Assembly: GCA_017302165.1 (NCBI GenBank)
Contig: JAFLCW010000004.1
Location: forward strand, 59,834 to 123,833
Direction of reading: 5' to 3'
Length of the DNA: 64,000 nucleotides
Source of the DNA: Alphaproteobacteria bacterium
Lineage (GTDB): Bacteria; Pseudomonadota; Alphaproteobacteria; Micavibrionales; Micavibrionaceae
Position 1 is the stretch's first letter. Each line of letters opens with the position of its first letter. Made by a program: the position numbers and the translations under genes. Of this stretch, positions 1 through 64,000 are shown one piece after another. The notes below the pieces were generated by a model that was not told the DNA's origin, made no database searches, and was given only the letters and a program-made list of their open reading frames with translations.

Positions 1-693
1 TCGTGACGCCGGATCGGGCGACGATCAGATGATCGTGCACCATGATATCGAGGGCTGAGGCGGCCGACACAATCTCCCGGGTCATATCAATATCGGCGCG
101 GGACGGCGTGGCATCCCCCGACGGGTGGTTATGCACCAGAATGATCGCCGTGGCCGAGAGTTCAAGCGCGCGTTTCACAATTTCGCGTGGATAGGCGGGC
201 GTGTGGTCAACGGTGCCGGATTGTTGAATTTCATCGGCGATCAATTCATTTTTTTTGTTGAGGAACAAAAGCCGGAAATGTTCTTTGGCTTCATGCGCCA
301 TGGTGCCGTGAAGATAATCAAGCAAGACCTGCCATGAGTTTAATACAGGCTTGCCCATGATATCCTGTTTCATCACGCGTTGCCCCGCCGCCTGTATGGA
401 TTTAAGCGCCAGGGCGGAAATTTCAGACAGGCCTTCGGCGGATTCCAGATCCGCCAGCGGTGCATTCAACACCCCGCGAAGCGACCCAAAACGCGCCAGC
501 AATGATTTGGCAAGCGGTTTGACATCCCGGCGCGGAATGGCCATGAACAACAAAAGCTCCAGCAATTCATAATCAGGAAGGCTGTCGGGGGCGTATTTGA
601 ATCTCTCCCTTAAACGATCCCGGTGTCCGGTGTAATGCGGCTCTGCCGGGTCTTCTGTCGCCGGGGCGGCGTTAATAGGCGGTCGTGCCATCG
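1..693 (-). CDS. radC: RadC-like JAB-domain protein (3' end runs off the window)
   Basis: Minus-strand frame is open from ATG at 693-691 to position 1. Translation reads [10 protein letters not shown]...[13 protein letters not shown]...[21 protein letters not shown] (JAMM motif). It is absent from the ORF track because it has no in-window stop. Confidence 0.85.
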
Positions 694-1355
694 GGTGCGC
701 TCTGTGACCAGAAATAATGATCCGCGCCTTTGAGGAAGTTCGCGTATTCCCCGGTCGGGAATTCATGATACGCTTTTTTAAAATCAATTGATTTCACAAT
801 ATCCTTGAACGACACCGCCCATTTTTCATACGCGTGATTAAGCGTGGAACATTCCAGCGCATAGAGTTTGTCATTATATAAGGACGCAAACATGATCGCG
901 CGGCGCGTCTGCATCACCGTGCCGCTATGGGTAGAATAACTGGCGAGCGCATAGGACGCATGCCAGCGCCCCAGCCCTGCCCCGTCATACACGCGGTCCA
1001 GTTGATATCCTTCATATTGCGCCAAGTAAGAATCCCAGAACGGCGCGCTCACGGCGGTTTTTTGAATATCGCGCCCGAAATCCGGCGGGTAGATCACAAA
1101 CCGTTGATCGGGGTGCACCCGCACCTTGCAGACGGGCTGGTCATGGTCTGACGGGGCGATGATGGTCAAAATATCTTCGGGTTTTTGGTTATGAACCACA
1201 TTCCATGTATCGGGAAATGACATGGTCAGGCCGCTTTTGGCATCCTGCCAGACGAAATAATCCGCCTGCGCCGAAACGGGCAACATCAGGACAAGGACGG
1301 CCATAAGGAATCTGATCATGGGCATGATTATAACCGCCAAAGCACAGCCGGGCAA
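672..1355 (-). CDS. Hypothetical secreted protein (N-terminal signal peptide)
   Basis: 227-aa ORF. The hydrophobic N-terminus [21 protein letters not shown] looks like a signal peptide. The track start is TTG; ATG at 1325 is an alternative. No recognisable domain. Confidence 0.6.
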
Positions 1356-1359
1356 ATCC

Positions 1360-2373
1360 TTAGGCGCGCCAGAACCCCATGATATCCATAGCGTTTTTCA
1401 AGATCGGCTCGGCGATCTCGTTGGCCTTGACGGCGGATGCCCCCAAAATACGATCCATTTCCGTAGGATCGGCCATTAATTCCCGCATGCGCCCGGTGAT
1501 GGGTGCCATGGTCGCCACCGTCAGATCAGACAGCGCATTTTTAAACGCCGAAAATTGTTGCCCGCCATATTCCGCCATCACCGCTTCGCGCGAGGTGTCG
1601 GACAAAGCGGCGTAGATGGTCAACAGATTGCGCGCTTCGGGGCGTCCTTCGCACTCTGCCTCGCTGGCCGGGACAAGTCCGGCATCGGTTTTGGCCTTTT
1701 TGATTTTTTGCGAAATCATGTCGGCATCATCGGTCAGGTTAATACGGGTCATATCGCTTTCGGCGGATTTACTCATTTTCTGAGTCCCATCACGAAGCGA
1801 CATCACGCGCGTTGCTTCACCCATGATGACGGGGTCTGGTACCGGAAAGAAATCACGCCCGGCAATATGCTGGTTGAATGAAATCGCGATATCGCGCATC
1901 AACTCCACATGTTGTTTCTGGTCATCCCCCACAGGCACATGGGTGGCATGATAGAGCAACACATCCGCCGCCATCAGCGTCGGATAAGTATAAAGCCCGG
2001 CGGACGCTTTTTCTTTATCCTTACCCGCCTTATCCTTGAACTGGGTCATGCGATTAAGCCAGCCCAGCGGCGTAATACAGGACAACATCCACCCCAATTG
2101 GGCATGGCCGGGCACGGATGATTGGGCAAAGATAATCGATTTTTCAGGATTCACACCCGCGGCGATATAGGCCGCGGCCACTTCGCGCGTGGCATTTTTT
2201 AACGTGCCGGGATTATATCCTGTCGTGTTGGCATGAAGATCGACAACACAATAGATACATTGTGTGCCGTGTTCATCTTGCATCTTCACCCAGTTCTTGA
2301 GTGCGCCCAGATAATTCCCCAACGTCAAACGGTTGGTGGGTTGCATGCCTGAAAAAATACGCTTCATGTTCAC
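1360..2373 (-). CDS. trpS: Tryptophan--tRNA ligase
   Basis: 337 aa with class I aaRS motifs (TLGNYLGA HIGH-like region and KMSKS) and overall TrpRS-like sequence. Confidence 0.95.
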   Translation of the reverse strand: MNMKRIFSGMQPTNRLTLGNYLGALKNWVKMQDEHGTQCIYCVVDLHANTTGYNPGTLKNATREVAAAYIAAGVNPEKSIIFAQSSVPGHAQLGWMLSCITPLGWLNRMTQFKDKAGKDKEKASAGLYTYPTLMAADVLLYHATHVPVGDDQKQHVELMRDIAISFNQHIAGRDFFPVPDPVIMGEATRVMSLRDGTQKMSKSAESDMTRINLTDDADMISQKIKKAKTDAGLVPASEAECEGRPEARNLLTIYAALSDTSREAVMAEYGGQQFSAFKNALSDLTVATMAPITGRMRELMADPTEMDRILGASAVKANEIAEPILKNAMDIMGFWRA

Positions 2374-2376
2374 TCT

Positions 2377-3924
2377 CTATTTCTTTTTAACAAGATATCT
2401 TTGAATATCGTGGATATTGAGCGCGCCGCTCAAGGCCACTGAGAGAATATAGGATACAAACCCCGATCCCACCAATACCCCCAGCGCACATAATTTATGG
2501 AGCGACGACATGTCATACATCGGTGCCACCACATGATTAACCCCGAACAAAACCCCGCCCATGACCAGTGCCGACAGCACAACACGCGGCAGGAATTGTT
2601 TCAAACGATCATCAAACTGGGCGGTCTCCATATCCTTGAGCCCCCGTTTCATCAGGATGAATTGAACCCATCCGGCAATCCCCGTGGCCAGCGCAATTCC
2701 CGCCACCCCCAGCCAGCCAATAAGTAGAAGTGCGAGCGCGATATTCAGAAGCGTGCAGAAAATCGCAATCTTGACCGGTGTCATCGTGTCCTGACGCGAC
2801 CAGAAGGCCGTGGAGAAAACCTTAATCGCAATATAAGCCGGAAGCCCCAGCGCATACCCCATCAGCACCTTGGCTGTCATGTCGGTATTCGTGGCGTTAA
2901 ATTCGCCACGTTCAAAAAGTACCTTGATGATGGGCTCTGCCGCCACAATCAAGGCGACCGCCGCCGGAAGCGCCAGTAAAAGGCTGATTTCAAGCGCACG
3001 GTTAAACAACATATGCGCTTCGGTTTTTTCGCCGCCCGCCAAAGCCTTAGAGAGCATGGGAAGCAAGGCCGTCCCCACGGCAATTCCCACCATGCCCAGC
3101 GGCAGTTGATTGAGACGATCTGCATAATACAAATATGAAATGGAACCCGCCGGAAGCCACGAGGCAATAATGAGATCAGCAAACAAGTTGATATGCACAA
3201 CCCCCGCCCCCAAAATCCCCGGCCCCATTAAAATGAAGAGTCGTTTTATATCGGCATCAAAACGGGGCAAGCGCAGATTAAATGAGATGTTCGCCCGGCG
3301 CATACAGGCAAACATCCATATTAATTGTACAACCCCAGCCGCAAACACCCCCCACGCCAGCGCATGCCCCGGTGTTTCCAATACCGGGGTAAAGACCACA
3401 ATACCGATCATCATGCACAAATTGAAAAAAATAGGCGCGGCGGCATACGGCGCAAACCGATCATGTGCGTTCATAACCCCGCCCAGTAAAGAGGTCAAAG
3501 ACATCAGCAGAAGATAAGGAAAAGTGATCCGGGAGAGTTCAACTGCGAGGTCATAGCGTACCTCGCCGTCATGAAACCCCGGTGCAATGGCATAAATCAC
3601 CCACGGCATGGCCAGCATGGCCAGCAACGTGAACGGCACCAGAAAAAGCAACATCATGGCAAAGGCATTGCCCGCGAAAGCATCCGCCGAGATATCGCCC
3701 TCTTTCTTTAATTTCTCAGCATAAATAGGCACGAAGGAAACGCTAAAGGCGCCTTCGGCCGTGATCCGCCGGAACAAATTGGGGAGTTTAAGCGCGACAA
3801 AGAACGCATCCGCAACTGGCCCCGCCCCCATAAGCGCCGCCGTTACCACGTCCCGGATAAACCCAAAAATACGGCTGATACCCGTTAATCCAGCCACGGT
3901 GGCCATTGCCTTGATCAATTTCAT
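2377..3924 (-). CDS. murJ: Lipid II flippase MurJ
   Basis: 515-aa polytopic membrane protein. N-terminus ...SRIFGFIRDVVTAALMGAGPVADAFFVALKLPNLFRR is typical of MurJ/MviN. Confidence 0.93.
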   Translation of the reverse strand: MKLIKAMATVAGLTGISRIFGFIRDVVTAALMGAGPVADAFFVALKLPNLFRRITAEGAFSVSFVPIYAEKLKKEGDISADAFAGNAFAMMLLFLVPFTLLAMLAMPWVIYAIAPGFHDGEVRYDLAVELSRITFPYLLLMSLTSLLGGVMNAHDRFAPYAAAPIFFNLCMMIGIVVFTPVLETPGHALAWGVFAAGVVQLIWMFACMRRANISFNLRLPRFDADIKRLFILMGPGILGAGVVHINLFADLIIASWLPAGSISYLYYADRLNQLPLGMVGIAVGTALLPMLSKALAGGEKTEAHMLFNRALEISLLLALPAAVALIVAAEPIIKVLFERGEFNATNTDMTAKVLMGYALGLPAYIAIKVFSTAFWSRQDTMTPVKIAIFCTLLNIALALLLIGWLGVAGIALATGIAGWVQFILMKRGLKDMETAQFDDRLKQFLPRVVLSALVMGGVLFGVNHVVAPMYDMSSLHKLCALGVLVGSGFVSYILSVALSGALNIHDIQRYLVKKK

Positions 3925-4052
3925 GAAAAGTCTTTACAACCTATATTGTGAAAGCGCGAGAATTATTCCTGATAAAAATATTGACATATATTTATGCACA
4001 TCGTCAGATAATTTTATACTTTTCTTCGATTTAATCTTATAAAAATGCATAC

Positions 4053-4805
4053 ATGACACAAAACCCCGAAAGCCAATGGTTTGGCACACACGCCGTGACG
4101 CCACGTGAAAAAACCCGAAAAGTGATCGGTGTTTTTGACTCTGTGGCCTCCAAATACGACCTGATGAATGATCTGATGTCGGGCGGAATCCACCGTGTGT
4201 GGAAAAACCATCTGATCCGACGTATCCGGCCGCGTGCGGGATATCATTATCTGGATGTGGCGGGCGGTACGGGCGATATTGCCTTTCGGATCCGTGAACG
4301 CACGGGCGGCAAGGCACACATTACACTCTGTGATCTCAACACAGAGATGTTGAGTGTCGGGAGAGACCGCGCGTTAAATAAAGGTTATGGAGATTTAAAT
4401 TGGGTAACGGGCAATGCTGAATCCCTGCCGATCCCGGATCAAACCATGGATGTGTACACCATTGCGTTTGGGCTTCGGAACGTCACGCATATTGATACTG
4501 CCCTTGCCGAGGCGTTCAGGGTTTTAAAACCCGGCGGACGTTTTTATTGTTTGGAATTTTCACAGGTACGCGACCCGTTAATGTCCAAAATATATGACAG
4601 TTTTTCCTATGGGATCATCCCCCGAATGGGAGAGATGGTGACCCAAGACCGCGAGAGTTATCAGTATCTGGTCGAGAGCATTCGGCAATTCCCCGCGCAA
4701 CATCAGTTGAAACGCCGGATGGAAGCGGTAGGATTTGCATCTTGCAGTTATGAAAATTTAACCTTCGGGGTCGCCTGCATTCATAGCGGGCTGAAGTCAG
4801 CGTAA
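4053..4805 (+). CDS. ubiE: Ubiquinone/menaquinone biosynthesis C-methyltransferase UbiE
   Basis: 250 aa. Contains VFDSVASKYDLMNDLMSGGIHRVWK and the SAM-binding motif LDVAGGTGD. Confidence 0.93.
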   Translation: MTQNPESQWFGTHAVTPREKTRKVIGVFDSVASKYDLMNDLMSGGIHRVWKNHLIRRIRPRAGYHYLDVAGGTGDIAFRIRERTGGKAHITLCDLNTEMLSVGRDRALNKGYGDLNWVTGNAESLPIPDQTMDVYTIAFGLRNVTHIDTALAEAFRVLKPGGRFYCLEFSQVRDPLMSKIYDSFSYGIIPRMGEMVTQDRESYQYLVESIRQFPAQHQLKRRMEAVGFASCSYENLTFGVACIHSGLKSA

Positions 4806-4992
4806 TACCCGCCTTTCGGCCTAGATTCTGACAAAATTATGGCTTATGCAAAAAGTTCTTGCCTTTCGCCCTATAACCTCATTATAAACGGTCTTGCTTT
4901 CATTAGGGCGATGACTTAATGGATCGGGGTCTTAACCGGACTCTCGCGTGGGCGATATCTGTTTAAACTTTAACATTAAGGGAACTTTCAAT

Positions 4993-5445
4993 ATGAATAA
5001 CATCGTAAAATCCGTCGCATTTGCCGCTGTCGTTTTGGTAGCTGGTATTGCGGCCATGCAATTCGTTTACAAAAACGTAACGGCAGATGAAGCCGCCAAC
5101 ATGGAGCCTGCCGCTGGCGACGCCATGGCAACCACAGAAGGTGCTGTTGAAGGCGCCGTAGAAGCCACAGAAGAAGCCGCTGAAGAAGCAGGCGAAGTTG
5201 CCGCTGAAGCTGTTGATGCGACCAAAGAAGCCGCTTCTGATGCTGTTGATGCCGCGAAAGAAGCTGGTGCAGATGCCGCTGAAGCCGCTGGCGAAGCCAC
5301 AGAAAAGGCCAAAGAAGCCGTTGAAGGCGCTGTCGAAGAAGTTGCTCCGGCCGCTTCTGCTGAAACACCAGCCGCTGAAGCCACAGATGCCGCGAAAGAC
5401 GCCGCAACTGAAGCCGCTGACAAAGCCAAGGAAATGGCTGAGTAA
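4993..5445 (+). CDS. Membrane-anchored Ala/Glu-rich low-complexity protein
   Basis: ATG at 4993 is preceded by AAGGGA. It has one N-terminal TM helix (SVAFAAVVLVAGIAAMQFV) followed by about 110 aa of A/E/T/K repeats, and a strong terminator follows. The track's GTG start at 4948 is less likely. Confidence 0.6.
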   Translation: MNNIVKSVAFAAVVLVAGIAAMQFVYKNVTADEAANMEPAAGDAMATTEGAVEGAVEATEEAAEEAGEVAAEAVDATKEAASDAVDAAKEAGADAAEAAGEATEKAKEAVEGAVEEVAPAASAETPAAEATDAAKDAATEAADKAKEMAE

Positions 5446-5479
5446 TTACTCGCTTTTCTCTGATAAATTGAATAACATA

Positions 5480-5505
5480 AGCCCCGTTTCCACGGGGCTT
5501 TTTGT
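5480..5505 (+). terminator. Rho-independent terminator
   Basis: AGCCCCG-tttcca-CGGGGCT stem-loop followed by a T tract, directly after the Ala/Glu-rich ORF. Confidence 0.7.
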
Positions 5506-5517
5506 TTGGATAGATAT

Positions 5518-6738
5518 ATGCTGAAGGGCAAGACGATCCTATTGATTATTTCAGGCGGCATTGCGGCCTACAAGTCGCTGGAGCTGATCCGTCTGCTCAA
5601 AAAATCAGACGTAGCCATCAGATGTATTCTCACAGCAGGCGGACAGAAGTTCATTACACCTTTGAGTGTTGCATCATTATCCGAACATCCCTGTTACACA
5701 GATTTATGGTCGCTGACCGATGAAACAGACATGGGTCATATCCGCCTCTCCCGAGAGAGCGACCTGATTGTCGTCGCCCCCGCGAGTGCCAATATCATCG
5801 CCCGGATGGCACAGGGTATGGCCGATGATCTGGCCACGACCACCCTTTTAGCGAGTGATAAAAAAATCATGTTATTTCCAGCCATGAACCCGCTGATGTG
5901 GTCGAACCCAGCCACGCAGGCCAATATTGAAACTCTGCGGGCCCGGGGCGTGATTATCATTGACCCGGCACAAGGAGATATGGCCTGCGGGGAAACCGGT
6001 ACTGGACGCCTGCCCGAAGCGACAGAGATGATAGCTACGCTGAACACATTTTTTGATAAAAAAAAAGCCTTAAGCGGATATAAAGCCTTAGTCACGGCGG
6101 GTCCAACGCACGAACCGCTGGATCCCGTGCGATATATTGGGAACAGATCTTCCGGCAAACAGGGATATGCCATTGCCCAAGCCCTCGCGGATGAAGGGGC
6201 TGAAGTCACGTTAATCTCAGGCCCCACCTCTCTCACGCCGCCCCCGGGCGTCACCTTCATCTCTGTGGAAACGGCGCAGGAGATGATGTCGGCGGCGCTT
6301 AATACCCTGCCCTGTAATATCGCGGTGTGTACAGCGGCAGTTGCTGACTGGCGGCCTGACGTCATGGCCTCACAGAAAATCAAAAAACAGGAAAACACAC
6401 CCCCCCAGCCTCTCACCCTTGTTGAAAATCCTGATATTTTAAAAACAATTTCAACTCATCCGGCTCAACGGCCAGCACTGGTGGTGGGCTTTGCCGCGGA
6501 AACGGATCAGGTTATCCCCCATGCCCAGCACAAGAGGATTAGTAAAAAATGTGACTGGATTTTGGCCAACGATGTCACGCAAGATGTTTTTGGTACCGAT
6601 AATAATCAGGTCATATGGTGTCATGATAGCGGCGCAGAAACGTGGCCGAAGACACGTAAATCTGAGATCGCGCAAAAACTGGTAGAAAAAATCATCCTCC
6701 ATTTTTCTTCCTCTCACTCACGAAAGAAAGTCTCATGA
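5518..6738 (+). CDS. coaBC: Bifunctional phosphopantothenoylcysteine decarboxylase / phosphopantothenate--cysteine ligase
   Basis: Flavoprotein N-domain ([11 protein letters not shown]) plus a C-terminal CoaB domain. The ATG at 5518 is preferred over the TTG at 5506, which abuts the terminator. Confidence 0.93.
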
Positions 6739-7205
6739 AAAATTTTAACGAGAATAAGTTACCTATTCCCGTGCTCCGCCTGCCCCATGGACACGATATG
6801 CCCCTGCCCGCCTATGCCACGACGCTATCCGCCGGGATGGATTTATGTGCGGCCGTAGATGCGCCCCTGACGCTTAAACCCGGAGCGCGTATCTTGGTGC
6901 CCACGGGTTTGGCGATGGCTATGCCCTCCGGGTTTGAAGCCCAAATTCGTCCCCGCTCTGGACTGGCGTTTAAAAACGGGGTGACGGTTTTAAATTCTCC
7001 CGGCACGATTGATGCAGATTATCGCGGCGAAATTAAAATCATTCTCGCCAATCTGGGCACGGAAGATTTTATCATAGAGCGCGGGATGCGCATTGCGCAG
7101 ATGGTCATTGCCCGTCATGAAACGGTGCAATGGGAGATGGTAGAGACCTTGGACGATACCGCACGCGGCGGCGGTGGCTTTGGCTCCACAGGTATCCAAG
7201 GATAA
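6735..7205 (+). CDS. dut: dUTP diphosphatase
   Basis: 156 aa with motifs [15 protein letters not shown] and a C-terminal GGFGSTG. The start has a 4-nt overlap with the coaBC stop. Confidence 0.95.
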
Positions 7206-7206
7206 T

Positions 7207-9885
7207 ATGACACAAGCGGCATCTTTATTATTGCCAGACACACGCGCCGCCGAGGGGCACACGCCCATGATGGCACAGTATCATGCCGTCAAATCACAAC
7301 ATCCGGATTGTTTGTTATTTTACCGGATGGGTGATTTTTATGAACTTTTTTTTGATGACGCACTCACCGCCTCGCAGGTTCTTGATATCACCTTAACAAA
7401 ACGCGGGAAAACACAAGGCGAAGAAATTCCCATGTGCGGCGTACCCTTTCATGCCTATGAAGGGTATCTAGCACGCTTAATCAAGGCCGGACATAAAGTC
7501 GCTATCTGCGAACAGGTCGAAACCCCTGAAGAGGCCAAAAAGCGCGGCGGTTATAAGGCATTGGTGCGGCGGGATGTTATCCGAATTGTTACGCCCGGCA
7601 CATTGACCGAAGATACGTTGCTCGAGGCACGTGAAAATAATTTTATCGCGTGCCTGGCAAAAATCGGCGATGATATCGGCCTATCCTGGCTTGATTTATC
7701 AACCGGGGATTTCATGACCCAGGCGATTGCGCCACATGCCCTTGCCCCCGCGCTTGACCGTATTCATGCCAAGGAAATTTTGATCCCGGATACATTATCG
7801 GCGCAAACGGATCTGGCACCCTACCGCGATACACTCACCCTTCAGCCCGCCAGCTTGTTCGATAGCGGCAATGCGCAAAAACGGCTTGAAGATATGTACG
7901 GCGTTGGGTCACTTCAATCCTATGGGTCATTCTCCCGCGCCGAAATTGCGGCGGCCGGAAGCTTGATTGATTATATCCGCCGAACACAGGTGGGAAAAAT
8001 GCCGCGCCTTCAACCGCTTCGTCAGATGACGGCGCAGGATGTGATGGAGATTGATTCTGCAACACGGCGTAATCTTGAACTCACGCGCACGTTATCAGGG
8101 GAAAGATCGGGTAGTCTTCTGGATATCTTGGATCGTTGTTTAACGGCAGGTGGCTCGCGTCTGCTGTCTTTACGGCTGATGAACCCGCTCATGAATATCG
8201 CCGATATCAATCGACGTTTGGATGAGATTGACTCCTGCTTGTCACAGGAACCCTTGCGCCACAGCGTTCGAAAGATACTTCGGCAGGCGCCTGACATGGA
8301 GCGCGCTTTATCCCGCCTCAGTCTCGGACGCGGAAGCCCGCGTGATCTGGGCGGTGTACGTGATGGATTGATCTGCGCACAAAATCTACGGGCATTCTTG
8401 ACCTCAGGGTCGGCACCTTCGGGATTGAAAGACATCACCCAAGATTTGGCCATGGCATCCGGCACACGAACATGTGCAGATACGTTATCCCAAGCGTTAA
8501 TGGATGACCTGCCGTTCCTAGACCGTGAGGGCGGCTTTATCAAACCCGGATTTGCGCCGGAGCTGGATCAACTTCGCTCTCTTCGAGATGAATCTCGCGG
8601 CCATATTGCCGCGCTTCAACAAAAATATCGTACGCGCACGGGAATCGATACCCTCAAGATTTCATACAACAATATTTTGGGTTTCTTTATTGATGTTACC
8701 GCGCGTCATGCCGATAAATTAATGGTACGCAAGGAAGATGCGGGACAGGACAACCCGTTCATTCATCGTCAGACCTTGGCGAATAATGTTCGGTTTACCA
8801 CCCCTGAGCTTTCGGAGTTAGAGCGCGCGGTATCATCGGCCGCGGAAAAATCCATCGCAATTGAACAGGACTATTTTGCGCAGTTTGTGACCTTGGTCAT
8901 GGCAGAGGCCGAAGAGATATCGCGCCTGGCGAAAACCATCAGTGCTTTGGACGTTGCCTGTGCGCTCGCAGATCTGGCGCAGGATTTTCATTATACGCGT
9001 CCCCAACTGGACACGTCGTTCACGTTTGATATTCGCGGTGGACGGCACCCGGTTGTGGAATCTGTGCTTAAAAAATCAGGTCAACCTTTCATGGCGAATG
9101 ATGCCAATTTAAACCCCGCACAACGGCTCTGGCTTTTGACGGGGCCGAATATGGCCGGGAAATCAACCTTCCTGCGCCAAAACGCGCTCATCACCCTGAT
9201 GGCGCAGATGGGGTCTTATGTCCCTGCGACGTCTGCCCATATCGGTGTGTGTGATCGTTTGTTTTCGCGGGTGGGTGCGGCGGATGATCTGGCGCGCGGT
9301 CATTCCACCTTTATGGTGGAGATGATCGAAACAGCCGTAATTTTAAATCAAGCCACGCCAAGGTCGCTTGTCATTCTGGATGAAATAGGCCGCGGCACCT
9401 CAACTTTTGACGGACTGTCGATTGCGTGGGCGTGTGTTGAGCATCTGTATCACACCACACAATGCCGGGGATTATTTGCCACGCATTACCATGAATTGAC
9501 CTCATTGACCCAAACCCTGCCTGGCCTTGCGTGTTATTCGCTTCAGGTTAAAGAATGGAACGGGGAGATTATCTTCCTGCACACCGTCGGCGCGGGCACG
9601 GCCGATCGATCTTACGGGATTCATGTGGCAAAATTGGCGGGCATTCCCCCCGCCGTGGTCAGCCGCGCCGAGGCTGTTCTGGCTCTGCTTCAATCCCAAG
9701 GCAAGACCGGGCAAATCGCCAAAATGGCACAGGATTTACCCCTTTTCTCCAGCGCCCCGTCCCCTTTGGCGTCGCCGGTTTCGCCCGCTGAAGAAAAACT
9801 AAAGGCGATCAATCCTGACCAACTCTCGCCCAGAGAGGCGCTTGATCTGATCTATGATCTGAAATCCTTGACGGAAAAGCGATAA
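7207..9885 (+). CDS. mutS: DNA mismatch repair protein MutS
   Basis: [34 protein letters not shown] mismatch-binding N-terminus and Walker [10 protein letters not shown]. The ATG at 7207 is preferred over the track start at 7174, which overlaps dut. Confidence 0.95.
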
Positions 9886-9914
9886 CCGACTATTCACGTA
9901 CGCGTATATATGAT

Positions 9915-10004
9915 GGAGAAGTGGCAGAGAGGCTGAATGCGCCGCACTCGAAATGCGGTATGCTCGCAAGGGCATCGGGGGTTCAAATCCCTCCTTCTCC
10001 GCCA
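9915..10004 (+). tRNA. tRNA-Ser (anticodon CGA)
   Basis: 90-nt cloverleaf read by eye: acceptor GGAGAAG/CTTCTCC, anticodon stem CCGCA/TGCGG with loop CTCGAAA, long variable arm, TTCAAAT T-loop, and encoded CCA. Confidence 0.9.
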
Positions 10005-10125
10005 TTAACTCATATTCAAACATCCAAAGACATTTAAGAAGATAGCAAAAATCAGTTGTATATACTGAATTTACAGTGTTTTTAGATATTTATACATCCA
10101 AATAAATTTATTGCAATCCAGCCCG

Positions 10126-10149
10126 TATATGCGTAGATTTATGAGTAGA
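10126..10149 (+). repeat. Island-left copy of an imperfect direct repeat (TATATGCGTAGA-N7-GTAGA)
   Basis: TATATGCGTAGATTTATGAGTAGA lies 12 nt upstream of the int ATG. It matches 17083-17106 at 18 of 24 positions, including a 12-nt exact block and the same 12-nt GTAGA spacing. Confidence 0.5.
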
Positions 10150-10160
10150 AAGGCGGGAAC

Positions 10161-11381
10161 ATGCCGCTAACAGAGCTTTCAATTAAAAGTCTTAAACCCA
10201 AAGCCAAACTGTATCGTGTGGCGGATTCCAACGGTCTTTGCCTAGAAATCACGCCTCAAGGTAATAAACTCTGGCGATGGCGGTTTTATCATCTGGGCAA
10301 GCCTCAAATGACCGCCCTAGGCAAATACCCCTATGTGTCTTTGGCTCAGGCACGAAAACTGAGGGATGAGGCCAGAGAAACCCTTAAATCAGGCAAGCAC
10401 CCTACCCTTGCCAAAAAAGCCCAAAAACTCCGCCGATCTCTTGAAGGGGCAAATACCTTCGAACGTATAGCGCGTAACTGGATGGAAAATAAGAAAAAGG
10501 GGCTAAATCCCAAATATGCCAAGCAGAGTCTTGAGCGATTAGAGCAACTTGTTTTCCCCATGATTGGCGCGTTACCCGTTACGGACATAACCATCCCTGA
10601 TGTTGTACGGGTGGTGGAACGCATTGGTAATCGTGGAACGATTGAAACGGCCAAGCGCATGAAGCAACTGATTGGCCAGATATTCCGCTACGCCGCACAG
10701 CGTGGCCTATGTGACCACAACCCTGCCGCTGACTTACGGGATATACTACCACCCAAAGAAGAAAAACATCACGCCTGTATTCCCTTGGCAGAATTACCCA
10801 CACTGTTACAGGCCATAGAAGGCCGTAAAAACGATTTCAGCAAATACGCCATGCAGTTACTTGCTTTAACTTTTGTCCGTACGGGGGAGCTAATAGGGGC
10901 AAAATGGGAAGAAATAGATTTTGAACGTGCTGAATGGCATATCCCCAAAGAGCGTATGAAAATGAAACGTCCACATTTAGTATCATTATCTAAGCAAGCC
11001 TTGGCTGTTTTAAAGGAATTACACAAAAAGACAGGAACAAAAACCCATATCTTTCACAGCCCCGCGAGTAAATCCATGCATATCAGCAATGGCACTGTTT
11101 TAATGGCCTTACGCCGCATGGGGTATCAAGGCCGCATGTCGGGGCATGGTTTTCGTACTGTTGCATCCACGCTTTTAAATGAAAAGGGCTATCCGCCTGA
11201 TGTTATTGAACGTCAACTTGCACATGAAGCAGAGGATAAAATTCGCGCCGCCTATAACCGCGCAGAATACCTATTAGAACGTAAAAAGATGATGCAGGAT
11301 TATGCGGATATGCTTGAAAAAATGAGAACTGCTAAAAATAAAGTGGTCAATCCAAGATTTGTTCAGGTTGGTGGCTCATGA
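10161..11381 (+). CDS. int: Tyrosine-type site-specific integrase (P4/CP4-57-like, DUF4102 N-terminal arm-binding domain)
   Basis: 406 aa. N-terminus LSIKSLKPKAKLYRVADSNGLCLEITPQGNKLWRWRFY. Catalytic region has ...RTGEL..., HGFR and ...LAHE...AYNRAEY (R-H-R-Y type). It sits next to a tRNA. Confidence 0.9.
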   Translation: MPLTELSIKSLKPKAKLYRVADSNGLCLEITPQGNKLWRWRFYHLGKPQMTALGKYPYVSLAQARKLRDEARETLKSGKHPTLAKKAQKLRRSLEGANTFERIARNWMENKKKGLNPKYAKQSLERLEQLVFPMIGALPVTDITIPDVVRVVERIGNRGTIETAKRMKQLIGQIFRYAAQRGLCDHNPAADLRDILPPKEEKHHACIPLAELPTLLQAIEGRKNDFSKYAMQLLALTFVRTGELIGAKWEEIDFERAEWHIPKERMKMKRPHLVSLSKQALAVLKELHKKTGTKTHIFHSPASKSMHISNGTVLMALRRMGYQGRMSGHGFRTVASTLLNEKGYPPDVIERQLAHEAEDKIRAAYNRAEYLLERKKMMQDYADMLEKMRTAKNKVVNPRFVQVGGS

Positions 11382-11995
11382 CAGTAAAATCCCCAAACAG
11401 AAAAGTATTTAGCTGGTCTGGAATAGGTACAAAAAAATTTGAAATATCCGAAGACAATTTTCAGAAAATTGAAAAGCAATCCAAAGTGAGGCTATTAAAA
11501 AAGCAAAAAAACAAGATCAATCGTATATTATTTGACCGTTCTGTAGAAATTGGCAGAGAAAAAAACGCACCCACGAGAGGAGATATTTTCTCAGAATTGG
11601 AAATCATTATAAAATCTATGGACAACATAGCTAAGGTCTTTGGTGTCGATACAGGAACAAAAGTTAAAAATAAGAAAGCTAAAGAGAATTTAAGAACACT
11701 TATTGAGGTTAATAAATACCCCAATTTAGATTTAGAGAGAATGCTATGCGACCTCTTGATAACGAGTGCAATTTGTCAAAATATCAAAAATGATTTTTCT
11801 CGTGATGATTTACAAGATCATGGGGGAAGAAATACGAATCCTATGATTAGCGAATTAATTAGCATTATAGGCTCTGATCCGCCTATAAAAACTATCGATA
11901 AATTTTTATCAGAGCTGAATAAAAAGATACCCAAAGAATATAAGATTGAAATTCCTTCAATCGATGCGCTAAAAAAAATAAAGCAAAGACAATAA
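11378..11995 (+). CDS. Hypothetical Lys-rich protein, translationally coupled to int
   Basis: 205-aa ORF whose ATG overlaps the int stop (ATGA). AT-rich. No recognisable domain. Confidence 0.5.
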   Translation: MTVKSPNRKVFSWSGIGTKKFEISEDNFQKIEKQSKVRLLKKQKNKINRILFDRSVEIGREKNAPTRGDIFSELEIIIKSMDNIAKVFGVDTGTKVKNKKAKENLRTLIEVNKYPNLDLERMLCDLLITSAICQNIKNDFSRDDLQDHGGRNTNPMISELISIIGSDPPIKTIDKFLSELNKKIPKEYKIEIPSIDALKKIKQRQ

Positions 11996-12035
11996 AGGGA
12001 CATAACCCTAATTTTTTATATAGGGTTTTGTCCCT
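11996..12035 (+). terminator. Composite stem-loop after orf205 (possible terminator)
   Basis: AGGGACA-t-AACCCTA-attttttata-TAGGGTT-t-TGTCCCT begins 1 nt after the stop. There is no clear downstream T tract. Confidence 0.4.
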
Positions 12036-12075
12036 TCTAATCTCGTGCCAATGAAATCGTGATATGGCTTAATTA

Positions 12076-12097
12076 CTCCAGTTAACCCTAACTGGAG
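12076..12097 (+). promoter_or_regulatory. Perfect 9-bp inverted repeat overlapping the alpA ribosome-binding site
   Basis: CTCCAGTTA-accc-TAACTGGAG. The right arm contains the GGAG located 7-10 nt upstream of the alpA ATG (12104). Confidence 0.45.
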
Positions 12098-12103
12098 ATA
12101 AAG

Positions 12104-12295
12104 ATGAATATATTAAAACTTCCCAAAGTAATTGAAAAAACGGGGCTTTCGAGAGCCTCAATCTATGCGTTTGTTAAAGAAGGTAAATTCCCCAAACCAA
12201 TCTCACTGGGTCTTAGATCTGTGGGCTGGGTTGAAGTGGAAATTACGCAGTGGATAGAGGAGAAAATGAATAGCAGAATGGGGAGCATGTCATGA
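12104..12295 (+). CDS. alpA: AlpA-family phage/island transcriptional regulator (excisionase-like HTH)
   Basis: 63 aa. LPKVIEKTGLSRASIYAFVKEGKFPKPISLGLRSVGWVEVEITQWI is the typical AlpA/Phage_AlpA pattern. Confidence 0.8.
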   Translation: MNILKLPKVIEKTGLSRASIYAFVKEGKFPKPISLGLRSVGWVEVEITQWIEEKMNSRMGSMS

Positions 12296-12702
12296 TTGAC
12301 GAAGATAATTTGCCACATAGACAGTCATTGAAAGAACAACGCAGAGAAGCGTCAGCTCCCCATGATTACAAATTACTATTATCCAAGCATGACGGTTATT
12401 TGTCTCAGTGGTGGAATACACCTAAAGAGAAGGCAGACCTTAAAAACCCTGAATATCCAGCCATATATTTGATTACTGAGAGATATTTCAAAGACCTTAC
12501 TTCAGTTGGTCAAGGCTGGGAGTATGAAATAGAAGAATTATTAAGCGCAGTTCGTTTGCGCATGGTGAAATCTTCTAAATTGCCCTTAGACGCTATAATG
12601 ATCATGGCCGCACTTGAAAATGGGTGCTCTGTCCATGATTTTAACCGCGTACCTTTAAAAGGTTATATCAGATTTCCTAAAGTGGTGATCTCTCATGCCT
12701 GA
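12292..12702 (+). CDS. Hypothetical protein (island replication-module orphan)
   Basis: 136-aa ORF. It has an ATGA overlap with alpA and an 8-nt overlap with the downstream ATPase. No recognisable domain. Confidence 0.5.
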   Translation: MIDEDNLPHRQSLKEQRREASAPHDYKLLLSKHDGYLSQWWNTPKEKADLKNPEYPAIYLITERYFKDLTSVGQGWEYEIEELLSAVRLRMVKSSKLPLDAIMIMAALENGCSVHDFNRVPLKGYIRFPKVVISHA

Positions 12703-13840
12703 AAAGTTAGCACCCGTGGCACATTGTAAAAAGTGCTTTTACTGCTATATACCAGCCCCTAAATGCCCCAATTGTGGAGAAAAAAATGTAGATTTTGTGC
12801 CAAGTAGATTACATCCATACCACATCGCGGAACTACACACCCTTCCTAAAAGAACATATCTGATTAAAGGCTTACTTGACTGCAATGCTTTAAGCGTTGT
12901 GTTCGGGGAGTCAAATTCAGGCAAGACTTTCTTTGTTATTGATCTGGCCTTAACCTTAGCTCTGGGGTGGCCGTGGCAAAGCCATAAGGCCAAACAGGGG
13001 GCGGTTTGCTATGTGGCCGCCGAAGGGGGCTTAGGATTAAAAGAACGATTAGATGCTTTTTTTCTGCACCATGAAATCAAGCCCCATATCCCATTTTACC
13101 TTATCCCTACGGGGGTGGATTTGCTGAATACCAATGGTGATACAGAGGAGCTTATTCAGCATATCTCGACTATCAAAAACTTAAAGATGGTTGTGATCGA
13201 TACCTTAAGCAGAGCAATGGCGGGAGGTAATGAAAACAGCCCAGAAGACATGACCGCCTTTATCCATAACTGTGATGAGATTAGGGAAGCCACAAGGGCG
13301 CATGTTTTAATTGTTCACCATTCAGGCAAAGATAGAGAGCGAGGCGCAAGAGGGCATAGCGCACTCAAGGCCGCCGTTGATACAGAAATTGAAGTGATAC
13401 AAACCGATGGCATTATTACCGCAGAGGTTAAAAAGCAACGTGATGGTAAAACAGGCCGTAAATATAACTTCACCCTGAATCCTATCGAAGTAGGCAAAGA
13501 TGAGGATGGCGATAAAATCGTATCCTGTGCCCTTATAGCTTCAGAGGCACAAGCCACCCCACGCCGTAAAATCAAAGGCCAGAAGAAAAGAGCGTTAGGA
13601 ATTATTCGGGATTGTATATCGGATAAAGGTCAAGTTAGACACGTTCGGCAGGAAATGCGTGCCGTGATGTGCATTTCCTTGGATGAAGCCAGAGAAGCTC
13701 TAAAGAGGGGCAACATTTCTGCGGCGGAAAAAGCGGATGATATTCGCAGAAGCATAAGCAAAGTGATAACAGAGCTAAATGACATAGGCGTTACAGTAAG
13801 TTACGGGGATTATATATGGCTTTCGGAACAAACGGATTAA
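12695..13840 (+). CDS. Zinc-ribbon + RecA-like ATPase (AAA_25 / RepA-type replication protein)
   Basis: 381 aa. N-terminal CKKC...CPNC, Walker A GESNSGKT, Walker B-like MVVIDTL, then ...VLIVHHSGKD...RGHSALKAAVDTEI, as in RepA/AAA_25 proteins of plasmids and islands. Confidence 0.7.
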   Translation: MPEKLAPVAHCKKCFYCYIPAPKCPNCGEKNVDFVPSRLHPYHIAELHTLPKRTYLIKGLLDCNALSVVFGESNSGKTFFVIDLALTLALGWPWQSHKAKQGAVCYVAAEGGLGLKERLDAFFLHHEIKPHIPFYLIPTGVDLLNTNGDTEELIQHISTIKNLKMVVIDTLSRAMAGGNENSPEDMTAFIHNCDEIREATRAHVLIVHHSGKDRERGARGHSALKAAVDTEIEVIQTDGIITAEVKKQRDGKTGRKYNFTLNPIEVGKDEDGDKIVSCALIASEAQATPRRKIKGQKKRALGIIRDCISDKGQVRHVRQEMRAVMCISLDEAREALKRGNISAAEKADDIRRSISKVITELNDIGVTVSYGDYIWLSEQTD

Positions 13841-13884
13841 ATCGGACGGAACAGAATTTAGTAAACGCCACAACAGGAAAGGAT

Positions 13885-13910
13885 AGGATCACCCCCTATA
13901 GGGTGATCCT
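13885..13910. repeat. Perfect 10-bp inverted repeat (hairpin) between convergent island operons
   Basis: AGGATCACCC-cctata-GGGTGATCCT, 45 nt after the ATPase stop. A second hairpin, CCACCCC...GGGGTGG, lies at 13938-13967. Confidence 0.45.
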
Positions 13911-14131
13911 TGATCCTGATGGTAAATTCAAAAAACACCACCCCGTCACCCCCAAAGGTAGGGGTGGGTTATTTAAAAATGGATAAGTAAGAAATTTTGG
14001 TAACTTTTGAATTCTAAGATTATTGTTATTTTCAAAAATCTGAAGAAACTTATAAAGAAGATAAAGGGTCAATAAGTTTCTATTGTATTTATTACCTTCG
14101 CAAAAAAATACGCCATCTTTTCATTTATTTT

Positions 14132-14950
14132 TTAGTGATGCGAAGCATTTTTAATTAGGGAAGGCAGTTGCGTAGCGTCTTCCTCTGTAATTAAAGTTGC
14201 ATGTTTGTCTCTCCGTAACAAAGCACATGCGTTTTCATATGATGATATAAGCTCTTCTTTGCCAGGGCGACCAACTAAAAAATAAAATTTAAATTGCTTA
14301 TCAGGGTTATTTTCTTCAATAGCATCGTGCCAGCCTTTGGTTTTATACACCTTCTCTAAGATCATATCTTCATTTGTCATGTCTAAAGAGATGGGTTTTA
14401 GGCAATGTAACGAACCGTTTTGATAGGCATATGGTATTTCAGCACTAAAACCTTCGAGGTTTATGTGCATCGGTTTAAACCAGTCTAACATTTGCCGCTG
14501 TTGAAGCTCTTTTTTGAATGTAGCCCAAACGGAGCTATCGGGTCGATGATTGGTTTTCTCTAGTTTTCTAGAGCAGACAAATCTGTCCATAAGATATTTA
14601 TATATCTCATTGAGATCATCCGCATATCCAGAGCCTTGCTTGCCCCATTGCACAGAGCTGGCATCATGTGGAAGTAGCTTTATGGAGTAATCGTCTACTT
14701 CAGAGTGAATAGCAAGCTGAGTTCTATAAAGAATTTGATATTCTTCTATGCTCTTGCAAATGTTGTCTAAGTATTTTTTAAGATGCTTCTGGCTAAAGTC
14801 AGGAAATATAGCTTTCAAAGCCCCTAAATCTGGGCGTATACCAAACCGAACCATTTTGGCTTCAGGAGAATAAAATAAAATGCCCACATTAACGCTCTCA
14901 TTTCTGAGGGTATCGTGTATGTAGTTTAATAATTTATATTCGTATTTCAT
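14132..14950 (-). CDS. DUF3037-family protein (function unknown)
   Basis: 272 aa. I recognise the N-terminus KYEYKLLNYIHDTLRNESVNVGILFYSPE as the DUF3037 signature (Y-x-hydrophobic...E-x-hNhGhhh). The ATG shares one base with the upstream kinase stop (TAATG). Confidence 0.6.
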   Translation of the reverse strand: MKYEYKLLNYIHDTLRNESVNVGILFYSPEAKMVRFGIRPDLGALKAIFPDFSQKHLKKYLDNICKSIEEYQILYRTQLAIHSEVDDYSIKLLPHDASSVQWGKQGSGYADDLNEIYKYLMDRFVCSRKLEKTNHRPDSSVWATFKKELQQRQMLDWFKPMHINLEGFSAEIPYAYQNGSLHCLKPISLDMTNEDMILEKVYKTKGWHDAIEENNPDKQFKFYFLVGRPGKEELISSYENACALLRRDKHATLITEEDATQLPSLIKNASHH

Positions 14951-15774
14951 TACGCTTTACCTATTATCCTCTTTATTTCCGTAATGCAATCATTTATATT
15001 ATTTCTTACATCAATAATATGTTGCAAAATTAGTACCACACAAGAGTTGTTGTCGTTAGCCCATTGTGAAGGCAGACAGTTGCCATATTCTAGAATCCGT
15101 TCGTCAGTTAGGTTTGCCCAAAGAGACGAAAATTCAGACATATCAATCTTACTGGAATTTTTTAAAATTTGGTTAATGAACAGGTGTGAGCCGGATGTTC
15201 GATATTTTTCTAACGCTCCAACTTCCCATGGATTTTTCCTTCCTAGGATTAATAAACCCATTGCCATAGGAAAGGCTTTCTCGTGATCTATAATGCTAAT
15301 AATGTCTCCATTCAGAAGACAATTAGCCTTGCCTGCGCCGCCACGATCATAATTTTCTATCAGTGCATCGAAAGCGAAGATGTTGCCTGCGCTTCGAAGT
15401 TGGCAGGCCGTTAGAGGCATATCGGTAGTAGGCACTTTTGCTGATGGCGGTAATGCCTGTGTAGCAAATACTACTCTGGCACTACTTTCTAGTCGTTTGC
15501 GAATGTTGACGTCTGCCACAGAGGCTATAAAATTATCATCTATAGTTACTGCAAATGACTGAGGTGTATGTAAGCCTAGATCGGCGGCAAGCAGGGAGGC
15601 GATAGCTTCTGCCGTGTACCCTTTAATGCCAGTATGAAGTTTATCTGATAGTTTGGCATATACATCAAATAGCTCTCCGTCAGCCTCAGCTCTGACAACG
15701 ATCATCAATGGTTCGCTTGCACCAGACAAACTAGGCACAACGCCGTTATAACCTACGGCCTTAGCTGTCTTCAT
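14950..15774 (-). CDS. Short HipA-like (protein-kinase-like fold) kinase
   Basis: 274 aa. Contains DVYAKL (candidate ATP-binding Lys), FDALIENYDRGGAGKANCLL (catalytic-loop D...N) and SIIDHEKAF (metal-binding Asp). AGGGG RBS lies 7 nt upstream. It lacks a HipA N-terminal subdomain. Confidence 0.55.
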   Translation of the reverse strand: MKTAKAVGYNGVVPSLSGASEPLMIVVRAEADGELFDVYAKLSDKLHTGIKGYTAEAIASLLAADLGLHTPQSFAVTIDDNFIASVADVNIRKRLESSARVVFATQALPPSAKVPTTDMPLTACQLRSAGNIFAFDALIENYDRGGAGKANCLLNGDIISIIDHEKAFPMAMGLLILGRKNPWEVGALEKYRTSGSHLFINQILKNSSKIDMSEFSSLWANLTDERILEYGNCLPSQWANDNNSCVVLILQHIIDVRNNINDCITEIKRIIGKA

Positions 15775-16094
15775 TTATTACCCCTAAATTAAATTTATCT
15801 ACTCTTTCTAGTAGTATCCTAAATCATATTAATTTGAATGAGTGTTCTTAAACAGATACGGGTTATTATATTATATAGGAACAATGTTGTTGTACAAATA
15901 GAGAGGGGATTAAACTAACCGATTGAAACAATTGTTATCTGGCGCAAAAAAATAGATTCACAAGCGTATTAACCCATAAAATCTTCTCTCTTTAGACCGT
16001 CGATCAGGATCAGCCTTGAAATTGATGCGTGCCCCCCCAGATCATGTTGGGGCGTATGATTGAGAATATTGTATTAATATGATACAGTACCTTT

Positions 16095-16514
16095 GTGAGT
16101 AATATATTAGAAGCTATAGTTGATACACAGCCTAGTTTTAACAAAGGTATGGGAAGGCCTCCCATTCTTTTCTCAAATGCCGACTGGCAAAATATTGAAA
16201 AACTCTGCTCATTAATGTGTACAGCCGATGAAATTGCCTTCTTTTTAGGCATTAGTATTGACACTCTATCCCGTCGCATTACAGAAACCTATGGATGCAC
16301 TTTTGCGGACTACCATAAAAAGCATATTGTGAGTGCAATTATCTCCCTTCGCCGCGCTCAATGGAAAAATGCCATGAAAGGCAATGCAACCATGCAAATT
16401 TGGTTAGGTAAGCAGTATTTAGGGCAGAAAAACAACATGGATTTAGTAGTCGCCACCTCTCCCATGGAAGGCTTAAAAAAAGCATGGGCGTGTGTAGAGG
16501 AAGATTTAAAATAA
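16095..16514 (+). CDS. HTH protein resembling phage terminase small subunits
   Basis: 139 aa with a GTG start. GRPPILFS...IEKLCSLMCTADEIAFFLGISIDTLSRRI (HTH) followed by ...RAQWKNAMKGNATMQIWLGKQYLGQKNN, a pattern I associate with terS-like proteins. Not verified by search. Confidence 0.45.
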   Translation: MSNILEAIVDTQPSFNKGMGRPPILFSNADWQNIEKLCSLMCTADEIAFFLGISIDTLSRRITETYGCTFADYHKKHIVSAIISLRRAQWKNAMKGNATMQIWLGKQYLGQKNNMDLVVATSPMEGLKKAWACVEEDLK

Positions 16515-16546
16515 GGTCAAATTAGTAAAATGTCCTATACTACAAC

Positions 16547-17002
16547 TCATTGGTAAGATGTATCTTGAAATGGATCTAAGGATATCTTTATATCTTCTCC
16601 ATCTTTAGTGATGGGCTTTATTTTTATAAGATTACGAGGATCTATCGCATTCTTTTCAGGGATAGATATACCCATACTACAGCTATAACCTCTATTATGC
16701 ATTTTTTGCCAAATCTCATGTCTTTCATTCCATAGGCGCTTTTCGCGATCTCTTTGGCTATAGTGGTATATTCCAAAACCTATAAAAATAATCCATGTGT
16801 ATAAGTATGCTGATTCTATAAAAAGTGGCTTATCAAAAATTGAGAAAAAAGCAGGGAATGCTGAGAAAAACCAAGCAAGCTTCATGTTTGTTTCTCTTTT
16901 AGAAATCCTATGTAATGAATAAGATATTTCAATCATCTCTCTTAATTCATGTTGTATGAAATTCTTGTCTTGGATTGGAATTTTATATTCTTCTAATTGC
17001 AT
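16547..17002 (-). CDS. Hypothetical two-TM membrane protein
   Basis: 151-aa AT-rich ORF with hydrophobic segments LAWFFSAFPAFFSIF and AYLYTWIIFIGFGIY. No recognisable domain. Confidence 0.5.
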   Translation of the reverse strand: MQLEEYKIPIQDKNFIQHELREMIEISYSLHRISKRETNMKLAWFFSAFPAFFSIFDKPLFIESAYLYTWIIFIGFGIYHYSQRDREKRLWNERHEIWQKMHNRGYSCSMGISIPEKNAIDPRNLIKIKPITKDGEDIKISLDPFQDTSYQ

Positions 17003-17082
17003 TTTTGCTCAGTTAATCTGTTTATTGTGAATATCCAATATTATCCATTGATATATAACTGGAACATAAGAAAACCAAACAA

Positions 17083-17106
17083 TATATGCGTAGAAAAGCG
17101 TGTAGA
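17083..17106 (+). repeat. Island-right copy of an imperfect direct repeat (TATATGCGTAGA-N7-GTAGA)
   Basis: TATATGCGTAGAAAAGCGTGTAGA, in the same orientation as 10126-10149, about 45-100 nt inside the composition shift at the right island edge. Confidence 0.5.
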
Positions 17107-17208
17107 TTTTTAGCCGTGTGAACAAACACATAGACAATTTAACACTTACAAGGAAATGTTAGGCGGGCTCCTTCGCCACGGTCTAAATTTTTTACCGCCT
17201 TTAAGAAA

Positions 17209-17790
17209 TTATTTGTTCAACGCCCACCCGGCCAGGCTGGCGGCAATGCCAGATTTGATGACCGTGCCGATCAAGAACGGGACAACCCCGGCAGTCAAGG
17301 CCGCGGCCAGACCCATCTGTGGCAAGCCAAACGCCAGCCAGAACATCCCTGCCGACAAAATAACGGCATGCCCCGCCAGCATCAGCGCGCACAACATCGC
17401 CAAGGCCGCGAAGCCGCGCGCGTGTTGTTTGATATATGCGAACCCGTATCCGGTAACCATTACGGCCAGCACAAACCCGGCCAGATACCCGCCCGTGGGC
17501 CCCGCAAAATAGGCGAGCCCCGGCAGAGCCCCCGCCGTCATGGCAAACACCGGAAAGCCCATCGCGCCCAAGGCAAAATAAGAGCCCAGAACCGTCAGTG
17601 CCATCCGAAGCCCCAGCAGACAGGGCAGAAGCAACACGACCGCTGTTTGAAACGTTATGGGAACAGGGATCATCGGCACCTGAATCCTTGCAGAGACAAT
17701 CAAGGCCGCTATACTCGCGATCCCCATCATCACTTGGAAAAGAAAAGGTGTTTCTGTGATACGGTTTTTAAAAATTTGGGCGGTGGTCAT
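17209..17790 (-). CDS. bioY: Biotin transporter BioY
   Basis: 193 aa from ATG 17790 (AAGGAG RBS upstream). ...PITFQTAVVLLLPCLLG...GPTGGYLAGF... matches the BioY pattern. The 279-aa track ORF is an upstream over-extension. Confidence 0.88.
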   Translation of the reverse strand: MTTAQIFKNRITETPFLFQVMMGIASIAALIVSARIQVPMIPVPITFQTAVVLLLPCLLGLRMALTVLGSYFALGAMGFPVFAMTAGALPGLAYFAGPTGGYLAGFVLAVMVTGYGFAYIKQHARGFAALAMLCALMLAGHAVILSAGMFWLAFGLPQMGLAAALTAGVVPFLIGTVIKSGIAASLAGWALNK

Positions 17791-19960
17791 AACGGTCTCC
17801 TTATGCCCTTGGGTTTTATCAGTTTCTGCCGTCTCTGCCAAGCCGCAGAACACCGCGAGCCAAAAACCCCTGTATATCGAAGTGCGCCGCCTGCCCGAAC
17901 GGCCACAAGATGTCCCGGCCAGCGTGCTGGTGATATCGAGGGATAAGATTGAGACCCAAAAAATTGCGAGCCCAACCGACATCGCGGATTCCGTCCCCGG
18001 TTTTTCGTTTAACGACCCGTTCGGGCGGTTTAACCCCGCGCCGTCCATGCGAGGGTTGATCCAGCCCGGTTTGGGGGATGATCCGTCTGTTGGGTTTTTT
18101 ACCGATGGGCTTTATATGTCGGGGCGGAGTTCGATCAATTCACTGGCGTTTGATCTGGCGCAAATTGACGTCGCTAAAGGCCCCCAGAACGCCTTGTTTG
18201 GCCGGAACAGTTTCGGAGGCACCATCAACGCCGTATCCAACGCACCGGAAAAAACAACCTATGGCTGGCTAGAGGCCGTATCGGGCACAAAAGACCGCCA
18301 TGAAATCACCGTCGGCGTGAATATGAATTTTTCTGACACCTTACAATCCCGGCTGGCGGTCTATTGGCGGGACTGGGGTGGGTATTTTAAAAATGCGTTG
18401 GCCAGTGGCCCTGATATCGGGCGCGAAAAAACATCGGCGGTTAAATTATCCACGGCCTTCACACCCAATGACCGGCGTGAATTTAATCTCCGTCTGGCCT
18501 ATGCCGAAGATGACGACAGTCAGCCCAAGGGATTTTTGGTGGAAACGAATTGCGGCCCCCGCACGACAGACGGTGTTTTGCGGTTATATTGTGGTGAACT
18601 GCCGGAACGCGGAAGCCCCTATTCGGCCAACGATGTCGGCACCGAACAATCCATGGGATATCACCGTGAACACACGCGTGGATCGTTAGAGTGGACGGAG
18701 TTTTTATCGGCGCGCACATCCCTCACCACGCTTATCGGCGGCGCCTATGAAGATTCTGTCTTTATTCGGGATGATGATTATCAGGCCGTCAATTCGGCAC
18801 GCGCCGGGGTGGATACACGCCGCCATGACATTCAGGTTGATACACGCCTTCATACCAAAACCGCAAATGGGCAATGGTCAGGGTTATGGGGGGTCAGCGG
18901 ATATCATTTTTTAAATACCGCAAACCGAATTGATCAATTTTATGTTTTGGGGCAAACCACGCCCGGCGGTGCCCGCGTGCATAACGGCACAGATACGCTA
19001 GGGACATATGGAAGCGTGACCTACCGCGCTGTCCCACAACTCGCGCTGACGTTAGATGGTAGATGGCAGGTCGAGAAAAAATTCCTGGCCAGTTCCACCA
19101 TCGCCGCCAGCACCGGACGATCCATTGATCTGGAAGATAGCTGGCGCGGCTTTACGCCCAAATTCACCACCAGCTGGCAAAACCCCTCAGGCCTTTTATA
19201 TTACGGTTCCGTGGCCAAAGGATATAAAACCGGAGGATTTAATGACCGCGCGAATATCCGCGAAACCGAACGCGTCTATCAGCCTGAAGAAAATATTACC
19301 TATGAAGTGGGGATTAAAAATATCAAACCCATAAATCGTGTTTCGCTCGATATGGGATTATTCTGGATTGATTGGCAGGATCAACAGGTTCTGGCCTATT
19401 CCACCGCGGGCACCACGCAGAATTTCTTTTTGAACAATGCCGGACAAACGACCAGCAAGGGGCTTGAGGCCAGCTTGTCCTGGGACGTCACCGATCATTT
19501 GAATGTAACTGCCGGATACACCTATGCCGATGCACGCTATGACCAATATAACGATCCGGATTTGGCGAACGTAACGGGGTTTGCCCCGAACGGAAATGTG
19601 TCGGGTAAGCGGCTTCCGCGTTATTCCCCGCATCAGGCCGTGCTGTCAGGGTCGTACCGGACGCCGTCCCCCCTACCCCGGACAGATTTTGTTATAGGAT
19701 CACAACTCAAATTCGATTCATCCCAGTTCACGGATAATTCAAACACCGCCAAAACAGGGGCACGGACACTGGTCAACCTTCAGGCCGGGCTGGATCATCC
19801 AGAAGGATATGCAGGTCTATGGGTGAATAACCTTTTGGATGAACGCGATCCGTCGGTGGGTATTCCCTGGACGGACGCCTCGCAAGGGTTTCGCCGGGAA
19901 TGGCTGGTCGTGCCCGAAGACGGCCTGACGGCAGGCCTGCGGATTAAGGTTAAATTCTAG
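17756..19960 (+). CDS. TonB-dependent outer-membrane receptor
   Basis: 734 aa with a signal peptide (...SVSAVSA/KP), a plug region ([10 protein letters not shown]...VPGF...MRG), a long beta-barrel region and a C-terminal aromatic residue (...IKVKF). The start is uncertain because it overlaps the bioY 5' end on the opposite strand. Confidence 0.85.
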
Positions 19961-20003
19961 ATTTTCATGGATTTTATGTCCTTATTCATGGCATAACCGC
20001 CCC

Positions 20004-21329
20004 ATGAAACAGGCACAGGCAAAAACCCCCAAAGTCGGCATGGTGTCCTTAGGATGCCCTAAGGCGCTCGTGGATTCTGAACGTATTCTCACGCAACTTC
20101 GGTCCGAAGGCTATGCGCTGTCGGCGAATTATGATGGCGCGGATGTTGTGATCGTTAACACCTGTGGTTTTTTAGATTCCGCCAAAGAAGAATCTCTGGA
20201 TGCCATCGGGTCTGCGATGAAGGCCAACGGCAAGGTGATTGTCACGGGATGCATGGGCGCGGAACCTGAACAAATTCTCTCCCGCTTTCCTAATGTTTTG
20301 GCGGTCACCGGGCCCCAGCAATATGAACAGGTCGTGGGGGCGGTGCACGAAGCCGTTCCCCCGCTCCATGATCCCTATGTCGATTTAGTTCCGCCAGAAG
20401 GCTTAAAATTAACGCCGCGCCATTATGCGTATCTGAAAATTTCCGAAGGGTGCAATAATCGCTGTTCTTTTTGTATTATCCCGTCGCTTCGGGGGGATCT
20501 GGTGTCGCGTCCTATCCATCACGTCATTGCCGAAGCCGAAAATCTGGTCAAGGCAGGCGTCAAAGAAATTCTGGTAATTTCGCAAGACACTTCGGCCTAT
20601 GGCGTGGATGTGAAATATGCCCCGCAAAAATGGAAGGGCAAGGAATATCAGACCCGTTTTCAGGATTTAGCCGAAGCCTTGGGTGAACTCGGCGTCTGGG
20701 TGCGCATGCATTACGTGTACCCCTATCCGCATGTCGATCAAGTCATGCCATTGATGAATGACCGGAAAATCCTGCCGTATATTGATATTCCGTTTCAACA
20801 TGCCTCGCCGAATGTCTTGAAAAATATGCGCCGCCCCGCCCATCAGGAAAAAACGCTGGAACGTATTCATGGCTGGCGGCGCGATTGTCCGGATCTCACC
20901 ATCCGTTCGACTTTTATTGTCGGGTTCCCGGGCGAAACCGAAGAAGATTTCACCTTTTTACTGAACTGGATGCGCGAAGCCCGGCTGGATCGTGTTGGGT
21001 GTTTCAAATATGAACCCGTAGCCGGGGCAAAAGCCAACGACCTGCCGGATCATATCGCCCCGGAAATTCAGCAGGAACGATATGACCGATTCATGGAAGT
21101 TCAGCAGGAAATTTCGTCCGCCAAACTTCAGGCCAAAATCGGCAAGACAATTAAGGTGATTATCGACGATGTAGCCGAAGACGGGGCAGATGCGCGCTCC
21201 GAAGGCGACGCCCCTGAAATCGACGGCAAGGTTTACCTGCGCTCTGCTGGCCACTTTAAGGCCGGGGATATTATTTCCGTCACCGTCGAAGACGCCGACG
21301 ATTACGATTTATTCGCGGTGCCTGTCTAG
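20004..21329 (+). CDS. rimO: Ribosomal protein S12 methylthiotransferase RimO
   Basis: 441 aa with an MTTase N-domain ([13 protein letters not shown]), a radical-SAM CxxxCxxC (CNNRCSFC) and a TRAM C-terminus. Confidence 0.93.
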
Positions 21330-21340
21330 AACATAAAAAA

Positions 21341-21362
21341 CCCCGCAGACTGCGGGGTTTTT
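21341..21362. terminator. Bidirectional rho-independent terminator
   Basis: CCCCGCA-gac-TGCGGGG is flanked by an A tract upstream and a T tract downstream. It sits between the convergent rimO and the small minus-strand ORF. Confidence 0.75.
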
Positions 21363-21386
21363 CTTATTCAAATCTGTGGGGCGGGG

Positions 21387-21491
21387 TTAATGGCTGTGGC
21401 CGCAACCGCAACCACCATGTCCGCCGTGCCCGCCTTTTTGGCCGTCTTTGCTGTCCTTGGGGGCGTCGGGTTTTTTGGGTGTGGATGTCAT
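21387..21491 (-). CDS. Small (34-aa) His/Gly/Cys-rich protein, unannotated by the ORF track
   Basis: ATG at 21491 is preceded by AAGGAG at 7-nt spacing. Translation is MTSTPKKPDAPKDSKDGQKGGHGGHGGCGCGHSH*. The stop is followed by the bidirectional terminator. Confidence 0.45.
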   Translation of the reverse strand: MTSTPKKPDAPKDSKDGQKGGHGGHGGCGCGHSH

Positions 21492-21561
21492 AGGCTGTCT
21501 CCTTTAAGCAGTCTCGTCGTTATGATATGAATCATACACATTTCATATCAAAAGGTAAAAT

Positions 21562-22653
21562 GTGAAAAAAACACCGCTTTATTCCTGTCACGTCGCGCTC
21601 AAGGCCAAAATGGCCGAATTTGCCGGATATGACATGCCCATCCAATACCCTGAAGGGGTGATGGCGGAGCATCACTGGACACGGGCTCATGCCGGGATCT
21701 TCGATGTCTCGCACATGGGGCAATGGATAGTGGAAGGATCAGACGCGTCCAAGCTATTTGAACATCTAACCCCCTCTTCTTTTTCTAACGTCCCGCTAGG
21801 CACCGCCAAATACACGGTGTTGATGAACGCCCAAGGCGGGATCATCGACGACATGATTGTCACACGCGTGGCGGAAGACCGTTTTTTTGTGGTGGTGAAT
21901 GCCGGATGTAAGGACAAGGATCTGGCATGGGTACAATCTCATCTAACCCCGAATGTGCGACTGCGTGTTTTAGACGAACAAGCGTTGATCGCCGTGCAGG
22001 GGCCAAAGGCCGAACAGGTTATGCGCGAGGCACTTGATATCGATACGTCTTCTCTTTCATATATGCGCTGGATGGATTATGGCCGATGCATGATCAGCCG
22101 CCTGGGATATACAGGCGAAGACGGGTTTGAAATATCCATGCCCGCCGAAGATTCAGAAATTGCGTGGAACAGATTGCTCTCTCACCCTGAGGTCAAACCC
22201 ATAGGGTTGGGCGCACGGGATTCATTACGGCTGGAAATGGGGTATCCGTTATACGGACATGATATTGATGACACCACGTCTCCACTTGAAGCGCGTATTG
22301 GATGGATCATGGGCAAAAGACAAGATACCGATTTTGTGGGCGGTACGCGCCTCGCCCAGGAAAAATCTAGCGGCTTAAAACGCGCACGCGCCGGGTTTAT
22401 ACTCACGGCACCCGGCGTGGCACGTGAAGGCACAGAGATTTTTTCCGAAGACGGCCAAACCAAAGTCGGCATTATCACCAGTGGTGGTTTTTCGCCGACG
22501 TTAAATGCCGCCATTGCGATGGGATATATCAACACGGAATTTGCCAAAGACGGCACGGGTATTTTAGCGCGGGTGCGTGGCCGGGATATTCCTGCCCGTG
22601 TCACGGCCTTGCCTTTTGTACACCCCAAGACCAAAATATCACCTAAAAGTTAG
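21562..22653 (+). CDS. gcvT: Glycine cleavage system aminomethyltransferase (T protein)
   Basis: 363 aa with a GTG start. ...MAEFAGYDMPIQY...HAGIFDVSHMG... is typical GcvT, and gcvH and gcvP follow. Confidence 0.93.
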   Translation: MKKTPLYSCHVALKAKMAEFAGYDMPIQYPEGVMAEHHWTRAHAGIFDVSHMGQWIVEGSDASKLFEHLTPSSFSNVPLGTAKYTVLMNAQGGIIDDMIVTRVAEDRFFVVVNAGCKDKDLAWVQSHLTPNVRLRVLDEQALIAVQGPKAEQVMREALDIDTSSLSYMRWMDYGRCMISRLGYTGEDGFEISMPAEDSEIAWNRLLSHPEVKPIGLGARDSLRLEMGYPLYGHDIDDTTSPLEARIGWIMGKRQDTDFVGGTRLAQEKSSGLKRARAGFILTAPGVAREGTEIFSEDGQTKVGIITSGGFSPTLNAAIAMGYINTEFAKDGTGILARVRGRDIPARVTALPFVHPKTKISPKS

Positions 22654-22681
22654 ACTAAGCCACCTTTAGAAAGGATATGCC

Positions 22682-23053
22682 ATGACCGTACATTTCACCA
22701 AAGATCATGAATGGATGAAGATCGAAGGCGATACCGCGTGGATTGGAATCACCACCTATGCCCGCCATGCCTTGGGGGACTTGGTCTATCTGGAATTGCC
22801 GGAAACCGGACGAAAGGTGAGCAAAGGCGAACATTTCGCCGTTGTTGAATCCGTCAAGGCCGCCAGCGAAATTTATACCCCTGTGAGTGGTAAAATCGTT
22901 GAGGTAAATAGCACCCTGTCATCTAACCTAGATGATTTGAAAGAAGATATTGAAACGGGATGGATTGTCAAAATCAAGATGTCAAACCCGTCTGAAGTGG
23001 CAAACATGATGGATAAGACAGCGTACGATCAGTATGTTTCAACATTGGATTAA
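22682..23053 (+). CDS. gcvH: Glycine cleavage system H protein
   Basis: 123 aa with lipoyl-lysine motif VESVKAASE. Confidence 0.95.
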
Positions 23054-23058
23054 GACGA

Positions 23059-24348
23059 ATGCGATATCTGCCCCAAACTAAAAAATCACGGGATAACATG
23101 CTATCGGCCATCGGGGTTACGCATGTGGATGCGTTATTTACCGATGTTCCGGCCGAAGCCTTAAATCACAATCAGTTTAACCTGCCGGATCATCAAGGTG
23201 AATTGGCCGTCGAACGTACGATGAACCAGTATGCCAACCAAAATCGTCCCGCATCAGCCGGACGTTTTTTCTTGGGTGCTGGGGCCTATTATCATCACAT
23301 ACCTGCCACGGTGGATTACATCATTCAACGTAGTGAGTTTTTAACTGCCTACACACCCTATCAACCTGAAATTGCGCAAGGCACGCTTCAGGTTATTTTT
23401 GAATATCAGACTTTTATTGCCCAATTAACCGGGCAGGATATCGCCAATGCCTCAATGTATGATGGGGCAACATCTTGCGCCGAGGCAGGCTTGATGGCGA
23501 TGCGTGTGACAGGCCGTAAGAAAATCATGATCGGGACGCCGCTTCATCCGCACTACCGGGAAACACTTATGGCGTATCTGAACAATCTGCCGGATGCCGA
23601 TATCGAAGATCACATCACCTCAGATACGGCCTGCGTGATTATTCAATCCCCCGATTTTCTGGGGGTGCCACATGCCTATGACGACTGGCGAAAAAGATGC
23701 GATGCCGTCGGTGCCCTTTTAGTCGTTGTGGTCACGGAAATTGTATCACTGGGACTTCTCCCTGCCCCGGCGCAAGCCGATATTGTCTGCGGCGAAGCGC
23801 AGTCTATTGGACTTGCCCTGTCTTATGGGGGGCCTCATCTGGGATTTTTTGCCTGCCGGGAGAAATATCTTCGGCAGATGCCGGGACGCTTATGCGGCCG
23901 AACGGTCGATGCCGACGGTAAACCCGGGTTCGTGCTCACGCTCTCAACCCGCGAACAACATATCCGCCGTGAAAAAGCGACCTCGAATATTTGCACCAAC
24001 CAAGGTCTTTGCGCTCTAGCCTTCACGGTTCACATGTCTCTATTGGGGGAAGATGGGTTTAAGACACTAGCACGGTTAAATCATGAAAAGGCGTGTTATC
24101 TGGCTGATGCCTTATCAGGCGTAAAACATGTGAAACTGCCGAACCCACATTTTTTCAACGAATTCGTGATCGAGATCCCACAAAAATCAGACGTGGTGTT
24201 AGATCATCTCAGACGCCGGGATATTATCGGCGGATATGCCGTGTCGGATCACCATATTTTGGTGACCGCCACCGAAATGACAACAGATGACGATATTAAT
24301 ATGTATGCACGGGCACTTTCCGACATTTTGACAGAGGTTTCGGCATGA
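23059..24348 (+). CDS. gcvPA: Glycine dehydrogenase (decarboxylating) subunit 1
   Basis: 429 aa. ...[13 protein letters not shown]...[11 protein letters not shown]... is the N-terminal half of the P protein. Confidence 0.92.
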
Positions 24349-25826
24349 CACAGATAGATGACACACGCGGCCTTGATTACCACGAAAGCCTGCTCTGGGA
24401 GAAAGCGCGTTCTGATACGCCGGGCGTAGATTTGCCAACGCCGGAAAATAAACCGCTTCGTACGGGGCAAAACGCCAGAGCAGAGATCGGCTTACCACAG
24501 ATCAGCGAGCCTCAGGCCGTGCGTCATTTTGTTCGGCTATCGACCAAGAATTACTCCATCGATCACGGATTTTTTCCACTGGGTTCCTGCACGATGAAAC
24601 ATAATCCGCGCTTGAATGAAAAAATGGCGCGTCTGCCGGGCTTTGCGCATCTTCACCCCCTTCAGCCGATGGAAACAACTCAAGGCGCGCTGGCATTGAT
24701 GTGTGAACTTCAACGCTGGCTGGGGGAATTAACCGGGCTTCCGGGGGTTTGTCTAACCCCAGCGGCGGGGGCGCATGGGGAATTAGCCGGGATCATGACC
24801 ATTCGCGCGGCACATCTTCATAAAGGACATCATCATAAAACCGTTATTTTGGTGCCAGATTCCGCCCACGGCACGAACCCCGCCACCGCCGCGATGTGCG
24901 GTTATACCATTCGAACGATTCCGACCCGGGAGACAGGACGCGTGACTCTCTCTGCGTTTAAAGAGGCATTGGGGGATGGATATGATGTGGCCGGTATGAT
25001 GGTCACAAACCCCAATACATGCGGTTTGTTTGAGAAAGATATCCGTGAGATTTCAGATTTACTCCACAAGGCGGGGGGATATTTTTATGGCGATGGCGCG
25101 AATTTCAATGCCCTTGTTGGTAAAATCCGCCCCAGTGATCTGGGCGTAGATGTCATGCATATCAATCTTCATAAGACCTTCTCAACGCCGCATGGCGGCG
25201 GGGGCCCTGGATCTGGGCCTATTTGTTGCACGCCGGAACTCGCACCCTATATGCCCACACCGATTGTAATCAAGGATCAGAATACGTATCGTCTTGAACA
25301 GGCAGGGGAACGCCCAACATCTTGTGGCCAGCTTAAGGGATTTCATGGACAATTCGGCATGCATGTGCGGGCGTTGTCATACATGATGTCACATGGGAAA
25401 GACGGATTAAAACGTGTGTCTGAAGATGCCGTTATTCACGCCAATTATATTTTATCACAGTTACAGGACGATTATCATGTGCCCTATGCGGGGCCGTGCA
25501 TGCATGAATGCCTGCTGACAGATAAAATACAAAAAGAAAAAGGTGTGACGACTCTCGATATCGCCAAGACCCTGATTGAATATGGGATGCACCCGATGAC
25601 GGTTTATTTTCCATTGGTGGTGCAAGGGGCGATGTTGATTGAACCGACTGAAACAGAAAGTCAGGCAGAGCTGGATCGGTTTATCCATGTCATGAAAATG
25701 GTAGCGCAGGATGTTACCGCTGGACGGACGGATACGCTTCATACCTATCCCGTTTCCGCCCCTCGCCGCCGTCTCGATGAAGTCAAGGCGGCCAAAGAAC
25801 CGAATTTAAGATGGAAGGTATCATAA
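24345..25826 (+). CDS. gcvPB: Glycine dehydrogenase (decarboxylating) subunit 2
   Basis: 493 aa with a PLP-lysine region [16 protein letters not shown] and an ATGA overlap with gcvPA. Confidence 0.92.
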
Positions 25827-26398
25827 TGCGTTGGCCAATATGTGTCAGTTTAATCGCGGTGATAGGTGTCACCGGATGCGTTAGTTCGGGTGAGTTTGGG
25901 AATTACCCCAGATCAAAAGTCGCCACTGCCCGAAAAATTTCCTGTCAGGGCGATGCCGGGGCCGAATTGCGGGGATATTACACGGTCTATTCTCCGTCTG
26001 AAATTGGGTTAGCCTTTGAGGATCAGAATTACGCTTTGCGCCGGGAGCGTACAGCCTCAGGGGCAAAATATAAAAATTCATCTGCGATGTTTTGGAATAA
26101 AGGGATTGATGGATTATTGGAGATGAAAGATGGCGGTACCTATTCCTGCCGGTTTTTGCCCGATGACGCCACATTTGAAGACGTATCGGATGATATGAAC
26201 CCGGCGCCCCCCGCCGCGGTTGAATATGCCCCTGTGAGCCTACCGGCACCGGACGCACCGATCACACAAGCCCCCGCAAATGGCATGGTGCCAATCCCAC
26301 CACAAAAGCCAACGGCACCCAACTATTCAGTGCCCGCAACATCACTTCCGGATAGCAGTATCCCGCGGCCACCCGTTAAGCCCAGACCCGTTTATTGA
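25826..26398 (+). CDS. MliC-like lipoprotein with Pro-rich C-terminal tail
   Basis: Lipobox IGVTGC. ...CQGD...TASGAKYKNSSAMFWNKGIDG...YSCRF resembles MliC (SASGARY...FWSKGDEA with two Cys). The ATG overlaps the gcvPB stop (TAATG). Confidence 0.65.
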   Translation: MRWPICVSLIAVIGVTGCVSSGEFGNYPRSKVATARKISCQGDAGAELRGYYTVYSPSEIGLAFEDQNYALRRERTASGAKYKNSSAMFWNKGIDGLLEMKDGGTYSCRFLPDDATFEDVSDDMNPAPPAAVEYAPVSLPAPDAPITQAPANGMVPIPPQKPTAPNYSVPATSLPDSSIPRPPVKPRPVY

Positions 26399-27219
26399 GT
26401 GATGTGAAGATATAATTTTTCGCCGAGCGACAATACGATATCAAAGACGATCAAGATCACGATATACCATTCCACATTCAAAGTTCGGCGATCTTGAAGC
26501 AACCCCAACATGGTTTCGGCCGTGCGATAGATCAGTTCCAGCTTTTCCTTTAGCGCGACATGCCGTTCCTTGATTTCATATTCATCTTCAAGGCGCGCAT
26601 AAAAACGTTCGAGTTCATAGGGCTTATCCCAGAGCAGATCCGGCTTATCATCCACTTCGACCTGTCCCACCATTCGGCGTTGAATAGATAATGTCGTGCC
26701 GATATGTTTGAGCAAATCCCGCGCACGCTTGCCGCCCGGGTATCCGCGCGCCTGCATATCGGCGGACACCGGTTCAATCCGGTCAAAAGTATCGGCAATC
26801 TGTGCTTCGTAGAAGGAGAGCGCGATGCTTTTGGCCAGCACATCTGCAATAATCTGGATACGTTCCATATCCAGAACGCGAATGCGTATGCCATCATGCA
26901 AAATCGCCTCATCCTCTTCGGGACTAACGATGATCGCCGTATTTTCGGTTTCAACTTTAGCATGCGGTTCGACCACATACTCATTCAAGGTGGATAGAAA
27001 ATTAGCCTGCTCCAGTCCTTTCACGCCAAACAGAACGGCGACGCCATAGCGAAACAAGACAGCGCACCCGTGTTCGCCCACCTCAATCACCAATGGGCTT
27101 TCGGCCAGACGCGGCACTTGGCGCAGGGACTTGATATTCAGACGCTGACCGACCAATACGGCATGAGCATCCACGCGGGATTTTCCCTGAAACAATTTAA
27201 AAGAAGATGTTTGTGTCAT
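26392..27219 (-). CDS. RMD1/DUF155-family protein
   Basis: 275 aa with a single C-terminal TM (WYIVILIVFDIVLSL) and overall DUF155-like (RMND1-like) organisation. Confidence 0.72.
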   Translation of the reverse strand: MTQTSSFKLFQGKSRVDAHAVLVGQRLNIKSLRQVPRLAESPLVIEVGEHGCAVLFRYGVAVLFGVKGLEQANFLSTLNEYVVEPHAKVETENTAIIVSPEEDEAILHDGIRIRVLDMERIQIIADVLAKSIALSFYEAQIADTFDRIEPVSADMQARGYPGGKRARDLLKHIGTTLSIQRRMVGQVEVDDKPDLLWDKPYELERFYARLEDEYEIKERHVALKEKLELIYRTAETMLGLLQDRRTLNVEWYIVILIVFDIVLSLGEKLYLHITQ

Positions 27220-27343
27220 GTGTGCTTGATCTTATCCCATATCAGGACAGGCGTCTATCATTCGGATAACATCCATGGGGATGAGCGCAGGTTTTAAGTA
27301 TTTAGCGCATGACAGGACAGCATATTCTGTCAGAGTACGGCGT

Positions 27344-27889
27344 ATGATATGGATGCGCCTTTTTTTCTTGATATCCGGCCTGTGTATATTATCGGGTTGC
27401 GCGGGCGATGAAGAGGTACGCACCTCCATGACCCCAGAACCTCAAGAAGTGACCGACCCATCGGATTCTGTTTTAAAAGAAACTATCGCTCAACGCCTCA
27501 AAGGGCAGAACGCCCCCCCACAATCACAATATGATTTTGCCCGCATTGATTTAAACAGGGATGGCCAGCGCGATGCGCTGGTGCTATACCGCCTGCCCCA
27601 TACCTATTGGTGCAGTTGGAGTGGATGTCTGCTCAGCATTTTCCGGGCAGAGGAAAACGGGTTCACCTTTATCAACGATATCCCCGGCATACGGGGGCCT
27701 TTGGTTATTAGTTCAAACACATCAGAAGGCTGGCGGGATATCATTATCGAACTTTCGGGGACTCAGCTCTATAACCGCAGAGTAACGTTGGCGTTTTCAG
27801 GATCAACCTATCCCTCAACCCCGATGAATGCTCCCTCTGCACCCTACCGTGTGTTAAGTGATGCACCGGGAACCCGGGTGTTTCAATAA
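27344..27889 (+). CDS. Hypothetical lipoprotein
   Basis: MIWMRLFFLISGLCILSGC lipobox. It also has a DLNRDGQRDALV (FG-GAP/VCBS-like) motif. The start was chosen inside the 204-aa track ORF. Confidence 0.55.
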   Translation: MIWMRLFFLISGLCILSGCAGDEEVRTSMTPEPQEVTDPSDSVLKETIAQRLKGQNAPPQSQYDFARIDLNRDGQRDALVLYRLPHTYWCSWSGCLLSIFRAEENGFTFINDIPGIRGPLVISSNTSEGWRDIIIELSGTQLYNRRVTLAFSGSTYPSTPMNAPSAPYRVLSDAPGTRVFQ

Positions 27890-27893
27890 TACG

Positions 27894-28370
27894 CTAGGCG
27901 CGTTTTTTTAATCCGTTCAGAAACCGTGATAACGGCATAGCATGGGCGGCGGTCTTTTTTTGCCAAACGTCTGATTCAATCACAATTTCCTGAATGTCTT
28001 TCACACTGTTTTTCAACGCCAGCTGAGAGTCTGAATGTTGATGGATCTGTGAAAGCATGGACAAAATAGCTTGTTCCTGTTTTTGAAAATCCCCGTCCGA
28101 CCAACAGAGGAGCCGTGCCAGTGCAAAAAAATCCTGCTGATCGACTGGCTGAGTGATCTGCTCAAACATCTGATACACATTTTGCGGAGTTTTCAGATCC
28201 CGGGCGAGTTGATCCCGCTGTCCGGGGCTCATCGGGACATCTTGCGTATAGTCCCGAATAAAACTCACCTCATGGGGGGTAATAATCCCATCCGCATGAA
28301 CCATGGCGACAATCGTCCGCCACATGGCAAACCGGCTGGGAGAGAGGGGGAAAATCTCTGTCATCTTCAA
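27894..28370 (-). CDS. TerB-like / DjlA-N-like domain protein
   Basis: 158 aa. ...WRTIVAMVHADGIITPHEVSFIRDY... is a tellurite-resistance TerB-type helical pattern. Weak call. Confidence 0.45.
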   Translation of the reverse strand: MKMTEIFPLSPSRFAMWRTIVAMVHADGIITPHEVSFIRDYTQDVPMSPGQRDQLARDLKTPQNVYQMFEQITQPVDQQDFFALARLLCWSDGDFQKQEQAILSMLSQIHQHSDSQLALKNSVKDIQEIVIESDVWQKKTAAHAMPLSRFLNGLKKRA

Positions 28371-28465
28371 AACTGTATCCCAAAGAGGTTAAAAGACAAA
28401 AAATATTGCCTTGGTGATGTTTTGCTCTATAATAGAACAAAACAAGAACAATCTTAAGGTATCGC

Positions 28466-29755
28466 ATGACGCTCACCCCGCCTGAACATCAAGGGCTTCG
28501 CTGGCTTTTTCTCGACCTCAACAGCTATTTTGCCCGTGTTGAACAAAATGAACGCCCCGAACTGCGCGGGCGTCCCGTGGCGGTAGTCCCGATGATGACG
28601 GATTCCACCTGCGCTATTGCCGCCTCACCCGAAGCTAAATTATACGGGATCAAAACGGGCACGCCGATTTACGATGCCAAAAAACTCTGCCCTGCTCTCA
28701 CCTGTGTTTTGGCACGGCATGATGTCTATGTTGATTATCACCACCGCATCCTCAAGGCGGTGGATCGCATCCTGCCGGTGCACAAAGTATGGTCAGTGGA
28801 TGAGTTTGACTGTGAATTAATGGGTCAACAGTGTCATTTCGATACGGCTATTCTTTTAGCAAAACGGGTCAAGCAGATGCTTCGACGTGACGTCGGGCCC
28901 TGCATCACCTGCTCGATTGGCATTGCCCCGACCTCGTTCCTCGCCAAGATCGGTACCGAGATCCAGAAGAAAGACGGCCTGACTGTGATCCGCCCCGAAG
29001 ACTTGCCGGATATTTTGTTACCCCTCAAGCTAACGGATCTACCAGGGATCAATGTGCGGATGGAAGAACGTCTGCGTCGCGGCGGGGTCAAAACGGTTCA
29101 TGATTTATGGAACACATCCCCCAAGCAAGCGCGCGCCTTATGGGGGGGCGTTCAGGGGGAGCGTTTCTGGTACTGGCTTCATGGGTATGATGTCCCCGTA
29201 CCGGAAACATCACGCTCAATGATCGGCCATTCCCGGGTGCTTGACCCGGATCTGCGTTATCCCGAAAAAGCCCGAGAGATGACACGCCGTTTACTGGCCA
29301 AAGCCACAACCCGTCTTCGGCGACAGAAATTTTATGCGACCCGGCTGTACGTGTCGGTACGTTGTCTTGATGGCCGAAAATGGACAACCGAACATCAATT
29401 CCCCGCGGCGCAAGATATTTTTACATTTTTAGAACATCTCGACCAAGCCTGGGCAGAGATGAACACCCGAATCTCACCGTCCCTATCCCGTCCCTTTTTT
29501 AAAAAAGTAGCGGTTATTCTTCATGGATTAAGCCGTGAAGGGTATGTAACAAGCGATCTGTTTCAAACCGAAACGCCTGAAGGTAAAACCCGGCAGGAAA
29601 AACGTGCCCGCCTTTCCGCCGCCCTCGACACGCTTCAGGATAAATATCAACGTGAAACAGTCTGGCTGGGGGCACGACCCAAAACACAGGCCGGGCATGT
29701 TGGCACCAAAATCGCCTTCTCCCGCGTCCCAGACCGAGAAGAGTTCTGGAATTGA
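28466..29755 (+). CDS. Y-family DNA polymerase (DinB/UmuC-like)
   Basis: 429 aa. FLDLNSYFARVE aligns with DinB VDMDCFFAAVE, with the first Asp kept. The SVDEF (catalytic DE) motif is present. Confidence 0.8.
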   Translation: MTLTPPEHQGLRWLFLDLNSYFARVEQNERPELRGRPVAVVPMMTDSTCAIAASPEAKLYGIKTGTPIYDAKKLCPALTCVLARHDVYVDYHHRILKAVDRILPVHKVWSVDEFDCELMGQQCHFDTAILLAKRVKQMLRRDVGPCITCSIGIAPTSFLAKIGTEIQKKDGLTVIRPEDLPDILLPLKLTDLPGINVRMEERLRRGGVKTVHDLWNTSPKQARALWGGVQGERFWYWLHGYDVPVPETSRSMIGHSRVLDPDLRYPEKAREMTRRLLAKATTRLRRQKFYATRLYVSVRCLDGRKWTTEHQFPAAQDIFTFLEHLDQAWAEMNTRISPSLSRPFFKKVAVILHGLSREGYVTSDLFQTETPEGKTRQEKRARLSAALDTLQDKYQRETVWLGARPKTQAGHVGTKIAFSRVPDREEFWN

Positions 29756-29775
29756 TCCCCATTTGTTAAATAAGA

Positions 29776-31104
29776 TTATCTTGGAGGTTCACAACCCGAC
29801 ACTGTGATCCGCCGATTTTGAGCATGATCTGTCTCGGTTGTTCCTGTCGTGATCAGTTGGCTCCGTCCACGACCAATGGTTTCAACAGGTATTGAAATCT
29901 GAAAGTTCTGTTGGAGATAGTTAGCAACTGTCCGCGCCCTCTCTTCAGAAAGTCTTTGATTAAAAGAAACTGTACCCCGTATATCCGTATGTCCTTCAAC
30001 AACCAATTTCTGACATGCATGGGGATTATCTTGAAGAAATTTACCCAGTACATCCAAATTGGTCGTAAAGCCTGGGGTGAAGTTCGTGAGCCCTTTGGGA
30101 AAAGCTTCTCTGAAGCGTTGATCATCAAAAACAAATCTTCCTGTTTGACGAAATGCGTCGCCGATTTCACGCGTGTCTAATGTAGGTGGGGCAATCGTTA
30201 CTCGCATATCAGGTAATTCGGGCTCTTTTGTACCAGAGTCTTTATTGTTGCCAATAATGGCGACGGCCAGCACCCCTGCTACAGCAAGCCTGCTGAGCGC
30301 GTTATTTGCCGCAACAACCCACGGTGATACAGGCTTGCGAATAGGAGGCTCTGGTGAAGGTGGAGTATCCGCAACATTATTAGAAATGGATTCAACGACA
30401 ACACTTGGAAAATGATCCCATACATTCTGCGACACCGTACCACTAGCCTTCAAGGCCTGTACAGCTTCAGGACCAATTGAGGCGGCCGCAATAACGTTGA
30501 CATAGTCAACAAATCGTATTTCCTTAGTATACGTGATGGGGCAACCCTGAACACCCGAAGCCTCAGACATTGCTTTCAAGGCAGGCGGATCTATATCAAA
30601 TCGGGTTCCCGAGTCTCCTTGCGTCCATTCTAATAACGATATGATGGGGCGACCAAATTCTCGAGCAGAACGTTCCAGATTTTCGGTATTATCAAGTTTT
30701 CCATCGGTTGTATCCCCAAACGTTAACAAGGCATCCAATTTTGGAATAGTTTGAGACGTCTCGTCCCGAATGATCCGTGAGATTGAGTCAGAAATATTAG
30801 TCAGCCCTGACTCGCAATATCTATTTTTTAAATGACTGGCTACCTCTGAGAGGTCATCAAAAACACCTACAAAGCTCACGGCATTTCCACCAAAAGAGTA
30901 AAGCGTTACGCGTAATTTACCGATCGAATTTTGCTTCAGCACATCCATTTGACGAGAAAAATCTTCTAGAACTTTCTGAATTGAGGCTTCACGACTTGCC
31001 GTCATATCAAAAACAATCCCCACATTGACCACACGGTCTTGAAAACGTTCGATCAGGGCGTGACCGTTGAAAACACGCGCCGTCCCATTTGATCTGTTAG
31101 TCAT
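29776..31104 (-). CDS. vWA-like domain / single TM / OmpA-C-like (MotB-type) peptidoglycan-binding protein
   Basis: ATG at 31104 follows a GGAGGG RBS. N-terminus has VGIVFDMTAS (MIDAS-like DxTxS) and ...TFGDTTDG. TM helix is LAVAGVLAVAIIG. C-terminus has LVVEGHTDIRGTVSFNQRLSEERARTVANYL...NRRITV. Confidence 0.7.
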   Translation of the reverse strand: MTNRSNGTARVFNGHALIERFQDRVVNVGIVFDMTASREASIQKVLEDFSRQMDVLKQNSIGKLRVTLYSFGGNAVSFVGVFDDLSEVASHLKNRYCESGLTNISDSISRIIRDETSQTIPKLDALLTFGDTTDGKLDNTENLERSAREFGRPIISLLEWTQGDSGTRFDIDPPALKAMSEASGVQGCPITYTKEIRFVDYVNVIAAASIGPEAVQALKASGTVSQNVWDHFPSVVVESISNNVADTPPSPEPPIRKPVSPWVVAANNALSRLAVAGVLAVAIIGNNKDSGTKEPELPDMRVTIAPPTLDTREIGDAFRQTGRFVFDDQRFREAFPKGLTNFTPGFTTNLDVLGKFLQDNPHACQKLVVEGHTDIRGTVSFNQRLSEERARTVANYLQQNFQISIPVETIGRGRSQLITTGTTETDHAQNRRITVSGCEPPR

Positions 31105-31251
31105 AACATTACCCTCCGTACAAATTTCTATAACGACTATTACTTTTGAAAATAAGCTACCAGACATTAAACATAAAATACAAATACGGCTCTATAACTG
31201 TGGAAATAGGCGAGAATTTACATGGATAAAATTAACAGCTAAAAACCCGAC

Positions 31252-32622
31252 ATGACAATTGCTCCTGTACATATTATTGGCGGCGGGTTGGCCGGATCTG
31301 AAGCGGCCTGGCAATGCGCCCAGATGGGTGTTCCCGTGATCCTGCATGAAATGCGTCCGGTGCGCGGCACCGACGCGCATAAAACAGACGGGCTGGCGGA
31401 ACTGGTCTGCTCCAACTCCTTTCGCTCCGATGACCCGGAATATAATGCCGTGGGTCTGCTTCATGAAGAAATGCGGCGCAATGGGTCTTTGATATTGCGC
31501 GAGGGTGACGCGGCCAAAGTGCCAGCGGGCGGCGCGCTGGCGGTTGATCGGGATGCTTTTTCACATGGTGTGACGCAGGCACTTATGACCCATCCGTTGA
31601 TCACGATTGAACGGGGAGAAGTCCCCCTGCCCCCCGATGCATGGGACAATGTGATCATCGCCACAGGCCCCCTGACATCACCTGCACTGGCACAGGCGGT
31701 TCAGGCCATTGGCGGGGAAGACCAGTTGGCCTTCTTTGATGCGATTGCCCCCATTATCTACCGGGAGAGCATTGATTTCGATACCGTGTGGATGCAGTCC
31801 CGTTATGATAAAGGCGATGGAACGGATTATATCAACTGCCCGATGAACAAAGATCAGTATCTTGTTTTTATCAAAGAACTTTTAGCATCTGAAAAAACAG
31901 AATTCAAAGAATGGGAAAAAAACACACCTTATTTCGAAGGATGCATGCCTATTGAGGTGATGGCGGCGCGGGGCGAAGATACGCTACGCTTTGGCCCCAT
32001 GAAACCCGTGGGTCTGACCGATCCCAAAACAGGAAAACGTCCCTATGCCGTGGTTCAGCTTCGGCAGGATAATGCGCTGGGCACACTTTATAATATGGTG
32101 GGCTTTCAGACTAAAATGAAATACGGGGATCAGACACGTGTGCTTCAGCTTATCCCCGGGCTAGAGCGCGCTGAGTTTGCGCGTCTAGGCGGCCTGCACC
32201 GCAATACCTTTATCAATTCACCTCGTCTTTTAGATTTTATGCTGCGGCTAAAAAAGAAACCGGCTTGGCGTTTTGCGGGGCAAATCACCGGATGCGAGGG
32301 ATATGTCGAAAGCGCGGCTGTTGGCCTTATGGCCGGGATTTTTGCGGCCTCAGAGCGATTAAACCGCAACATAACACCCCCGCCCCCGACAACCGCCATG
32401 GGGGCGATCTTGTCCCATATCACGGGCGGCGGCAATGCCGAGACCTTTCAACCCATGAATGTGAATTTTGGTTTGTTCCCGCCCCTGCCGAATGAAAAAG
32501 AATCTCTGAAATCTATCCCGGGTAAGGAACGAGGCCGCGCCCGCAAAAAGATTTTGTCCACGCGCGCCCTGCATGACATGGATGCCTGGATCAGTGACCG
32601 GTTCGACCACTGGGCGGCCTAA
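31252..32622 (+). CDS. trmFO: Methylenetetrahydrofolate--tRNA-(uracil54-C5)-methyltransferase TrmFO
   Basis: 456 aa with FAD motif [14 protein letters not shown] and ...LVCSNSFR.... Confidence 0.93.
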
Positions 32623-33410
32623 AGCGCCCACCACAACCGAAGCGCCATAAAGGGCGGCGGCTGGGTTAAGCCCGCGTGAAAAACATCACACGCATATCGT
32701 TCAACGTGGTGTCGATGCATGTCGGTTAGGGCTTGCATCCCTTTCACGAAGCGGGACTGAGCGTTTCGATGGGGAGAAAACGTCTTTATAACCTGACTTA
32801 TCACATCAGGAAGATTTTCTTTCTGATTGAAATCTAATATTTTTTGTAAACTTATACCATGTTCCGACATCAGGTCATCGGGCAAGAATGATCGTGACTG
32901 TGCCATATGTTTAGGAACGGCGCGTAGCAATTTTATACAGGCGTAATCTTGCGCTGTCTGTTTTATGATCTCAGGCGTATCGGTTTGCCCGAGTATTTTA
33001 AGTGAAAGCCTCACCAGCGGCGAGACGGTAAAATCTGCATAATGCCTTAAGCCGTCCAACGTGGCGGGAGACTTGGCTTCGAGGTCAAATTCATGCGCAT
33101 AAATGACCGTATCGAAATCTTCCTGCGAGAGTCCATAACGCGCAATCGCGCGTGCCATATCCGGCAGGATTTCGTTTTGCCGGGGGGGGCGGCCTTGATA
33201 AATTTCAGCAATCCCATCCCGCCACCATTGAAGTCGGATCAGACCCATCGACGTTTCGGTCACGACCTCACGCGTTTTGGCAATTTCGTATCGAAAGGCA
33301 AAGAGCGCCCATAAGGCCGGTCGCGCAGATTCTGGCATCAACAAAGAAAGCAGGAACATCTCAGGATCCTGTTGACGAACAATCTGGCCGCTATATGTTA
33401 GATCAGGCAT
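32619..33410 (-). CDS. Squalene/phytoene-synthase-family protein (NDUFAF6-like)
   Basis: 263 aa with helical isoprenoid-synthase-like sequence (...[15 protein letters not shown]...LQWWRD...). It is the size of the alphaproteobacterial NDUFAF6-like group. Confidence 0.72.
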
Positions 33411-33463
33411 CTTTCTATTAAACAGGAGAGATGAAAAAAACCACCAAAATCAGGAGATGTCCG

Positions 33464-34090
33464 ATGGCTTTTGAACTGCCCCCCCTGCCCTATGCGTATG
33501 ATGCGATGGCACCCTACATGTCCAGAGAGACGCTTGAGTTTCATCACGACAAACATCATAAGGCGTATGTGGATAAGGGGAATGAGTTGATCGCCGGGAC
33601 AGGCTGGGAGGCGCGCACGCTCGAAGAAGCGATGGTGCTGGCGTTTAAAGACAAGACAAAAGCCGGCCTCTTTAATCAATTAGGCCAACATTTTAACCAC
33701 ATACATTTCTGGCATTGGATGAAGAAAGACGGCGGCGGCAACAAACTGCCCGGTAAACTTTCCACTGCGATAACCTCTGATTTAGGGGGCTTCGACTCAT
33801 TCCGTGGCAAATTCATCGAAGCGGGTTTAACACAGTTCGGATCAGGATGGTGCTGGCTGGCCATGGATAATGCCTCCGGCAAGCTGGAGATCATGAAAAC
33901 CCCCAATGGGGAGAACCCCGTGGTCTTTGGCAAAACTGCCCTTCTGGGATGTGATGTATGGGAACATTCTTATTATATTGATTACCGTAACGCCCGCGCC
34001 AAATATCTTGAAGCGTTCGTCGACCATATGGTGAATTGGGAATATGTCGAAAGCCTGCATGAAAAAGGGCCTTTGAAAATCGCGGCCTAA
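33464..34090 (+). CDS. sodB: Fe/Mn-family superoxide dismutase
   Basis: MAFELPPLPYAYDAMAPYMSRETLEFHHDKHH...DVWEHSYYIDY. AGGAGA RBS lies 7 nt before ATG 33464. Confidence 0.92.
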   Translation: MAFELPPLPYAYDAMAPYMSRETLEFHHDKHHKAYVDKGNELIAGTGWEARTLEEAMVLAFKDKTKAGLFNQLGQHFNHIHFWHWMKKDGGGNKLPGKLSTAITSDLGGFDSFRGKFIEAGLTQFGSGWCWLAMDNASGKLEIMKTPNGENPVVFGKTALLGCDVWEHSYYIDYRNARAKYLEAFVDHMVNWEYVESLHEKGPLKIAA

Positions 34091-34113
34091 GCACCCATCT
34101 CGGGTTAACCTTT

Positions 34114-34143
34114 AAAAAAACCACCCTCACGGTGGTTTTTTTA
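34114..34143 (+). terminator. Rho-independent terminator
   Basis: AAAAAAACCACC-ctcac-GGTGGTTTTTTT after sodB. Confidence 0.72.
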
Positions 34144-34178
34144 TTGATCGATACCTGCAATTAACGTAATAAAACATT

Positions 34179-35057
34179 ATGACAAAAATACTTTTTGCGA
34201 CAGATCTTCACGCGGGCCCAGATATGCCGCCCCGGAATAAATCTGATGTCATGCTCTTTGGTTCGCAGGCTTCGGTGCTTTTAACGCGCCTGCTGACCTA
34301 TGCCAAAGAAACTGACGTGACGTCAGTGGTTCTGGGCGGGGATGAAAGTTTTTATGATCCCAATCCCCACACGCATCATGCGCGTGCCACTGGCATTTTC
34401 GATATCGTGCGTACCTGCCCTGTGACGATACACCGGGCGATTGGCAACCACGACCCCATCCCCGCATTAATGGATCTAGGATTTCGTCCAAAATCCTATG
34501 CCGCAGAGTTCAACGAAAAATCTGGCGCCCTCACCCGCCTTGTCATTCTTCAACCGGATATCGGCCAGGATAACGGCAAAGCCATCTACGCCTATGACGC
34601 CGATGTTGCCATGAATTTGATCTGGGGATCATCACGTGCCGATAACACGATTGTGGTATCGCATTGGGCGTTTGATCGTCAAACCCGGGGGTATCCACCT
34701 ATATATCAACAAAGTACCGGATATGTTTACCGGGATACTTTATTTTCACACATGAATGACTTGCCACCGAGAACCGTGGTGTTGAGCGGACATGAACATC
34801 GCGCCAATTTCAAGAAATCAAACGCATGCGACCCTTCGGAAAATACGCGGCATATTGTGATACCCGCCATGACCCAAAAAAGCCGCGCCCGCCTGACATG
34901 TCCTGTCGGTCTTTTTGCTGAATTAGAAACACGCCCTGATAACAGCCCGCTTCGGATATCTTTCAAGCATATCTATCACGCAAAAGGGGCGCGCTATGAG
35001 ATATATCCTTTGCCTGCAGGCTCCGTCGGACAATATTCCCGTCCTTTTATCCCCTGA
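34179..35057 (+). CDS. Metallophosphoesterase-family protein
   Basis: Motifs TDLHAG, GGDE, GNHD and SGHEHR appear in the canonical order. Confidence 0.7.
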   Translation: MTKILFATDLHAGPDMPPRNKSDVMLFGSQASVLLTRLLTYAKETDVTSVVLGGDESFYDPNPHTHHARATGIFDIVRTCPVTIHRAIGNHDPIPALMDLGFRPKSYAAEFNEKSGALTRLVILQPDIGQDNGKAIYAYDADVAMNLIWGSSRADNTIVVSHWAFDRQTRGYPPIYQQSTGYVYRDTLFSHMNDLPPRTVVLSGHEHRANFKKSNACDPSENTRHIVIPAMTQKSRARLTCPVGLFAELETRPDNSPLRISFKHIYHAKGARYEIYPLPAGSVGQYSRPFIP

Positions 35058-35068
35058 TCAAATATTTT

Positions 35069-35788
35069 TTATAACGATGCTTGACGTTTCTTGCGCATCC
35101 AGATGTTAAGACATTCGACCCCGAGCGAAAAGGCCACGGCAAAATACAAATAGCCTTTGGGGATGTGAAAGCCCATACCATCGGCCACCAGTGCCATACC
35201 GATCAACAGCAGAAAACTGAGCGCGAGCATTTTAACCGTAGGGTGCATGTTCACAAAATCACTGACGGGTTTGGCGGCAAACAACATCACCCCCATGGCA
35301 ATCACAACCGCCGTGATCATCACAAACAACTGATCCGACATGCCAATGGCGGTAATCACGGAATCAAGGGAGAATACAATATCCAGCACGACAATCATAC
35401 CAATCACGGCGGCAAAGGTCGCCTTTTTTGCCATACTGTCGTTAGCTTCACCGCCTTCGACATGATGGTGAATTTCTGATGTCCCTTTCACAAGCAGGAA
35501 CAGACCGCCACCGATCAAAATAATATCTCGCCATGAAAACTCTTCACCAAACAATGTAAACACAGACTGTGTTAATGAGGCCAGCCACGCAATCATCGAG
35601 AGCAGAATGATCCGCATGATCAACGCCAAGGACAAACCAATGTAACGCGCACGCGCCTGTTGTTCTGGCGGCAATCGGCTGGCCACGATGGAAATAAAGA
35701 TAATGTTATCAATACCCAGAACAATCTCGAGAATGGTCAGGGTCAGAAGGCTGATCCATATGGCGGGGTCGGATAATAATTCGATCAT
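35069..35788 (-). CDS. TerC-family integral membrane protein
   Basis: 239 aa. ...LEIVLGIDNIIFISI... and ...VLDIVFSLDSV... are the paired TerC repeats. Confidence 0.85.
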   Translation of the reverse strand: MIELLSDPAIWISLLTLTILEIVLGIDNIIFISIVASRLPPEQQARARYIGLSLALIMRIILLSMIAWLASLTQSVFTLFGEEFSWRDIILIGGGLFLLVKGTSEIHHHVEGGEANDSMAKKATFAAVIGMIVVLDIVFSLDSVITAIGMSDQLFVMITAVVIAMGVMLFAAKPVSDFVNMHPTVKMLALSFLLLIGMALVADGMGFHIPKGYLYFAVAFSLGVECLNIWMRKKRQASL

Positions 35789-36192
35789 GTTCTCTCCGGG
35801 GTTACGGGCATCAAGGCCGCCACCACGCGGCGACCTTCGGCCAACAATACATTATATGTCCGGCACGCCGCGCCGGTATCCATGATATCGGGTGTTATCC
35901 CTGAAAAATTGAGTTTAGCCTTCACCGCCGGTGCCAACCAAGTCATCCTCGCCCCTGTCCCCCATAACAGGATATCAATGTCGTCACGAAACGGCATTAA
36001 ATCGGTGAACATATCCGGATCATCCATGCGCCCGGCATCGCCTGACGGCCATGGCAAAACTCGATCTGGGAAAACCAAAATCGCATAAGGATATGTCTGA
36101 CCGCTGACACGAAAGACCCCGCCCCCATATGATTGTATCACTTGGCGATCTGGCCGAATGAGGGGCGTCACATCCATCTGGTTACTGGACAA
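35785..36192 (-). CDS. Mth938/DUF498-domain protein (NDUFAF3-like)
   Basis: 135 aa. IQSYGGGVFRVSG...LLWGTG...MDTGAACRTYNVLLAEGRRVVAAL. Confidence 0.8.
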   Translation of the reverse strand: MSSNQMDVTPLIRPDRQVIQSYGGGVFRVSGQTYPYAILVFPDRVLPWPSGDAGRMDDPDMFTDLMPFRDDIDILLWGTGARMTWLAPAVKAKLNFSGITPDIMDTGAACRTYNVLLAEGRRVVAALMPVTPERT

Positions 36193-37282
36193 TGCCCAGT
36201 TTTTTAACCGTCTCGAGGTTTAATCCACCCGGCACCAATCCATTCGATGTCTGATAAGACACAAGCGCGTTGAGCAAAGATGTATCCATCTTGCCGTTCA
36301 CCGCGCCCTTAAACAAACCAGCAGATATAAGTTTTTCCTGAACGGCACGGATCATGGCTGGATCTGTGAGGGCCGTTTGCGCCGTTAAAGCCAGGGCGGG
36401 GGGCACTTCAGCAGGCGTAACAGGAAATACCGGTGAGGCTGGCTTTGAAGGCGCAGGCACCGGGGAGACAGGAGCCGAAGAGACCGGAAGCGGCGCGGGT
36501 GCCGCAGATGGAGCGGCGGCTTTCACTGATGGCGTCGCAACCGGGACACTCACAGGTGCGGGTGTTTTAGGCAACGTGCCTTGAGCGGCTTCGTAACGCA
36601 CCATGCCGTTTAGCGTTTCCGTGTTAATCTTGCCTGAAATTTTTCCAGTATAAAACCCAGCTTTACTTAAGGATTCTTGAATGGCTTTGATCTCTGCCGG
36701 ACTGGCGGATTGAAGGGAAGCCATTGTCAGAGTTTGCGCAGGCGCAGGTTCTGGTGTTTGTACGGGTGCAGGCGCAACCAGTTCAGCATTCGGTTGAACT
36801 GGCGTAGGTTGAGCCGTCGTGGCGGGTACAGGCACCGCTTCCTCTGGGGTTATCATTTTTGTGCCCCGCATAGGTGTGGGGACAGACTCTACTGCCGAAG
36901 CTACCACGGGTGCAGGGGCAGATGGGGTCTCAGGAGCCGCCGGCACAGCAGGTGGCACCGCAGGTACTGTCGCCGGTGCTGGTGTTGTTGGCGCGACCGC
37001 TTCTACTTTCTCAGCGGGAGCGGGCGGCATCGCTTCAGCCGTGAGATTTTGAGCAGTTTGCGTTGCCTCTGTTGTGGTTGTCACGGGCGCTTCGGCCACA
37101 TCCACTTCGGTGATGGCCTCGGGTGTTTCTAACGGCTTGGGCGGCGGGGCTTTGGGGTCGCCCGCATTCCGAATGATGATATCATTCGCGGAGCCAATTT
37201 GTCCGGGACCACGATCAGACGAACAGGCCGACAAAGCCGTGACAGCCACGCCCAGAAGCAGAAAAGTTTTAAGTGATGTCAT
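36182..37282 (-). CDS. Lipoprotein with Pro/Ala-rich linkers and two PG_binding_1-like domains
   Basis: Lipobox TALSAC after ATG 37282. There are two repeats of ...IKAIQESLSKAGFYTGKISGKINTETLNGMVRYE... type. Confidence 0.7.
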   Translation of the reverse strand: MTSLKTFLLLGVAVTALSACSSDRGPGQIGSANDIIIRNAGDPKAPPPKPLETPEAITEVDVAEAPVTTTTEATQTAQNLTAEAMPPAPAEKVEAVAPTTPAPATVPAVPPAVPAAPETPSAPAPVVASAVESVPTPMRGTKMITPEEAVPVPATTAQPTPVQPNAELVAPAPVQTPEPAPAQTLTMASLQSASPAEIKAIQESLSKAGFYTGKISGKINTETLNGMVRYEAAQGTLPKTPAPVSVPVATPSVKAAAPSAAPAPLPVSSAPVSPVPAPSKPASPVFPVTPAEVPPALALTAQTALTDPAMIRAVQEKLISAGLFKGAVNGKMDTSLLNALVSYQTSNGLVPGGLNLETVKKLGIVQ

Positions 37283-37347
37283 CGCGATCAATCCTTTGGC
37301 GTCAAATGAAAATACGCCCTTAGTAAACACCGGAATCAGGTGAAAAA

Positions 37348-38289
37348 TCAAGAGGCCGAAGGACTGTCGGAGGGCGTGCGCCGAATACGCAAATAAAGCA
37401 GGATCGGCGCGGCCATAAAGACCGATGAATAGGTCCCGAGCAACACACCAAACAACATGGCATTAACGAATTCCCGAATCACTTCGCCACCAAACAGCCA
37501 CAGCGCCAACAACGCCAGCAAGGTGGTAATCCCCGTGACAATCGTCCGGGACAAGGTATCGTTGATCGCGCGGTTCAACAAATCCGGCAACGGCATTTTC
37601 CGATGTTTGACGATGGTTTCGCGAATACGGTCAAAAATAACCACCGTGTCGTTAATCGAATACCCGGCGATCATCAAGACACACGCCACCGCCGTTAAGT
37701 CAAAATTGAGGCCAAACAACGCATAGAAACCCACAATCGAAATCACGTCATGCAATAAGGCCAAAATCGCGGCAACGCCAAATTGCCATTCAAACCGGAA
37801 ACCCACGTAAATTAGAATACCGGCAAGCGCAAAAACGATCGCCCAGAAGGCCTGGGATTTCAGTTCTTCCCCGACTTGCGGCCCAACATATTCCACGCGG
37901 CGTATATCCACCGTTCCCAATTTTTCGGTCAGGGTGGATTTCAAAACCTCTACAGCTTGTTTTTGAATATCTTCGGGGGCAACGCCGTCTTGTGCTTTTT
38001 GCTCTGGGATACGGATCATCAAATCTTCAGGCGCGCCAAATTCTTGAATAGAGACACTCCCCAGATCAAGATTATTTAATGTTTGGCGTAGATCAGCGAG
38101 ATCTGCTGGCTGTTCGGTACGGATTTCAATTAATGTTCCGCCCGTAAAATCAATACCTAAATTCAGGCCTTTGACCCCCACCAGGGCAAAGGTACCCAGT
38201 ACCATGGTGATTGATACGATAAAGGCAATCCAACGGATGCCGATAAAGTCAAACTGTGTATTCTGGGGAATAAAGCTGAGTGATTTCAT
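37348..38289 (-). CDS. secF: Protein translocase subunit SecF
   Basis: 313 aa. Typical SecF sequence (GIDFTGGT...) and position next to secD. Confidence 0.93.
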   Translation of the reverse strand: MKSLSFIPQNTQFDFIGIRWIAFIVSITMVLGTFALVGVKGLNLGIDFTGGTLIEIRTEQPADLADLRQTLNNLDLGSVSIQEFGAPEDLMIRIPEQKAQDGVAPEDIQKQAVEVLKSTLTEKLGTVDIRRVEYVGPQVGEELKSQAFWAIVFALAGILIYVGFRFEWQFGVAAILALLHDVISIVGFYALFGLNFDLTAVACVLMIAGYSINDTVVIFDRIRETIVKHRKMPLPDLLNRAINDTLSRTIVTGITTLLALLALWLFGGEVIREFVNAMLFGVLLGTYSSVFMAAPILLYLRIRRTPSDSPSAS

Positions 38290-38306
38290 CGTGTGATCTT
38301 TCTTGA

Positions 38307-39875
38307 CTATACTGGCACGTCTGATTTACGCCCGCGATGTTTGAGCCATGTGGCCACGACAAGACGCGAGAGCGGGATCGCCGTAAAAAATGACGTGATA
38401 ATCCCAATTCCCAACGTCACCGCAAACCCCTTGATGGGACCTGTTCCAAACGAGAACAGAATAATCGCGGCGATCAGCGTGGTAAGGTTTGAATCAATGA
38501 TGGTCGCCATGGCGCGGTTATACCCCGCATCAATCGCCGCCACGGGCGAGCGCCCCAGCCGCAATTCTTCGCGTATCCGTTCAAAAATAAGCACGTTTGA
38601 ATCAACGGCCATCGCCAACGTCAGTAATAAACCCGCAATCCCCGGCATGGTCAATGTGGCCTGAAAGACCGACATAATCGCCACAACCAAGAACAAATTG
38701 ATAAACAAGGCAATATTGGCAAACACACCAAACACGTTGTAATAAACGGCCACAAACCCCAAAATCATGATGAGCCCTACCAGACAAGCCATTTCACCCG
38801 CGGCAATCGAATCCTGACCCAGCGAAGGCCCCACGGTTCTTTCCTCGATAATCTTCAGCGGTGCTGGCAGAGCCCCGGCGCGGAGCAAGAGCGACAAATC
38901 ACCCGCTTCCTTGATGGTGAAATTCCCAGAAATTTGCCCCGACCCGCCGCATATCGGTTCACGGATCACCGGCGCACTGATGATGACGCCATCCAGTACA
39001 ATGGCAAACAGGCGGTTCACATTATCGCGGCTTAAGTCACAAAAACGTTTGGTGCCAATCGCATCAAACCGGAACGAGACGGCTGGTTGCCCGGCTTGAT
39101 CTTGTGCCACCTGCGCCGTGACCAACATATCGCCCGTGACATCGGCTCTGCGGTCAACGGCCATCGTTTGCCCCGGATTTTCAGCCATGGGTAGCACGAG
39201 CGTCCCCCCACCGGATTGAAGATTGGATGACACATCCATATCCACCAAATGGAATGATAATTTGGCCGTCGTGCCCAGCAAGTTTTTAATTCGCGCCGGA
39301 TCATCCAGCCCCGGTAACTGCACCAAAATACGGTCTTCACCTTGGCGTTGTATCACAGGTTCGTTGGTGCCCGTTTCATCCACCCGGCGGCGGACAATTT
39401 CAATAGATTGATCGATGGTTTGATCCTTAATGGCCTTAAGGGCAGATTCAGAAAAACTCGCCTCAAGCGTATTATTATCCTTCACAGCGATCTCTAGCCC
39501 TGAATCAAGACTACGTAAAATTTTCTGCGCCGCCTCGCTGTCTTTCATATCAGTCAGTACCAGACGAATTCCATTATCCATGGGCATCAAGCGTTTATAC
39601 CCGATCCGTTGTTGACGCAGTTCAGGACGCGCCGACAACACCATGCCTTCGGCGCGTTCTTTCGTGATGGACGATAAATCTACCTGCAAAAGCAAGTGAG
39701 ATCCCCCTTGAAGATCCAGCCCCAGATTGATCGTCTGAGACGGCATCCATCCGGGCAGATGGTCTTTAATCTTGGCGCGCATATCGGCGGATAGAATATT
39801 CGGGATTGAATATGCCACCGCCAGTACGCACACCAGCAAGATCAGAATAACTTTCCATCTGGGAATATGGATCAT
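38307..39875 (-). CDS. secD: Protein translocase subunit SecD
   Basis: 522 aa. ...LGLDLQGGSHLLLQVD... with a C-terminal 6-TM domain. Confidence 0.93.
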   Translation of the reverse strand: MIHIPRWKVILILLVCVLAVAYSIPNILSADMRAKIKDHLPGWMPSQTINLGLDLQGGSHLLLQVDLSSITKERAEGMVLSARPELRQQRIGYKRLMPMDNGIRLVLTDMKDSEAAQKILRSLDSGLEIAVKDNNTLEASFSESALKAIKDQTIDQSIEIVRRRVDETGTNEPVIQRQGEDRILVQLPGLDDPARIKNLLGTTAKLSFHLVDMDVSSNLQSGGGTLVLPMAENPGQTMAVDRRADVTGDMLVTAQVAQDQAGQPAVSFRFDAIGTKRFCDLSRDNVNRLFAIVLDGVIISAPVIREPICGGSGQISGNFTIKEAGDLSLLLRAGALPAPLKIIEERTVGPSLGQDSIAAGEMACLVGLIMILGFVAVYYNVFGVFANIALFINLFLVVAIMSVFQATLTMPGIAGLLLTLAMAVDSNVLIFERIREELRLGRSPVAAIDAGYNRAMATIIDSNLTTLIAAIILFSFGTGPIKGFAVTLGIGIITSFFTAIPLSRLVVATWLKHRGRKSDVPV

Positions 39876-39906
39876 GAGGAAAACGCCTTTTTAATAAATA
39901 AGGGTG

Positions 39907-40266
39907 TTATTTTTTGGTCGCCATGCCTTGGATGGTGGTACGAAGGGCGGTGACCTTCATCCCGCCGCCTAGATCGATGATCACTTCATCATCCTTGTCC
40001 TCAATTTTTTCAATCGTGCCAATCAAGCCGCCGGCGGTCACGACCTTATCGCCTTTTTTCAACGCCGAGAGCATATCGGCATGTTCTTTGAATCTTTTTT
40101 GCTGGGGACGGATCAACAACATGTAAAACATCACCACCAAAATGGCGATCAACCCCAGATTCCACATCACCGGATTACCGGGTGCCGCCGGGGGCATAGC
40201 CTGCACAGCGGCATCAGCGGCCACAGCGGCGGTTTCTTGCGCATAAGCACTTGATATAAAGATCAT
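39907..40266 (-). CDS. yajC: Preprotein translocase subunit YajC
   Basis: 119 aa from ATG 40266. ...LLIRPQQKRFKEHADMLSALKKGDKVVTAGGLIGTI... The track's 148-aa version is an upstream extension. Confidence 0.88.
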   Translation of the reverse strand: MIFISSAYAQETAAVAADAAVQAMPPAAPGNPVMWNLGLIAILVVMFYMLLIRPQQKRFKEHADMLSALKKGDKVVTAGGLIGTIEKIEDKDDEVIIDLGGGMKVTALRTTIQGMATKK

Positions 40267-40332
40267 TTCATGTTCCTTTGGCTTGAAATTGGAAATGGCC
40301 GGACTATACCGCCTTTGGGTATAAAAACAAGT

Positions 40333-41220
40333 ATGGAAACGGAACTTATGCACGTGCGCGAAGATCAGACAGACAATTTGCTAACTCTATTGACCCGCAT
40401 CGCCCAAGCGTTAGAAATTACAGCGGGTTCCGCCATGCCGACCTCTCCAGAAAATTGGGATACCGCCTCAGCGTGGGTCTGGAACCCTGACCCGGCGAGG
40501 CAGGCTTTGATGCCCGTAGCGGATACTGGCGCCCTGCCCTTATCGCTTTTGGTGGGGATTAATCCGCAAATAGATTTATTGAAAGATAACACGTGGCAAT
40601 TCGCCCAAGGATATTTGGCAAATAACGCGCTTCTTTGGGGGGCGCGCGGGATGGGTAAAAGTTCGCTGGTGAAATCCATTCACGCCGATATCGAACAGAA
40701 AAACCCGGGTGTGTTAAAACTGATTGAAATCCACCGGGAAGATATTTTATCGCTCCCGACACTCTTATCCATTTTAAGACAATATCCCACATACCGATTT
40801 ATTTTATTCTGTGATGATTTATCGTTTGATGAACAGGACGGAGCCTATAAATCCTTGAAGGCCGTTCTTGAAGGCGGACTTGACCGTCGTCCTGACCATG
40901 TTTTGTTTTATGCAACATCCAATCGCCGTCATCTGATACCGCGCCAAATGATCGAAAATGAACGCACCACCGCCATTCACCCGGGAGAAACTGTTGAAGA
41001 AAAAGTATCGCTGTCAGATCGCTTTGGGCTATGGCTTGGGTTTTATCCCTGCACGCAGGATGAATATCTGGCGATGATCACGGGATACGCGGGTCAATAT
41101 GGATTGACGTTCGATGACAAATCAGCCGTTGAATGGGCGACCACACGCGGAGCACGATCTGGGCGCGTGGCATGGCAGTACATTCAGCAGATCGCCGGGC
41201 AACAAAAAATCAAACTATAG
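40333..41220 (+). CDS. DUF815-family P-loop ATPase
   Basis: Walker A GARGMGKSS and Walker B ILFCDDLSF. The start is uncertain (40270, 40333 or 40348). Confidence 0.72.
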   Translation: METELMHVREDQTDNLLTLLTRIAQALEITAGSAMPTSPENWDTASAWVWNPDPARQALMPVADTGALPLSLLVGINPQIDLLKDNTWQFAQGYLANNALLWGARGMGKSSLVKSIHADIEQKNPGVLKLIEIHREDILSLPTLLSILRQYPTYRFILFCDDLSFDEQDGAYKSLKAVLEGGLDRRPDHVLFYATSNRRHLIPRQMIENERTTAIHPGETVEEKVSLSDRFGLWLGFYPCTQDEYLAMITGYAGQYGLTFDDKSAVEWATTRGARSGRVAWQYIQQIAGQQKIKL

Positions 41221-41221
41221 A

Positions 41222-42238
41222 TTAAAGATATTTATCCGGATTGACGGCTGTGGTGCCTTTGCGGATTTCAAAATGTAGTTGCGGGCTATCGACCTGACCT
41301 GTGGCTCCCACCGTACCAATGGCCTGCCCCCGTTTCACCACATCGCCTTTTTTGATCAGCGTTTTATCAAGATGAGCGTAGGCCGTCATCCATTTATCTT
41401 GATGGCGCACCAGTACCAGATTGCCATAGCCTTCGAGTTTATTTCCTGCATACACCACGACGCCATTTTCGGCAGACCGCACAGGCGTTCCCTTGGGTGC
41501 CTTGATATTAATCCCATCATTATGAAGTCCGCCGGATTTAGGGCCATAGCCTGAAATAATATGGCCATCTACCGGCCACATAAATTTGCCTGTATCGGCT
41601 CGCGGCGGGGTCTTGGGCATTTTCGCGGGTGCCGAAGCGGCAGACACCGGTTCAGCCCGCACAGGCGATGACGGCGGGACAGGTGCAGAAGAAGATGTCT
41701 TCTGGGTTATGACAGGATTGGCGTTCGCACGAGCAGAAGGAATGGGCGGCAAGGCTTGACGTTCCACGCCAGTGACTTGAACAGGCGGCGAGAGCGTTTC
41801 CGGTTCTTCTGGCATCACGCGCGGCTGAGGTTGAGGCGAAGGCAATCGTAAAACTTGTCCCGCGCTTAAGGCATAAGGGGCATTTAAATTATTCAAGCGC
41901 GCCAGTTGAAACACACTGGTATCAAATGTCGCCGAAATAGACTGCACACTATCACCCGGTTTCACACGATATTCATTGGGCGGGGGCAGTTTCAAACGAT
42001 ACCCAGAACTTAAGGTATACGGTGCCGACATGGCATTGACGGTGATAATATCCCGTATCGGCAGATTATATTGTTTGGATACAGTATAGACCGTATCACC
42101 GTCGAGTATGGTATGCATGCCTGTGCTTCCTGCGCCGGGCGTGACCCCATATGTCACCACAGGCGCAGAATCCTGACGTTTGGATAAACATCCACAAAGT
42201 ACCAAAGGCAAAAGCAGAAGAAGATGCGGATATCTCAT
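41222..42238 (-). CDS. LysM-domain M23 peptidase lipoprotein (NlpD-like)
   Basis: Lipobox LVLCGC, two LysM repeats, and the M23 core GINIKAPKGTPVRSAENGVVVYAG...GNLVLVRHQDKWMTAYAHL. ATGA overlap with pcm. Confidence 0.85.
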   Translation of the reverse strand: MRYPHLLLLLPLVLCGCLSKRQDSAPVVTYGVTPGAGSTGMHTILDGDTVYTVSKQYNLPIRDIITVNAMSAPYTLSSGYRLKLPPPNEYRVKPGDSVQSISATFDTSVFQLARLNNLNAPYALSAGQVLRLPSPQPQPRVMPEEPETLSPPVQVTGVERQALPPIPSARANANPVITQKTSSSAPVPPSSPVRAEPVSAASAPAKMPKTPPRADTGKFMWPVDGHIISGYGPKSGGLHNDGINIKAPKGTPVRSAENGVVVYAGNKLEGYGNLVLVRHQDKWMTAYAHLDKTLIKKGDVVKRGQAIGTVGATGQVDSPQLHFEIRKGTTAVNPDKYL

Positions 42239-42927
42239 GCGCTGTCTCCCGTCTCTGCCGCCACATCGGGGAGTAAAGGCACAAACCGAACGGGGCAAAT
42301 ATCGCTCACCAACCATGTATCGTCTGACAGTTTCACGTATTTTTTTAAAATCTGATCCGCCAGTGGCCCCACCGGCACCACCATGACACCCCCGATTTTT
42401 AATTGATCAAACAAAGATTGCGGGGGTTTATCTTGGGCTCCGGCCGTCACAATAATTTTATCAAACGGCGCTTGATCGACCCCATTGATGCGCGGCCAAC
42501 CCAGCATGCCATCCGCACACATGGCGGTGATATTTCGAAGATGAAGCTGGCGAAATAATATCTCAGCCTGATCCAGCAGAGGTTTATGACGTTCAATCGA
42601 ATATACGCGGCGGCAGATTTTAGACAAAATGGCGGATTGGTATCCTGAGCCTGTGCCGATCTCCAGCACCTTATCCCGATCCGTCAACGCCAGAGACTCA
42701 GTCATCAAGGCAACAATGTAAGGTTGGGAGATTGTTTGACCCCGCCCAATCGGGAGCGCCATATCATCCCATGCCCGGTCTTGCACCGCGGGGGGCATAA
42801 ATCTCTCTCGCGGTATATATTCCATAGCCGACAGCACCCGGGCATCACGTATCCCCTTATCGCGCAACAGCGAGACAAGACGGGCAGAATGACGAGAGGC
42901 ATATGACGTAACGGCAGGGGCGAGCAT
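42235..42927 (-). CDS. pcm: Protein-L-isoaspartate O-methyltransferase
   Basis: GQTISQPYIVALM and LEIGTGSGYQSAIL. Confidence 0.92.
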   Translation of the reverse strand: MLAPAVTSYASRHSARLVSLLRDKGIRDARVLSAMEYIPRERFMPPAVQDRAWDDMALPIGRGQTISQPYIVALMTESLALTDRDKVLEIGTGSGYQSAILSKICRRVYSIERHKPLLDQAEILFRQLHLRNITAMCADGMLGWPRINGVDQAPFDKIIVTAGAQDKPPQSLFDQLKIGGVMVVPVGPLADQILKKYVKLSDDTWLVSDICPVRFVPLLPDVAAETGDSA

Positions 42928-42979
42928 CGCACCCTTAGTGAATCACATGATTCCCCCGGATTCAAGGCATGTTTATGGC

Positions 42980-44281
42980 TTAAGCCGCCCGGGAGGTCGC
43001 TAAAGACAGGGGCATTAACTTTTCTACCCCCCCCATATAAGGCTTAAGTACGGCTGGAATCCGCACCCCGCCATCCGCCGGATCATAGTAATTTTCCAAT
43101 ACGGCAATCAGGGCACGTCCTACGGCTACGCCCGAGCCATTCAGCGTATGGGCAAAACGCGTCTCTTTTTCACCTTTTTTACGCAGACGGGCATTCATGC
43201 GGCGTGCTTGGAAATCTCCACAATTAGAACAGGATGAAATCTCCCGGTACCGATCCTGCCCCGGAAGCCAGACTTCGATGTCATAGGTTTTGCGCGCCCC
43301 AAAACCGGTATCCCCGGAACACAAAACAATGGTACGGAAAGGTAATTCAAGCTTTTTCAGAATATTTTCTGCACAGCCCGTCATGCGTTCATGTTCGGCA
43401 ATGCTGTCTTCAGGGGCGGTAATCGACACCAGTTCTACCTTATAGAACTGATGTTGACGAAGCATACCGCGTGTATCCTTGCCGGCGGCACCTGCTTCTG
43501 ACCGGAAACACGGCGTAAAGGCGCAATAGCGGCGGGGCGTATCTTCTTGATCAATAATCATGTCTGCCACCATGTTCGTCAGCGGGACTTCAGCGGTAGG
43601 AATAAGCCAATCCCCCCGCGTGGTACGAAACAGGTCTTCGGCAAATTTCGGAAGCTGTCCCGTGCCATAAGCCGTTTTATCATTCACCAAAAGCGGCGGG
43701 GATACTTCGGTATATCCATGTTCGCCCGTATGCGTATCCAACATGAATTGCGCCAGCGCGCGTTCAAGCCGCGCCAACCCGGAATGCATCAACACAAAGC
43801 GGGAGCCGGAAATTTTCGCCGCCGTTTCAAAATCCATCATCCCCAGCGCTTCGCCAATATCCGTATGATCTTTGGCGTCAGATTTTTTAAGTATCGGCGT
43901 ACCCACACGGCGGAGTTCAACGTTCTGGCTTTCGTCCTTTCCATCCGGTGTTTCATCAAACAGGATATTCGGAAGCGAGGATAAGTGAAGATTCAAGGAT
44001 TCGCCCATGGTGCGGTCTTTTTCCTCAAGTTCCGTCATACGGTTCTTAAGTGCCATGACCTCGTCCATCAATCCTGCGGCATCTCCGCCTGCTTTTTTGA
44101 CCTCACCAATTTTCTGTGATTTCGCGTTACGTTCTGCCTGAATTTTTTGGAGTTCCGTTTGAACGGCTCGGCGTTCCTCATCCAAGGCCAGCAGGGCAGA
44201 ACTTTGGCCAGCCATATTGCGGCGCGCCATTGCCTGATCAAAAGCTTTGGGGTTTTCGCGAATAAATTTTATATCGTGCAT
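42980..44281 (-). CDS. serS: Serine--tRNA ligase
   Basis: [11 protein letters not shown]... coiled-coil N-arm plus class II core (...[21 protein letters not shown]...). The start at 44281 is preferred over the track start at 44326. Confidence 0.93.
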
Positions 44282-44394
44282 ATATTCCTCTTGTGTCATA
44301 CCTTCTTGTGTAATGGGGGTAAACATATCACCCGGCGTGCGCGGGCGAAAGATAGAATATCCCGTGACAGGGGTTGAAGGGGTGGTTTACACTG

Positions 44395-45252
44395 ATGGCC
44401 ATGCATCCGGCTTATCGTTTGTTACGCCCGTCTGTTTCTGCGCCGCTTGTGTGTGATTCACCCCATAGCGGCACGCATTATCCCGATGATTTTCAAACGG
44501 TATGCTCTCCCCTCGCCTTGATGACCGGGGAAGATAGACATGTAGATGAACTCTATGCCGATGCGCCCCTTCACGGGGCTGTCTTATTATGCGCCGAATT
44601 CCCCCGCACCTATATTGATGTCAACCGCGCCGTGACGGAAATTGACCCCTTGCTCCTTGATGCCCCTTGGCCGGGTGAGATTGAGGAAACCCCCCGGTCA
44701 CGCGCCGGCATTGGGCTCGTGCGCCGATTATTGACCCCCACTACCCCGATGTATGACCGTCCCTTAAGCGTGACAGAGATACAGACCCGTATTCAGAATT
44801 ATTACATACCCTATCATACAGCCTTAAAAAACATACTGGATGAAACCTATTCGGCACATGGACGGGTGTATCATCTGAATTGCCATTCCATGCCGTCTAC
44901 CAATCATTTTGCCGGATATTTGGGACGACATACTGATTTTGTATTGGGCGACCGTGATGGCACAACATCGGATATTCATTTTGTCTATGCCCTCAGATCC
45001 TGTCTTGAAGATATGGGATATAGCGTGGCCATCAATGACCCGTATAAAGGCGTTGAACTGGTGCGGCGATATGCGTGCCCGGCATTGAACAGGCATTCTG
45101 TTCAAATTGAAATCTGCCGGTCGCTTTATATGAACGAAGAAACGGGCGAAAAAAACAAAGGATTTCTGGGCTTGAAAGAAAACATCAACCGCCTGATGCG
45201 TTTTTGTGCGGATTATGTTACTGCGGAACGTGTGCCACTGGCGGCAGATTAA
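44395..45252 (+). CDS. N-formylglutamate amidohydrolase-family protein
   Basis: ...CDSPHSG...RTYIDVNR...LNCHSMPS... is the FGase pattern. The track start is TTG 44374; ATG 44395 is preferred. Confidence 0.72.
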   Translation: MAMHPAYRLLRPSVSAPLVCDSPHSGTHYPDDFQTVCSPLALMTGEDRHVDELYADAPLHGAVLLCAEFPRTYIDVNRAVTEIDPLLLDAPWPGEIEETPRSRAGIGLVRRLLTPTTPMYDRPLSVTEIQTRIQNYYIPYHTALKNILDETYSAHGRVYHLNCHSMPSTNHFAGYLGRHTDFVLGDRDGTTSDIHFVYALRSCLEDMGYSVAINDPYKGVELVRRYACPALNRHSVQIEICRSLYMNEETGEKNKGFLGLKENINRLMRFCADYVTAERVPLAAD

Positions 45253-46006
45253 TATTTTGATTTATACATGTCGTGCCGACAGGTATCAACCGATCTGTAT
45301 TATAGTGACCTTGCACCCATCGATATCCTTCTGAGCGCACGGTTTCAATAACTGCGCTCTTGTCTAATAACCCCAATTTATCTCGTATTCTATTAACGAA
45401 TACTTGAATGCAATTTGAAGGTTGATGTTTTTCAGCGCGCATTAAATCCTGATAAACACCCTCTTTCAGGGAATTTGTGGATACAATTTTACCATTTGCC
45501 TCTATTAACGTCTTTAGTACCTTAAATTCAGAAGCTGTAAGCAAAATATCTGTATCTTGAATTTGGATTCTGCCCTTTGTTTGATCAAAAAAAACACCTC
45601 CGCACAAAGTAATAACGTCACATGGTCGTTCATGGGCAGATGTCCGTCTTACAACAGTTTTAATCACACGATCTAAAACTTCAGGCTCAACTGGTAAAGG
45701 CACATAACTATCGGCTCCGGCATCTAGATAATCTATAGGATCACGAAATGAGGCTTGTCGTCCTAACACCACAATCCCGCATAGATGTCCTGTATCCCGA
45801 ATAGATTTTACTATTGATCGATAAAATTTTTGAGGCGATGTAGGCTCGTTGATAATCAGAATCGTAGGTATGGCATTACTTAAATGGCGATTTATATCCT
45901 GTATCGTACCACAAGGGATGACGTCACATACGATCTGACGCATTGCCAAAGCTTCATAAATACGCTGATCTTCAATAGGGTTTTCCCCTATAAGTATATA
46001 ACGCAT
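45218..46006 (-). CDS. Atypical OmpR-family regulator (pseudo-receiver + winged-helix output)
   Basis: C-terminus LTASEFKVLKTLIEANGKIVS...VFVNRIRDKL...VRSEGYRW is Trans_reg_C-like. The N-terminal receiver-like domain has GEN for the acidic pair, no Asp in the PTILIINEPTS region, G for Thr (VVLGRQ) and L for Lys (YVPLP). Confidence 0.7.
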   Translation of the reverse strand: MRYILIGENPIEDQRIYEALAMRQIVCDVIPCGTIQDINRHLSNAIPTILIINEPTSPQKFYRSIVKSIRDTGHLCGIVVLGRQASFRDPIDYLDAGADSYVPLPVEPEVLDRVIKTVVRRTSAHERPCDVITLCGGVFFDQTKGRIQIQDTDILLTASEFKVLKTLIEANGKIVSTNSLKEGVYQDLMRAEKHQPSNCIQVFVNRIRDKLGLLDKSAVIETVRSEGYRWVQGHYNTDRLIPVGTTCINQNINLPPVAHVPQ

Positions 46007-46060
46007 GATTTATTTATGACAAAATAATATGTTATCTGTCAATGTTCGTATATGAACGGC

Positions 46061-46702
46061 TTATCCAAAAACAATTTTGAATGTTTGCTTAAGCACGTCA
46101 TCCAGCTCTGCCATGGTGATATTCTTGCCCAAATCCTGAAAAGACGTCACGCCATGCGCGGCAATACCACACGGAACAATCCCGTTAAAATGCGAAAGAT
46201 CGGGGTTAATGTTGATCGACAGGCCATGATACGTGACGCCTTGACGAATGCGCACCCCGATGGCGGCGATTTTATCTTCGCGCGATCCCCGAACCACCCA
46301 TATGCCCACACGTCCGTCACGGCGTTCTCCGGTGATCCCAAAATATGCCAATGTCTGGATGATCCACTCTTCGAGTTGCCAGACATATTTTTTGACATCG
46401 GGAGACGCTTGGCGCGCCCTTAAATCCAGCATGACATAAGCCACACGCTGGCCGGGCCCATGATAGGTATATTGCCCCCCCCTGCCCGTTTCATGCACCG
46501 GAAAGCGAGCCGTCACCAGATCTTCTGGCCGGGCACTGGTGCCCGCCGTGTAAAGGGGGGGATGTTCCAACAGCCATATTTGCTCAGGTGCCTTACCCGC
46601 CCGGATATCCGCCACCCGGGTTTCCATGGCCGATACAGCCTGTTCATACGGGACAAGCCCCTGAGATATATGCCAATCAATTAACGTTATTTTTTCTTGC
46701 AT
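46061..46702 (-). CDS. lipB: Lipoyl(octanoyl) transferase
   Basis: 213 aa. ...[12 protein letters not shown]... and ...AAIGVRI.... Confidence 0.92.
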
Positions 46703-46731
46703 AAATAATTTTCATAAGATATAAAGCGGTC

Positions 46732-47130
46732 ATGATTCAGGAAAATCCCAAACTTAAAGCCGCCTTTGCCAATACCAATACCATTGAATATGGTGGCTTC
46801 AAGATTGTCAAAAGCGGTGATATGCCGTGGGACAAGGCACGCGTTTATGTTGATGGACAGCAGATCATTCTAAATATGACAGAAACCCGTAGCCTTGCCC
46901 TTCTTGTTGCCTACCGTGGAGAGTTTGTACCCAAAGAAGCCCACGGATTTGATAATGCTAGAAATAAAGAAGTCCGCATAGCAGGTGTGATCAATAGTAT
47001 AAAAAAATCTGCAAAAAACCAACTCGGTTTGGATATTTATTCCCGTTTTGTAACTTTTTATCCCAGAAAAAAGGATTTTCCTGATTGGGATTCCTATGCC
47101 GCTAGACTTGGCAATTACAAGATTATCTAA
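46732..47130 (+). CDS. Hypothetical protein, possibly a stand-alone OmpR-type winged-helix domain
   Basis: 132-aa AT-rich ORF. VYVDGQQIILNMTETRSLALLVAYRGEFVPKEA...VRIAGVINSIKKS loosely follows the Trans_reg_C pattern. Weak call. Confidence 0.4.
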   Translation: MIQENPKLKAAFANTNTIEYGGFKIVKSGDMPWDKARVYVDGQQIILNMTETRSLALLVAYRGEFVPKEAHGFDNARNKEVRIAGVINSIKKSAKNQLGLDIYSRFVTFYPRKKDFPDWDSYAARLGNYKII

Positions 47131-47241
47131 TTTCAATTGACGACATTGAAAACTCTATATATTTATCCTGCACCGCAATACGGATAAGACCTTGCCGGAA
47201 CGCGGTGAATTTGTTACGAACCCCTCAGCTTAACAAATTCT

Positions 47242-47328
47242 GCGGCCATGGCGGAATTGGTAGACGCGCAGCGTTGAGGTCGCTGTGGGCTAACCCCCGT
47301 GGAAGTTCGAGTCTTCTTGGCCGCACCA
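47242..47328 (+). tRNA. tRNA-Leu (anticodon GAG)
   Basis: 87 nt. Acceptor GCGGCCA/TGGCCGC, anticodon stem CAGCG/CGCTG with loop TTGAGGT, long variable arm, GTTCGAGTC T-arm, and encoded CCA. Confidence 0.9.
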
Positions 47329-47354
47329 TTTTTTTTCTATTGAGGGTCACATTC

Positions 47355-49694
47355 ATGTCCGATTCACATTCCGATAAAGATCAAAATGCCTTGCGGGATG
47401 CCGCGTTGGAATATCACCGGCTTCCGACGCCCGGTAAAATCTCGATCACGCCAACCAAAGGCATGGCAACACAACGTGACCTCGCCCTTGCTTATTCCCC
47501 AGGTGTCGCGGTGCCGTGCGAGGAAATTGAAAAAGACCCCTCAAAGGCACTCGATTACACATCCAAAGGAAATTTGGTGGCGGTCATTTCCAATGGAACG
47601 GCCGTTTTAGGATTGGGAGATATCGGTGCGCTGGCGTCCAAGCCCGTGATGGAAGGCAAAGCCGTTTTATTTAAAAAATTCGCAAATATTGATTCTGTCG
47701 ATATCGAACTGGATGAGAAAAATATCGATAAATTGGTTGATGCCATTGCGATGATGGAACCTACCTTTGGCGGGATTAATCTTGAGGATATCAAAGCCCC
47801 GGAATGTTTTGAAGTGGAACGCCGTCTTCGGGAACGTATGAAAATTCCCGTGTTCCATGATGATCAGCACGGCACCGCCATTATTGTTTCGGCATGTATT
47901 TTAAATTGGCTTCATTACACCGGACGCAAGATTACGGATGTGAAACTGGTGGCCAACGGAGCTGGTGCCTCTGCGCTGGCGTGTCTTAATCTTCTATGTG
48001 AAGTGGGCATGCCTAAAGACAATATTATTGTCTGTGACCGAAATGGTGTCATTTATAAAGGCCGCGAAAACGGCATGGATCCATATAAAGAAAAATTCGC
48101 CTCAAGCACCAATGCCCGTGATTTGAAAGATGCACTATCAGGTGCCGATATTTTCTTGGGTCTTTCCGGTCCCAAGGCCGCGACACCCGATATGGTGGCT
48201 GAAATGGCCAAGGCACCGTTGATCATGGCATTGGCCAATCCGACACCGGAAATCATGCCCGATGAAGCCCGCAAAGGTAAACCGGATGCGATTGTCTGTA
48301 CTGGACGGTCTGACTTTCCCAATCAGGTCAATAACGTTCTGTGTTTTCCGTTTTTGTTCCGGGGTGCCTTGGATGTTGGCGCTACAGCCATTAACGAAGA
48401 GATGAAAATTGCCTGCGTCAAGGCGATTGCAGAACTGGCACGTCGTGAAGCCACAGACGAAGTGGCGACCGTTTATGCCGGACAGAATCTTGAATTTGGA
48501 CCTGAATATCTTATCCCCAAACCGTTTGACCCTCGATTGATTGTCGAACTACCGATTGCTGTGGCGAAAGCCGCCATGTCCACGGGGGTAGCCACGCGTC
48601 CCATTCAGGATTTTGATGCCTACCGGGAAAAGCTTCAGCAATTCAATACCCGTTCTACCATGGTGATGCGGTCTGTATTTTCAGGCGCAAAACAAAGTCC
48701 CAAACGTGTTGTCTATAGCGAAGGCGAAGAAGAACATATTTTGCGGGCGGTGCAGATGGTCTTGGATGAAGGCGTGGCAAAGCCGATTTTGATCGGAAGA
48801 CGGGATGTTGTCACAACACGCATCAAGCGTATGCGTTTACGCATGACCGAAGGCACAGATTTTGAATTGGTCGACCCGCAGGACGACCCCCGGTATAAAG
48901 ATTACTGGGAAACCTATCACGGCCTGATGGCGCGGCGGGGCATTACGCCAGCGATGGCGCGTAATATTGTTCGCACCGATACAACCGTGATTGCCGCGCT
49001 GATGGTTCACAAAAATCAAGCCGATGGCATGGTATGCGGCACCATTGGTAATTTCCGCCAGCATTTAAACCCAATTGTCGATATCATTGGCCTGAAGCCC
49101 GGTGTGGAAACGGCCGCCGCCATGCGGATGATTATTCTGCCCAAAGGGACATTTTTTGTCTGCGATACGCATGTCAACCCGAACCCGTCCATTTCACAAA
49201 TTTCCGAAATGACCCTTCTGGCCGCCGAAGCTGTCAGCAGATTTGGGATTACGCCTAAAATAGCCCTACTCTCCCATTCCGATTTTGGAACGATTGACGA
49301 CGAAAGCTCATACAAGATGCGCTCAGCGGTACGGGATCTAAAGGAACGCGCGCCCCATTTGGAACTGGATGGTGAAATGCATGCCGACTCCGCGCTCTCC
49401 CCCGAAGTTCGGCAACTGGTGATGCCACACTCCACCCTCAAGGGGCAGGCGAATATTCTGGTTATGCCCAACATGGAATCGGCCAATATTTCATTCAACA
49501 TGATTAAAATATTGGGCGAAGGTATCCCCGTAGGCCCGATGTTGCTTGGCTTGGCCAAACCTGCCCATATTTTGACCCCTTCTGTTTCGGCACGTGGAAT
49601 ATTCAATATTACCGCTTTGATTTCGGTTGAAGCGCAGGTTGCTGGACGCCGGGATGAAACCGTGTCACAGTCACCTCGCCGTAAAACAGCATAG
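47355..49694 (+). CDS. maeB: NADP-dependent malic enzyme (malic enzyme + phosphotransacetylase-like domain)
   Basis: 779 aa from ATG 47355. ...[19 protein letters not shown]...YSPGVA... The N-terminal 50 aa of the track ORF overlap tRNA-Leu and were discarded. Confidence 0.92.
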
Positions 49695-49715
49695 CCCTAA
49701 ATCAATGAGGTGGTC

Positions 49716-51110
49716 ATGGCAGAAACGCTTTCGCCGCTGACAGACAGCGAAGAGGAGACAGATATTGTCGGCCTCAGCGATGAGCGTATTCAAGACCTTC
49801 TGACGGATTTACACGAAGCCCATGCCGAAAAACTTACTGAATCATTGAAGGAACTGAGTGTTCCTGAGGCCGCTGACCTTCTCCATAAGATTGATGCTGA
49901 AGACCGGCAGGCATTATTAGAACAGTTTGGGGGGGCTTTTGACCCCTATGTCTTTAGCTTTTTGGATGCGGAATTGCGCCGTATCTGCCTGTCCACGATG
50001 CCGTCATCTAAAGTCGCGCAGATTATTTCTGAACTGGACAGCGATGACGCGCTCGATTTGATTTTGAATTTATCTCCCGTCTTTCAGAAAGAAATTTTAT
50101 ATAAACTTTCGAATAAAGACCGATTGGCCTTGGAAGAAGGTCTAACCTTCCCACCTGATTCCGCGGGACGGTTAATGCAACGTGAATTTGTCGCGATCCC
50201 TGAATTCTGGACCGTGGGCGACACGATTGATTATCTTCGGTCGGCGGGCGACAAAATCCCGGATGATTTTTTTGACCTGATCGTCATTGACCCGTCATAT
50301 CATGTGCGCGGGGAAATTCCGCTGGATAAATTAATCCGTTCACAACGCCATGAAAAAATCCGTGATTTAACCTTAAAAGAAGCACATACGGTATCAGCCA
50401 CCCTTGATCAAGAAGAAGTGGCGCACCTGTTCCGGCGTGAAAGCATTAAATCCGCCCCTGTCGTCGATGAAGATGATCGGTTGATCGGCGTGATCACCAT
50501 TGATGATGTCATTGATGTTATCGACGAAGAAGCGCAGGAAGATATCCTGAAAATGGCGGGGGTGAAAGAAGGCGATCTTTACCGCGCCGTGATGTCCACC
50601 ACGACCAGCCGGTTTAAATGGCTATTTGTGAATTTACTAACCGCCATTTTGGCGTCTGTGGTGATTTCATGGTTTGATGCCACGTTAGAACAGGTTATCG
50701 CCTTGGCCATTCTGATGCCAATTGTAGCGTCCATGGGGGGAAATGCGGGCACACAGGCCTTGACCGTCGCCGTTCGCGCGCTGGCCACCAAGGAGATTTC
50801 AGATACCAACACCTTTCGGATTATCTGGAAGGAAACATTGGTGGGCACGCTTAACGGGGCGGCATTTGCCCTGATTATTGGGGCGATCGCCGCCCTATGG
50901 TTCCAAAGCCCCGTTCTGGGCGGCGTGATTGGGGCGGCCATGGTGTTAAATTTGGTCTGCGCCGGGTTATTTGGGGCGGGCATTCCCATTTTCTTAAACC
51001 GTATCGGGGTTGACCCGGCCCTATCATCCACCGTCTTTTTAACGACTATCACGGATGTCGTCGGTTTCTTTGGCTTTTTAGGTCTGGCATCCATTTTTCT
51101 TATTCATTAA
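49716..51110 (+). CDS. mgtE: Magnesium transporter MgtE
   Basis: MgtE N-domain, tandem CBS domains, and a C-terminal 5-TM domain (...PIVASMGGNAGTQ...). Confidence 0.92.
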   Translation: MAETLSPLTDSEEETDIVGLSDERIQDLLTDLHEAHAEKLTESLKELSVPEAADLLHKIDAEDRQALLEQFGGAFDPYVFSFLDAELRRICLSTMPSSKVAQIISELDSDDALDLILNLSPVFQKEILYKLSNKDRLALEEGLTFPPDSAGRLMQREFVAIPEFWTVGDTIDYLRSAGDKIPDDFFDLIVIDPSYHVRGEIPLDKLIRSQRHEKIRDLTLKEAHTVSATLDQEEVAHLFRRESIKSAPVVDEDDRLIGVITIDDVIDVIDEEAQEDILKMAGVKEGDLYRAVMSTTTSRFKWLFVNLLTAILASVVISWFDATLEQVIALAILMPIVASMGGNAGTQALTVAVRALATKEISDTNTFRIIWKETLVGTLNGAAFALIIGAIAALWFQSPVLGGVIGAAMVLNLVCAGLFGAGIPIFLNRIGVDPALSSTVFLTTITDVVGFFGFLGLASIFLIH

Positions 51111-51191
51111 GCCCCGCTTTTCCCCATATGGATATGGACTTTAGGATGAAAACGCCCTAAAAATCGCTGACATCTTAACCCCCGTCACCTC

Positions 51192-53255
51192 ATGGCCAAA
51201 AAGAAGAAAAAACCATCCTATACGCCTAAATCCAGTTCGGCCGCCAGACAGCCAGGTGGGTTTTTCGCCTATATAGCCAAGTGGATATTGGTCGCCTGCT
51301 TATGGGTGGGGATCGCGCTGGCCATTCTGTTCACTTATTACGCATCGGAACTGCCGGACATCACCGAAGAGATGATCTTTGAACGTCGTCCCATGATCAT
51401 CATCAAGGCCAATGACGGTAAGATCGTGGATCGGTTCGGGGACATCAAAGGCGAAAGTGTCGTCGTGAAAGATTTGCCGGATCACGTCGTCAACGCCGTA
51501 TTGGCCACAGAAGACAGACGTTTTTATTATCATTTCGGCTTAGACCCCATCGGCATTGCCCGCGCGTTTACCGTGAACATGGTCAAAGGAGGTTTCGTTC
51601 AGGGTGGCTCCACCATCACACAACAGTTGGCCAAAAACCTCTTTTTATCCCGCGACCGGACGCTAAAACGTAAAATTCAGGAGGCCATGCTGGCGATTTG
51701 GCTGGAAACCAAACTCACAAAAGATGAAATATTAAGTGCCTATCTTAACCGGGTTTATCTGGGTGCGGGGGCGTATGGGATTGATGCCGCGGCGCGAGTC
51801 TATTTCAACAAATCTGCTAAGGAACTCTCGCTTCGTGAATCAGCGACGATTGCCGGGTTATTAAAAGCCCCATCCCGATACTCACCGGCATCAAACCCCG
51901 AGGAATCGGCCTCGCGCACGATGGTTGTCTTAAACGCCATGGTTGATGGTGGATTCATTGAACAAAAAGAACTGAATCAACTGAAGAAGTTTCCACCCGC
52001 GCCGCGTCGCAAGCCCTCAAGCGGCGATACTATTCGTTATTTCACGGATTATATTGTCAGTCAGCTGGAAGATTTGATTGGTACCATCGATCAGGACGTC
52101 ATTGTTTACACCACGCTAGATAAGGATATTCAAAAAGCCTCAGAACAGGCCATCACCAAAGGCATTTTAAAATACGGGACTTCGAACAAGGTCACGCAAG
52201 GTGCGGCTGTCATTTTACGGCTGGATGGGGGCATTGTGTCCATGGTGGGGGGGCGGGACTATGAGATGAGTGAATATAACCGAGTCACCCATGCCTTAAG
52301 ATCTCCGGGATCATCGTTCAAGCCCTTTGTGTACATGGCCGCGCTTGAAGCGGGATTAACCCCGGATAGTCTGGTCGTTGATGAACCTCGTTCCTATGGA
52401 CGCTACACACCGCAAAACTATGGGAATGAATACTACGGCGAAGTCACGTTGGCGCAGGCATTTGGCCGTTCGCTGAATACCGTGGCTGTCGAACTCCTCT
52501 ATCAGATCGGCCCTGAATCAGCGATATCGGTGGCACGACGTTTGGGCATTACGGCGGATCTGGAGCCGAATTTGTCACTTGCTCTGGGCAGTAATGGCGT
52601 TCCCATGCTTCAGATGGCCTCTGCTTATGCTGGGCTTGCGCGCGGCGGTATCGCCGTTGAACCCTTTTCGATTTTAAAAGTCACGGACAATGACGGAAAG
52701 GTTTTATATGAACGCCCCGCGCATCACACCGTGCGTCAGGTTATGTCTCGCCACAAAGTATCTCAGCTTACCTATATGATGCGCGGCGTCGTGGAATGGG
52801 GAACCGGTGTCGCGGCACGGGGGCCTTATGCGGCCGCTGGAAAAACCGGAACATCCCAAGACTTCCGAGATGCGTGGTTTGATGGATTTACCGACACCTA
52901 TGCCGGCATTGTCTGGTTTGGCAATGATGATAATAGCCCGATGCGCCGTATGACGGGCGGGTCAATCGCCGCGCCTGCCTGGCGAGACATCATGACGGTT
53001 GCCGTCACGAAACCCACCCCGCAGTACGGCACCACCGCCACCATCGTGGAAGATTTCAGTTTCCATGACTTAATTGGTAATATTCTAGGATCAGAAGATC
53101 CTCTTTCGGATACATCCGAAGAATCTCTCCCCGGAGCACCCATCGTCAATCAGAATTTTAACAAGAGAGAGGATGAAAATCGTATCCCGGTTTTAAACAT
53201 CCCCACACAGGAATACACGCCAACAGGACGTCACAAGTGGGAATTTAACGATTAA
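51192..53255 (+). CDS. Class A penicillin-binding protein (PBP1A family: transglycosylase + transpeptidase)
   Basis: EDRRFYYHFGLDP and GGSTITQQLAKN (GT51), then SPGSSFKP, SLN and KTGT (transpeptidase). Confidence 0.9.
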   Translation: MAKKKKKPSYTPKSSSAARQPGGFFAYIAKWILVACLWVGIALAILFTYYASELPDITEEMIFERRPMIIIKANDGKIVDRFGDIKGESVVVKDLPDHVVNAVLATEDRRFYYHFGLDPIGIARAFTVNMVKGGFVQGGSTITQQLAKNLFLSRDRTLKRKIQEAMLAIWLETKLTKDEILSAYLNRVYLGAGAYGIDAAARVYFNKSAKELSLRESATIAGLLKAPSRYSPASNPEESASRTMVVLNAMVDGGFIEQKELNQLKKFPPAPRRKPSSGDTIRYFTDYIVSQLEDLIGTIDQDVIVYTTLDKDIQKASEQAITKGILKYGTSNKVTQGAAVILRLDGGIVSMVGGRDYEMSEYNRVTHALRSPGSSFKPFVYMAALEAGLTPDSLVVDEPRSYGRYTPQNYGNEYYGEVTLAQAFGRSLNTVAVELLYQIGPESAISVARRLGITADLEPNLSLALGSNGVPMLQMASAYAGLARGGIAVEPFSILKVTDNDGKVLYERPAHHTVRQVMSRHKVSQLTYMMRGVVEWGTGVAARGPYAAAGKTGTSQDFRDAWFDGFTDTYAGIVWFGNDDNSPMRRMTGGSIAAPAWRDIMTVAVTKPTPQYGTTATIVEDFSFHDLIGNILGSEDPLSDTSEESLPGAPIVNQNFNKREDENRIPVLNIPTQEYTPTGRHKWEFND

Positions 53256-53272
53256 TATCGTTAAAAAATCCA

Positions 53273-53728
53273 CTACAAAGTGATGGGTTCCTGAACGCGT
53301 GGATATTCCCGGCGAAACGCCGCAAAACGATCCTCGCCTATTCTATCCCAATGTGATTTAAGCGCGAGTGTCGCAGTACAAGGCCCTCCGATATCCCATC
53401 CGGATCGCATTAAGCTTCGGTCCACATATTCCAGATAACTCGCCGGAAAAGCCGCCCGGGGTGCACGTAGTCCATACTCAACTAATAATTTAGACACGAA
53501 CGCATCGCCCAAATCTGTCATATCCGCCGTGAATTGAAGCGAGGAGAGAATTTTAATATCCATCCGGCTGTTGGGAACGTGGCGTAAATGCCGCATGAAC
53601 CGGGCATAAACATCTATCTCAACCGACCCCTCTGGTGGAAGCGGCAAAGAAATCCGGGGATCAAACGATTCTAAATTCGGATGATTGTCGTTGCATTTAA
53701 GTGGCGTATCGATCGAATAGGCGGTCAT
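53273..53728 (-). CDS. Hypothetical protein
   Basis: 151-aa ORF with genome-typical composition and no recognisable motif. Confidence 0.45.
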   Translation of the reverse strand: MTAYSIDTPLKCNDNHPNLESFDPRISLPLPPEGSVEIDVYARFMRHLRHVPNSRMDIKILSSLQFTADMTDLGDAFVSKLLVEYGLRAPRAAFPASYLEYVDRSLMRSGWDIGGPCTATLALKSHWDRIGEDRFAAFRREYPRVQEPITL

Positions 53729-53880
53729 GGCGATATCCTTTCATGTGAGATCTTGATCTCGATGTCGGACAATAATCCGGTGCATCCTTACCTCGACTCT
53801 TGTCTGAATTGCTTAAGAGAATCTTAATGCCGGGATTCCCGGCACGAACAACTATGATGATAAGTATGTGGATAAAATTT

Positions 53881-54309
53881 CTAAGCTTTTGGAATCGCTT
53901 GGACTGCTAACTTATCCACACGCTCGTTTTCCGGGTGGCCAGCGTGCCCCTTTACCCAGATAAAATCAACGATATGAGGCGACATAGCCGAATCGATTCT
54001 CTCCCACAAATCTTGATTCTTAACGGGCTTTTTATCCGCCGTCTTCCAGCCTTTGGTCTTCCAGCTCGCGAGCCATTTTTGGGCACATTCGATCACATAT
54101 TTACTGTCAGAATAAATGGTCACCCGTGAAGGTTTCTTCAGAGCTTCAAGCCCCATAATGACCGCCATCATTTCCATGCGATTATTCGTGGTGAGCGCTT
54201 CGCCACCCGAAAGCTCTTTTTCATGGCCATTCCAGCGTAAAATAACCCCCCAGCCCCCCGGTCCCGGGTTTCCACTACAGGCGCCATCAGTAAAAATTTC
54301 AATGGACAT
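53881..54309 (-). CDS. rnhA: Ribonuclease HI
   Basis: [17 protein letters not shown]...NNRMEM...YSDSKY... Confidence 0.93.
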
Positions 54310-54311
54310 TA

Positions 54312-55109
54312 TTATCCAGGAAGATGATCTATAATAATTTTTAAAAAGTCATCGGATGTTTGTACGCCGTGGAAGGCTTCGGATGGAATTGTCACACCAT
54401 ATGTGTCGGCGATGCGCTGATATTTAGGCAATCTGTTTTCAAACAAACGGGGGAAAACCCAGCGCGAAAAATCATCGGCATTCATATGATCCGAGGATGA
54501 TAGTCCGCGGTCTGACAGATATGTTTCCACCCAGAAATCAAATCTCTCCGGTGAAAAAAACATAGGTTTGGGATATTCCTGTGCCCGCCGCAAGACATTT
54601 TGTTCTTCCTGCGCATTGGCCTTGATATAAACAATTAATGAACTTTCATCAATGCTCGCGATTAAGGTTTCATCATCAATTTCGCATAGGCTTCCGGTGG
54701 AATCATTCACCACCTGTGTAAAGCCTTTGGCATGTGCCTGTTTGACAATAGTCGGCAGGTCACGTAGGGATTGGCATTCCGCATCATAATATTTTTTCTG
54801 ACGCCGCTTGAATTCAGCCAAAGGTAAGCCGCCGTGCGCTGGATTTCCTAAACGTCCTACATATTCCGAGAGCATTGATAAATCTTCGGCCGTGATGGTG
54901 TTAAGCCGAATCGTGCCACTAGAACGAGATAAAGTTTGAACAATTTCATCGCCCATTAAACGCGTGCCGATTTCTAGATCACAGGAATAATGAAACCAGC
55001 CTTGTTTCGCCAGCAGACAAGACAAATAGGTTTTTCCAACCCCCGACATCCCCATCAAGGTGATGACCTTGTGGGAGATCGCATTGAATTCAGGAACGGT
55101 AATCGGCAT
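54312..55109 (-). CDS. P-loop NTPase/kinase-like protein (shikimate-kinase-like fold?)
   Basis: Walker A GMSGVGKT is near the N-terminus. 265 aa, specific family not recognised. Confidence 0.5.
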
Positions 55110-55112
55110 GAC

Positions 55113-56069
55113 CTAGGCCGCTTCTTCGCGCAGGATACGCGGCACATTGAACACCACATTTTCCTGAGTAATTGAGACTTCTTCAACGCAGACATCGTAA
55201 TTCTGACGTATCGCCGAGATCACTTCTTCGACCAGTGTTTCGGGTGCCGATGCGCCCGCCGTCAGCCCCAGAATATTCACCCCGGCCAGCCACGCCCAAT
55301 CAATATCACTGGCGCGCTGGATCAAGGTTGCCTTCTGACATCCATACACCAAACCCACTTCAACCAGCCGGTTTGAATTAGACGAATTGGGTGCGCCAAT
55401 GACCATCATCGCATCACACCGCGCCGCAATCTCCTTGACGGCGGCTTGACGATTGGTGGTGGCATAGCAAATATCTTCTTTATGGGGCGGAAGAATATGC
55501 GGGAATTTCAAGGTGAGTGCTTGTACCACTTTAGCCGTATCATCGACGGATAACGTTGTCTGGGTGCAATAAGCCAGAGGCTGGGCATCCGATATCTCAA
55601 GACGGGCCACATCCTCTGTGGTTTCAACCAAAATAACCGCCCCTTCAGGCAACTGCCCCATGGTACCCACCACTTCAGGATGTCCAGCATGGCCAATCAA
55701 AATAATCTGTCTGCCTTGGGCGAAGTGGCGCTCCGCTTCTTTATGAACCTTGCTCACCAGTGGACAGGTGGCATCAATGTAAAACATATTGCGGCTGGCG
55801 GCATCGGCCGGGATTTTTTTGGGTACACCATGTGCCGAAAAAATAACCGGGCGAGTCGCGTCCGGAATTTCATCCAGTTCTTCAATAAAAACGGCACCCT
55901 TGGCTCTTAAATTTTCAACCACAAATTTATTGTGAACAATTTCATGACGCACATAAACAGGAGCACCATATTTTTCCAGCGTCTTTTCAACAATCTGGAT
56001 GGCTCGATCCACCCCGGCGCAAAAACCTCGGGGTGCCGCTAAAAGAACGGTCAAAGAAGGACGTGTCAT
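55113..56069 (-). CDS. ispH: 4-hydroxy-3-methylbut-2-enyl diphosphate reductase
   Basis: [24 protein letters not shown]...VRHEIVHN... ATG 56069 is preferred over the track start at 56105. Confidence 0.93.
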
Positions 56070-56130
56070 AGAGTTGATATAAACTGAAACGGGGTTGTTC
56101 TGCAACCATCAATGGCGTAATCTGAACCAC

Positions 56131-56760
56131 ATGAAGTTTTTAATCTTGATCTGTCTGGGTCTATTGATCCTGCCGGGATGCCAAACCCTCTCCGGGGCAA
56201 AAAATGATATTGCACGGATTATTGCCCCCGACACCCCGGGTCAGGCAAGTGCTGTGGCAGGTGACCCGCCCATAGAAGCGGACGGGATCGAAACAGCTTG
56301 CCCACCCGTGCGCGTGATGGATGATCTAAAGCAAGCTGTTGAATTTGTGGATCTCTCCCGCCCTTCGGATGCCAGCGAAATGGGGCGTCTCACGATTACA
56401 AAAATTGATACACGATGCGTGAATGAGAACGATGCGACAGGCGTAGATATTACGTTTGAATTTGATGGCAAGCTAGGCCCCAAAGGCAGATGGAAAGCCG
56501 GAGACGAAGCCAGTTTTGCCTATCCTTATTTCGTTGCCGTGACGGATGCACAGGGCGTGGTATTATCCAAAGAACTTTTTGCCGCGTCAGTGTCATATAA
56601 TGCCACGGAAAATGCCTTGAGACAGGTTGAGACAATTCGTCAATCCATCCCAAATACAACGACAAAAAATGCCATCTATAATATCGTGGTCGGCTTTCAG
56701 TTGAGCGAAGAACAGCTTGCCTATAACCGCCGTCAGATGGCCAGTGCCCAAAAACCTTAG
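56131..56760 (+). CDS. Hypothetical lipoprotein
   Basis: MKFLILICLGLLILPGC lipobox. No recognisable domain. Confidence 0.55.
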   Translation: MKFLILICLGLLILPGCQTLSGAKNDIARIIAPDTPGQASAVAGDPPIEADGIETACPPVRVMDDLKQAVEFVDLSRPSDASEMGRLTITKIDTRCVNENDATGVDITFEFDGKLGPKGRWKAGDEASFAYPYFVAVTDAQGVVLSKELFAASVSYNATENALRQVETIRQSIPNTTTKNAIYNIVVGFQLSEEQLAYNRRQMASAQKP

Positions 56761-58046
56761 ACGGACTGTTTACGGATATAGGCTTTGATCTGGCGCACGC
56801 GATCTGACAGACGTCTGCGTATTTTATACAGCGTTGATTCCATCGGCGTTAAAAGAGATTTGGGTTTGCCGCGCGCATACAACGTTTCCCGAGTCTCCAT
56901 GATACTGAAATACACATGATAGGGCGTGGTACCCGGCATATAATCTGTTGCCGGGGATAAATCCCGGTTGAGCCATTCAGTCCAAAATCCCCGCGCATCC
57001 ATATATTTTTGGACAAAGACACGCATCATGCGGGACATATTAGCCTTCAGATCGTCGCGGCTTAACCCGCTATCCATTAACAAGGCATTCGCTTTCAAGA
57101 TTTCTCCAAATGGCCACAGCCGTTTAGTATCGGCAATCACTTCGTGGCGATCATTCAACTCATCATATATGCCGCCAAATTCTGAATCCCATCCATGGGT
57201 GTTTGCCCATACTAACATCTTCTCACATACAGAATCTTGATCAGGCAATTGAGTCCCGGTGAGATAGCTATATTTTTTCAAAAGCCATATCCATTCCCCA
57301 TAATGGCCAGGTTCCACAACAATGTGCCCCTCCTTGGGTGCAGGATTTAATTCATCATCAAAATATTCGCTCAGGATATTTTGCGTTCGATTATAAAATT
57401 TTTGATGAAACAAGGTGACGATTTCATCCGCAAGGAGCTTGAAAGATATATCCCCCCATGTCTGCAAAGCAAACAAGCACGCTTCAAGAAGGTGCATATG
57501 AGATTCATGACGCCGAAGTTGTGGGATTGTCTTTAAATCAGTCGACAGCGATTCAGCAAAGCTGAGATTACCGGGAATCCGGAAATACTTGTCAATAAAA
57601 CCAAGCGTTTTGAGCGCATAATCGCGCGCGTCTGAGTCAGGATAGGCCTTGCCGTAATGCGCTAAGGCAAAAATGACGAACGCCAGCGCATATAGATCAT
57701 AGGTATCGTCGAGTGGCTGGCCTTGCGGATTTAAACTAAATCGCCACCCTCCCGTTTCCGGGATGAAGAAATGATCGATCAGGGCACGATAAGACACATA
57801 TAATTTAGGCGTAAATTTTAAATCTGGCCTTTGCCGGGCGGCATCGGCATACATGGCTAATTGACGGCACTGCGTTAACAATCTTTTATGCGGCATAGGA
57901 ACCGGGCGAAACGCGTGCCCCAGACGTTCATGAAACAAACCTGTCGCCGGATCACAAAACGCCCCATGCCATTTTGGAATCCAGCGAAACAAAAGTCGTC
58001 GTGCCAGAATATCGGATTGTGTGAGCGGGCTGTCTGTGTCATTCAT
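56757..58046 (-). CDS. AGE-family (N-acylglucosamine 2-epimerase-like) epimerase/isomerase
   Basis: 429-aa alpha/alpha-barrel-like sequence with the EPGHYGEWIWLL motif (GHxxEWxWLL). Confidence 0.7.
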   Translation of the reverse strand: MNDTDSPLTQSDILARRLLFRWIPKWHGAFCDPATGLFHERLGHAFRPVPMPHKRLLTQCRQLAMYADAARQRPDLKFTPKLYVSYRALIDHFFIPETGGWRFSLNPQGQPLDDTYDLYALAFVIFALAHYGKAYPDSDARDYALKTLGFIDKYFRIPGNLSFAESLSTDLKTIPQLRRHESHMHLLEACLFALQTWGDISFKLLADEIVTLFHQKFYNRTQNILSEYFDDELNPAPKEGHIVVEPGHYGEWIWLLKKYSYLTGTQLPDQDSVCEKMLVWANTHGWDSEFGGIYDELNDRHEVIADTKRLWPFGEILKANALLMDSGLSRDDLKANMSRMMRVFVQKYMDARGFWTEWLNRDLSPATDYMPGTTPYHVYFSIMETRETLYARGKPKSLLTPMESTLYKIRRRLSDRVRQIKAYIRKQSV

Positions 58047-58069
58047 ATATAAACATCATATAGCATCAC

Positions 58070-58999
58070 ATGAAAACGACAATATACACGCATGAGAGCG
58101 GCCTGACGCACGATACGGGTGAGGCACATCCAGAGCGCGCAGACCGCCTGCGTGTGATCTATGACTTACTAGATACCCCGCCTTTTGATACTCTCCCCCG
58201 CGTCAAACCACCGCCCGCGGAGATGGATCATCTTCTTCTGGCGCATATACCTGATTATATCGAAACCGTCGAAAATATGATCCCACCGATGGGGGTGGTT
58301 GATTGGGGGGGTGAAGTGATGCTCTCCCCTGGGACGTGGGAATCAGCACTTCGGGCAGTGGGGGCTGGGTGTCTGGCGGTGGATGATATCTTTCAGAACA
58401 AAACGACCCGTGCTTTTTGTGCCGTGCGTCCGCCCGGGCACCATGCCCTACCCGATCGTGCCATGGGGTTTTGTTTGTTTAATAATATTTTTATCGCGGC
58501 GCGTCACGCTCAGATATCTTATGGGGTCAAAAAAATCGCAATTATTGATTTCGATGTGCATCATGGCAACGGCACGGATCACATGACCCGGTCTCACGAT
58601 GGGTCTATTTTATTTATCTCGACGCATCAATATCCGTTATGGCCGATGTCAGGTCATCCGGATGATAACGAAGACTCTGTCCAGAACTGGATTTTGCCAC
58701 CGGAAAGCGGCTCTGAAATTTTTCGAAAACTTTATGAGACCCACGTTTTCCCTGCGGTGAAGGATTATGCGCCGGATCTCATCATGATATCGGCCGGATT
58801 TGATGCCCACCAAGATGACCCGCTTGGGGGATTGAACCTGACGGCGGATGATTTTGAATGGGTCACTCGGCATTTATGCACCCTCGCCAATCTGACGGCG
58901 CAGGGGCGCATTTTATCAATGCTGGAGGGCGGTTACGACCTAAACGCTCTTCGAGAGAGCGTGTCAGCGCACTTACGGGCGTTAATATCGTCTGGTTAA
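58070..58999 (+). CDS. Histone-deacetylase-family protein (acetoin utilisation / acetylpolyamine amidohydrolase-like)
   Basis: ...RPPGHHA...DFDVHHGNGT...GFDAH..DPLG...EGGY. Confidence 0.85.
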   Translation: MKTTIYTHESGLTHDTGEAHPERADRLRVIYDLLDTPPFDTLPRVKPPPAEMDHLLLAHIPDYIETVENMIPPMGVVDWGGEVMLSPGTWESALRAVGAGCLAVDDIFQNKTTRAFCAVRPPGHHALPDRAMGFCLFNNIFIAARHAQISYGVKKIAIIDFDVHHGNGTDHMTRSHDGSILFISTHQYPLWPMSGHPDDNEDSVQNWILPPESGSEIFRKLYETHVFPAVKDYAPDLIMISAGFDAHQDDPLGGLNLTADDFEWVTRHLCTLANLTAQGRILSMLEGGYDLNALRESVSAHLRALISSG

Positions 59000-59306
59000 T
59001 GACGTGTATTATGATCCTGTGGCCGCCCGAGCAAGGCACGATGCGTGTCCTGTTCATGTTGACGGCGTTTGGCGCGCGCCACGCGCCATAAAATAAAGTC
59101 AATATTTTTCAATGAGTTACCGTTAAAATCAATCGGCGAGAGCTTTTGCATGGGTCAAAGCCTTTCTTGATAATGACATATAATTTGATTATATCTCATC
59201 CCGCCCCTGTCCAGATGTGCAAAGTGGTGTCATCAGCCTTGAGAAATCAGCGTATCTGGCCTACACTCGCGGGCGTTTAAATTGTGAAATAACTCAAGGG
59301 ATTATC

Positions 59307-59546
59307 ATGGGTGCCAAAGGGGCTGTCTCGCCAAGTTTTGAAGATGCGCTGGCTGAACTGGAAACCATTGTGAAAGGTCTGGAAAGCGGCAAAACAACGC
59401 TGGAGGAATCGATCACGGCATACACACGGGGAATGGAATTAAAAAAAATCTGTGAGACCAAACTGCGCGATGCCCAATCCCGGATTGAAAAAATCTCGGT
59501 TCAGCCTGACGGTTCAATTAAAACAGAAGCCTTTCAAACAGAGTAA
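59307..59546 (+). CDS. xseB: Exodeoxyribonuclease VII small subunit
   Basis: 79 aa from ATG 59307. SFEDALAELETIVKGLESGKTTLEESI..., in the conserved xseB-ispA-dxs order. Confidence 0.88.
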   Translation: MGAKGAVSPSFEDALAELETIVKGLESGKTTLEESITAYTRGMELKKICETKLRDAQSRIEKISVQPDGSIKTEAFQTE

Positions 59547-59587
59547 TTTTTTAGACAGAATAAATTTAAAGGATGTAAGAACAAAAC

Positions 59588-60499
59588 ATGGCTCCTTCAC
59601 CACGCGACGCGACCCCCCGACTTCAGGACGAACTGGATGAATGCGTTGAATCCGTCAACAAGACTATCACGCGTTTGCTCCCTGAAACGGATCTGGCCGA
59701 AGCCCATTTATTCGAAGCCATGCGCTATGGTGTGCTGAACGGCGGAAAAAGATTGCGGCCTTTCATGGTGCTTCAATCTTCGAAACTATTTAACGTTGAT
59801 CCGGCGCGGGCGCGGCGCGTGGCGGCGGCGGTTGAATTTCTGCATTGTTACTCCTTGATCCACGACGATCTTCCAGCAATGGACAATTCAGACCTTCGCC
59901 GGGGCGTCCCCACGGTTCACCGGAAATATGACGAAGCCACGGCTATCTTGTCAGGGGATGCCCTGTTGACGTTGGCGTTTGAGGTGTTGTCTGACCGCGA
60001 GACACATTCTGACCCGCATGTCCGGGTGGAATTGGTGCGCAAGCTGGCGATCGCCGCAGGCCCTAGCGGCATGGTGGGTGGTCAGATGCTCGATTTAATC
60101 GGCGAAGAACAGGAGTTTGATCTGGGCACCATCAGCCGTCTTCAACGCATGAAAACAGGACACTTGATGGCATTTGCCTGTGAGGCCGGCGCCATCCTTG
60201 GCAAAGCCGATGACGCGCATAAAAAAGCCTTGTGTAATTACGCCTATGATCTGGGATTAGCGTTTCAGGTAACCGATGACATTCTCGATGTTGACTCGAC
60301 ATCAACAGAGACCGGTAAGCCTGCCAATCAGGATGATAAGGCCGGAAAATCGACCTTCGTATCGACCATGGGAAAAGATCAAGCCAAGATGCGCGCAGAA
60401 ATGCTGGTGCATCAGGCCATTCGCCATCTGCATGTGTTTGAAAACCGGGCGGATACGTTAAAAGAGCTTGCACATTATGTGCTAAAACGCCGGGCATAA
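59588..60499 (+). CDS. ispA: (2E,6E)-farnesyl diphosphate synthase / polyprenyl synthetase
   Basis: First DDxxD region ([17 protein letters not shown]) and second (FQVTDDILD). Confidence 0.88.
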
Positions 60500-60527
60500 A
60501 TTCGGCATATATTTTGTATTTATACAC

Positions 60528-62450
60528 ATGAGCATGAAGACCGTTCATAAAAACAACACAGGCCACGCGCCCGCCGAAACGGTCTTGGATCGTATTCATG
60601 AACCTATGGACATGCGCTGTCTGTCGGATGAGGAATTGCAACAACTGGCGGATGATCTGCGGCGGGAAACAATTTCTGCGGTCTCGCAAACGGGGGGACA
60701 TCTGGGTGCGGGTTTAGGCGTTGTGGAATTAACGGTTGCCCTTCATGCCGTATTCAATACACCGGATGATAAACTGATATGGGATGTCGGGCATCAATGT
60801 TATCCGCATAAAATTCTAACGGGTCGCCGAGACCGTATTCACACCATCCGTCAAGGGGAAGGTCTATCTGGATTTACCAAGCGAAGCGAAAGCGTTTATG
60901 ATCCTTTTGGTGCCGCGCATTCTTCGACCTCGATCTCCGCGGGTCTGGGCATGGCGGTGGCGCGTGATTTAAAAGAAGAAGACCGCCACGTGATTTGTGT
61001 TATTGGTGATGGTGCCATGAGCGCGGGCATGGCCTATGAAGCCATGAATAATGCCGGAGAATTAAAATCACGGCTGATCGTTATCTTAAACGATAACAAC
61101 ATGTCGATTGCGCCGCCCGTCGGCGCCATGAGCAAATATTTGACAGGTCTTGTCAGTTCTAAACCTTACCTATCCGCTCGGGATGCGGCCAAAAAGATGG
61201 TTGATATTTTGCCCGCCCCGTTAAAACACGCGGCGCGGCGTGCCGAAGAAACGGCGCGGTCGGCATTGGGGGGTGGCACGATGTTCGAAGAAATGGGGTT
61301 TTATTATATTGGCCCCGTGGATGGACATGATTTGGCACAAATCCTGCCGGTACTTCGAAATGTGCGGGACAATCACCCTGAAGGCCCTGTATTGATTCAT
61401 GCGATCACACAAAAAGGCAAAGGTTACGCACCTGCCGAAAATGCCTCTGACAAAATGCACGGGGTAGCCAAGTTTGATATCGTGAGCGGTACCCAGCACA
61501 AACCTAAATCTTTGATCCCAACCTATACCAAGGTTTTTGCCAAGTCCCTGACCGAAGAGGCGCGGCACGATGACCATATCGTTGCCATCACGGCGGCTAT
61601 GCCGGATGGAACGGGCTTAGATATCTTTGCTGACACATTCCCAGAGCGGATGTTCGATGTTGGAATCGCCGAACAACATGCGGTAACCTTTGCCGCCGGA
61701 CTGGCGGCAGAAGGCATGAAACCATTTGCCGCTATTTATTCAACCTTTCTGCAACGGGGATATGATCAGGTCGTGCATGATGTCGCGATTCAAAACCTCC
61801 CGGTTCGTTTTGCCTTGGATCGGGCGGGGCTTGTAGGGGCAGATGGGTGCACGCATGCTGGATCTTTCGATACAGCCTTTTTAGGGTGCCTGCCAAATAT
61901 GGTGTTAATGGCCGCCAGCAACGAACACGAACTCATGTCCATGGTGCGCACGGCGGCAGATTATAATGAGGGCCCGATTGCCTTTCGTTACCCCAGAGGC
62001 GAGGGCGTAGGCCTTGACCTCCCCGCGCGCGGAGATTTACTGGAGATTGGCAAGGGCAGAATCGTTCGCCAAGGCGCAGATGTGGCCATTTTATCTTACG
62101 GAGCGCGTCTAGAGGAATGTCTCAAGGCGGCGCAGTGGCTTGAGACAAAGAATATCTCTCTTACTGTGGCGGATGCGCGGTTCGCCAAGCCTCTAGATAC
62201 GGCACTGATTGATCAACTGGTGGCACATCATAGCCTTCTGGTGACCATAGAGGAAGGATCTACTGGCGGATTCGGATCATATGTGTTGGAATATCTCAGC
62301 ACATCAGGGGCACTCGATCATGGTAAAATCAAGGTTAGAACCCTTCATTTACCGGATGTATTTCAGGATCACCACACCCCGGATACGCAATATGATGAGG
62401 CCGGATTAACCGCAAGCCACATCGTTCAAAAAATTCTGGCCAGCCTATGA
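60528..62450 (+). CDS. dxs: 1-deoxy-D-xylulose-5-phosphate synthase
   Basis: 640 aa. ...[18 protein letters not shown]...[16 protein letters not shown]...[18 protein letters not shown]. Confidence 0.95.
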
Positions 62451-63151
62451 CATCCCTGCCTGCCCCCACCATCGTTTTATTGGACATGGATGGAACAACG
62501 GTACGCCACATTAATCCGAAATTACTGTCCACGTTGGAATTAATCGACGATTGTTTATTTAAATTATCGAGTGCTTTCACACGTCAACAACCTCTCCTGA
62601 ACACCAGCCATCAACCAACGAATGCGAGTGGTGCCATGGCACACCGTGTTCTGCATAGTTTACGGCGCAAAAAAGTAAATGAAATCGTCCAGCCCTGCCC
62701 CGGCGTTTTTACATTTTTGAATGTGCTTAAAGAACACGGAATCCCCATAGGTATTGTCAGTAATGGCCTGGGCAAAGGGTATGGACATGAAATCCTGGAG
62801 ACATTCGGTCTAAAGGATTATTTCAAGGCACAGATTTTTCGGGAAGACATTCATAAATCCAAACCGCATCCTGACCCATTAATTCGCGCCTTAAAGCAAA
62901 TCAAAGACCCGCTGGATGAACAGGATGTGGTCTGGCACATCGGTGATCGTCATAAAGATATTGTGGCGGCGTTGAATGCCAATTTGATTTTGCCCTGCGA
63001 AGTGATCCCTTTTTCTTACGGCGTCCCAGCCGCCATCACCATTTTGAAAAAAGGCGTGAGCCCAGATCATATCATTTTAAATTACGCAGAGTTCGCAGGA
63101 CGCGTGAAATCTATTCTGAAAACACCACCTGCAAAACTGATGTATTCTTAA
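62447..63151 (+). CDS. HAD-superfamily hydrolase
   Basis: N-terminal LLDMDGTT (DxDxT), ...VSNG..., ...KPHPDP... and GDRHKD. Confidence 0.7.
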
Positions 63152-64000
63152 CGATCTGTATATATCGGGGTATAAACGCCCATATCCTGCCCCTTAAGCA
63201 TAGGGAGAACTGATGATAAAAAAGGCGCGATCGGTTGCAGAGCTTGAACAATCGACCCTAGCCACGTACTTACCCTCACCTGCCCGCTCATCGCCGCCAG
63301 AAATTGTTCAAACGGCGTTTCCGGCGCCGGAAGAACTACCAGCGATAGATCATGACGGTCTTTTAAGCCCAAACCTTTTGCGGCATCATCCAAGGCCATA
63401 TCCAGCCCGCCCAGTTCATCCACCAGTCCAATCTTCTTGGCCTGTGCGCCTGTCCAGACACGTCCTTTGGCCAACGCACGGACATCTTCTTTCTTCATCT
63501 TCCGGCCTTCGGCGACCCGTGATAAAAAGGCGTCATAGGTATCATCTAAATGAGATTCAATCTGTTTGACTTCATCAACACTGAATCCTTTGTTGACAGA
63601 CCAAAGACCTGCGTTTTTGCCGATATTTGTGGACTCCCAGTTGACACCTGCCTTTTCCCACAAACCCGATAGATCTGGTTTCCCCATCACCACACCAATC
63701 GATCCGGTGAGTGTGGACGGAAGCGCGAATATTTTATCCGCGTTGGCCGAAATCCAATATCCGCCTGACGCCGCAACGGGTCCCATGGACACAACAACCC
63801 TAACATTTTTTTCTTTGGCGCGTACCACAGCCCGGCGGATGGTTTCTGACGCAGTGGGTGATCCGCCGGGGGAGTCAACACGCAGGACAATCACGGACAC
63901 ACCCTCATCATCAACCGCTTGCATAATGGCATCTGAAATACGGTCAGCGGCGGCGACATTCTCTCCAGTGTCATAGGGAACGATCATCCCGGATGCCTGA
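63148..64000 (-). CDS. sppA: Signal peptide peptidase SppA (36K type); 5' end probably beyond the window
   Basis: ...VLRVDSPGGSPTASE...VAASGGYW... The frame stays open upstream of the track ATG (63987) to the window edge. Confidence 0.85.
   Translation of the reverse strand, partial: QASGMIVPYDTGENVAAADRISDAIMQAVDDEGVSVIVLRVDSPGGSPTASETIRRAVVRAKEKNVRVVVSMGPVAASGGYWISANADKIFALPSTLTGSIGVVMGKPDLSGLWEKAGVNWESTNIGKNAGLWSVNKGFSVDEVKQIESHLDDTYDAFLSRVAEGRKMKKEDVRALAKGRVWTGAQAKKIGLVDELGGLDMALDDAAKGLGLKDRHDLSLVVLPAPETPFEQFLAAMSGQVRVSTWLGSIVQALQPIAPFLSSVLPMLKGQDMGVYTPIYTDR

Follow-up and report, generated by a model that had tools for sequence, protein, structure and literature searches.

The island described here, about 7.1 kb in length, is best interpreted as a small integrative phage satellite that is active, or was until very recently. 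Its lineage appears to be uncatalogued and to join a minimal backbone like that of the PICMIs to a small terminase subunit (TerS) in the style of SaPIs and PICIs and a HipA-kinase/DUF3037 cargo. We give this reading a probability of roughly 60%. Since it carries genes for integration, replication, defence and packaging recognition without any for a virus shell, the island most likely represents a small parasite of phages, of a general type already known.

General features and borders of the island

All coordinates are positions within the 64-kb window, the whole stretch of DNA that was analysed. The island spans positions 10005-17150 and its left end lies at or just after the 3' end of a tRNA-Ser(CGA) gene (9915-10004, forward strand; identified by ARAGORN), which is the integration target and has mutS on one side of the insertion site and bioY on the other. 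The G+C content of the island is 0.394, compared with 0.526 and 0.523 in the flanks and 0.493 in the genome, and only 0.36% of 7.1-kb segments of the genome have a G+C content as low. The island is compositionally foreign, and the preliminary description of an AT-rich element of about 7.1 kb right after tRNA-Ser(CGA) is borne out by the ARAGORN prediction and by these values. The alphaproteobacterial background that it had assumed is also supported, the nearest named MutS homologues being those of Micavibrio and Alphaproteobacteria MAGs (61-64% identity). The island was found neither in G001, the only genome of the same genus, nor in 29 other relatives; it is accessory.

The attL/P' arm region (10005-10160, forward strand) contains two motifs. 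CATCCAA lies 17 nt past the tRNA end, and the attL of the related island L037 has CATCCAA at an equal offset. The tandem motif TATATGCGTAGA-TTTATGAGTAGA lies at 10126-10149, 12 nt 5' of the int ATG, and a copy of this int-proximal motif, TATATGCGTAGA-AAAGCG-TGTAGA, is present at the right end (17083-17108, forward strand). The int-proximal motif occurs three times in the window, at the island ends only, a count reached in none of 100 shuffles, and G009 and L206 have it 5' of their related integrase genes as well. Both motifs may be arm-type or core-type Int sites, and the right-end copy probably represents P-arm Int-binding sites.

The right edge near 17150, which cannot be fixed to the exact base, agrees with the jump in G+C content. 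The zone from 17109 to 17208 (no strand assigned) must hold the attR junction, with the bioY stop codon at 17209. The tRNA-Ser 3' end has no second copy anywhere in the window, and the attL sequence has no significant repeat at the right border. The best gapped candidates for attR, at 17123-17142 (p ~0.05) and 17168-17177 (p ~0.09), are not significant against shuffled sequences. The L037 island, by contrast, has a direct repeat of 63 nt at its borders. The window copy may be unable to excise precisely. L206 is also without a long repeat, so that short cores may be the rule for this group.

The L037 island is 9.1 kb long and carries, at tRNA-Ser(cga), an integrase (68% identity), an orf205 homologue, AlpA, an AAA_25 protein and terS (52% identity). 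The L206 and L207 islands are located at the syntenic mutS-tRNA-Ser site, with identities of 68% for int, 55% for AlpA and 60% for RepA. In the handful of genomes examined, tRNA-Ser(CGA) is occupied by related islands in L037 and L206/L207, and no prophage was found there. No terS is recognisable in L206, L207 and L208, the closest relatives by RepA, so the gene is not common to all members of the wider group. The compact order of genes was seen again in independent contigs, likewise devoid of structural genes. The viral contigs of IMG/VR yielded no representative of the island's lineage.

Backbone genes

The integrase gene int (10161-11381, forward strand) encodes a full-length P4-type tyrosine integrase of 406 aa with Arm-DNA-bind_3 (PF13356), Phage_int_M (PF22022) and Phage_integrase (PF00589) domains. 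It matches phrog_1 at 2e-67 and has the same length as its 68% identical counterparts in L037 and L206. The ATG of orf205 (11378-11995, forward strand) overlaps the int stop codon as ATGA. The protein has no family match in Pfam, PHROG or NCBIfam and shares 35% (L037) and 33% (L206) identity with the product of the gene in the same position. By position, orf205 corresponds to iolg of the PICMIs (PMC10803314), which makes it a candidate excision cofactor.

The palindrome CTCCAGTTA-ACCC-TAACTGGAG (12076-12097, no strand assigned), with 9-bp arms, ends 6 nt before the ATG of alpA and is a candidate operator or hairpin occluding the ribosome-binding site. The alpA gene (12104-12295, forward strand) encodes an AlpA-family excisionase/activator of 63 aa (PF05930 at 6.7e-24; phrog_2790, excisionase/regulator). 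At its start, orf136 (12292-12702, forward strand) overlaps the alpA stop codon (ATGA), and 8 nt at its end are shared with repA. Its product has no family match in Pfam, PHROG or NCBIfam and no homology to the protein of about 98 aa at the equivalent position in L037, L031 and L042; by position, it corresponds to up1 of the PICMIs.

The repA gene (12695-13840, forward strand) encodes a RepA-type replicative helicase, an AAA_25 RecA-fold ATPase (PF13481 at 8e-40) with a zinc-ribbon-like CxxC...CxxC motif at its N-terminus. Its PHROG matches are the helicase halves of primase-helicases, it has no primase domain, and no Toprim remnant was found anywhere in the island. The protein is not truncated, since most of its closest homologues (51-60% identity; named 'helicase RepA family') are 350-400 aa long. 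Just 3' of its stop codon, the palindrome GGATCACCC-CCTATA-GGGTGATCC (13886-13909, no strand assigned) is a candidate terminator or origin. No iterons were detected in the island with TRF and no replication origin was identified.

The int, AlpA and AAA_25 RepA genes have the same orientation, and every ORF of the island is intact and as complete as its homologues. None of the nine ORFs matches a capsid, tail, lysis or conjugation family in Pfam, PHROG or NCBIfam, in agreement with the preliminary description, and a relaxase, an oriT and transfer genes were likewise not detected in the island. Every gene assignment of that description was upheld by profile tests, among them the RepA-like call, backed by the PF13481 match and the names of the closest homologues; its gene list, however, lacked orf205.

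Predicted defence cargo

Two genes on the reverse strand encode a DUF3037 protein (14132-14950; PADLOC PDC-M66B at 9e-48, near full length; PF11236) and a HipA-like Ser/Thr kinase (14950-15774; PADLOC PDC-M66A at 5e-53, near full length; PF20613, HipA_2), predicted to act as antitoxin-like partner and toxin/effector, respectively. One base (14950) is common to both genes, indicating that they are translationally coupled. HipA-like kinase and DUF3037 pairs have been validated elsewhere as the defence system DS-6/HipAD (PMC13092281, PMC12548924), and the antitoxin-like role of the DUF3037 partner has been described (PMC12548924, PMC13092281). The island pair, PDC-M66, is likewise a two-gene coupled kinase and DUF3037 unit and is predicted to be defence cargo of the DS-6/HipAD type, although the described DS-6B partner also has a DUF1829 domain, which Pfam did not find in the island protein. 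With the island, this recently validated pair gains a further natural occurrence on a mobile element. Such defence systems are often carried by satellites.

Convergent with terS, orf151 (16547-17002, reverse strand) encodes a protein with two predicted transmembrane segments and no family match in Pfam, PHROG, PADLOC or NCBIfam. In relatives this position is taken by unrelated small membrane or secreted ORFs, and it constitutes a variable accessory slot.

A small terminase homologue

The protein of 139 aa encoded by orf139 (16095-16514, forward strand) has an N-terminal HTH and long helices, and synteny together with the tree identifies it as a genuine TerS homologue and orthologue. Its direct PHROG match is weak (phrog_309, 4.8e-4) and the fold search against PDB gave HTH-regulator and terS matches that were weak only; the BFVD fold matches are all phage proteins, some of them named TerS. 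A total of 190 homologues were found. In phage contigs L033-L036, relatives of orf139 overlap or sit directly before TerL and portal genes. At about 45 of 80 genome loci of homologues there is an ORF of 400-540 aa immediately downstream, and eight of ten such downstream ORFs sampled are terminase large subunits (Terminase_6N, 6C or 3); TerL or portal is present at 51 of 80 IMG/VR loci. The island proteins form one clade (SH-aLRT 98) made up of the window copy and those of L031, L041, L042, L044, L046 and L047. No member of this supported clade has an adjacent TerL, which argues that terS is retained in elements having no other packaging gene. The terS-like call of the preliminary description, put forward from the start as refutable, is upheld by synteny and phylogeny. 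The host of L047 is a Pseudobdellovibrionaceae MAG.

The genome holds other prophages and prophage remnants, and the phage terminases present in it are in principle open to hijacking. It has no paralogue of the island terS, none of the resident TerLs closely resembles those that accompany the orf139 family (best 30% identity), and no helper phage was identified in the genome.

Comparison with known satellites

The experimentally characterised PICMI115 of the Vibrionaceae has the gene order int-iolg-alpA-up1-prim, and its replicase is followed by a hotspot for defence genes (PMC10803314). The overlap of iolg with int in PICMIs is usually ATGA (PMC10803314). The island is of the same size class (about 7.1 kb, against 6.1 kb for the PICMI; PMC10803314) and has int, an ATGA-overlapping gene, alpA, a small gene and a replicase in the same order, a match that is positional and by description. 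In both, defence genes lie downstream of the replicase and capsid-remodelling or structural genes are absent, and in both groups relatives differ in which gene they have at the place of iolg. PICMIs, however, are found in vibrios and next to fis, whereas the island is at tRNA-Ser(CGA) in a Micavibrio-like alphaproteobacterium; the PICMI core is int, alpA and prim, whereas the island replicase is a RepA-type AAA_25 helicase without primase or Toprim. In architecture PICMIs come closer to the island than PICIs do, but they are without terS, sid and ppi, whereas the island encodes a TerS homologue.

PICIs are recognised by a conserved organisation of integrase, replication module and master regulator, which in Gram-negatives is AlpA, and by a unique att site never occupied by prophages; the size used in screening is about 12-15 kb, terS is present only in some of them (PMC6092414), and the TerS encoded by some PICIs and SaPIs directs the terminase of the helper towards satellite DNA instead (PMC6092414). 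Induction that depends on a phage, interference with that helper and specific packaging into its particles are further hallmarks of PICIs (PMC6092414). The island shares the integrase, AlpA and replication module organisation, a TerS as in some PICIs, the lack of structural and lytic genes, and the presence of accessory and defence cargo. It is about half the usual 12-15 kb, outside the size criterion, and has no fused pri-rep. The preliminary description had called integrase, AlpA, replication protein and terS the hallmark layout of PICIs, which was overstated given their size and the sporadic occurrence of terS (PMC6092414). In SatelliteFinder, PICI Types A and B require enough of int, a regulator and pri-rep together with hijacking genes (terS, ppi, rppA, capsid morphogenesis), and an element with int, AlpA and primase/replicase only is set aside as 'Type C' (PMC10085698). 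Of the SatelliteFinder PICI markers, our own profile and synteny tests found int, alpA, replicase and terS in the island; ppi, rpp and capsid morphogenesis genes had no match in Pfam or PHROG.

P4-like satellites carry Psu, Delta, Sid, Ash/epsilon and an alpha primase-helicase besides int and AlpA (PMC10085698, PMC8628076). A P4-like assignment was rejected: the unassigned ORFs have no PHROG or Pfam matches of the Psu, Delta, Sid or Ash type, and RepA is without the primase part. VEIMEs are elements of marine bacteria recovered from virions, where they occur as concatemers in full-size capsids (PMC9618062). Like the island, they are small, have no capsid genes and carry genes for AlpA, a primase/helicase and an integrase of the tyrosine type; some of their modules include TerS homologues, and they occur in Alphaproteobacteria too (PMC9618062). 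VEIMEs are defined by virion recovery, whereas the island is known from chromosomal DNA alone and is likened to them by description.

Alternative explanations

The island could be an immobilised satellite remnant, no longer equipped with a usable attR or, perhaps, an origin, and now fixed in the genome as a defence island retained for its PDC-M66 kinase system. The right border without a significant repeat of the tRNA end or attL, where L037 keeps its 63-nt repeat, the lack of identifiable origin iterons and the lack of a matching helper in the genome all favour immobilisation. We nevertheless regard it as unlikely: int, alpA, repA, terS and the other ORFs are intact and full length, an Int-site-like motif is still present at both island ends, the short core may be normal as in L206, and the absence of the island from the only same-genus genome suggests that it was gained recently.

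Mobility might instead be independent of phages. In a tycheposon-like or other replicative island spread by vesicles, transformation or generalised transduction, orf139 would be an HTH regulator and not a packaging protein. The combination of int, AlpA and RepA is not diagnostic by itself, as the setting aside of 'Type C' illustrates, the PDB fold matches of orf139 are weak, and the relatives L206 and L208 have no terS. Yet orf139 is a positional orthologue of phage TerS across phyla and belongs to an island-specific clade, and without a phage it is difficult to account for a gene known only as a large-terminase partner; moreover, relaxase, oriT and transfer genes were not found in the island. 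Such an element is quite improbable here. Decay of a temperate phage, with terS, int and AlpA left over after deletion of the structural genes, is more improbable still. Both terS and int are phage-derived gene types and there are other prophages and remnants in the genome, but independent contigs repeat the compact gene order with no structural genes, the island terS clade stands apart from the phage copies, the island contains no pseudogene remains of a TerL, portal or capsid gene, and its ORFs are tightly packed and overlapping.

Proposed life cycle and implications

As a small phage satellite, the island integrated at tRNA-Ser(CGA) would express int and the overlapping orf205 as a pair. 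Infection by, or induction of, a helper phage would switch on the alpA-orf136-repA operon, whose ribosome-binding site is overlain by the palindrome. AlpA and Int, possibly with orf205, would then excise the island, and the RepA helicase, with host priming, would produce island concatemers. TerS would recognise a pac site in island DNA and recruit the large terminase of the helper, leading to headful packaging of several island copies into helper capsids. The island has no capsid-resizing gene. The PDC-M66 pair would guard the host, and hence the island, against other phages.

It is also possible, if doubtful, that the island represents a distinct uncatalogued lineage of minimal satellites whose sole hijacking tool is a lineage-specific TerS, forming one clade found so far in islands only, and whose hosts include obligate predators (the Micavibrio-like alphaproteobacterium and the Pseudobdellovibrionaceae MAG). 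In that case, TerS and a backbone of some 5 kb would suffice to parasitise pac-type phages, and predatory bacteria would harbour phage, satellite and defence as a system of three levels. Phages of predatory bacteria are almost unstudied. To our knowledge no phage-satellite system has been characterised in the Micavibrio-like lineage, and a literature search gave nothing specific. If active, the island would be among the smallest TerS-carrying satellites and would link the 'minimalist' PICMI design with the TerS-redirection strategy of SaPIs and PICIs. At present it amounts to a well-supported annotation and not to a discovery, since mini-islands of a similar kind that carry terS have already been described in marine viromes.

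Genomic setting and host

The island occupies positions 10005-17150 of the window. It lies between a tRNA-Ser(cga) gene (9915-10004, plus strand, identified with ARAGORN) and bioY (17209-18048, minus strand), with mutS ending upstream of the tRNA gene at 9885; both mutS and bioY were identified by profile searches. The flanks have a GC content of about 0.53 on both sides, and values of 0.31-0.46 are found across roughly 10000-17150. GC content is 0.394 for 10005-17150 versus 0.493 for the 2.0-Mb genome, and a value this low is reached in just 0.36% of equal-length genome windows. We regard the island as real and as foreign in composition. A search for its DNA in the one same-genus genome (G001, 97% complete) and in 29 other relatives found none, and the island is therefore accessory rather than core. 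The preliminary description had placed the island in an alphaproteobacterial background, which is borne out by MutS, whose nearest named homologues (61-64% identity) belong to Micavibrio and to unnamed Alphaproteobacteria and Rhodospirillales metagenome-assembled genomes (MAGs). Because of these homologues the host is probably alphaproteobacterial, and a Micavibrio-like lineage is suggested.

Gene content and replicase

Profile searches confirmed every gene assignment that had been made from the sequence and added one gene. The P4-type integrase gene int (10161-11381) has Arm-DNA-bind_3, Phage_int_M and Phage_integrase matches and encodes 406 aa, a length equal to that of relatives 68% identical to it. 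The ATG of orf205 (11378-11995), which has no family match, overlaps the int stop as ATGA. The orf205 stop is directly followed by an inverted repeat, long and interrupted (AAGGGACATAACCCTA...TAGGGTTTTGTCCCTT, 11997-12036), which is probably a terminator between the unit of int and orf205 and the alpA operon. The latter begins with alpA (12104-12295; PF05930, 7e-24), on whose stop orf136 (12292-12702) starts, also as ATGA, to end 8 nt inside the RepA gene (12695-13840). RepA is an AAA_25 RecA-fold ATPase (PF13481, 8e-40) with an N-terminal CxxC...CxxC motif. Downstream, a minus-strand cargo pair (14132-15774), whose two genes share one base, gives nearly full-length matches to the PADLOC models PDC-M66B (DUF3037, 9e-48) and PDC-M66A (HipA-like kinase, 5e-53). 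It is followed by orf139 (16095-16514), the small-terminase (terS) candidate, and by orf151 (16547-17002, minus strand), which has no match and two predicted transmembrane segments. As the preliminary description had it, structural and transfer genes are lacking: the island ORFs are without matches to capsid, tail, lysis or conjugation families. No origin iterons were found in the island with TRF.

The nearest RepA homologues (51-60% identity) come from sources that include Micavibrio and Alphaproteobacteria, several of which name them as RepA-family helicases. Truncation of RepA by loss of a Toprim domain was suspected because the replicases at three related loci (L037, L031 and L042) are 648-649 aa long, with about 255 extra N-terminal residues of weak Toprim similarity. 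This was rejected: there is no Toprim remnant in the island and most of the near homologues are 350-400 aa long, so the short form is a normal architecture.

A putative small terminase

The terS-like assignment of orf139, the weakest of the calls and one that the preliminary description named as refutable, held up, mainly through conserved synteny. Among 190 homologues of similar length, those on phage-sized contigs (31-37% identity) overlap or directly precede a large terminase gene (terL), followed by portal. A 400-540-aa ORF lies immediately downstream of the orf139 homologue at about 45 of 80 loci in species-representative genomes, and eight of ten such ORFs sampled match Terminase_6N, 6C or 3. 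TerL or portal was likewise detected by tblastn at 51 of 80 IMG/VR loci. The AlphaFold model is all-helical with a helix-turn-helix (pLDDT 82); its fold matches in BFVD are phage proteins only, some of them named TerS (best E-value 2e-5), and those in the PDB are weak (the phBC6A51 protein 2ao9, E 0.5; Sf6 gp1, rank 28). The PDB sequence search returned nothing useful. Since the direct match to a terS PHROG (4.8e-4) and the PDB matches are weak, the assignment leans on the conserved synteny, which makes a strong case for orf139 as a small terminase.

A quick IQ-TREE analysis of 157 homologues, excluding those with a reconstructed ORF of less than 90 or more than 230 aa, is the sole source of support for a seven-member clade (SH-aLRT 98) that joins orf139 with L031, L041, L042, L044, L046 and L047, of which L046 is on the same contig as L037. 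TerL adjoins terS in none of the seven members, and five of them are in int/AlpA/AAA_25 islands. Two members are from predatory-bacterium lineages, namely L047 (a Pseudobdellovibrionaceae MAG) and the host of the window, with MutS nearest to Micavibrio; given the small sample, this could be a coincidence.

Ends of the island

Exact searches and searches allowing 2-3 mismatches found no repeat of the tRNA 3' end (attR) in the window, and gapped local alignments of attL, the tRNA end of the island, with the right border were no better than shuffles. The 12-mer TATATG(C/A)GTAGA occurs three times in the 64 kb, a number reached in none of 100 shuffles. A tandem pair (10126-10149) precedes the int ATG by 12 nt, and the third copy, with a TGTAGA half-site after it, lies at the right end (17083-17094). 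The same motif is found upstream of related integrases at tRNA-Phe in another genome (G009) and at locus L206. We read these motifs as arm-type Int-binding sites of the P' and P arms, which would put the right junction in 17109-17208, a position that fits the GC jump. The G009 integrase (L029, G009:C1:385860-387081; 58-63% identity) is split by a TAA stop and keeps the upstream motif as TATGTGCGTAGA-AAAG-TGAGTAGA.

No empty site was found in G001, where the contigs break at the tRNA gene and inside bioY, or in other genera, where the genes downstream of the tRNA differ and are not syntenic. Metagenomes scanned with the exact 3' half of the tRNA gene yielded a single, unrelated contig.

Related islands

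At L037, a MAG contig, a 9.1-kb island at tRNA-Ser(cga) carries an integrase (68% identity), an orf205 homologue (35%), AlpA, a 99-aa ORF, a 648-aa Toprim-like plus AAA_25 replicase, terS (52% identity) and five cargo genes. Its two ends are marked by the copies of a 63-nt direct repeat (103-165 and 9236-9298; 89% identical, 46 nt exact). No more than 6 nt of this repeat, the final ones of the tRNA, belong to the tRNA gene and the other 57 nt lie downstream, so that the gene is hardly affected by integration. L031, L042 and L047 share the order AlpA or HTH_17, small ORF, AAA_25, cargo and terS.

The closest RepA homologue (60% identity) is in L206 and L207, from two metagenome samples, at a syntenic mutS-tRNA-Ser(cga) site where the host MutS is 63% identical to that of the window. 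Both carry int (68%), an overlapping 204-aa gene (33% to orf205), AlpA (55%) and RepA. They have the same core and flanks and different small genes after RepA (about 10700-11550), which suggests turnover of the cargo in the slot after the replicase. No recognisable terS was found in the RepA-closest islands L206, L207 and L208. The gene sets of the relatives therefore describe a recurrent and mosaic backbone with a variable cargo slot after the replicase, and only part of the wider group has terS.

The source genome (G000) has a second island of the same backbone at tRNA-Gly(tcc) (G000:C1:419827-~431000), with a 430-aa integrase (42% identity), a 147-aa gene that overlaps the int stop (ATGA), an HTH_17 excisionase, a 384-aa AAA_25 RepA and, downstream, a 950-aa SMC/RecF-like ATPase and other cargo. 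We saw no homologue of terS among its genes.

Comparison with known elements

The 6.1-kb satellite PICMI115 consists of int, iolg (ATGA overlap, required for excision), alpA, up1, prim and up2. Its replicase is followed by a defence hotspot, a packaging gene is lacking, and the element is packaged as head-sized concatemers (PMC10803314). The island matches PICMI115 gene for gene and position for position, including the ATGA overlap, but has another target site, another type of replicase and another host, and carries terS in addition. With Gram-negative PICIs, which are sought in a size range of about 12-15 kb and many of which remodel capsids, it shares int, AlpA, a replication module and terS, the last present only in some PICIs (PMC6092414). 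Marine VEIMEs, recovered from virions, include small int/AlpA/helicase/TerS elements of Alphaproteobacteria (PMC9618062). An element with int, AlpA and a primase or replicase only is an uncertain 'Type C' for SatelliteFinder (PMC10085698). The cargo pair corresponds to PDC-M66, a type shown experimentally to be a kinase-toxin/DUF3037-antitoxin defence (PMC12548924) and validated as DS-6/HipAD (PMC13092281).

We favor, with a probability of roughly 0.6, a small phage satellite, or one active until very recently, that would use its own TerS to divert the terminase of a helper. An immobilised satellite remnant now serving as a defence island is unlikely; the missing attR repeat speaks for it, and the integrase of undiminished length against it. 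A phage-independent integrative element is rather improbable; the relatives that share the backbone without terS speak for it, and the synteny of orf139, that of a phage packaging gene, speaks against it. That same phage kinship would suit a decayed prophage, which the gene content, free of structural matches and recurring in related islands, makes very improbable.

Candidate helpers

The genome has no terS paralogue elsewhere, and none of its proteins match the structural proteins of the phages that partner this terS family. In viromes, a single-protein IMG/VR search found nothing and a profile scan found phage contexts only. A virulent phage is an equally possible helper.

Three regions of the source genome have phage-like genes. 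The first (G000:C1 ~40000-52000) encodes a serine recombinase, an ImmA/IrrE-like protease-regulator, a Terminase_6N/6C TerL, DUF5681 and a ParB-methylase (the last three at ~48-51 kb), with no portal or capsid nearby; the region is a prophage remnant or else a further hitchhiking element, and its TerL has only 30% identity to one TerL partnering this terS family. A prophage-like region at tRNA-Tyr (G000:C2 ~80000-95000+) has a serine recombinase, a lambda GpA-type large terminase, a ParB-methylase, a 713-aa Toprim plus AAA_25 primase-helicase (34% identity to the L037 replicase) and a HipA_C kinase. A T7-like podovirus prophage (G000:C2 ~228200-245000), one end of which adjoins nhaA, encodes a T7-type TerL, portal (phrog_332), major head and tail tubular proteins, a cell-wall hydrolase and a GTA-type holin with three transmembrane segments.

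Follow-up and report, generated by a model that had tools for sequence, protein, structure and literature searches.

In the window, by which we mean the whole 64,000-nucleotide stretch of DNA that was analysed, a kinase gene (ORF1) and a partner gene (ORF2) form a pair of minus-strand ORFs with ATG starts, carried on a small integrative island (Table 1). Coordinates, starts, and overlap agree exactly with those given by an earlier sequence-only reading of this DNA, which had described ORFs of 274 and 272 aa fused by TAATG at position 14950: the kinase stop codon TAA (14952-14950) and the partner ATG (14950-14948) have one base in common, which produces the TAATG junction. A Shine-Dalgarno sequence, AGGGG, lies 6 nt 5′ of the kinase ATG (15781-15785). 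The pair is convergent with the plus-strand int, alpA, and AAA_25 genes of the island, as that reading had also described for the integration, alpA, and replication genes.

Table 1 Positions in the window of the gene pair, its protein domains, the junction and flanking signals, and the features of the island
Feature	Position	Strand	Description
Kinase gene (ORF1)	14950..15774	-	274 aa, ATG start; short HipA_2-family Ser/Thr kinase, predicted toxin/effector; equivalent of PDC-M66A / DS-6A (HipA of HipAD)
Kinase key residues			Gly-rich loop S17-G18...P22; ATP Lys K41; helix-C Glu E56; catalytic loop D136/N141/D143-R144...N151; metal-binding D163-H164-E165
Partner gene (ORF2)	14132..14950	-	272 aa, ATG start; two-domain, predicted antitoxin/regulator; equivalent of PDC-M66B / DS-6B (HipD)
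DUF3037 domain of partner	14576..14938	-	N-terminal, aa 5-125; PF11236 E=2.3e-11, profile 1-118 of 118
C-terminal domain of partner	14141..14542	-	aa ~137-270; restriction-endonuclease-like (PD-(D/E)xK-type) predicted fold
TAATG stop/start overlap	14948..14952	-	Translational coupling junction, kinase to partner
Intergenic region 5′ of pair	15775..16094	.	Divergent; presumed promoter of pair
Candidate bidirectional intrinsic terminator	13930..13977	.	GC-rich hairpin between A-run and T-run, between the convergent units, ~160 nt past partner stop
Integrative island	10005..17150	.	~7 kb, low GC, adjoins tRNA-Ser, carries the pair
tRNA-Ser	9915-10004
Integrase (int)	10161-11381	+	Pfam
alpA	12104-12295	+	Pfam AlpA E=6.7e-24
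AAA_25 primase/helicase-like replication gene	12695-13840	+	Pfam
HTH/TerS-like gene	16095-16514		TerS PHROG match weak, E=4.8e-4
151-aa ORF	16547-17002
Candidate 12-13-nt direct repeat	10126-10137 and 17083-17094		TATATGCGTAGA

The island has a GC content of 0.33-0.46 (from about 10,000 to 17,100), compared with ~0.52 in its flanks, and this low GC, together with the adjoining tRNA-Ser and the int, alpA, and AAA_25 genes, upholds the proposal that a mobile island carries the pair as cargo. An integrase, an AlpA-type excisionase/regulator, a primase/helicase replication module, and a tRNA site are all features of PICI-like or minimal islands, and the element may be a minimal phage satellite. 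Phage homologues of the protein encoded at 16095-16514 are annotated as DNA-binding or hypothetical. A search for attachment sites found no copy of the tRNA-Ser 3′ end, and the 12-13-nt direct repeat was its sole candidate.

ORF1 contains DVYAKL, FDALIENYDRGGAGKANCLL, and SIIDHEKAF, the kinase motifs that the sequence-only reading had listed, in the order it gave. Residues K41, E56, D136, N141, D143, R144, N151, and D163 are invariant across 50 family members that range from 26 to 88% identity to the window kinase, and the motifs are therefore not chance matches. The profile search proposed in that reading supports its assignment to the short HipA-family kinases: Pfam HipA_2 (PF20613) matches with E=1.2e-12 and 48.1 bits (cut-off, 27), at profile positions 32-153 only, and the PADLOC model PDC-M66A matches with E=5.3e-53 over profile positions 23-269 of 270. 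HipA_2 is the sole Pfam match of the kinase, with none to the HipA N-terminal families. Canonical HipA is a protein of ~440 aa with N-terminal subdomains followed by HipA_C; the 274 aa of the window kinase begin nearly at the Gly-rich loop (S17-G18), and so the N-terminal subdomain is absent, as had been suggested. Short length is general among its relatives: of the 150 best family matches listed, nearly all measure ~240-290 aa. No sequence relatives of the kinase with a solved structure were found. Structure prediction had also been proposed, and the resulting AlphaFold2 (AF2) model, with a pLDDT of 68.5 overall and below 50 for residues 1-47 (the N-lobe), matches PI4K-II alpha (Foldseek E=1.3e-4), CtkA, and HipA (3dnt, TMq 0.43), with further HipA-like matches to 3tpv, 3fbr, and 2wiu.

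The partner carries YEYKLLNYIHDTLRNESVNVGILFY, which had been quoted earlier as a DUF3037 signature, and this identification stands, given a Pfam match over the full profile (Table 1); the HipA_2 score of the kinase and the DUF3037 score of the partner both exceed the Pfam gathering scores. DUF3037 was matched in all 79 partner family members, and Y5, Y10, H12, E18, N21, VGILF at 22-26, and D96 of this domain are kept family-wide. PADLOC PDC-M66B covers profile positions 3-273 of 281 (E=9.1e-48), and nearly all of the 83 relatives of the partner are full-length, at ~280 aa. A predicted C-terminal, restriction-endonuclease-like domain of this protein had been missed by the sequence-only reading. 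The AF2 model of the partner has a pLDDT of 91.4, with values mostly above 90 in the C-terminal domain, whose predicted secondary structure (alpha-beta-beta-beta-alpha-beta-alpha-beta-alpha) fits the alpha-beta-beta-beta-alpha-beta order of a PD-(D/E)xK core. Foldseek matches of the model in the PDB were Can2/Card1, Shedu nuclease, XisH (TMt 0.55), Mus81/XPF, and BstEII, all weak at E=7e-3 to 0.1. In BFVD the matches were phage proteins described as restriction endonuclease, endonuclease-like, or DUF1828-family, including a phage DUF1828-domain protein that aligns with the entire length of the model; across PDB and BFVD the PD-(D/E)xK nucleases reached a TMt of at most 0.55-0.57, with weak E-values. 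The C-terminal domain may have a restriction-endonuclease-like fold in common with DUF1828-DUF1829 proteins, Can2/Card1, Shedu, and XisH. DUF1829 itself was missing from the list of Pfam families matched by the 79 partners, and no HTH family matched the window protein or was listed for its 79 relatives. When all PDB sequences were searched by profile (E<=10), no relatives of the partner with a solved structure were found, and tblastn with the partner gave no match in phage records and three weak matches in plasmids.

The family survey covered 80 reference-genome loci that were found by profile search with a tight kinase alignment. The partner lies directly 3′ of the kinase on the same strand in 79 of the 80 loci, and the kinase comes first in every one of the 79 assessable loci; the adjacency and the kinase-first order noted in the earlier reading are thus real features of the family. 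Its claim of translational coupling fares equally well: the junction is a 4-nt ATGA overlap in 78/79 loci, whereas the window pair has the 1-nt TAATG, indicating that coupling is conserved and the exact junction variable. Kinase-first translational coupling is, in short, nearly universal in the family. Genes neighbouring the homologous pairs include Type I R-M, MmeI, TIR/ThsB, caspase, integrases, and TA genes; restriction-modification genes are often close by, and together with other defence genes they dominate these neighbourhoods, so that defence genes and integrases are indeed found around the pairs, as the earlier reading had proposed to survey. These results suggest that the pair travels as a tight cassette that moves among different mobile backbones and restriction-modification loci. 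A profile search of the GTDB representative genomes with an alignment of the close subfamily gave no confirmed match, and hence those genomes lack the window's own subfamily.

The pairing of these two families has been recognised before. PADLOC-DB v2.0.0 (2023) holds PDC-M66, composed of PDC-M66A and PDC-M66B, as a phage-defence candidate, a bioinformatic definition that comes without a mechanism; the two genes have the same order as in the window pair, both models are matched full-length, and PADLOC would label the locus automatically. Neither M66 nor HipA is mentioned in the PADLOC 'embedded defences' preprint. The closest parallel with experimental data is DS-6 (HipAD), which protects E. 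coli and loses this defence in the kinase mutant D139A (DeWeirdt et al. 2026, PMC13092281). For DS-6A and DS-6B the same study reports an AF3-predicted A-B complex (ipTM 0.76-0.79), predicted DNA binding by the B protein, and an HHpred match of DS-6B to DUF1829 of the PDDEXK clan with a probability of 0.78 (PMC13092281).

The DS-6 proteins (WP_000389051.1 and WP_000210934.1) belong to the same HipA_2 and DUF3037 families as the window pair, match the PDC-M66 models at 6e-15 and 3.8e-16 (DS-6A and DS-6B, respectively), and are likewise encoded kinase-then-partner with overlapping stop and start, at sizes of 249 + 275 aa compared with 274 + 272 aa in the window. The window kinase aligns to DS-6A with 24% identity over 225 aa (E=1e-6), pairing D143 with D139, and the partner profile aligns to DS-6B across both domains (hhalign probability 94.6%, 239 columns, ~13% identity). 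These identities set the window pair far apart from the validated system. DS-6A scores as a core member of HipA_2 across the full profile (E=9.7e-77), whereas the match of the window kinase to that family is only partial. DS-6 derives from E. coli, whereas the window pair comes from a metagenome-assembled genome labelled Alphaproteobacteria. HipAD was reportedly described by Brenes and Laub in 2025.

A second homologous pair belongs to the Retron-Sda1 operon, where a HipA-like/DUF3037 pair identified as PDC-M66 defends on its own, kinase deletion abolishes defence, and deletion of the DUF3037 gene is toxic (PMC12548924). Next to that pair are the RT and ncRNA of a type III-A1 retron, and the C-terminus of the pair's DUF3037 protein resembles the DNA-binding protein of this retron (PMC12548924), whereas neither an RT nor an ncRNA was found adjoining the window pair. 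Comparison with the better-known HipBA and HipBST systems reveals a HipA-like kinase fold, a catalytic-loop logic, and an architecture of toxic kinase and co-encoded neutraliser in common. In canonical HipBA, the gene of the antitoxin HipB, an Xre-type HTH protein, lies upstream of the toxin gene; the window pair, by contrast, has a kinase without the HipA N-terminal subdomains, includes no HTH antitoxin of the HipB type, and is in reverse order, with the toxin first.

Taken together, we consider the locus to be, very probably, a two-gene kinase toxin-antitoxin anti-phage module of the HipAD type (PDC-M66, DS-6), present as a self-contained cassette on a small tRNA-Ser integrative island. At the locus itself this reading draws on family membership, intact catalytic residues, and a mobile-element/defence-island context, with coupling and gene order conserved; the defence phenotype, the requirement for the catalytic Asp, and the toxicity that follows partner deletion come from published homologues. 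The pair is a real but divergent copy of the known PDC-M66/DS-6/HipAD system. By analogy, the TA/anti-phage interpretation offered by the sequence-only reading agrees with the published experiments on homologous pairs (PMC13092281, PMC12548924), and because a two-gene anti-phage system of this kind had already been described, its call was correct but did not identify a new kind of system. The label 'uncharacterised', and the statement that the DUF3037 family has no assigned function, no longer apply, as PDC-M66 has been named since 2023 and homologues were validated in 2025-2026 (DS-6/HipAD and the Retron-Sda1-associated pair). The value of the locus lies instead in providing a divergent, environmental example of HipAD/PDC-M66 in an Alphaproteobacteria-labelled genome, without adding a system category, and the survey and structure model sharpen the questions that attach to the family, namely the target of kinase phosphorylation, the triggering signal, and the function of the partner's endonuclease-like domain.

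For the complex, trigger, target, and abortive outcome at this locus we infer the following course. Kinase and partner would be made together from one mRNA through translational coupling, and the partner would bind the short HipA-like kinase and hold it inactive, while it may also bind DNA via its endonuclease-like C-terminal domain. Phage infection would then upset the balance between kinase and partner, and the freed kinase would phosphorylate an essential target using K41, D143, N151, and D163; analogy with HipA and HipT suggests that this target could belong to the translation apparatus. The infected cell would cease growth, and the infection would abort.

Several alternative explanations can be weighed against this evidence. 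An addiction (post-segregational killing) TA system that merely stabilises the island, with no anti-phage role, would fit the TA-like architecture and the location in an integrative element that has int and alpA, and one homologous pair does sit among HicA and RelB/PemK TA genes; toxicity upon loss of the partner, as seen in a homologue, is moreover the behaviour of any TA pair. We nevertheless regard this explanation as unlikely, given that each of two independent homologues of the pair protects against phage after cloning off its native element (PMC12548924, PMC13092281) and that restriction-modification and defence genes dominate the neighbourhoods, although addiction and defence roles are compatible and not mutually exclusive.

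It is also quite unlikely that the roles are reversed or shared, with the C-terminal domain of the partner as an active nuclease effector and the kinase as a sensor, regulator, or second effector. The best fold matches of the partner are PD-(D/E)xK defence nucleases (Can2/Card1, Shedu, XisH, and Mus81/XPF), plus restriction-endonuclease-like phage proteins, but their Foldseek E-values are weak (7e-3 or worse). The C-terminal domain has a conserved polar site, consisting of D/E138, K185-P186-x-S188-x-D190, K200, and P229, in which the acidic residue at 138, K185, D190, and K200 are each kept in 72-79 of the 79 partners, a degree of conservation that points to a functional site and not a mere scaffold. 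In the canonical PD-(D/E)xK register, strand 2 bears D and strand 3 bears (D/E)xK. Judged from predicted secondary structure, the partner does not keep this register, although a displaced active site is conceivable: D190 falls past the third strand and K200 in the following helix, and the position two residues ahead of K185 is variable. D190 is furthermore absent from DS-6B, and since in homologues defence requires the catalytic Asp of the kinase and removal of the partner causes toxicity, the kinase is taken to be the toxin.

A HipBST-like arrangement had also been proposed by analogy. HipS of HipBST is a small homologue of HipA N-subdomain 1, and DUF3037 would correspondingly be a HipS-like HipA N-subdomain supplied in trans, completing or inhibiting the kinase. 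This proposal is highly improbable despite the short, 274-aa kinase without an N-terminal subdomain and a DUF3037 domain (~120 aa) close to HipS in size: the 25 Pfam families listed as most frequent in the 79 partners (E<=0.1) include no HipA N-terminal family, the 50 PDB matches that Foldseek listed for the pLDDT 91 partner model contain no chain of HipS, HipT, or HipA (a query of both domains together, in which a weak match to the N-domain alone could have been outranked), and the profile search of all PDB sequences (E<=10) retrieves none. We therefore rejected a HipS-like origin of DUF3037 as unsupported and treat the window partner as unrelated to HipB or HipS.

Within the preferred reading, a HipAD-type module with the kinase as toxin, the partner may differ between clades. 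In the hhalign alignment, DS-6B has Thr opposite D190 of the window-type clade, and K200 falls where the DS-6B alignment has no matching residues, suggesting that the C-terminal domain may work differently in the two clades. Because D/E138, K185, D190, and K200 are strictly kept in window-type partners while D190 and apparently K200 are unmatched in DS-6B, we see a small chance that the window-type partner acts as a nuclease, either active or gated by a ligand, or else senses DNA and frees the kinase upon engaging that of a phage. Such a partner would make the locus a two-activity, kinase-plus-nuclease defence module on a possible minimal phage satellite.

Lastly, we considered the sequences that flank the pair. 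Nucleotide similarity to an 82%-identical cassette is limited to the two genes, as expected for a mobile cassette, and ends 21 nt 5′ of the start codon, so that the region at 15775-16094 is part of the island and not of the cassette. That region has no same-strand ORF 5′ of the kinase. On its minus strand, -35/-10 elements are weakly matched at 15851..15823, and at 15786-15835 lie imperfect inverted repeats that are rich in AT and only 75-80% complementary. Since its promoter-like matches are not above shuffled expectation and the inverted repeats are imperfect, the promoter/operator of the pair can only be presumed to lie there. On the other side of the pair, the folding energy of the hairpin between the convergent units is not significant compared with shuffles (z-score -1.2 for the whole 91 nt). 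The terminator-like site on the plus strand spans 13946-13967 and the minus-strand RNA forms an identical hairpin followed by U6; the hairpin is likely a bidirectional intrinsic terminator.

The two ORFs of the pair, encoding a short HipA_2-family kinase and a DUF3037 protein (the partner), were found at the coordinates that the sequence-only reading had assigned them, together with all of the peptide motifs it quoted. On the minus strand the stop codon of the kinase overlaps the partner start in TAATG, and 6 nt ahead of the kinase ATG is an AGGGG ribosome-binding site. Pfam profile searches upheld its two family calls, with the kinase matching HipA_2 (PF20613, E=1.2e-12) and the partner DUF3037 (PF11236, E=2.3e-11, entire profile covered); a search of NCBIfam gave no match for either protein, and the PHROG matches were to the function-unknown families phrog_3162 and phrog_5137. 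Because both proteins match PADLOC models at nearly full model length (kinase to PDC-M66A, 5.3e-53; partner to PDC-M66B, 9.1e-48), the pair is a member of PDC-M66, a two-gene "phage defence candidate" present in PADLOC-DB v2.0.0 since 2023. The earlier description of the module as uncharacterised is thus outdated, homologues having already been tested in print; the locus is a divergent new addition to an already known system, and a standard PADLOC run would name the pair.

Features of the island, the gene pair and the adjacent ORFs (window coordinates)
Feature	Position	Strand	Remarks
Low-GC integrative island	10005-17150		~7 kb; begins beside tRNA-Ser(CGA)
Exact direct repeat TATATGCGTAGA	10126-10137 and 17083-17094		12 nt (12-13 nt); candidate att core, near both low-GC edges
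GC-rich hairpin	13930-13977		A-run on one side, T-run on the other; between convergent replication-gene unit and kinase operon
Partner ORF	14132..14950	-	272 aa
Partner N-terminal DUF3037 domain		 	beta3-alpha3-beta-alpha (AF2 model)
Partner C-terminal domain	14141-14542	-	alpha-beta-beta-beta-alpha-beta-alpha-beta-alpha (AF2 model)
Kinase ORF	14950..15774	-	274 aa
Small HTH protein	16095-16514	+	139 aa; divergent from kinase operon
BioY-family ORF	17209-18048	-	beyond the island
TonB-dependent receptor ORF	17756-19960	+	

[quoted passage not shown] DS-6 of E. coli, validated by the DefensePredictor study and renamed HipAD, comprises a HipA-family kinase (DS-6A) and a protein with DUF3037 and a DUF1829-like region (DS-6B), the latter from a weak HHpred match to DUF1829 (PDDEXK clan); independent discovery of HipAD is credited there to Brenes and Laub 2025 (PMC13092281, Science 2026). 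Defence by DS-6 is lost in the catalytic mutant D139A (PMC13092281 and supplement), AF3 modelling joins A and B in a predicted complex (ipTM 0.76-0.79), with weaker DNA binding predicted for B (PMC13092281), and the minus-strand coordinates (kinase 2415..3164, partner 1591..2418) place the kinase first with a 4-nt overlap (PMC13092281 supplement). Judged by these published pairs, the toxin-antitoxin or defence role proposed from the sequence was the right biology, and HipAD-type toxin-antitoxin defence is the best-supported model for the window pair. By analogy with the homologues, the pair would confer defence, require its catalytic Asp and be toxic without the partner. Kinase and partner would be co-translated, the partner would keep the kinase inactive, and infection would free the kinase to phosphorylate an essential target, stopping cell and phage; for this locus we infer that a complex forms, and likewise the trigger, the substrate and an abortive outcome. 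A pure addiction module of the island is a less likely reading of a pair whose published homologues confer defence.

The catalytic centre of the window kinase is intact. Across 50 family members (26-88% identity to it), G18, K41, E56, F135-D136, N141, D143-R144, N151, D163, W183, H197, P235 and W238 are invariant; we take S17-G18...P22 to be the Gly-rich loop, K41 the ATP lysine and E56 the helix-C glutamate, the catalytic loop presumably being D-x4-N-x-D-R-x6-7-N, with a DHE metal-binding motif presumably replacing DFG. When 1.84 billion cluster representatives were searched exhaustively with HMMER, 2,075 clusters passed E<=1e-3, of which 296 reached E<=1e-30, and nearly all of the best 150 matches listed are 240-290 aa long; the short length is therefore usual for this family and does not reflect truncation. 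AF2 gave a kinase model of moderate quality (pLDDT 68.5, pTM 0.71; N-lobe poor), with PI4K-II alpha (E=1.3e-4), H. pylori CtkA and E. coli HipA (TMq 0.40-0.44) as top PDB fold matches; a sequence search of the PDB found no solved structure.

Kinship with DS-6 is real yet distant. Both DS-6 proteins match the same PADLOC models as the window pair (6e-15 and 3.8e-16) and fall in the same Pfam families (HipA_2 9.7e-77, DUF3037 7.6e-24), with the window-type branch at the centre of the PADLOC models and the DS-6 branch at that of Pfam HipA_2. The window kinase is 24% identical to DS-6A over 225 residues (E=1e-6), with the defence-essential D139 of DS-6A aligned with D143, and a profile of 79 partner sequences matched DS-6B across both domains (239 columns, 94.6% probability); D190 of the window partner stands opposite a Thr in DS-6B.

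The remaining interest lies in the partner's conserved endonuclease-like domain and in the small island carrying the cassette. A profile search with the partner recovered 83 relatives, nearly all ~280 aa and matched over ~90-100% of the query; DUF3037 was matched in all 79 aligned members, and DUF1829 was not among the Pfam families listed for these. The confident AF2 model (pLDDT 91.4) has two domains. Foldseek against the PDB gave a weak yet consistent set of nucleases, namely Can2/Card1, Shedu, XisH (TMt 0.55), Mus81/XPF and BstEII, and BFVD gave full-length matches to uncharacterised phage proteins (E=6e-11 and 3e-9). Further BFVD matches were to several restriction-endonuclease-like proteins and to one with a DUF1828 domain. 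Because of these matches, the modelled C-terminal domain most likely has a restriction-endonuclease-like fold, with which the weak DUF1829 match of DS-6B agrees. The structural alignment to the phage 'DUF1828 domain-containing protein' A0A8S5NHZ2 (255 aa, BFVD) spans the whole partner model. The models hint that DUF3037 proteins with this C-terminal domain and DUF1828-DUF1829 proteins may have a common two-domain architecture.

Among the 79 partner sequences, an acidic residue at position 138, D190, K200 and P229 are each present in 79, P186 in 75, S188 in 73 and K185 in 72, a pattern of conservation that marks the polar residues of the C-terminal domain as a genuine functional site, which may bind DNA, the kinase or a metal. 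In the model, D190 comes after the third strand and K200 lies within the next helix, so that the canonical PD-(D/E)xK register is not kept; that the partner, with this fold and these residues, is an active nuclease is less likely than a HipAD-type antitoxin role. Also less likely, and unsupported, is the proposed HipBST analogy, with DUF3037 in the place of HipS, since Pfam, the PDB fold search and a PDB sequence profile gave, among the matches listed, no likeness of the partner to HipS, HipA or HipT.

Close homologues of both proteins co-occur on contigs, with the partner called directly downstream. Scanning 185,579 reference genomes with a kinase alignment gave 183 relatives; the 80 loci retained span Gamma-, Beta- and Alphaproteobacteria, Verrucomicrobiota, Nitrospirota and Hydrogenedentota. 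In this adjacency survey, which the sequence-only reading had suggested, HMMs built from our alignments placed the partner directly 3' of the kinase on the same strand at 79 of the 80 loci; at the sole exception the kinase is cut by a contig end. A 4-nt ATGA overlap occurs at 78 of the 79 junctions. Kinase-first translational coupling is a family trait, and the TAATG junction of the window is a minor variant. The window's own subfamily (>=50% identity) was seen only in a handful of metagenome contigs and one NCBI metagenome-assembled genome; a scan with a close-subfamily alignment showed it to be absent from the 185,579 GTDB representative genomes, where the wider family is common.

Defence genes are found in the neighbourhood of these pairs. 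One close homologue is flanked on one side by an MmeI-type R-M enzyme, a DEAD helicase and T5orf172, while its other flank carries TIR, two copies of ThsB-TIR and a caspase-like peptidase; a second pair adjoins an integrase, a third a DNA methyltransferase, and a fourth lies amid HicA and RelB/PemK genes. Among 119 ORFs that flank the pair at 16 reference loci, the top families were Type I R-M HsdR, HsdM and HsdS, each with ~6 members, and MmeI-type enzymes with 2-3, then integrases and transposases; this shows association and not measured enrichment. As Type I R-M subunits outnumber every other family among the pooled sampled neighbours, the HipAD-type pair often seems to be attached to, or inserted within, Type I R-M loci. 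At the reference-genome loci L040, L045, L050 and L062 (~900-6001), and also L069 and L077, the plus-strand operon of three genes runs exactly up to the start codon of the kinase.

The pair is mobile. Its 82% identical counterpart at L001, a homologous locus, has a different integrase and neighbours, and nucleotide similarity sets in only 21 nt ahead of the kinase start codon and ends 22 nt short of the partner stop; the pair is therefore a cassette placed in different mobile backbones. In the window, GC is 0.33-0.46 over ~10,000-17,100 against ~0.52 in the flanks, and the island encodes int (tyrosine integrase), alpA, an AAA_25 primase/helicase-like protein, the HipAD-type cassette, an HTH/TerS-like protein and unknown proteins of 205, 136 and 151 aa. 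In size and gene set it resembles minimal phage satellites; packaging function could not be shown for its genes. The direct repeat, which lies outside the tRNA and ~120 nt downstream, is a candidate att core that could be a chance match, and the att-site search found no second copy of the tRNA-Ser 3' end. The HTH protein is 58% identical to a hypothetical protein of Psychrobacter phage pOW20-A and 33-45% identical to 'DNA-binding' proteins of Pelagibacter podophages, with a weak match to the PHROG terminase small subunit (TerS; E=4.8e-4), and may be an island regulator or a packaging-redirection gene. The 320 bp upstream of the kinase belong to the island, and no promoter or operator was demonstrable there; the hairpin is plausibly a bidirectional intrinsic terminator. 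Beyond the island, the BioY-family ORF (Pfam E=2.3e-27) overlaps ~290 nt of the TonB-dependent receptor ORF at a mechanically called GTG start, and the true start of the receptor is probably further downstream.
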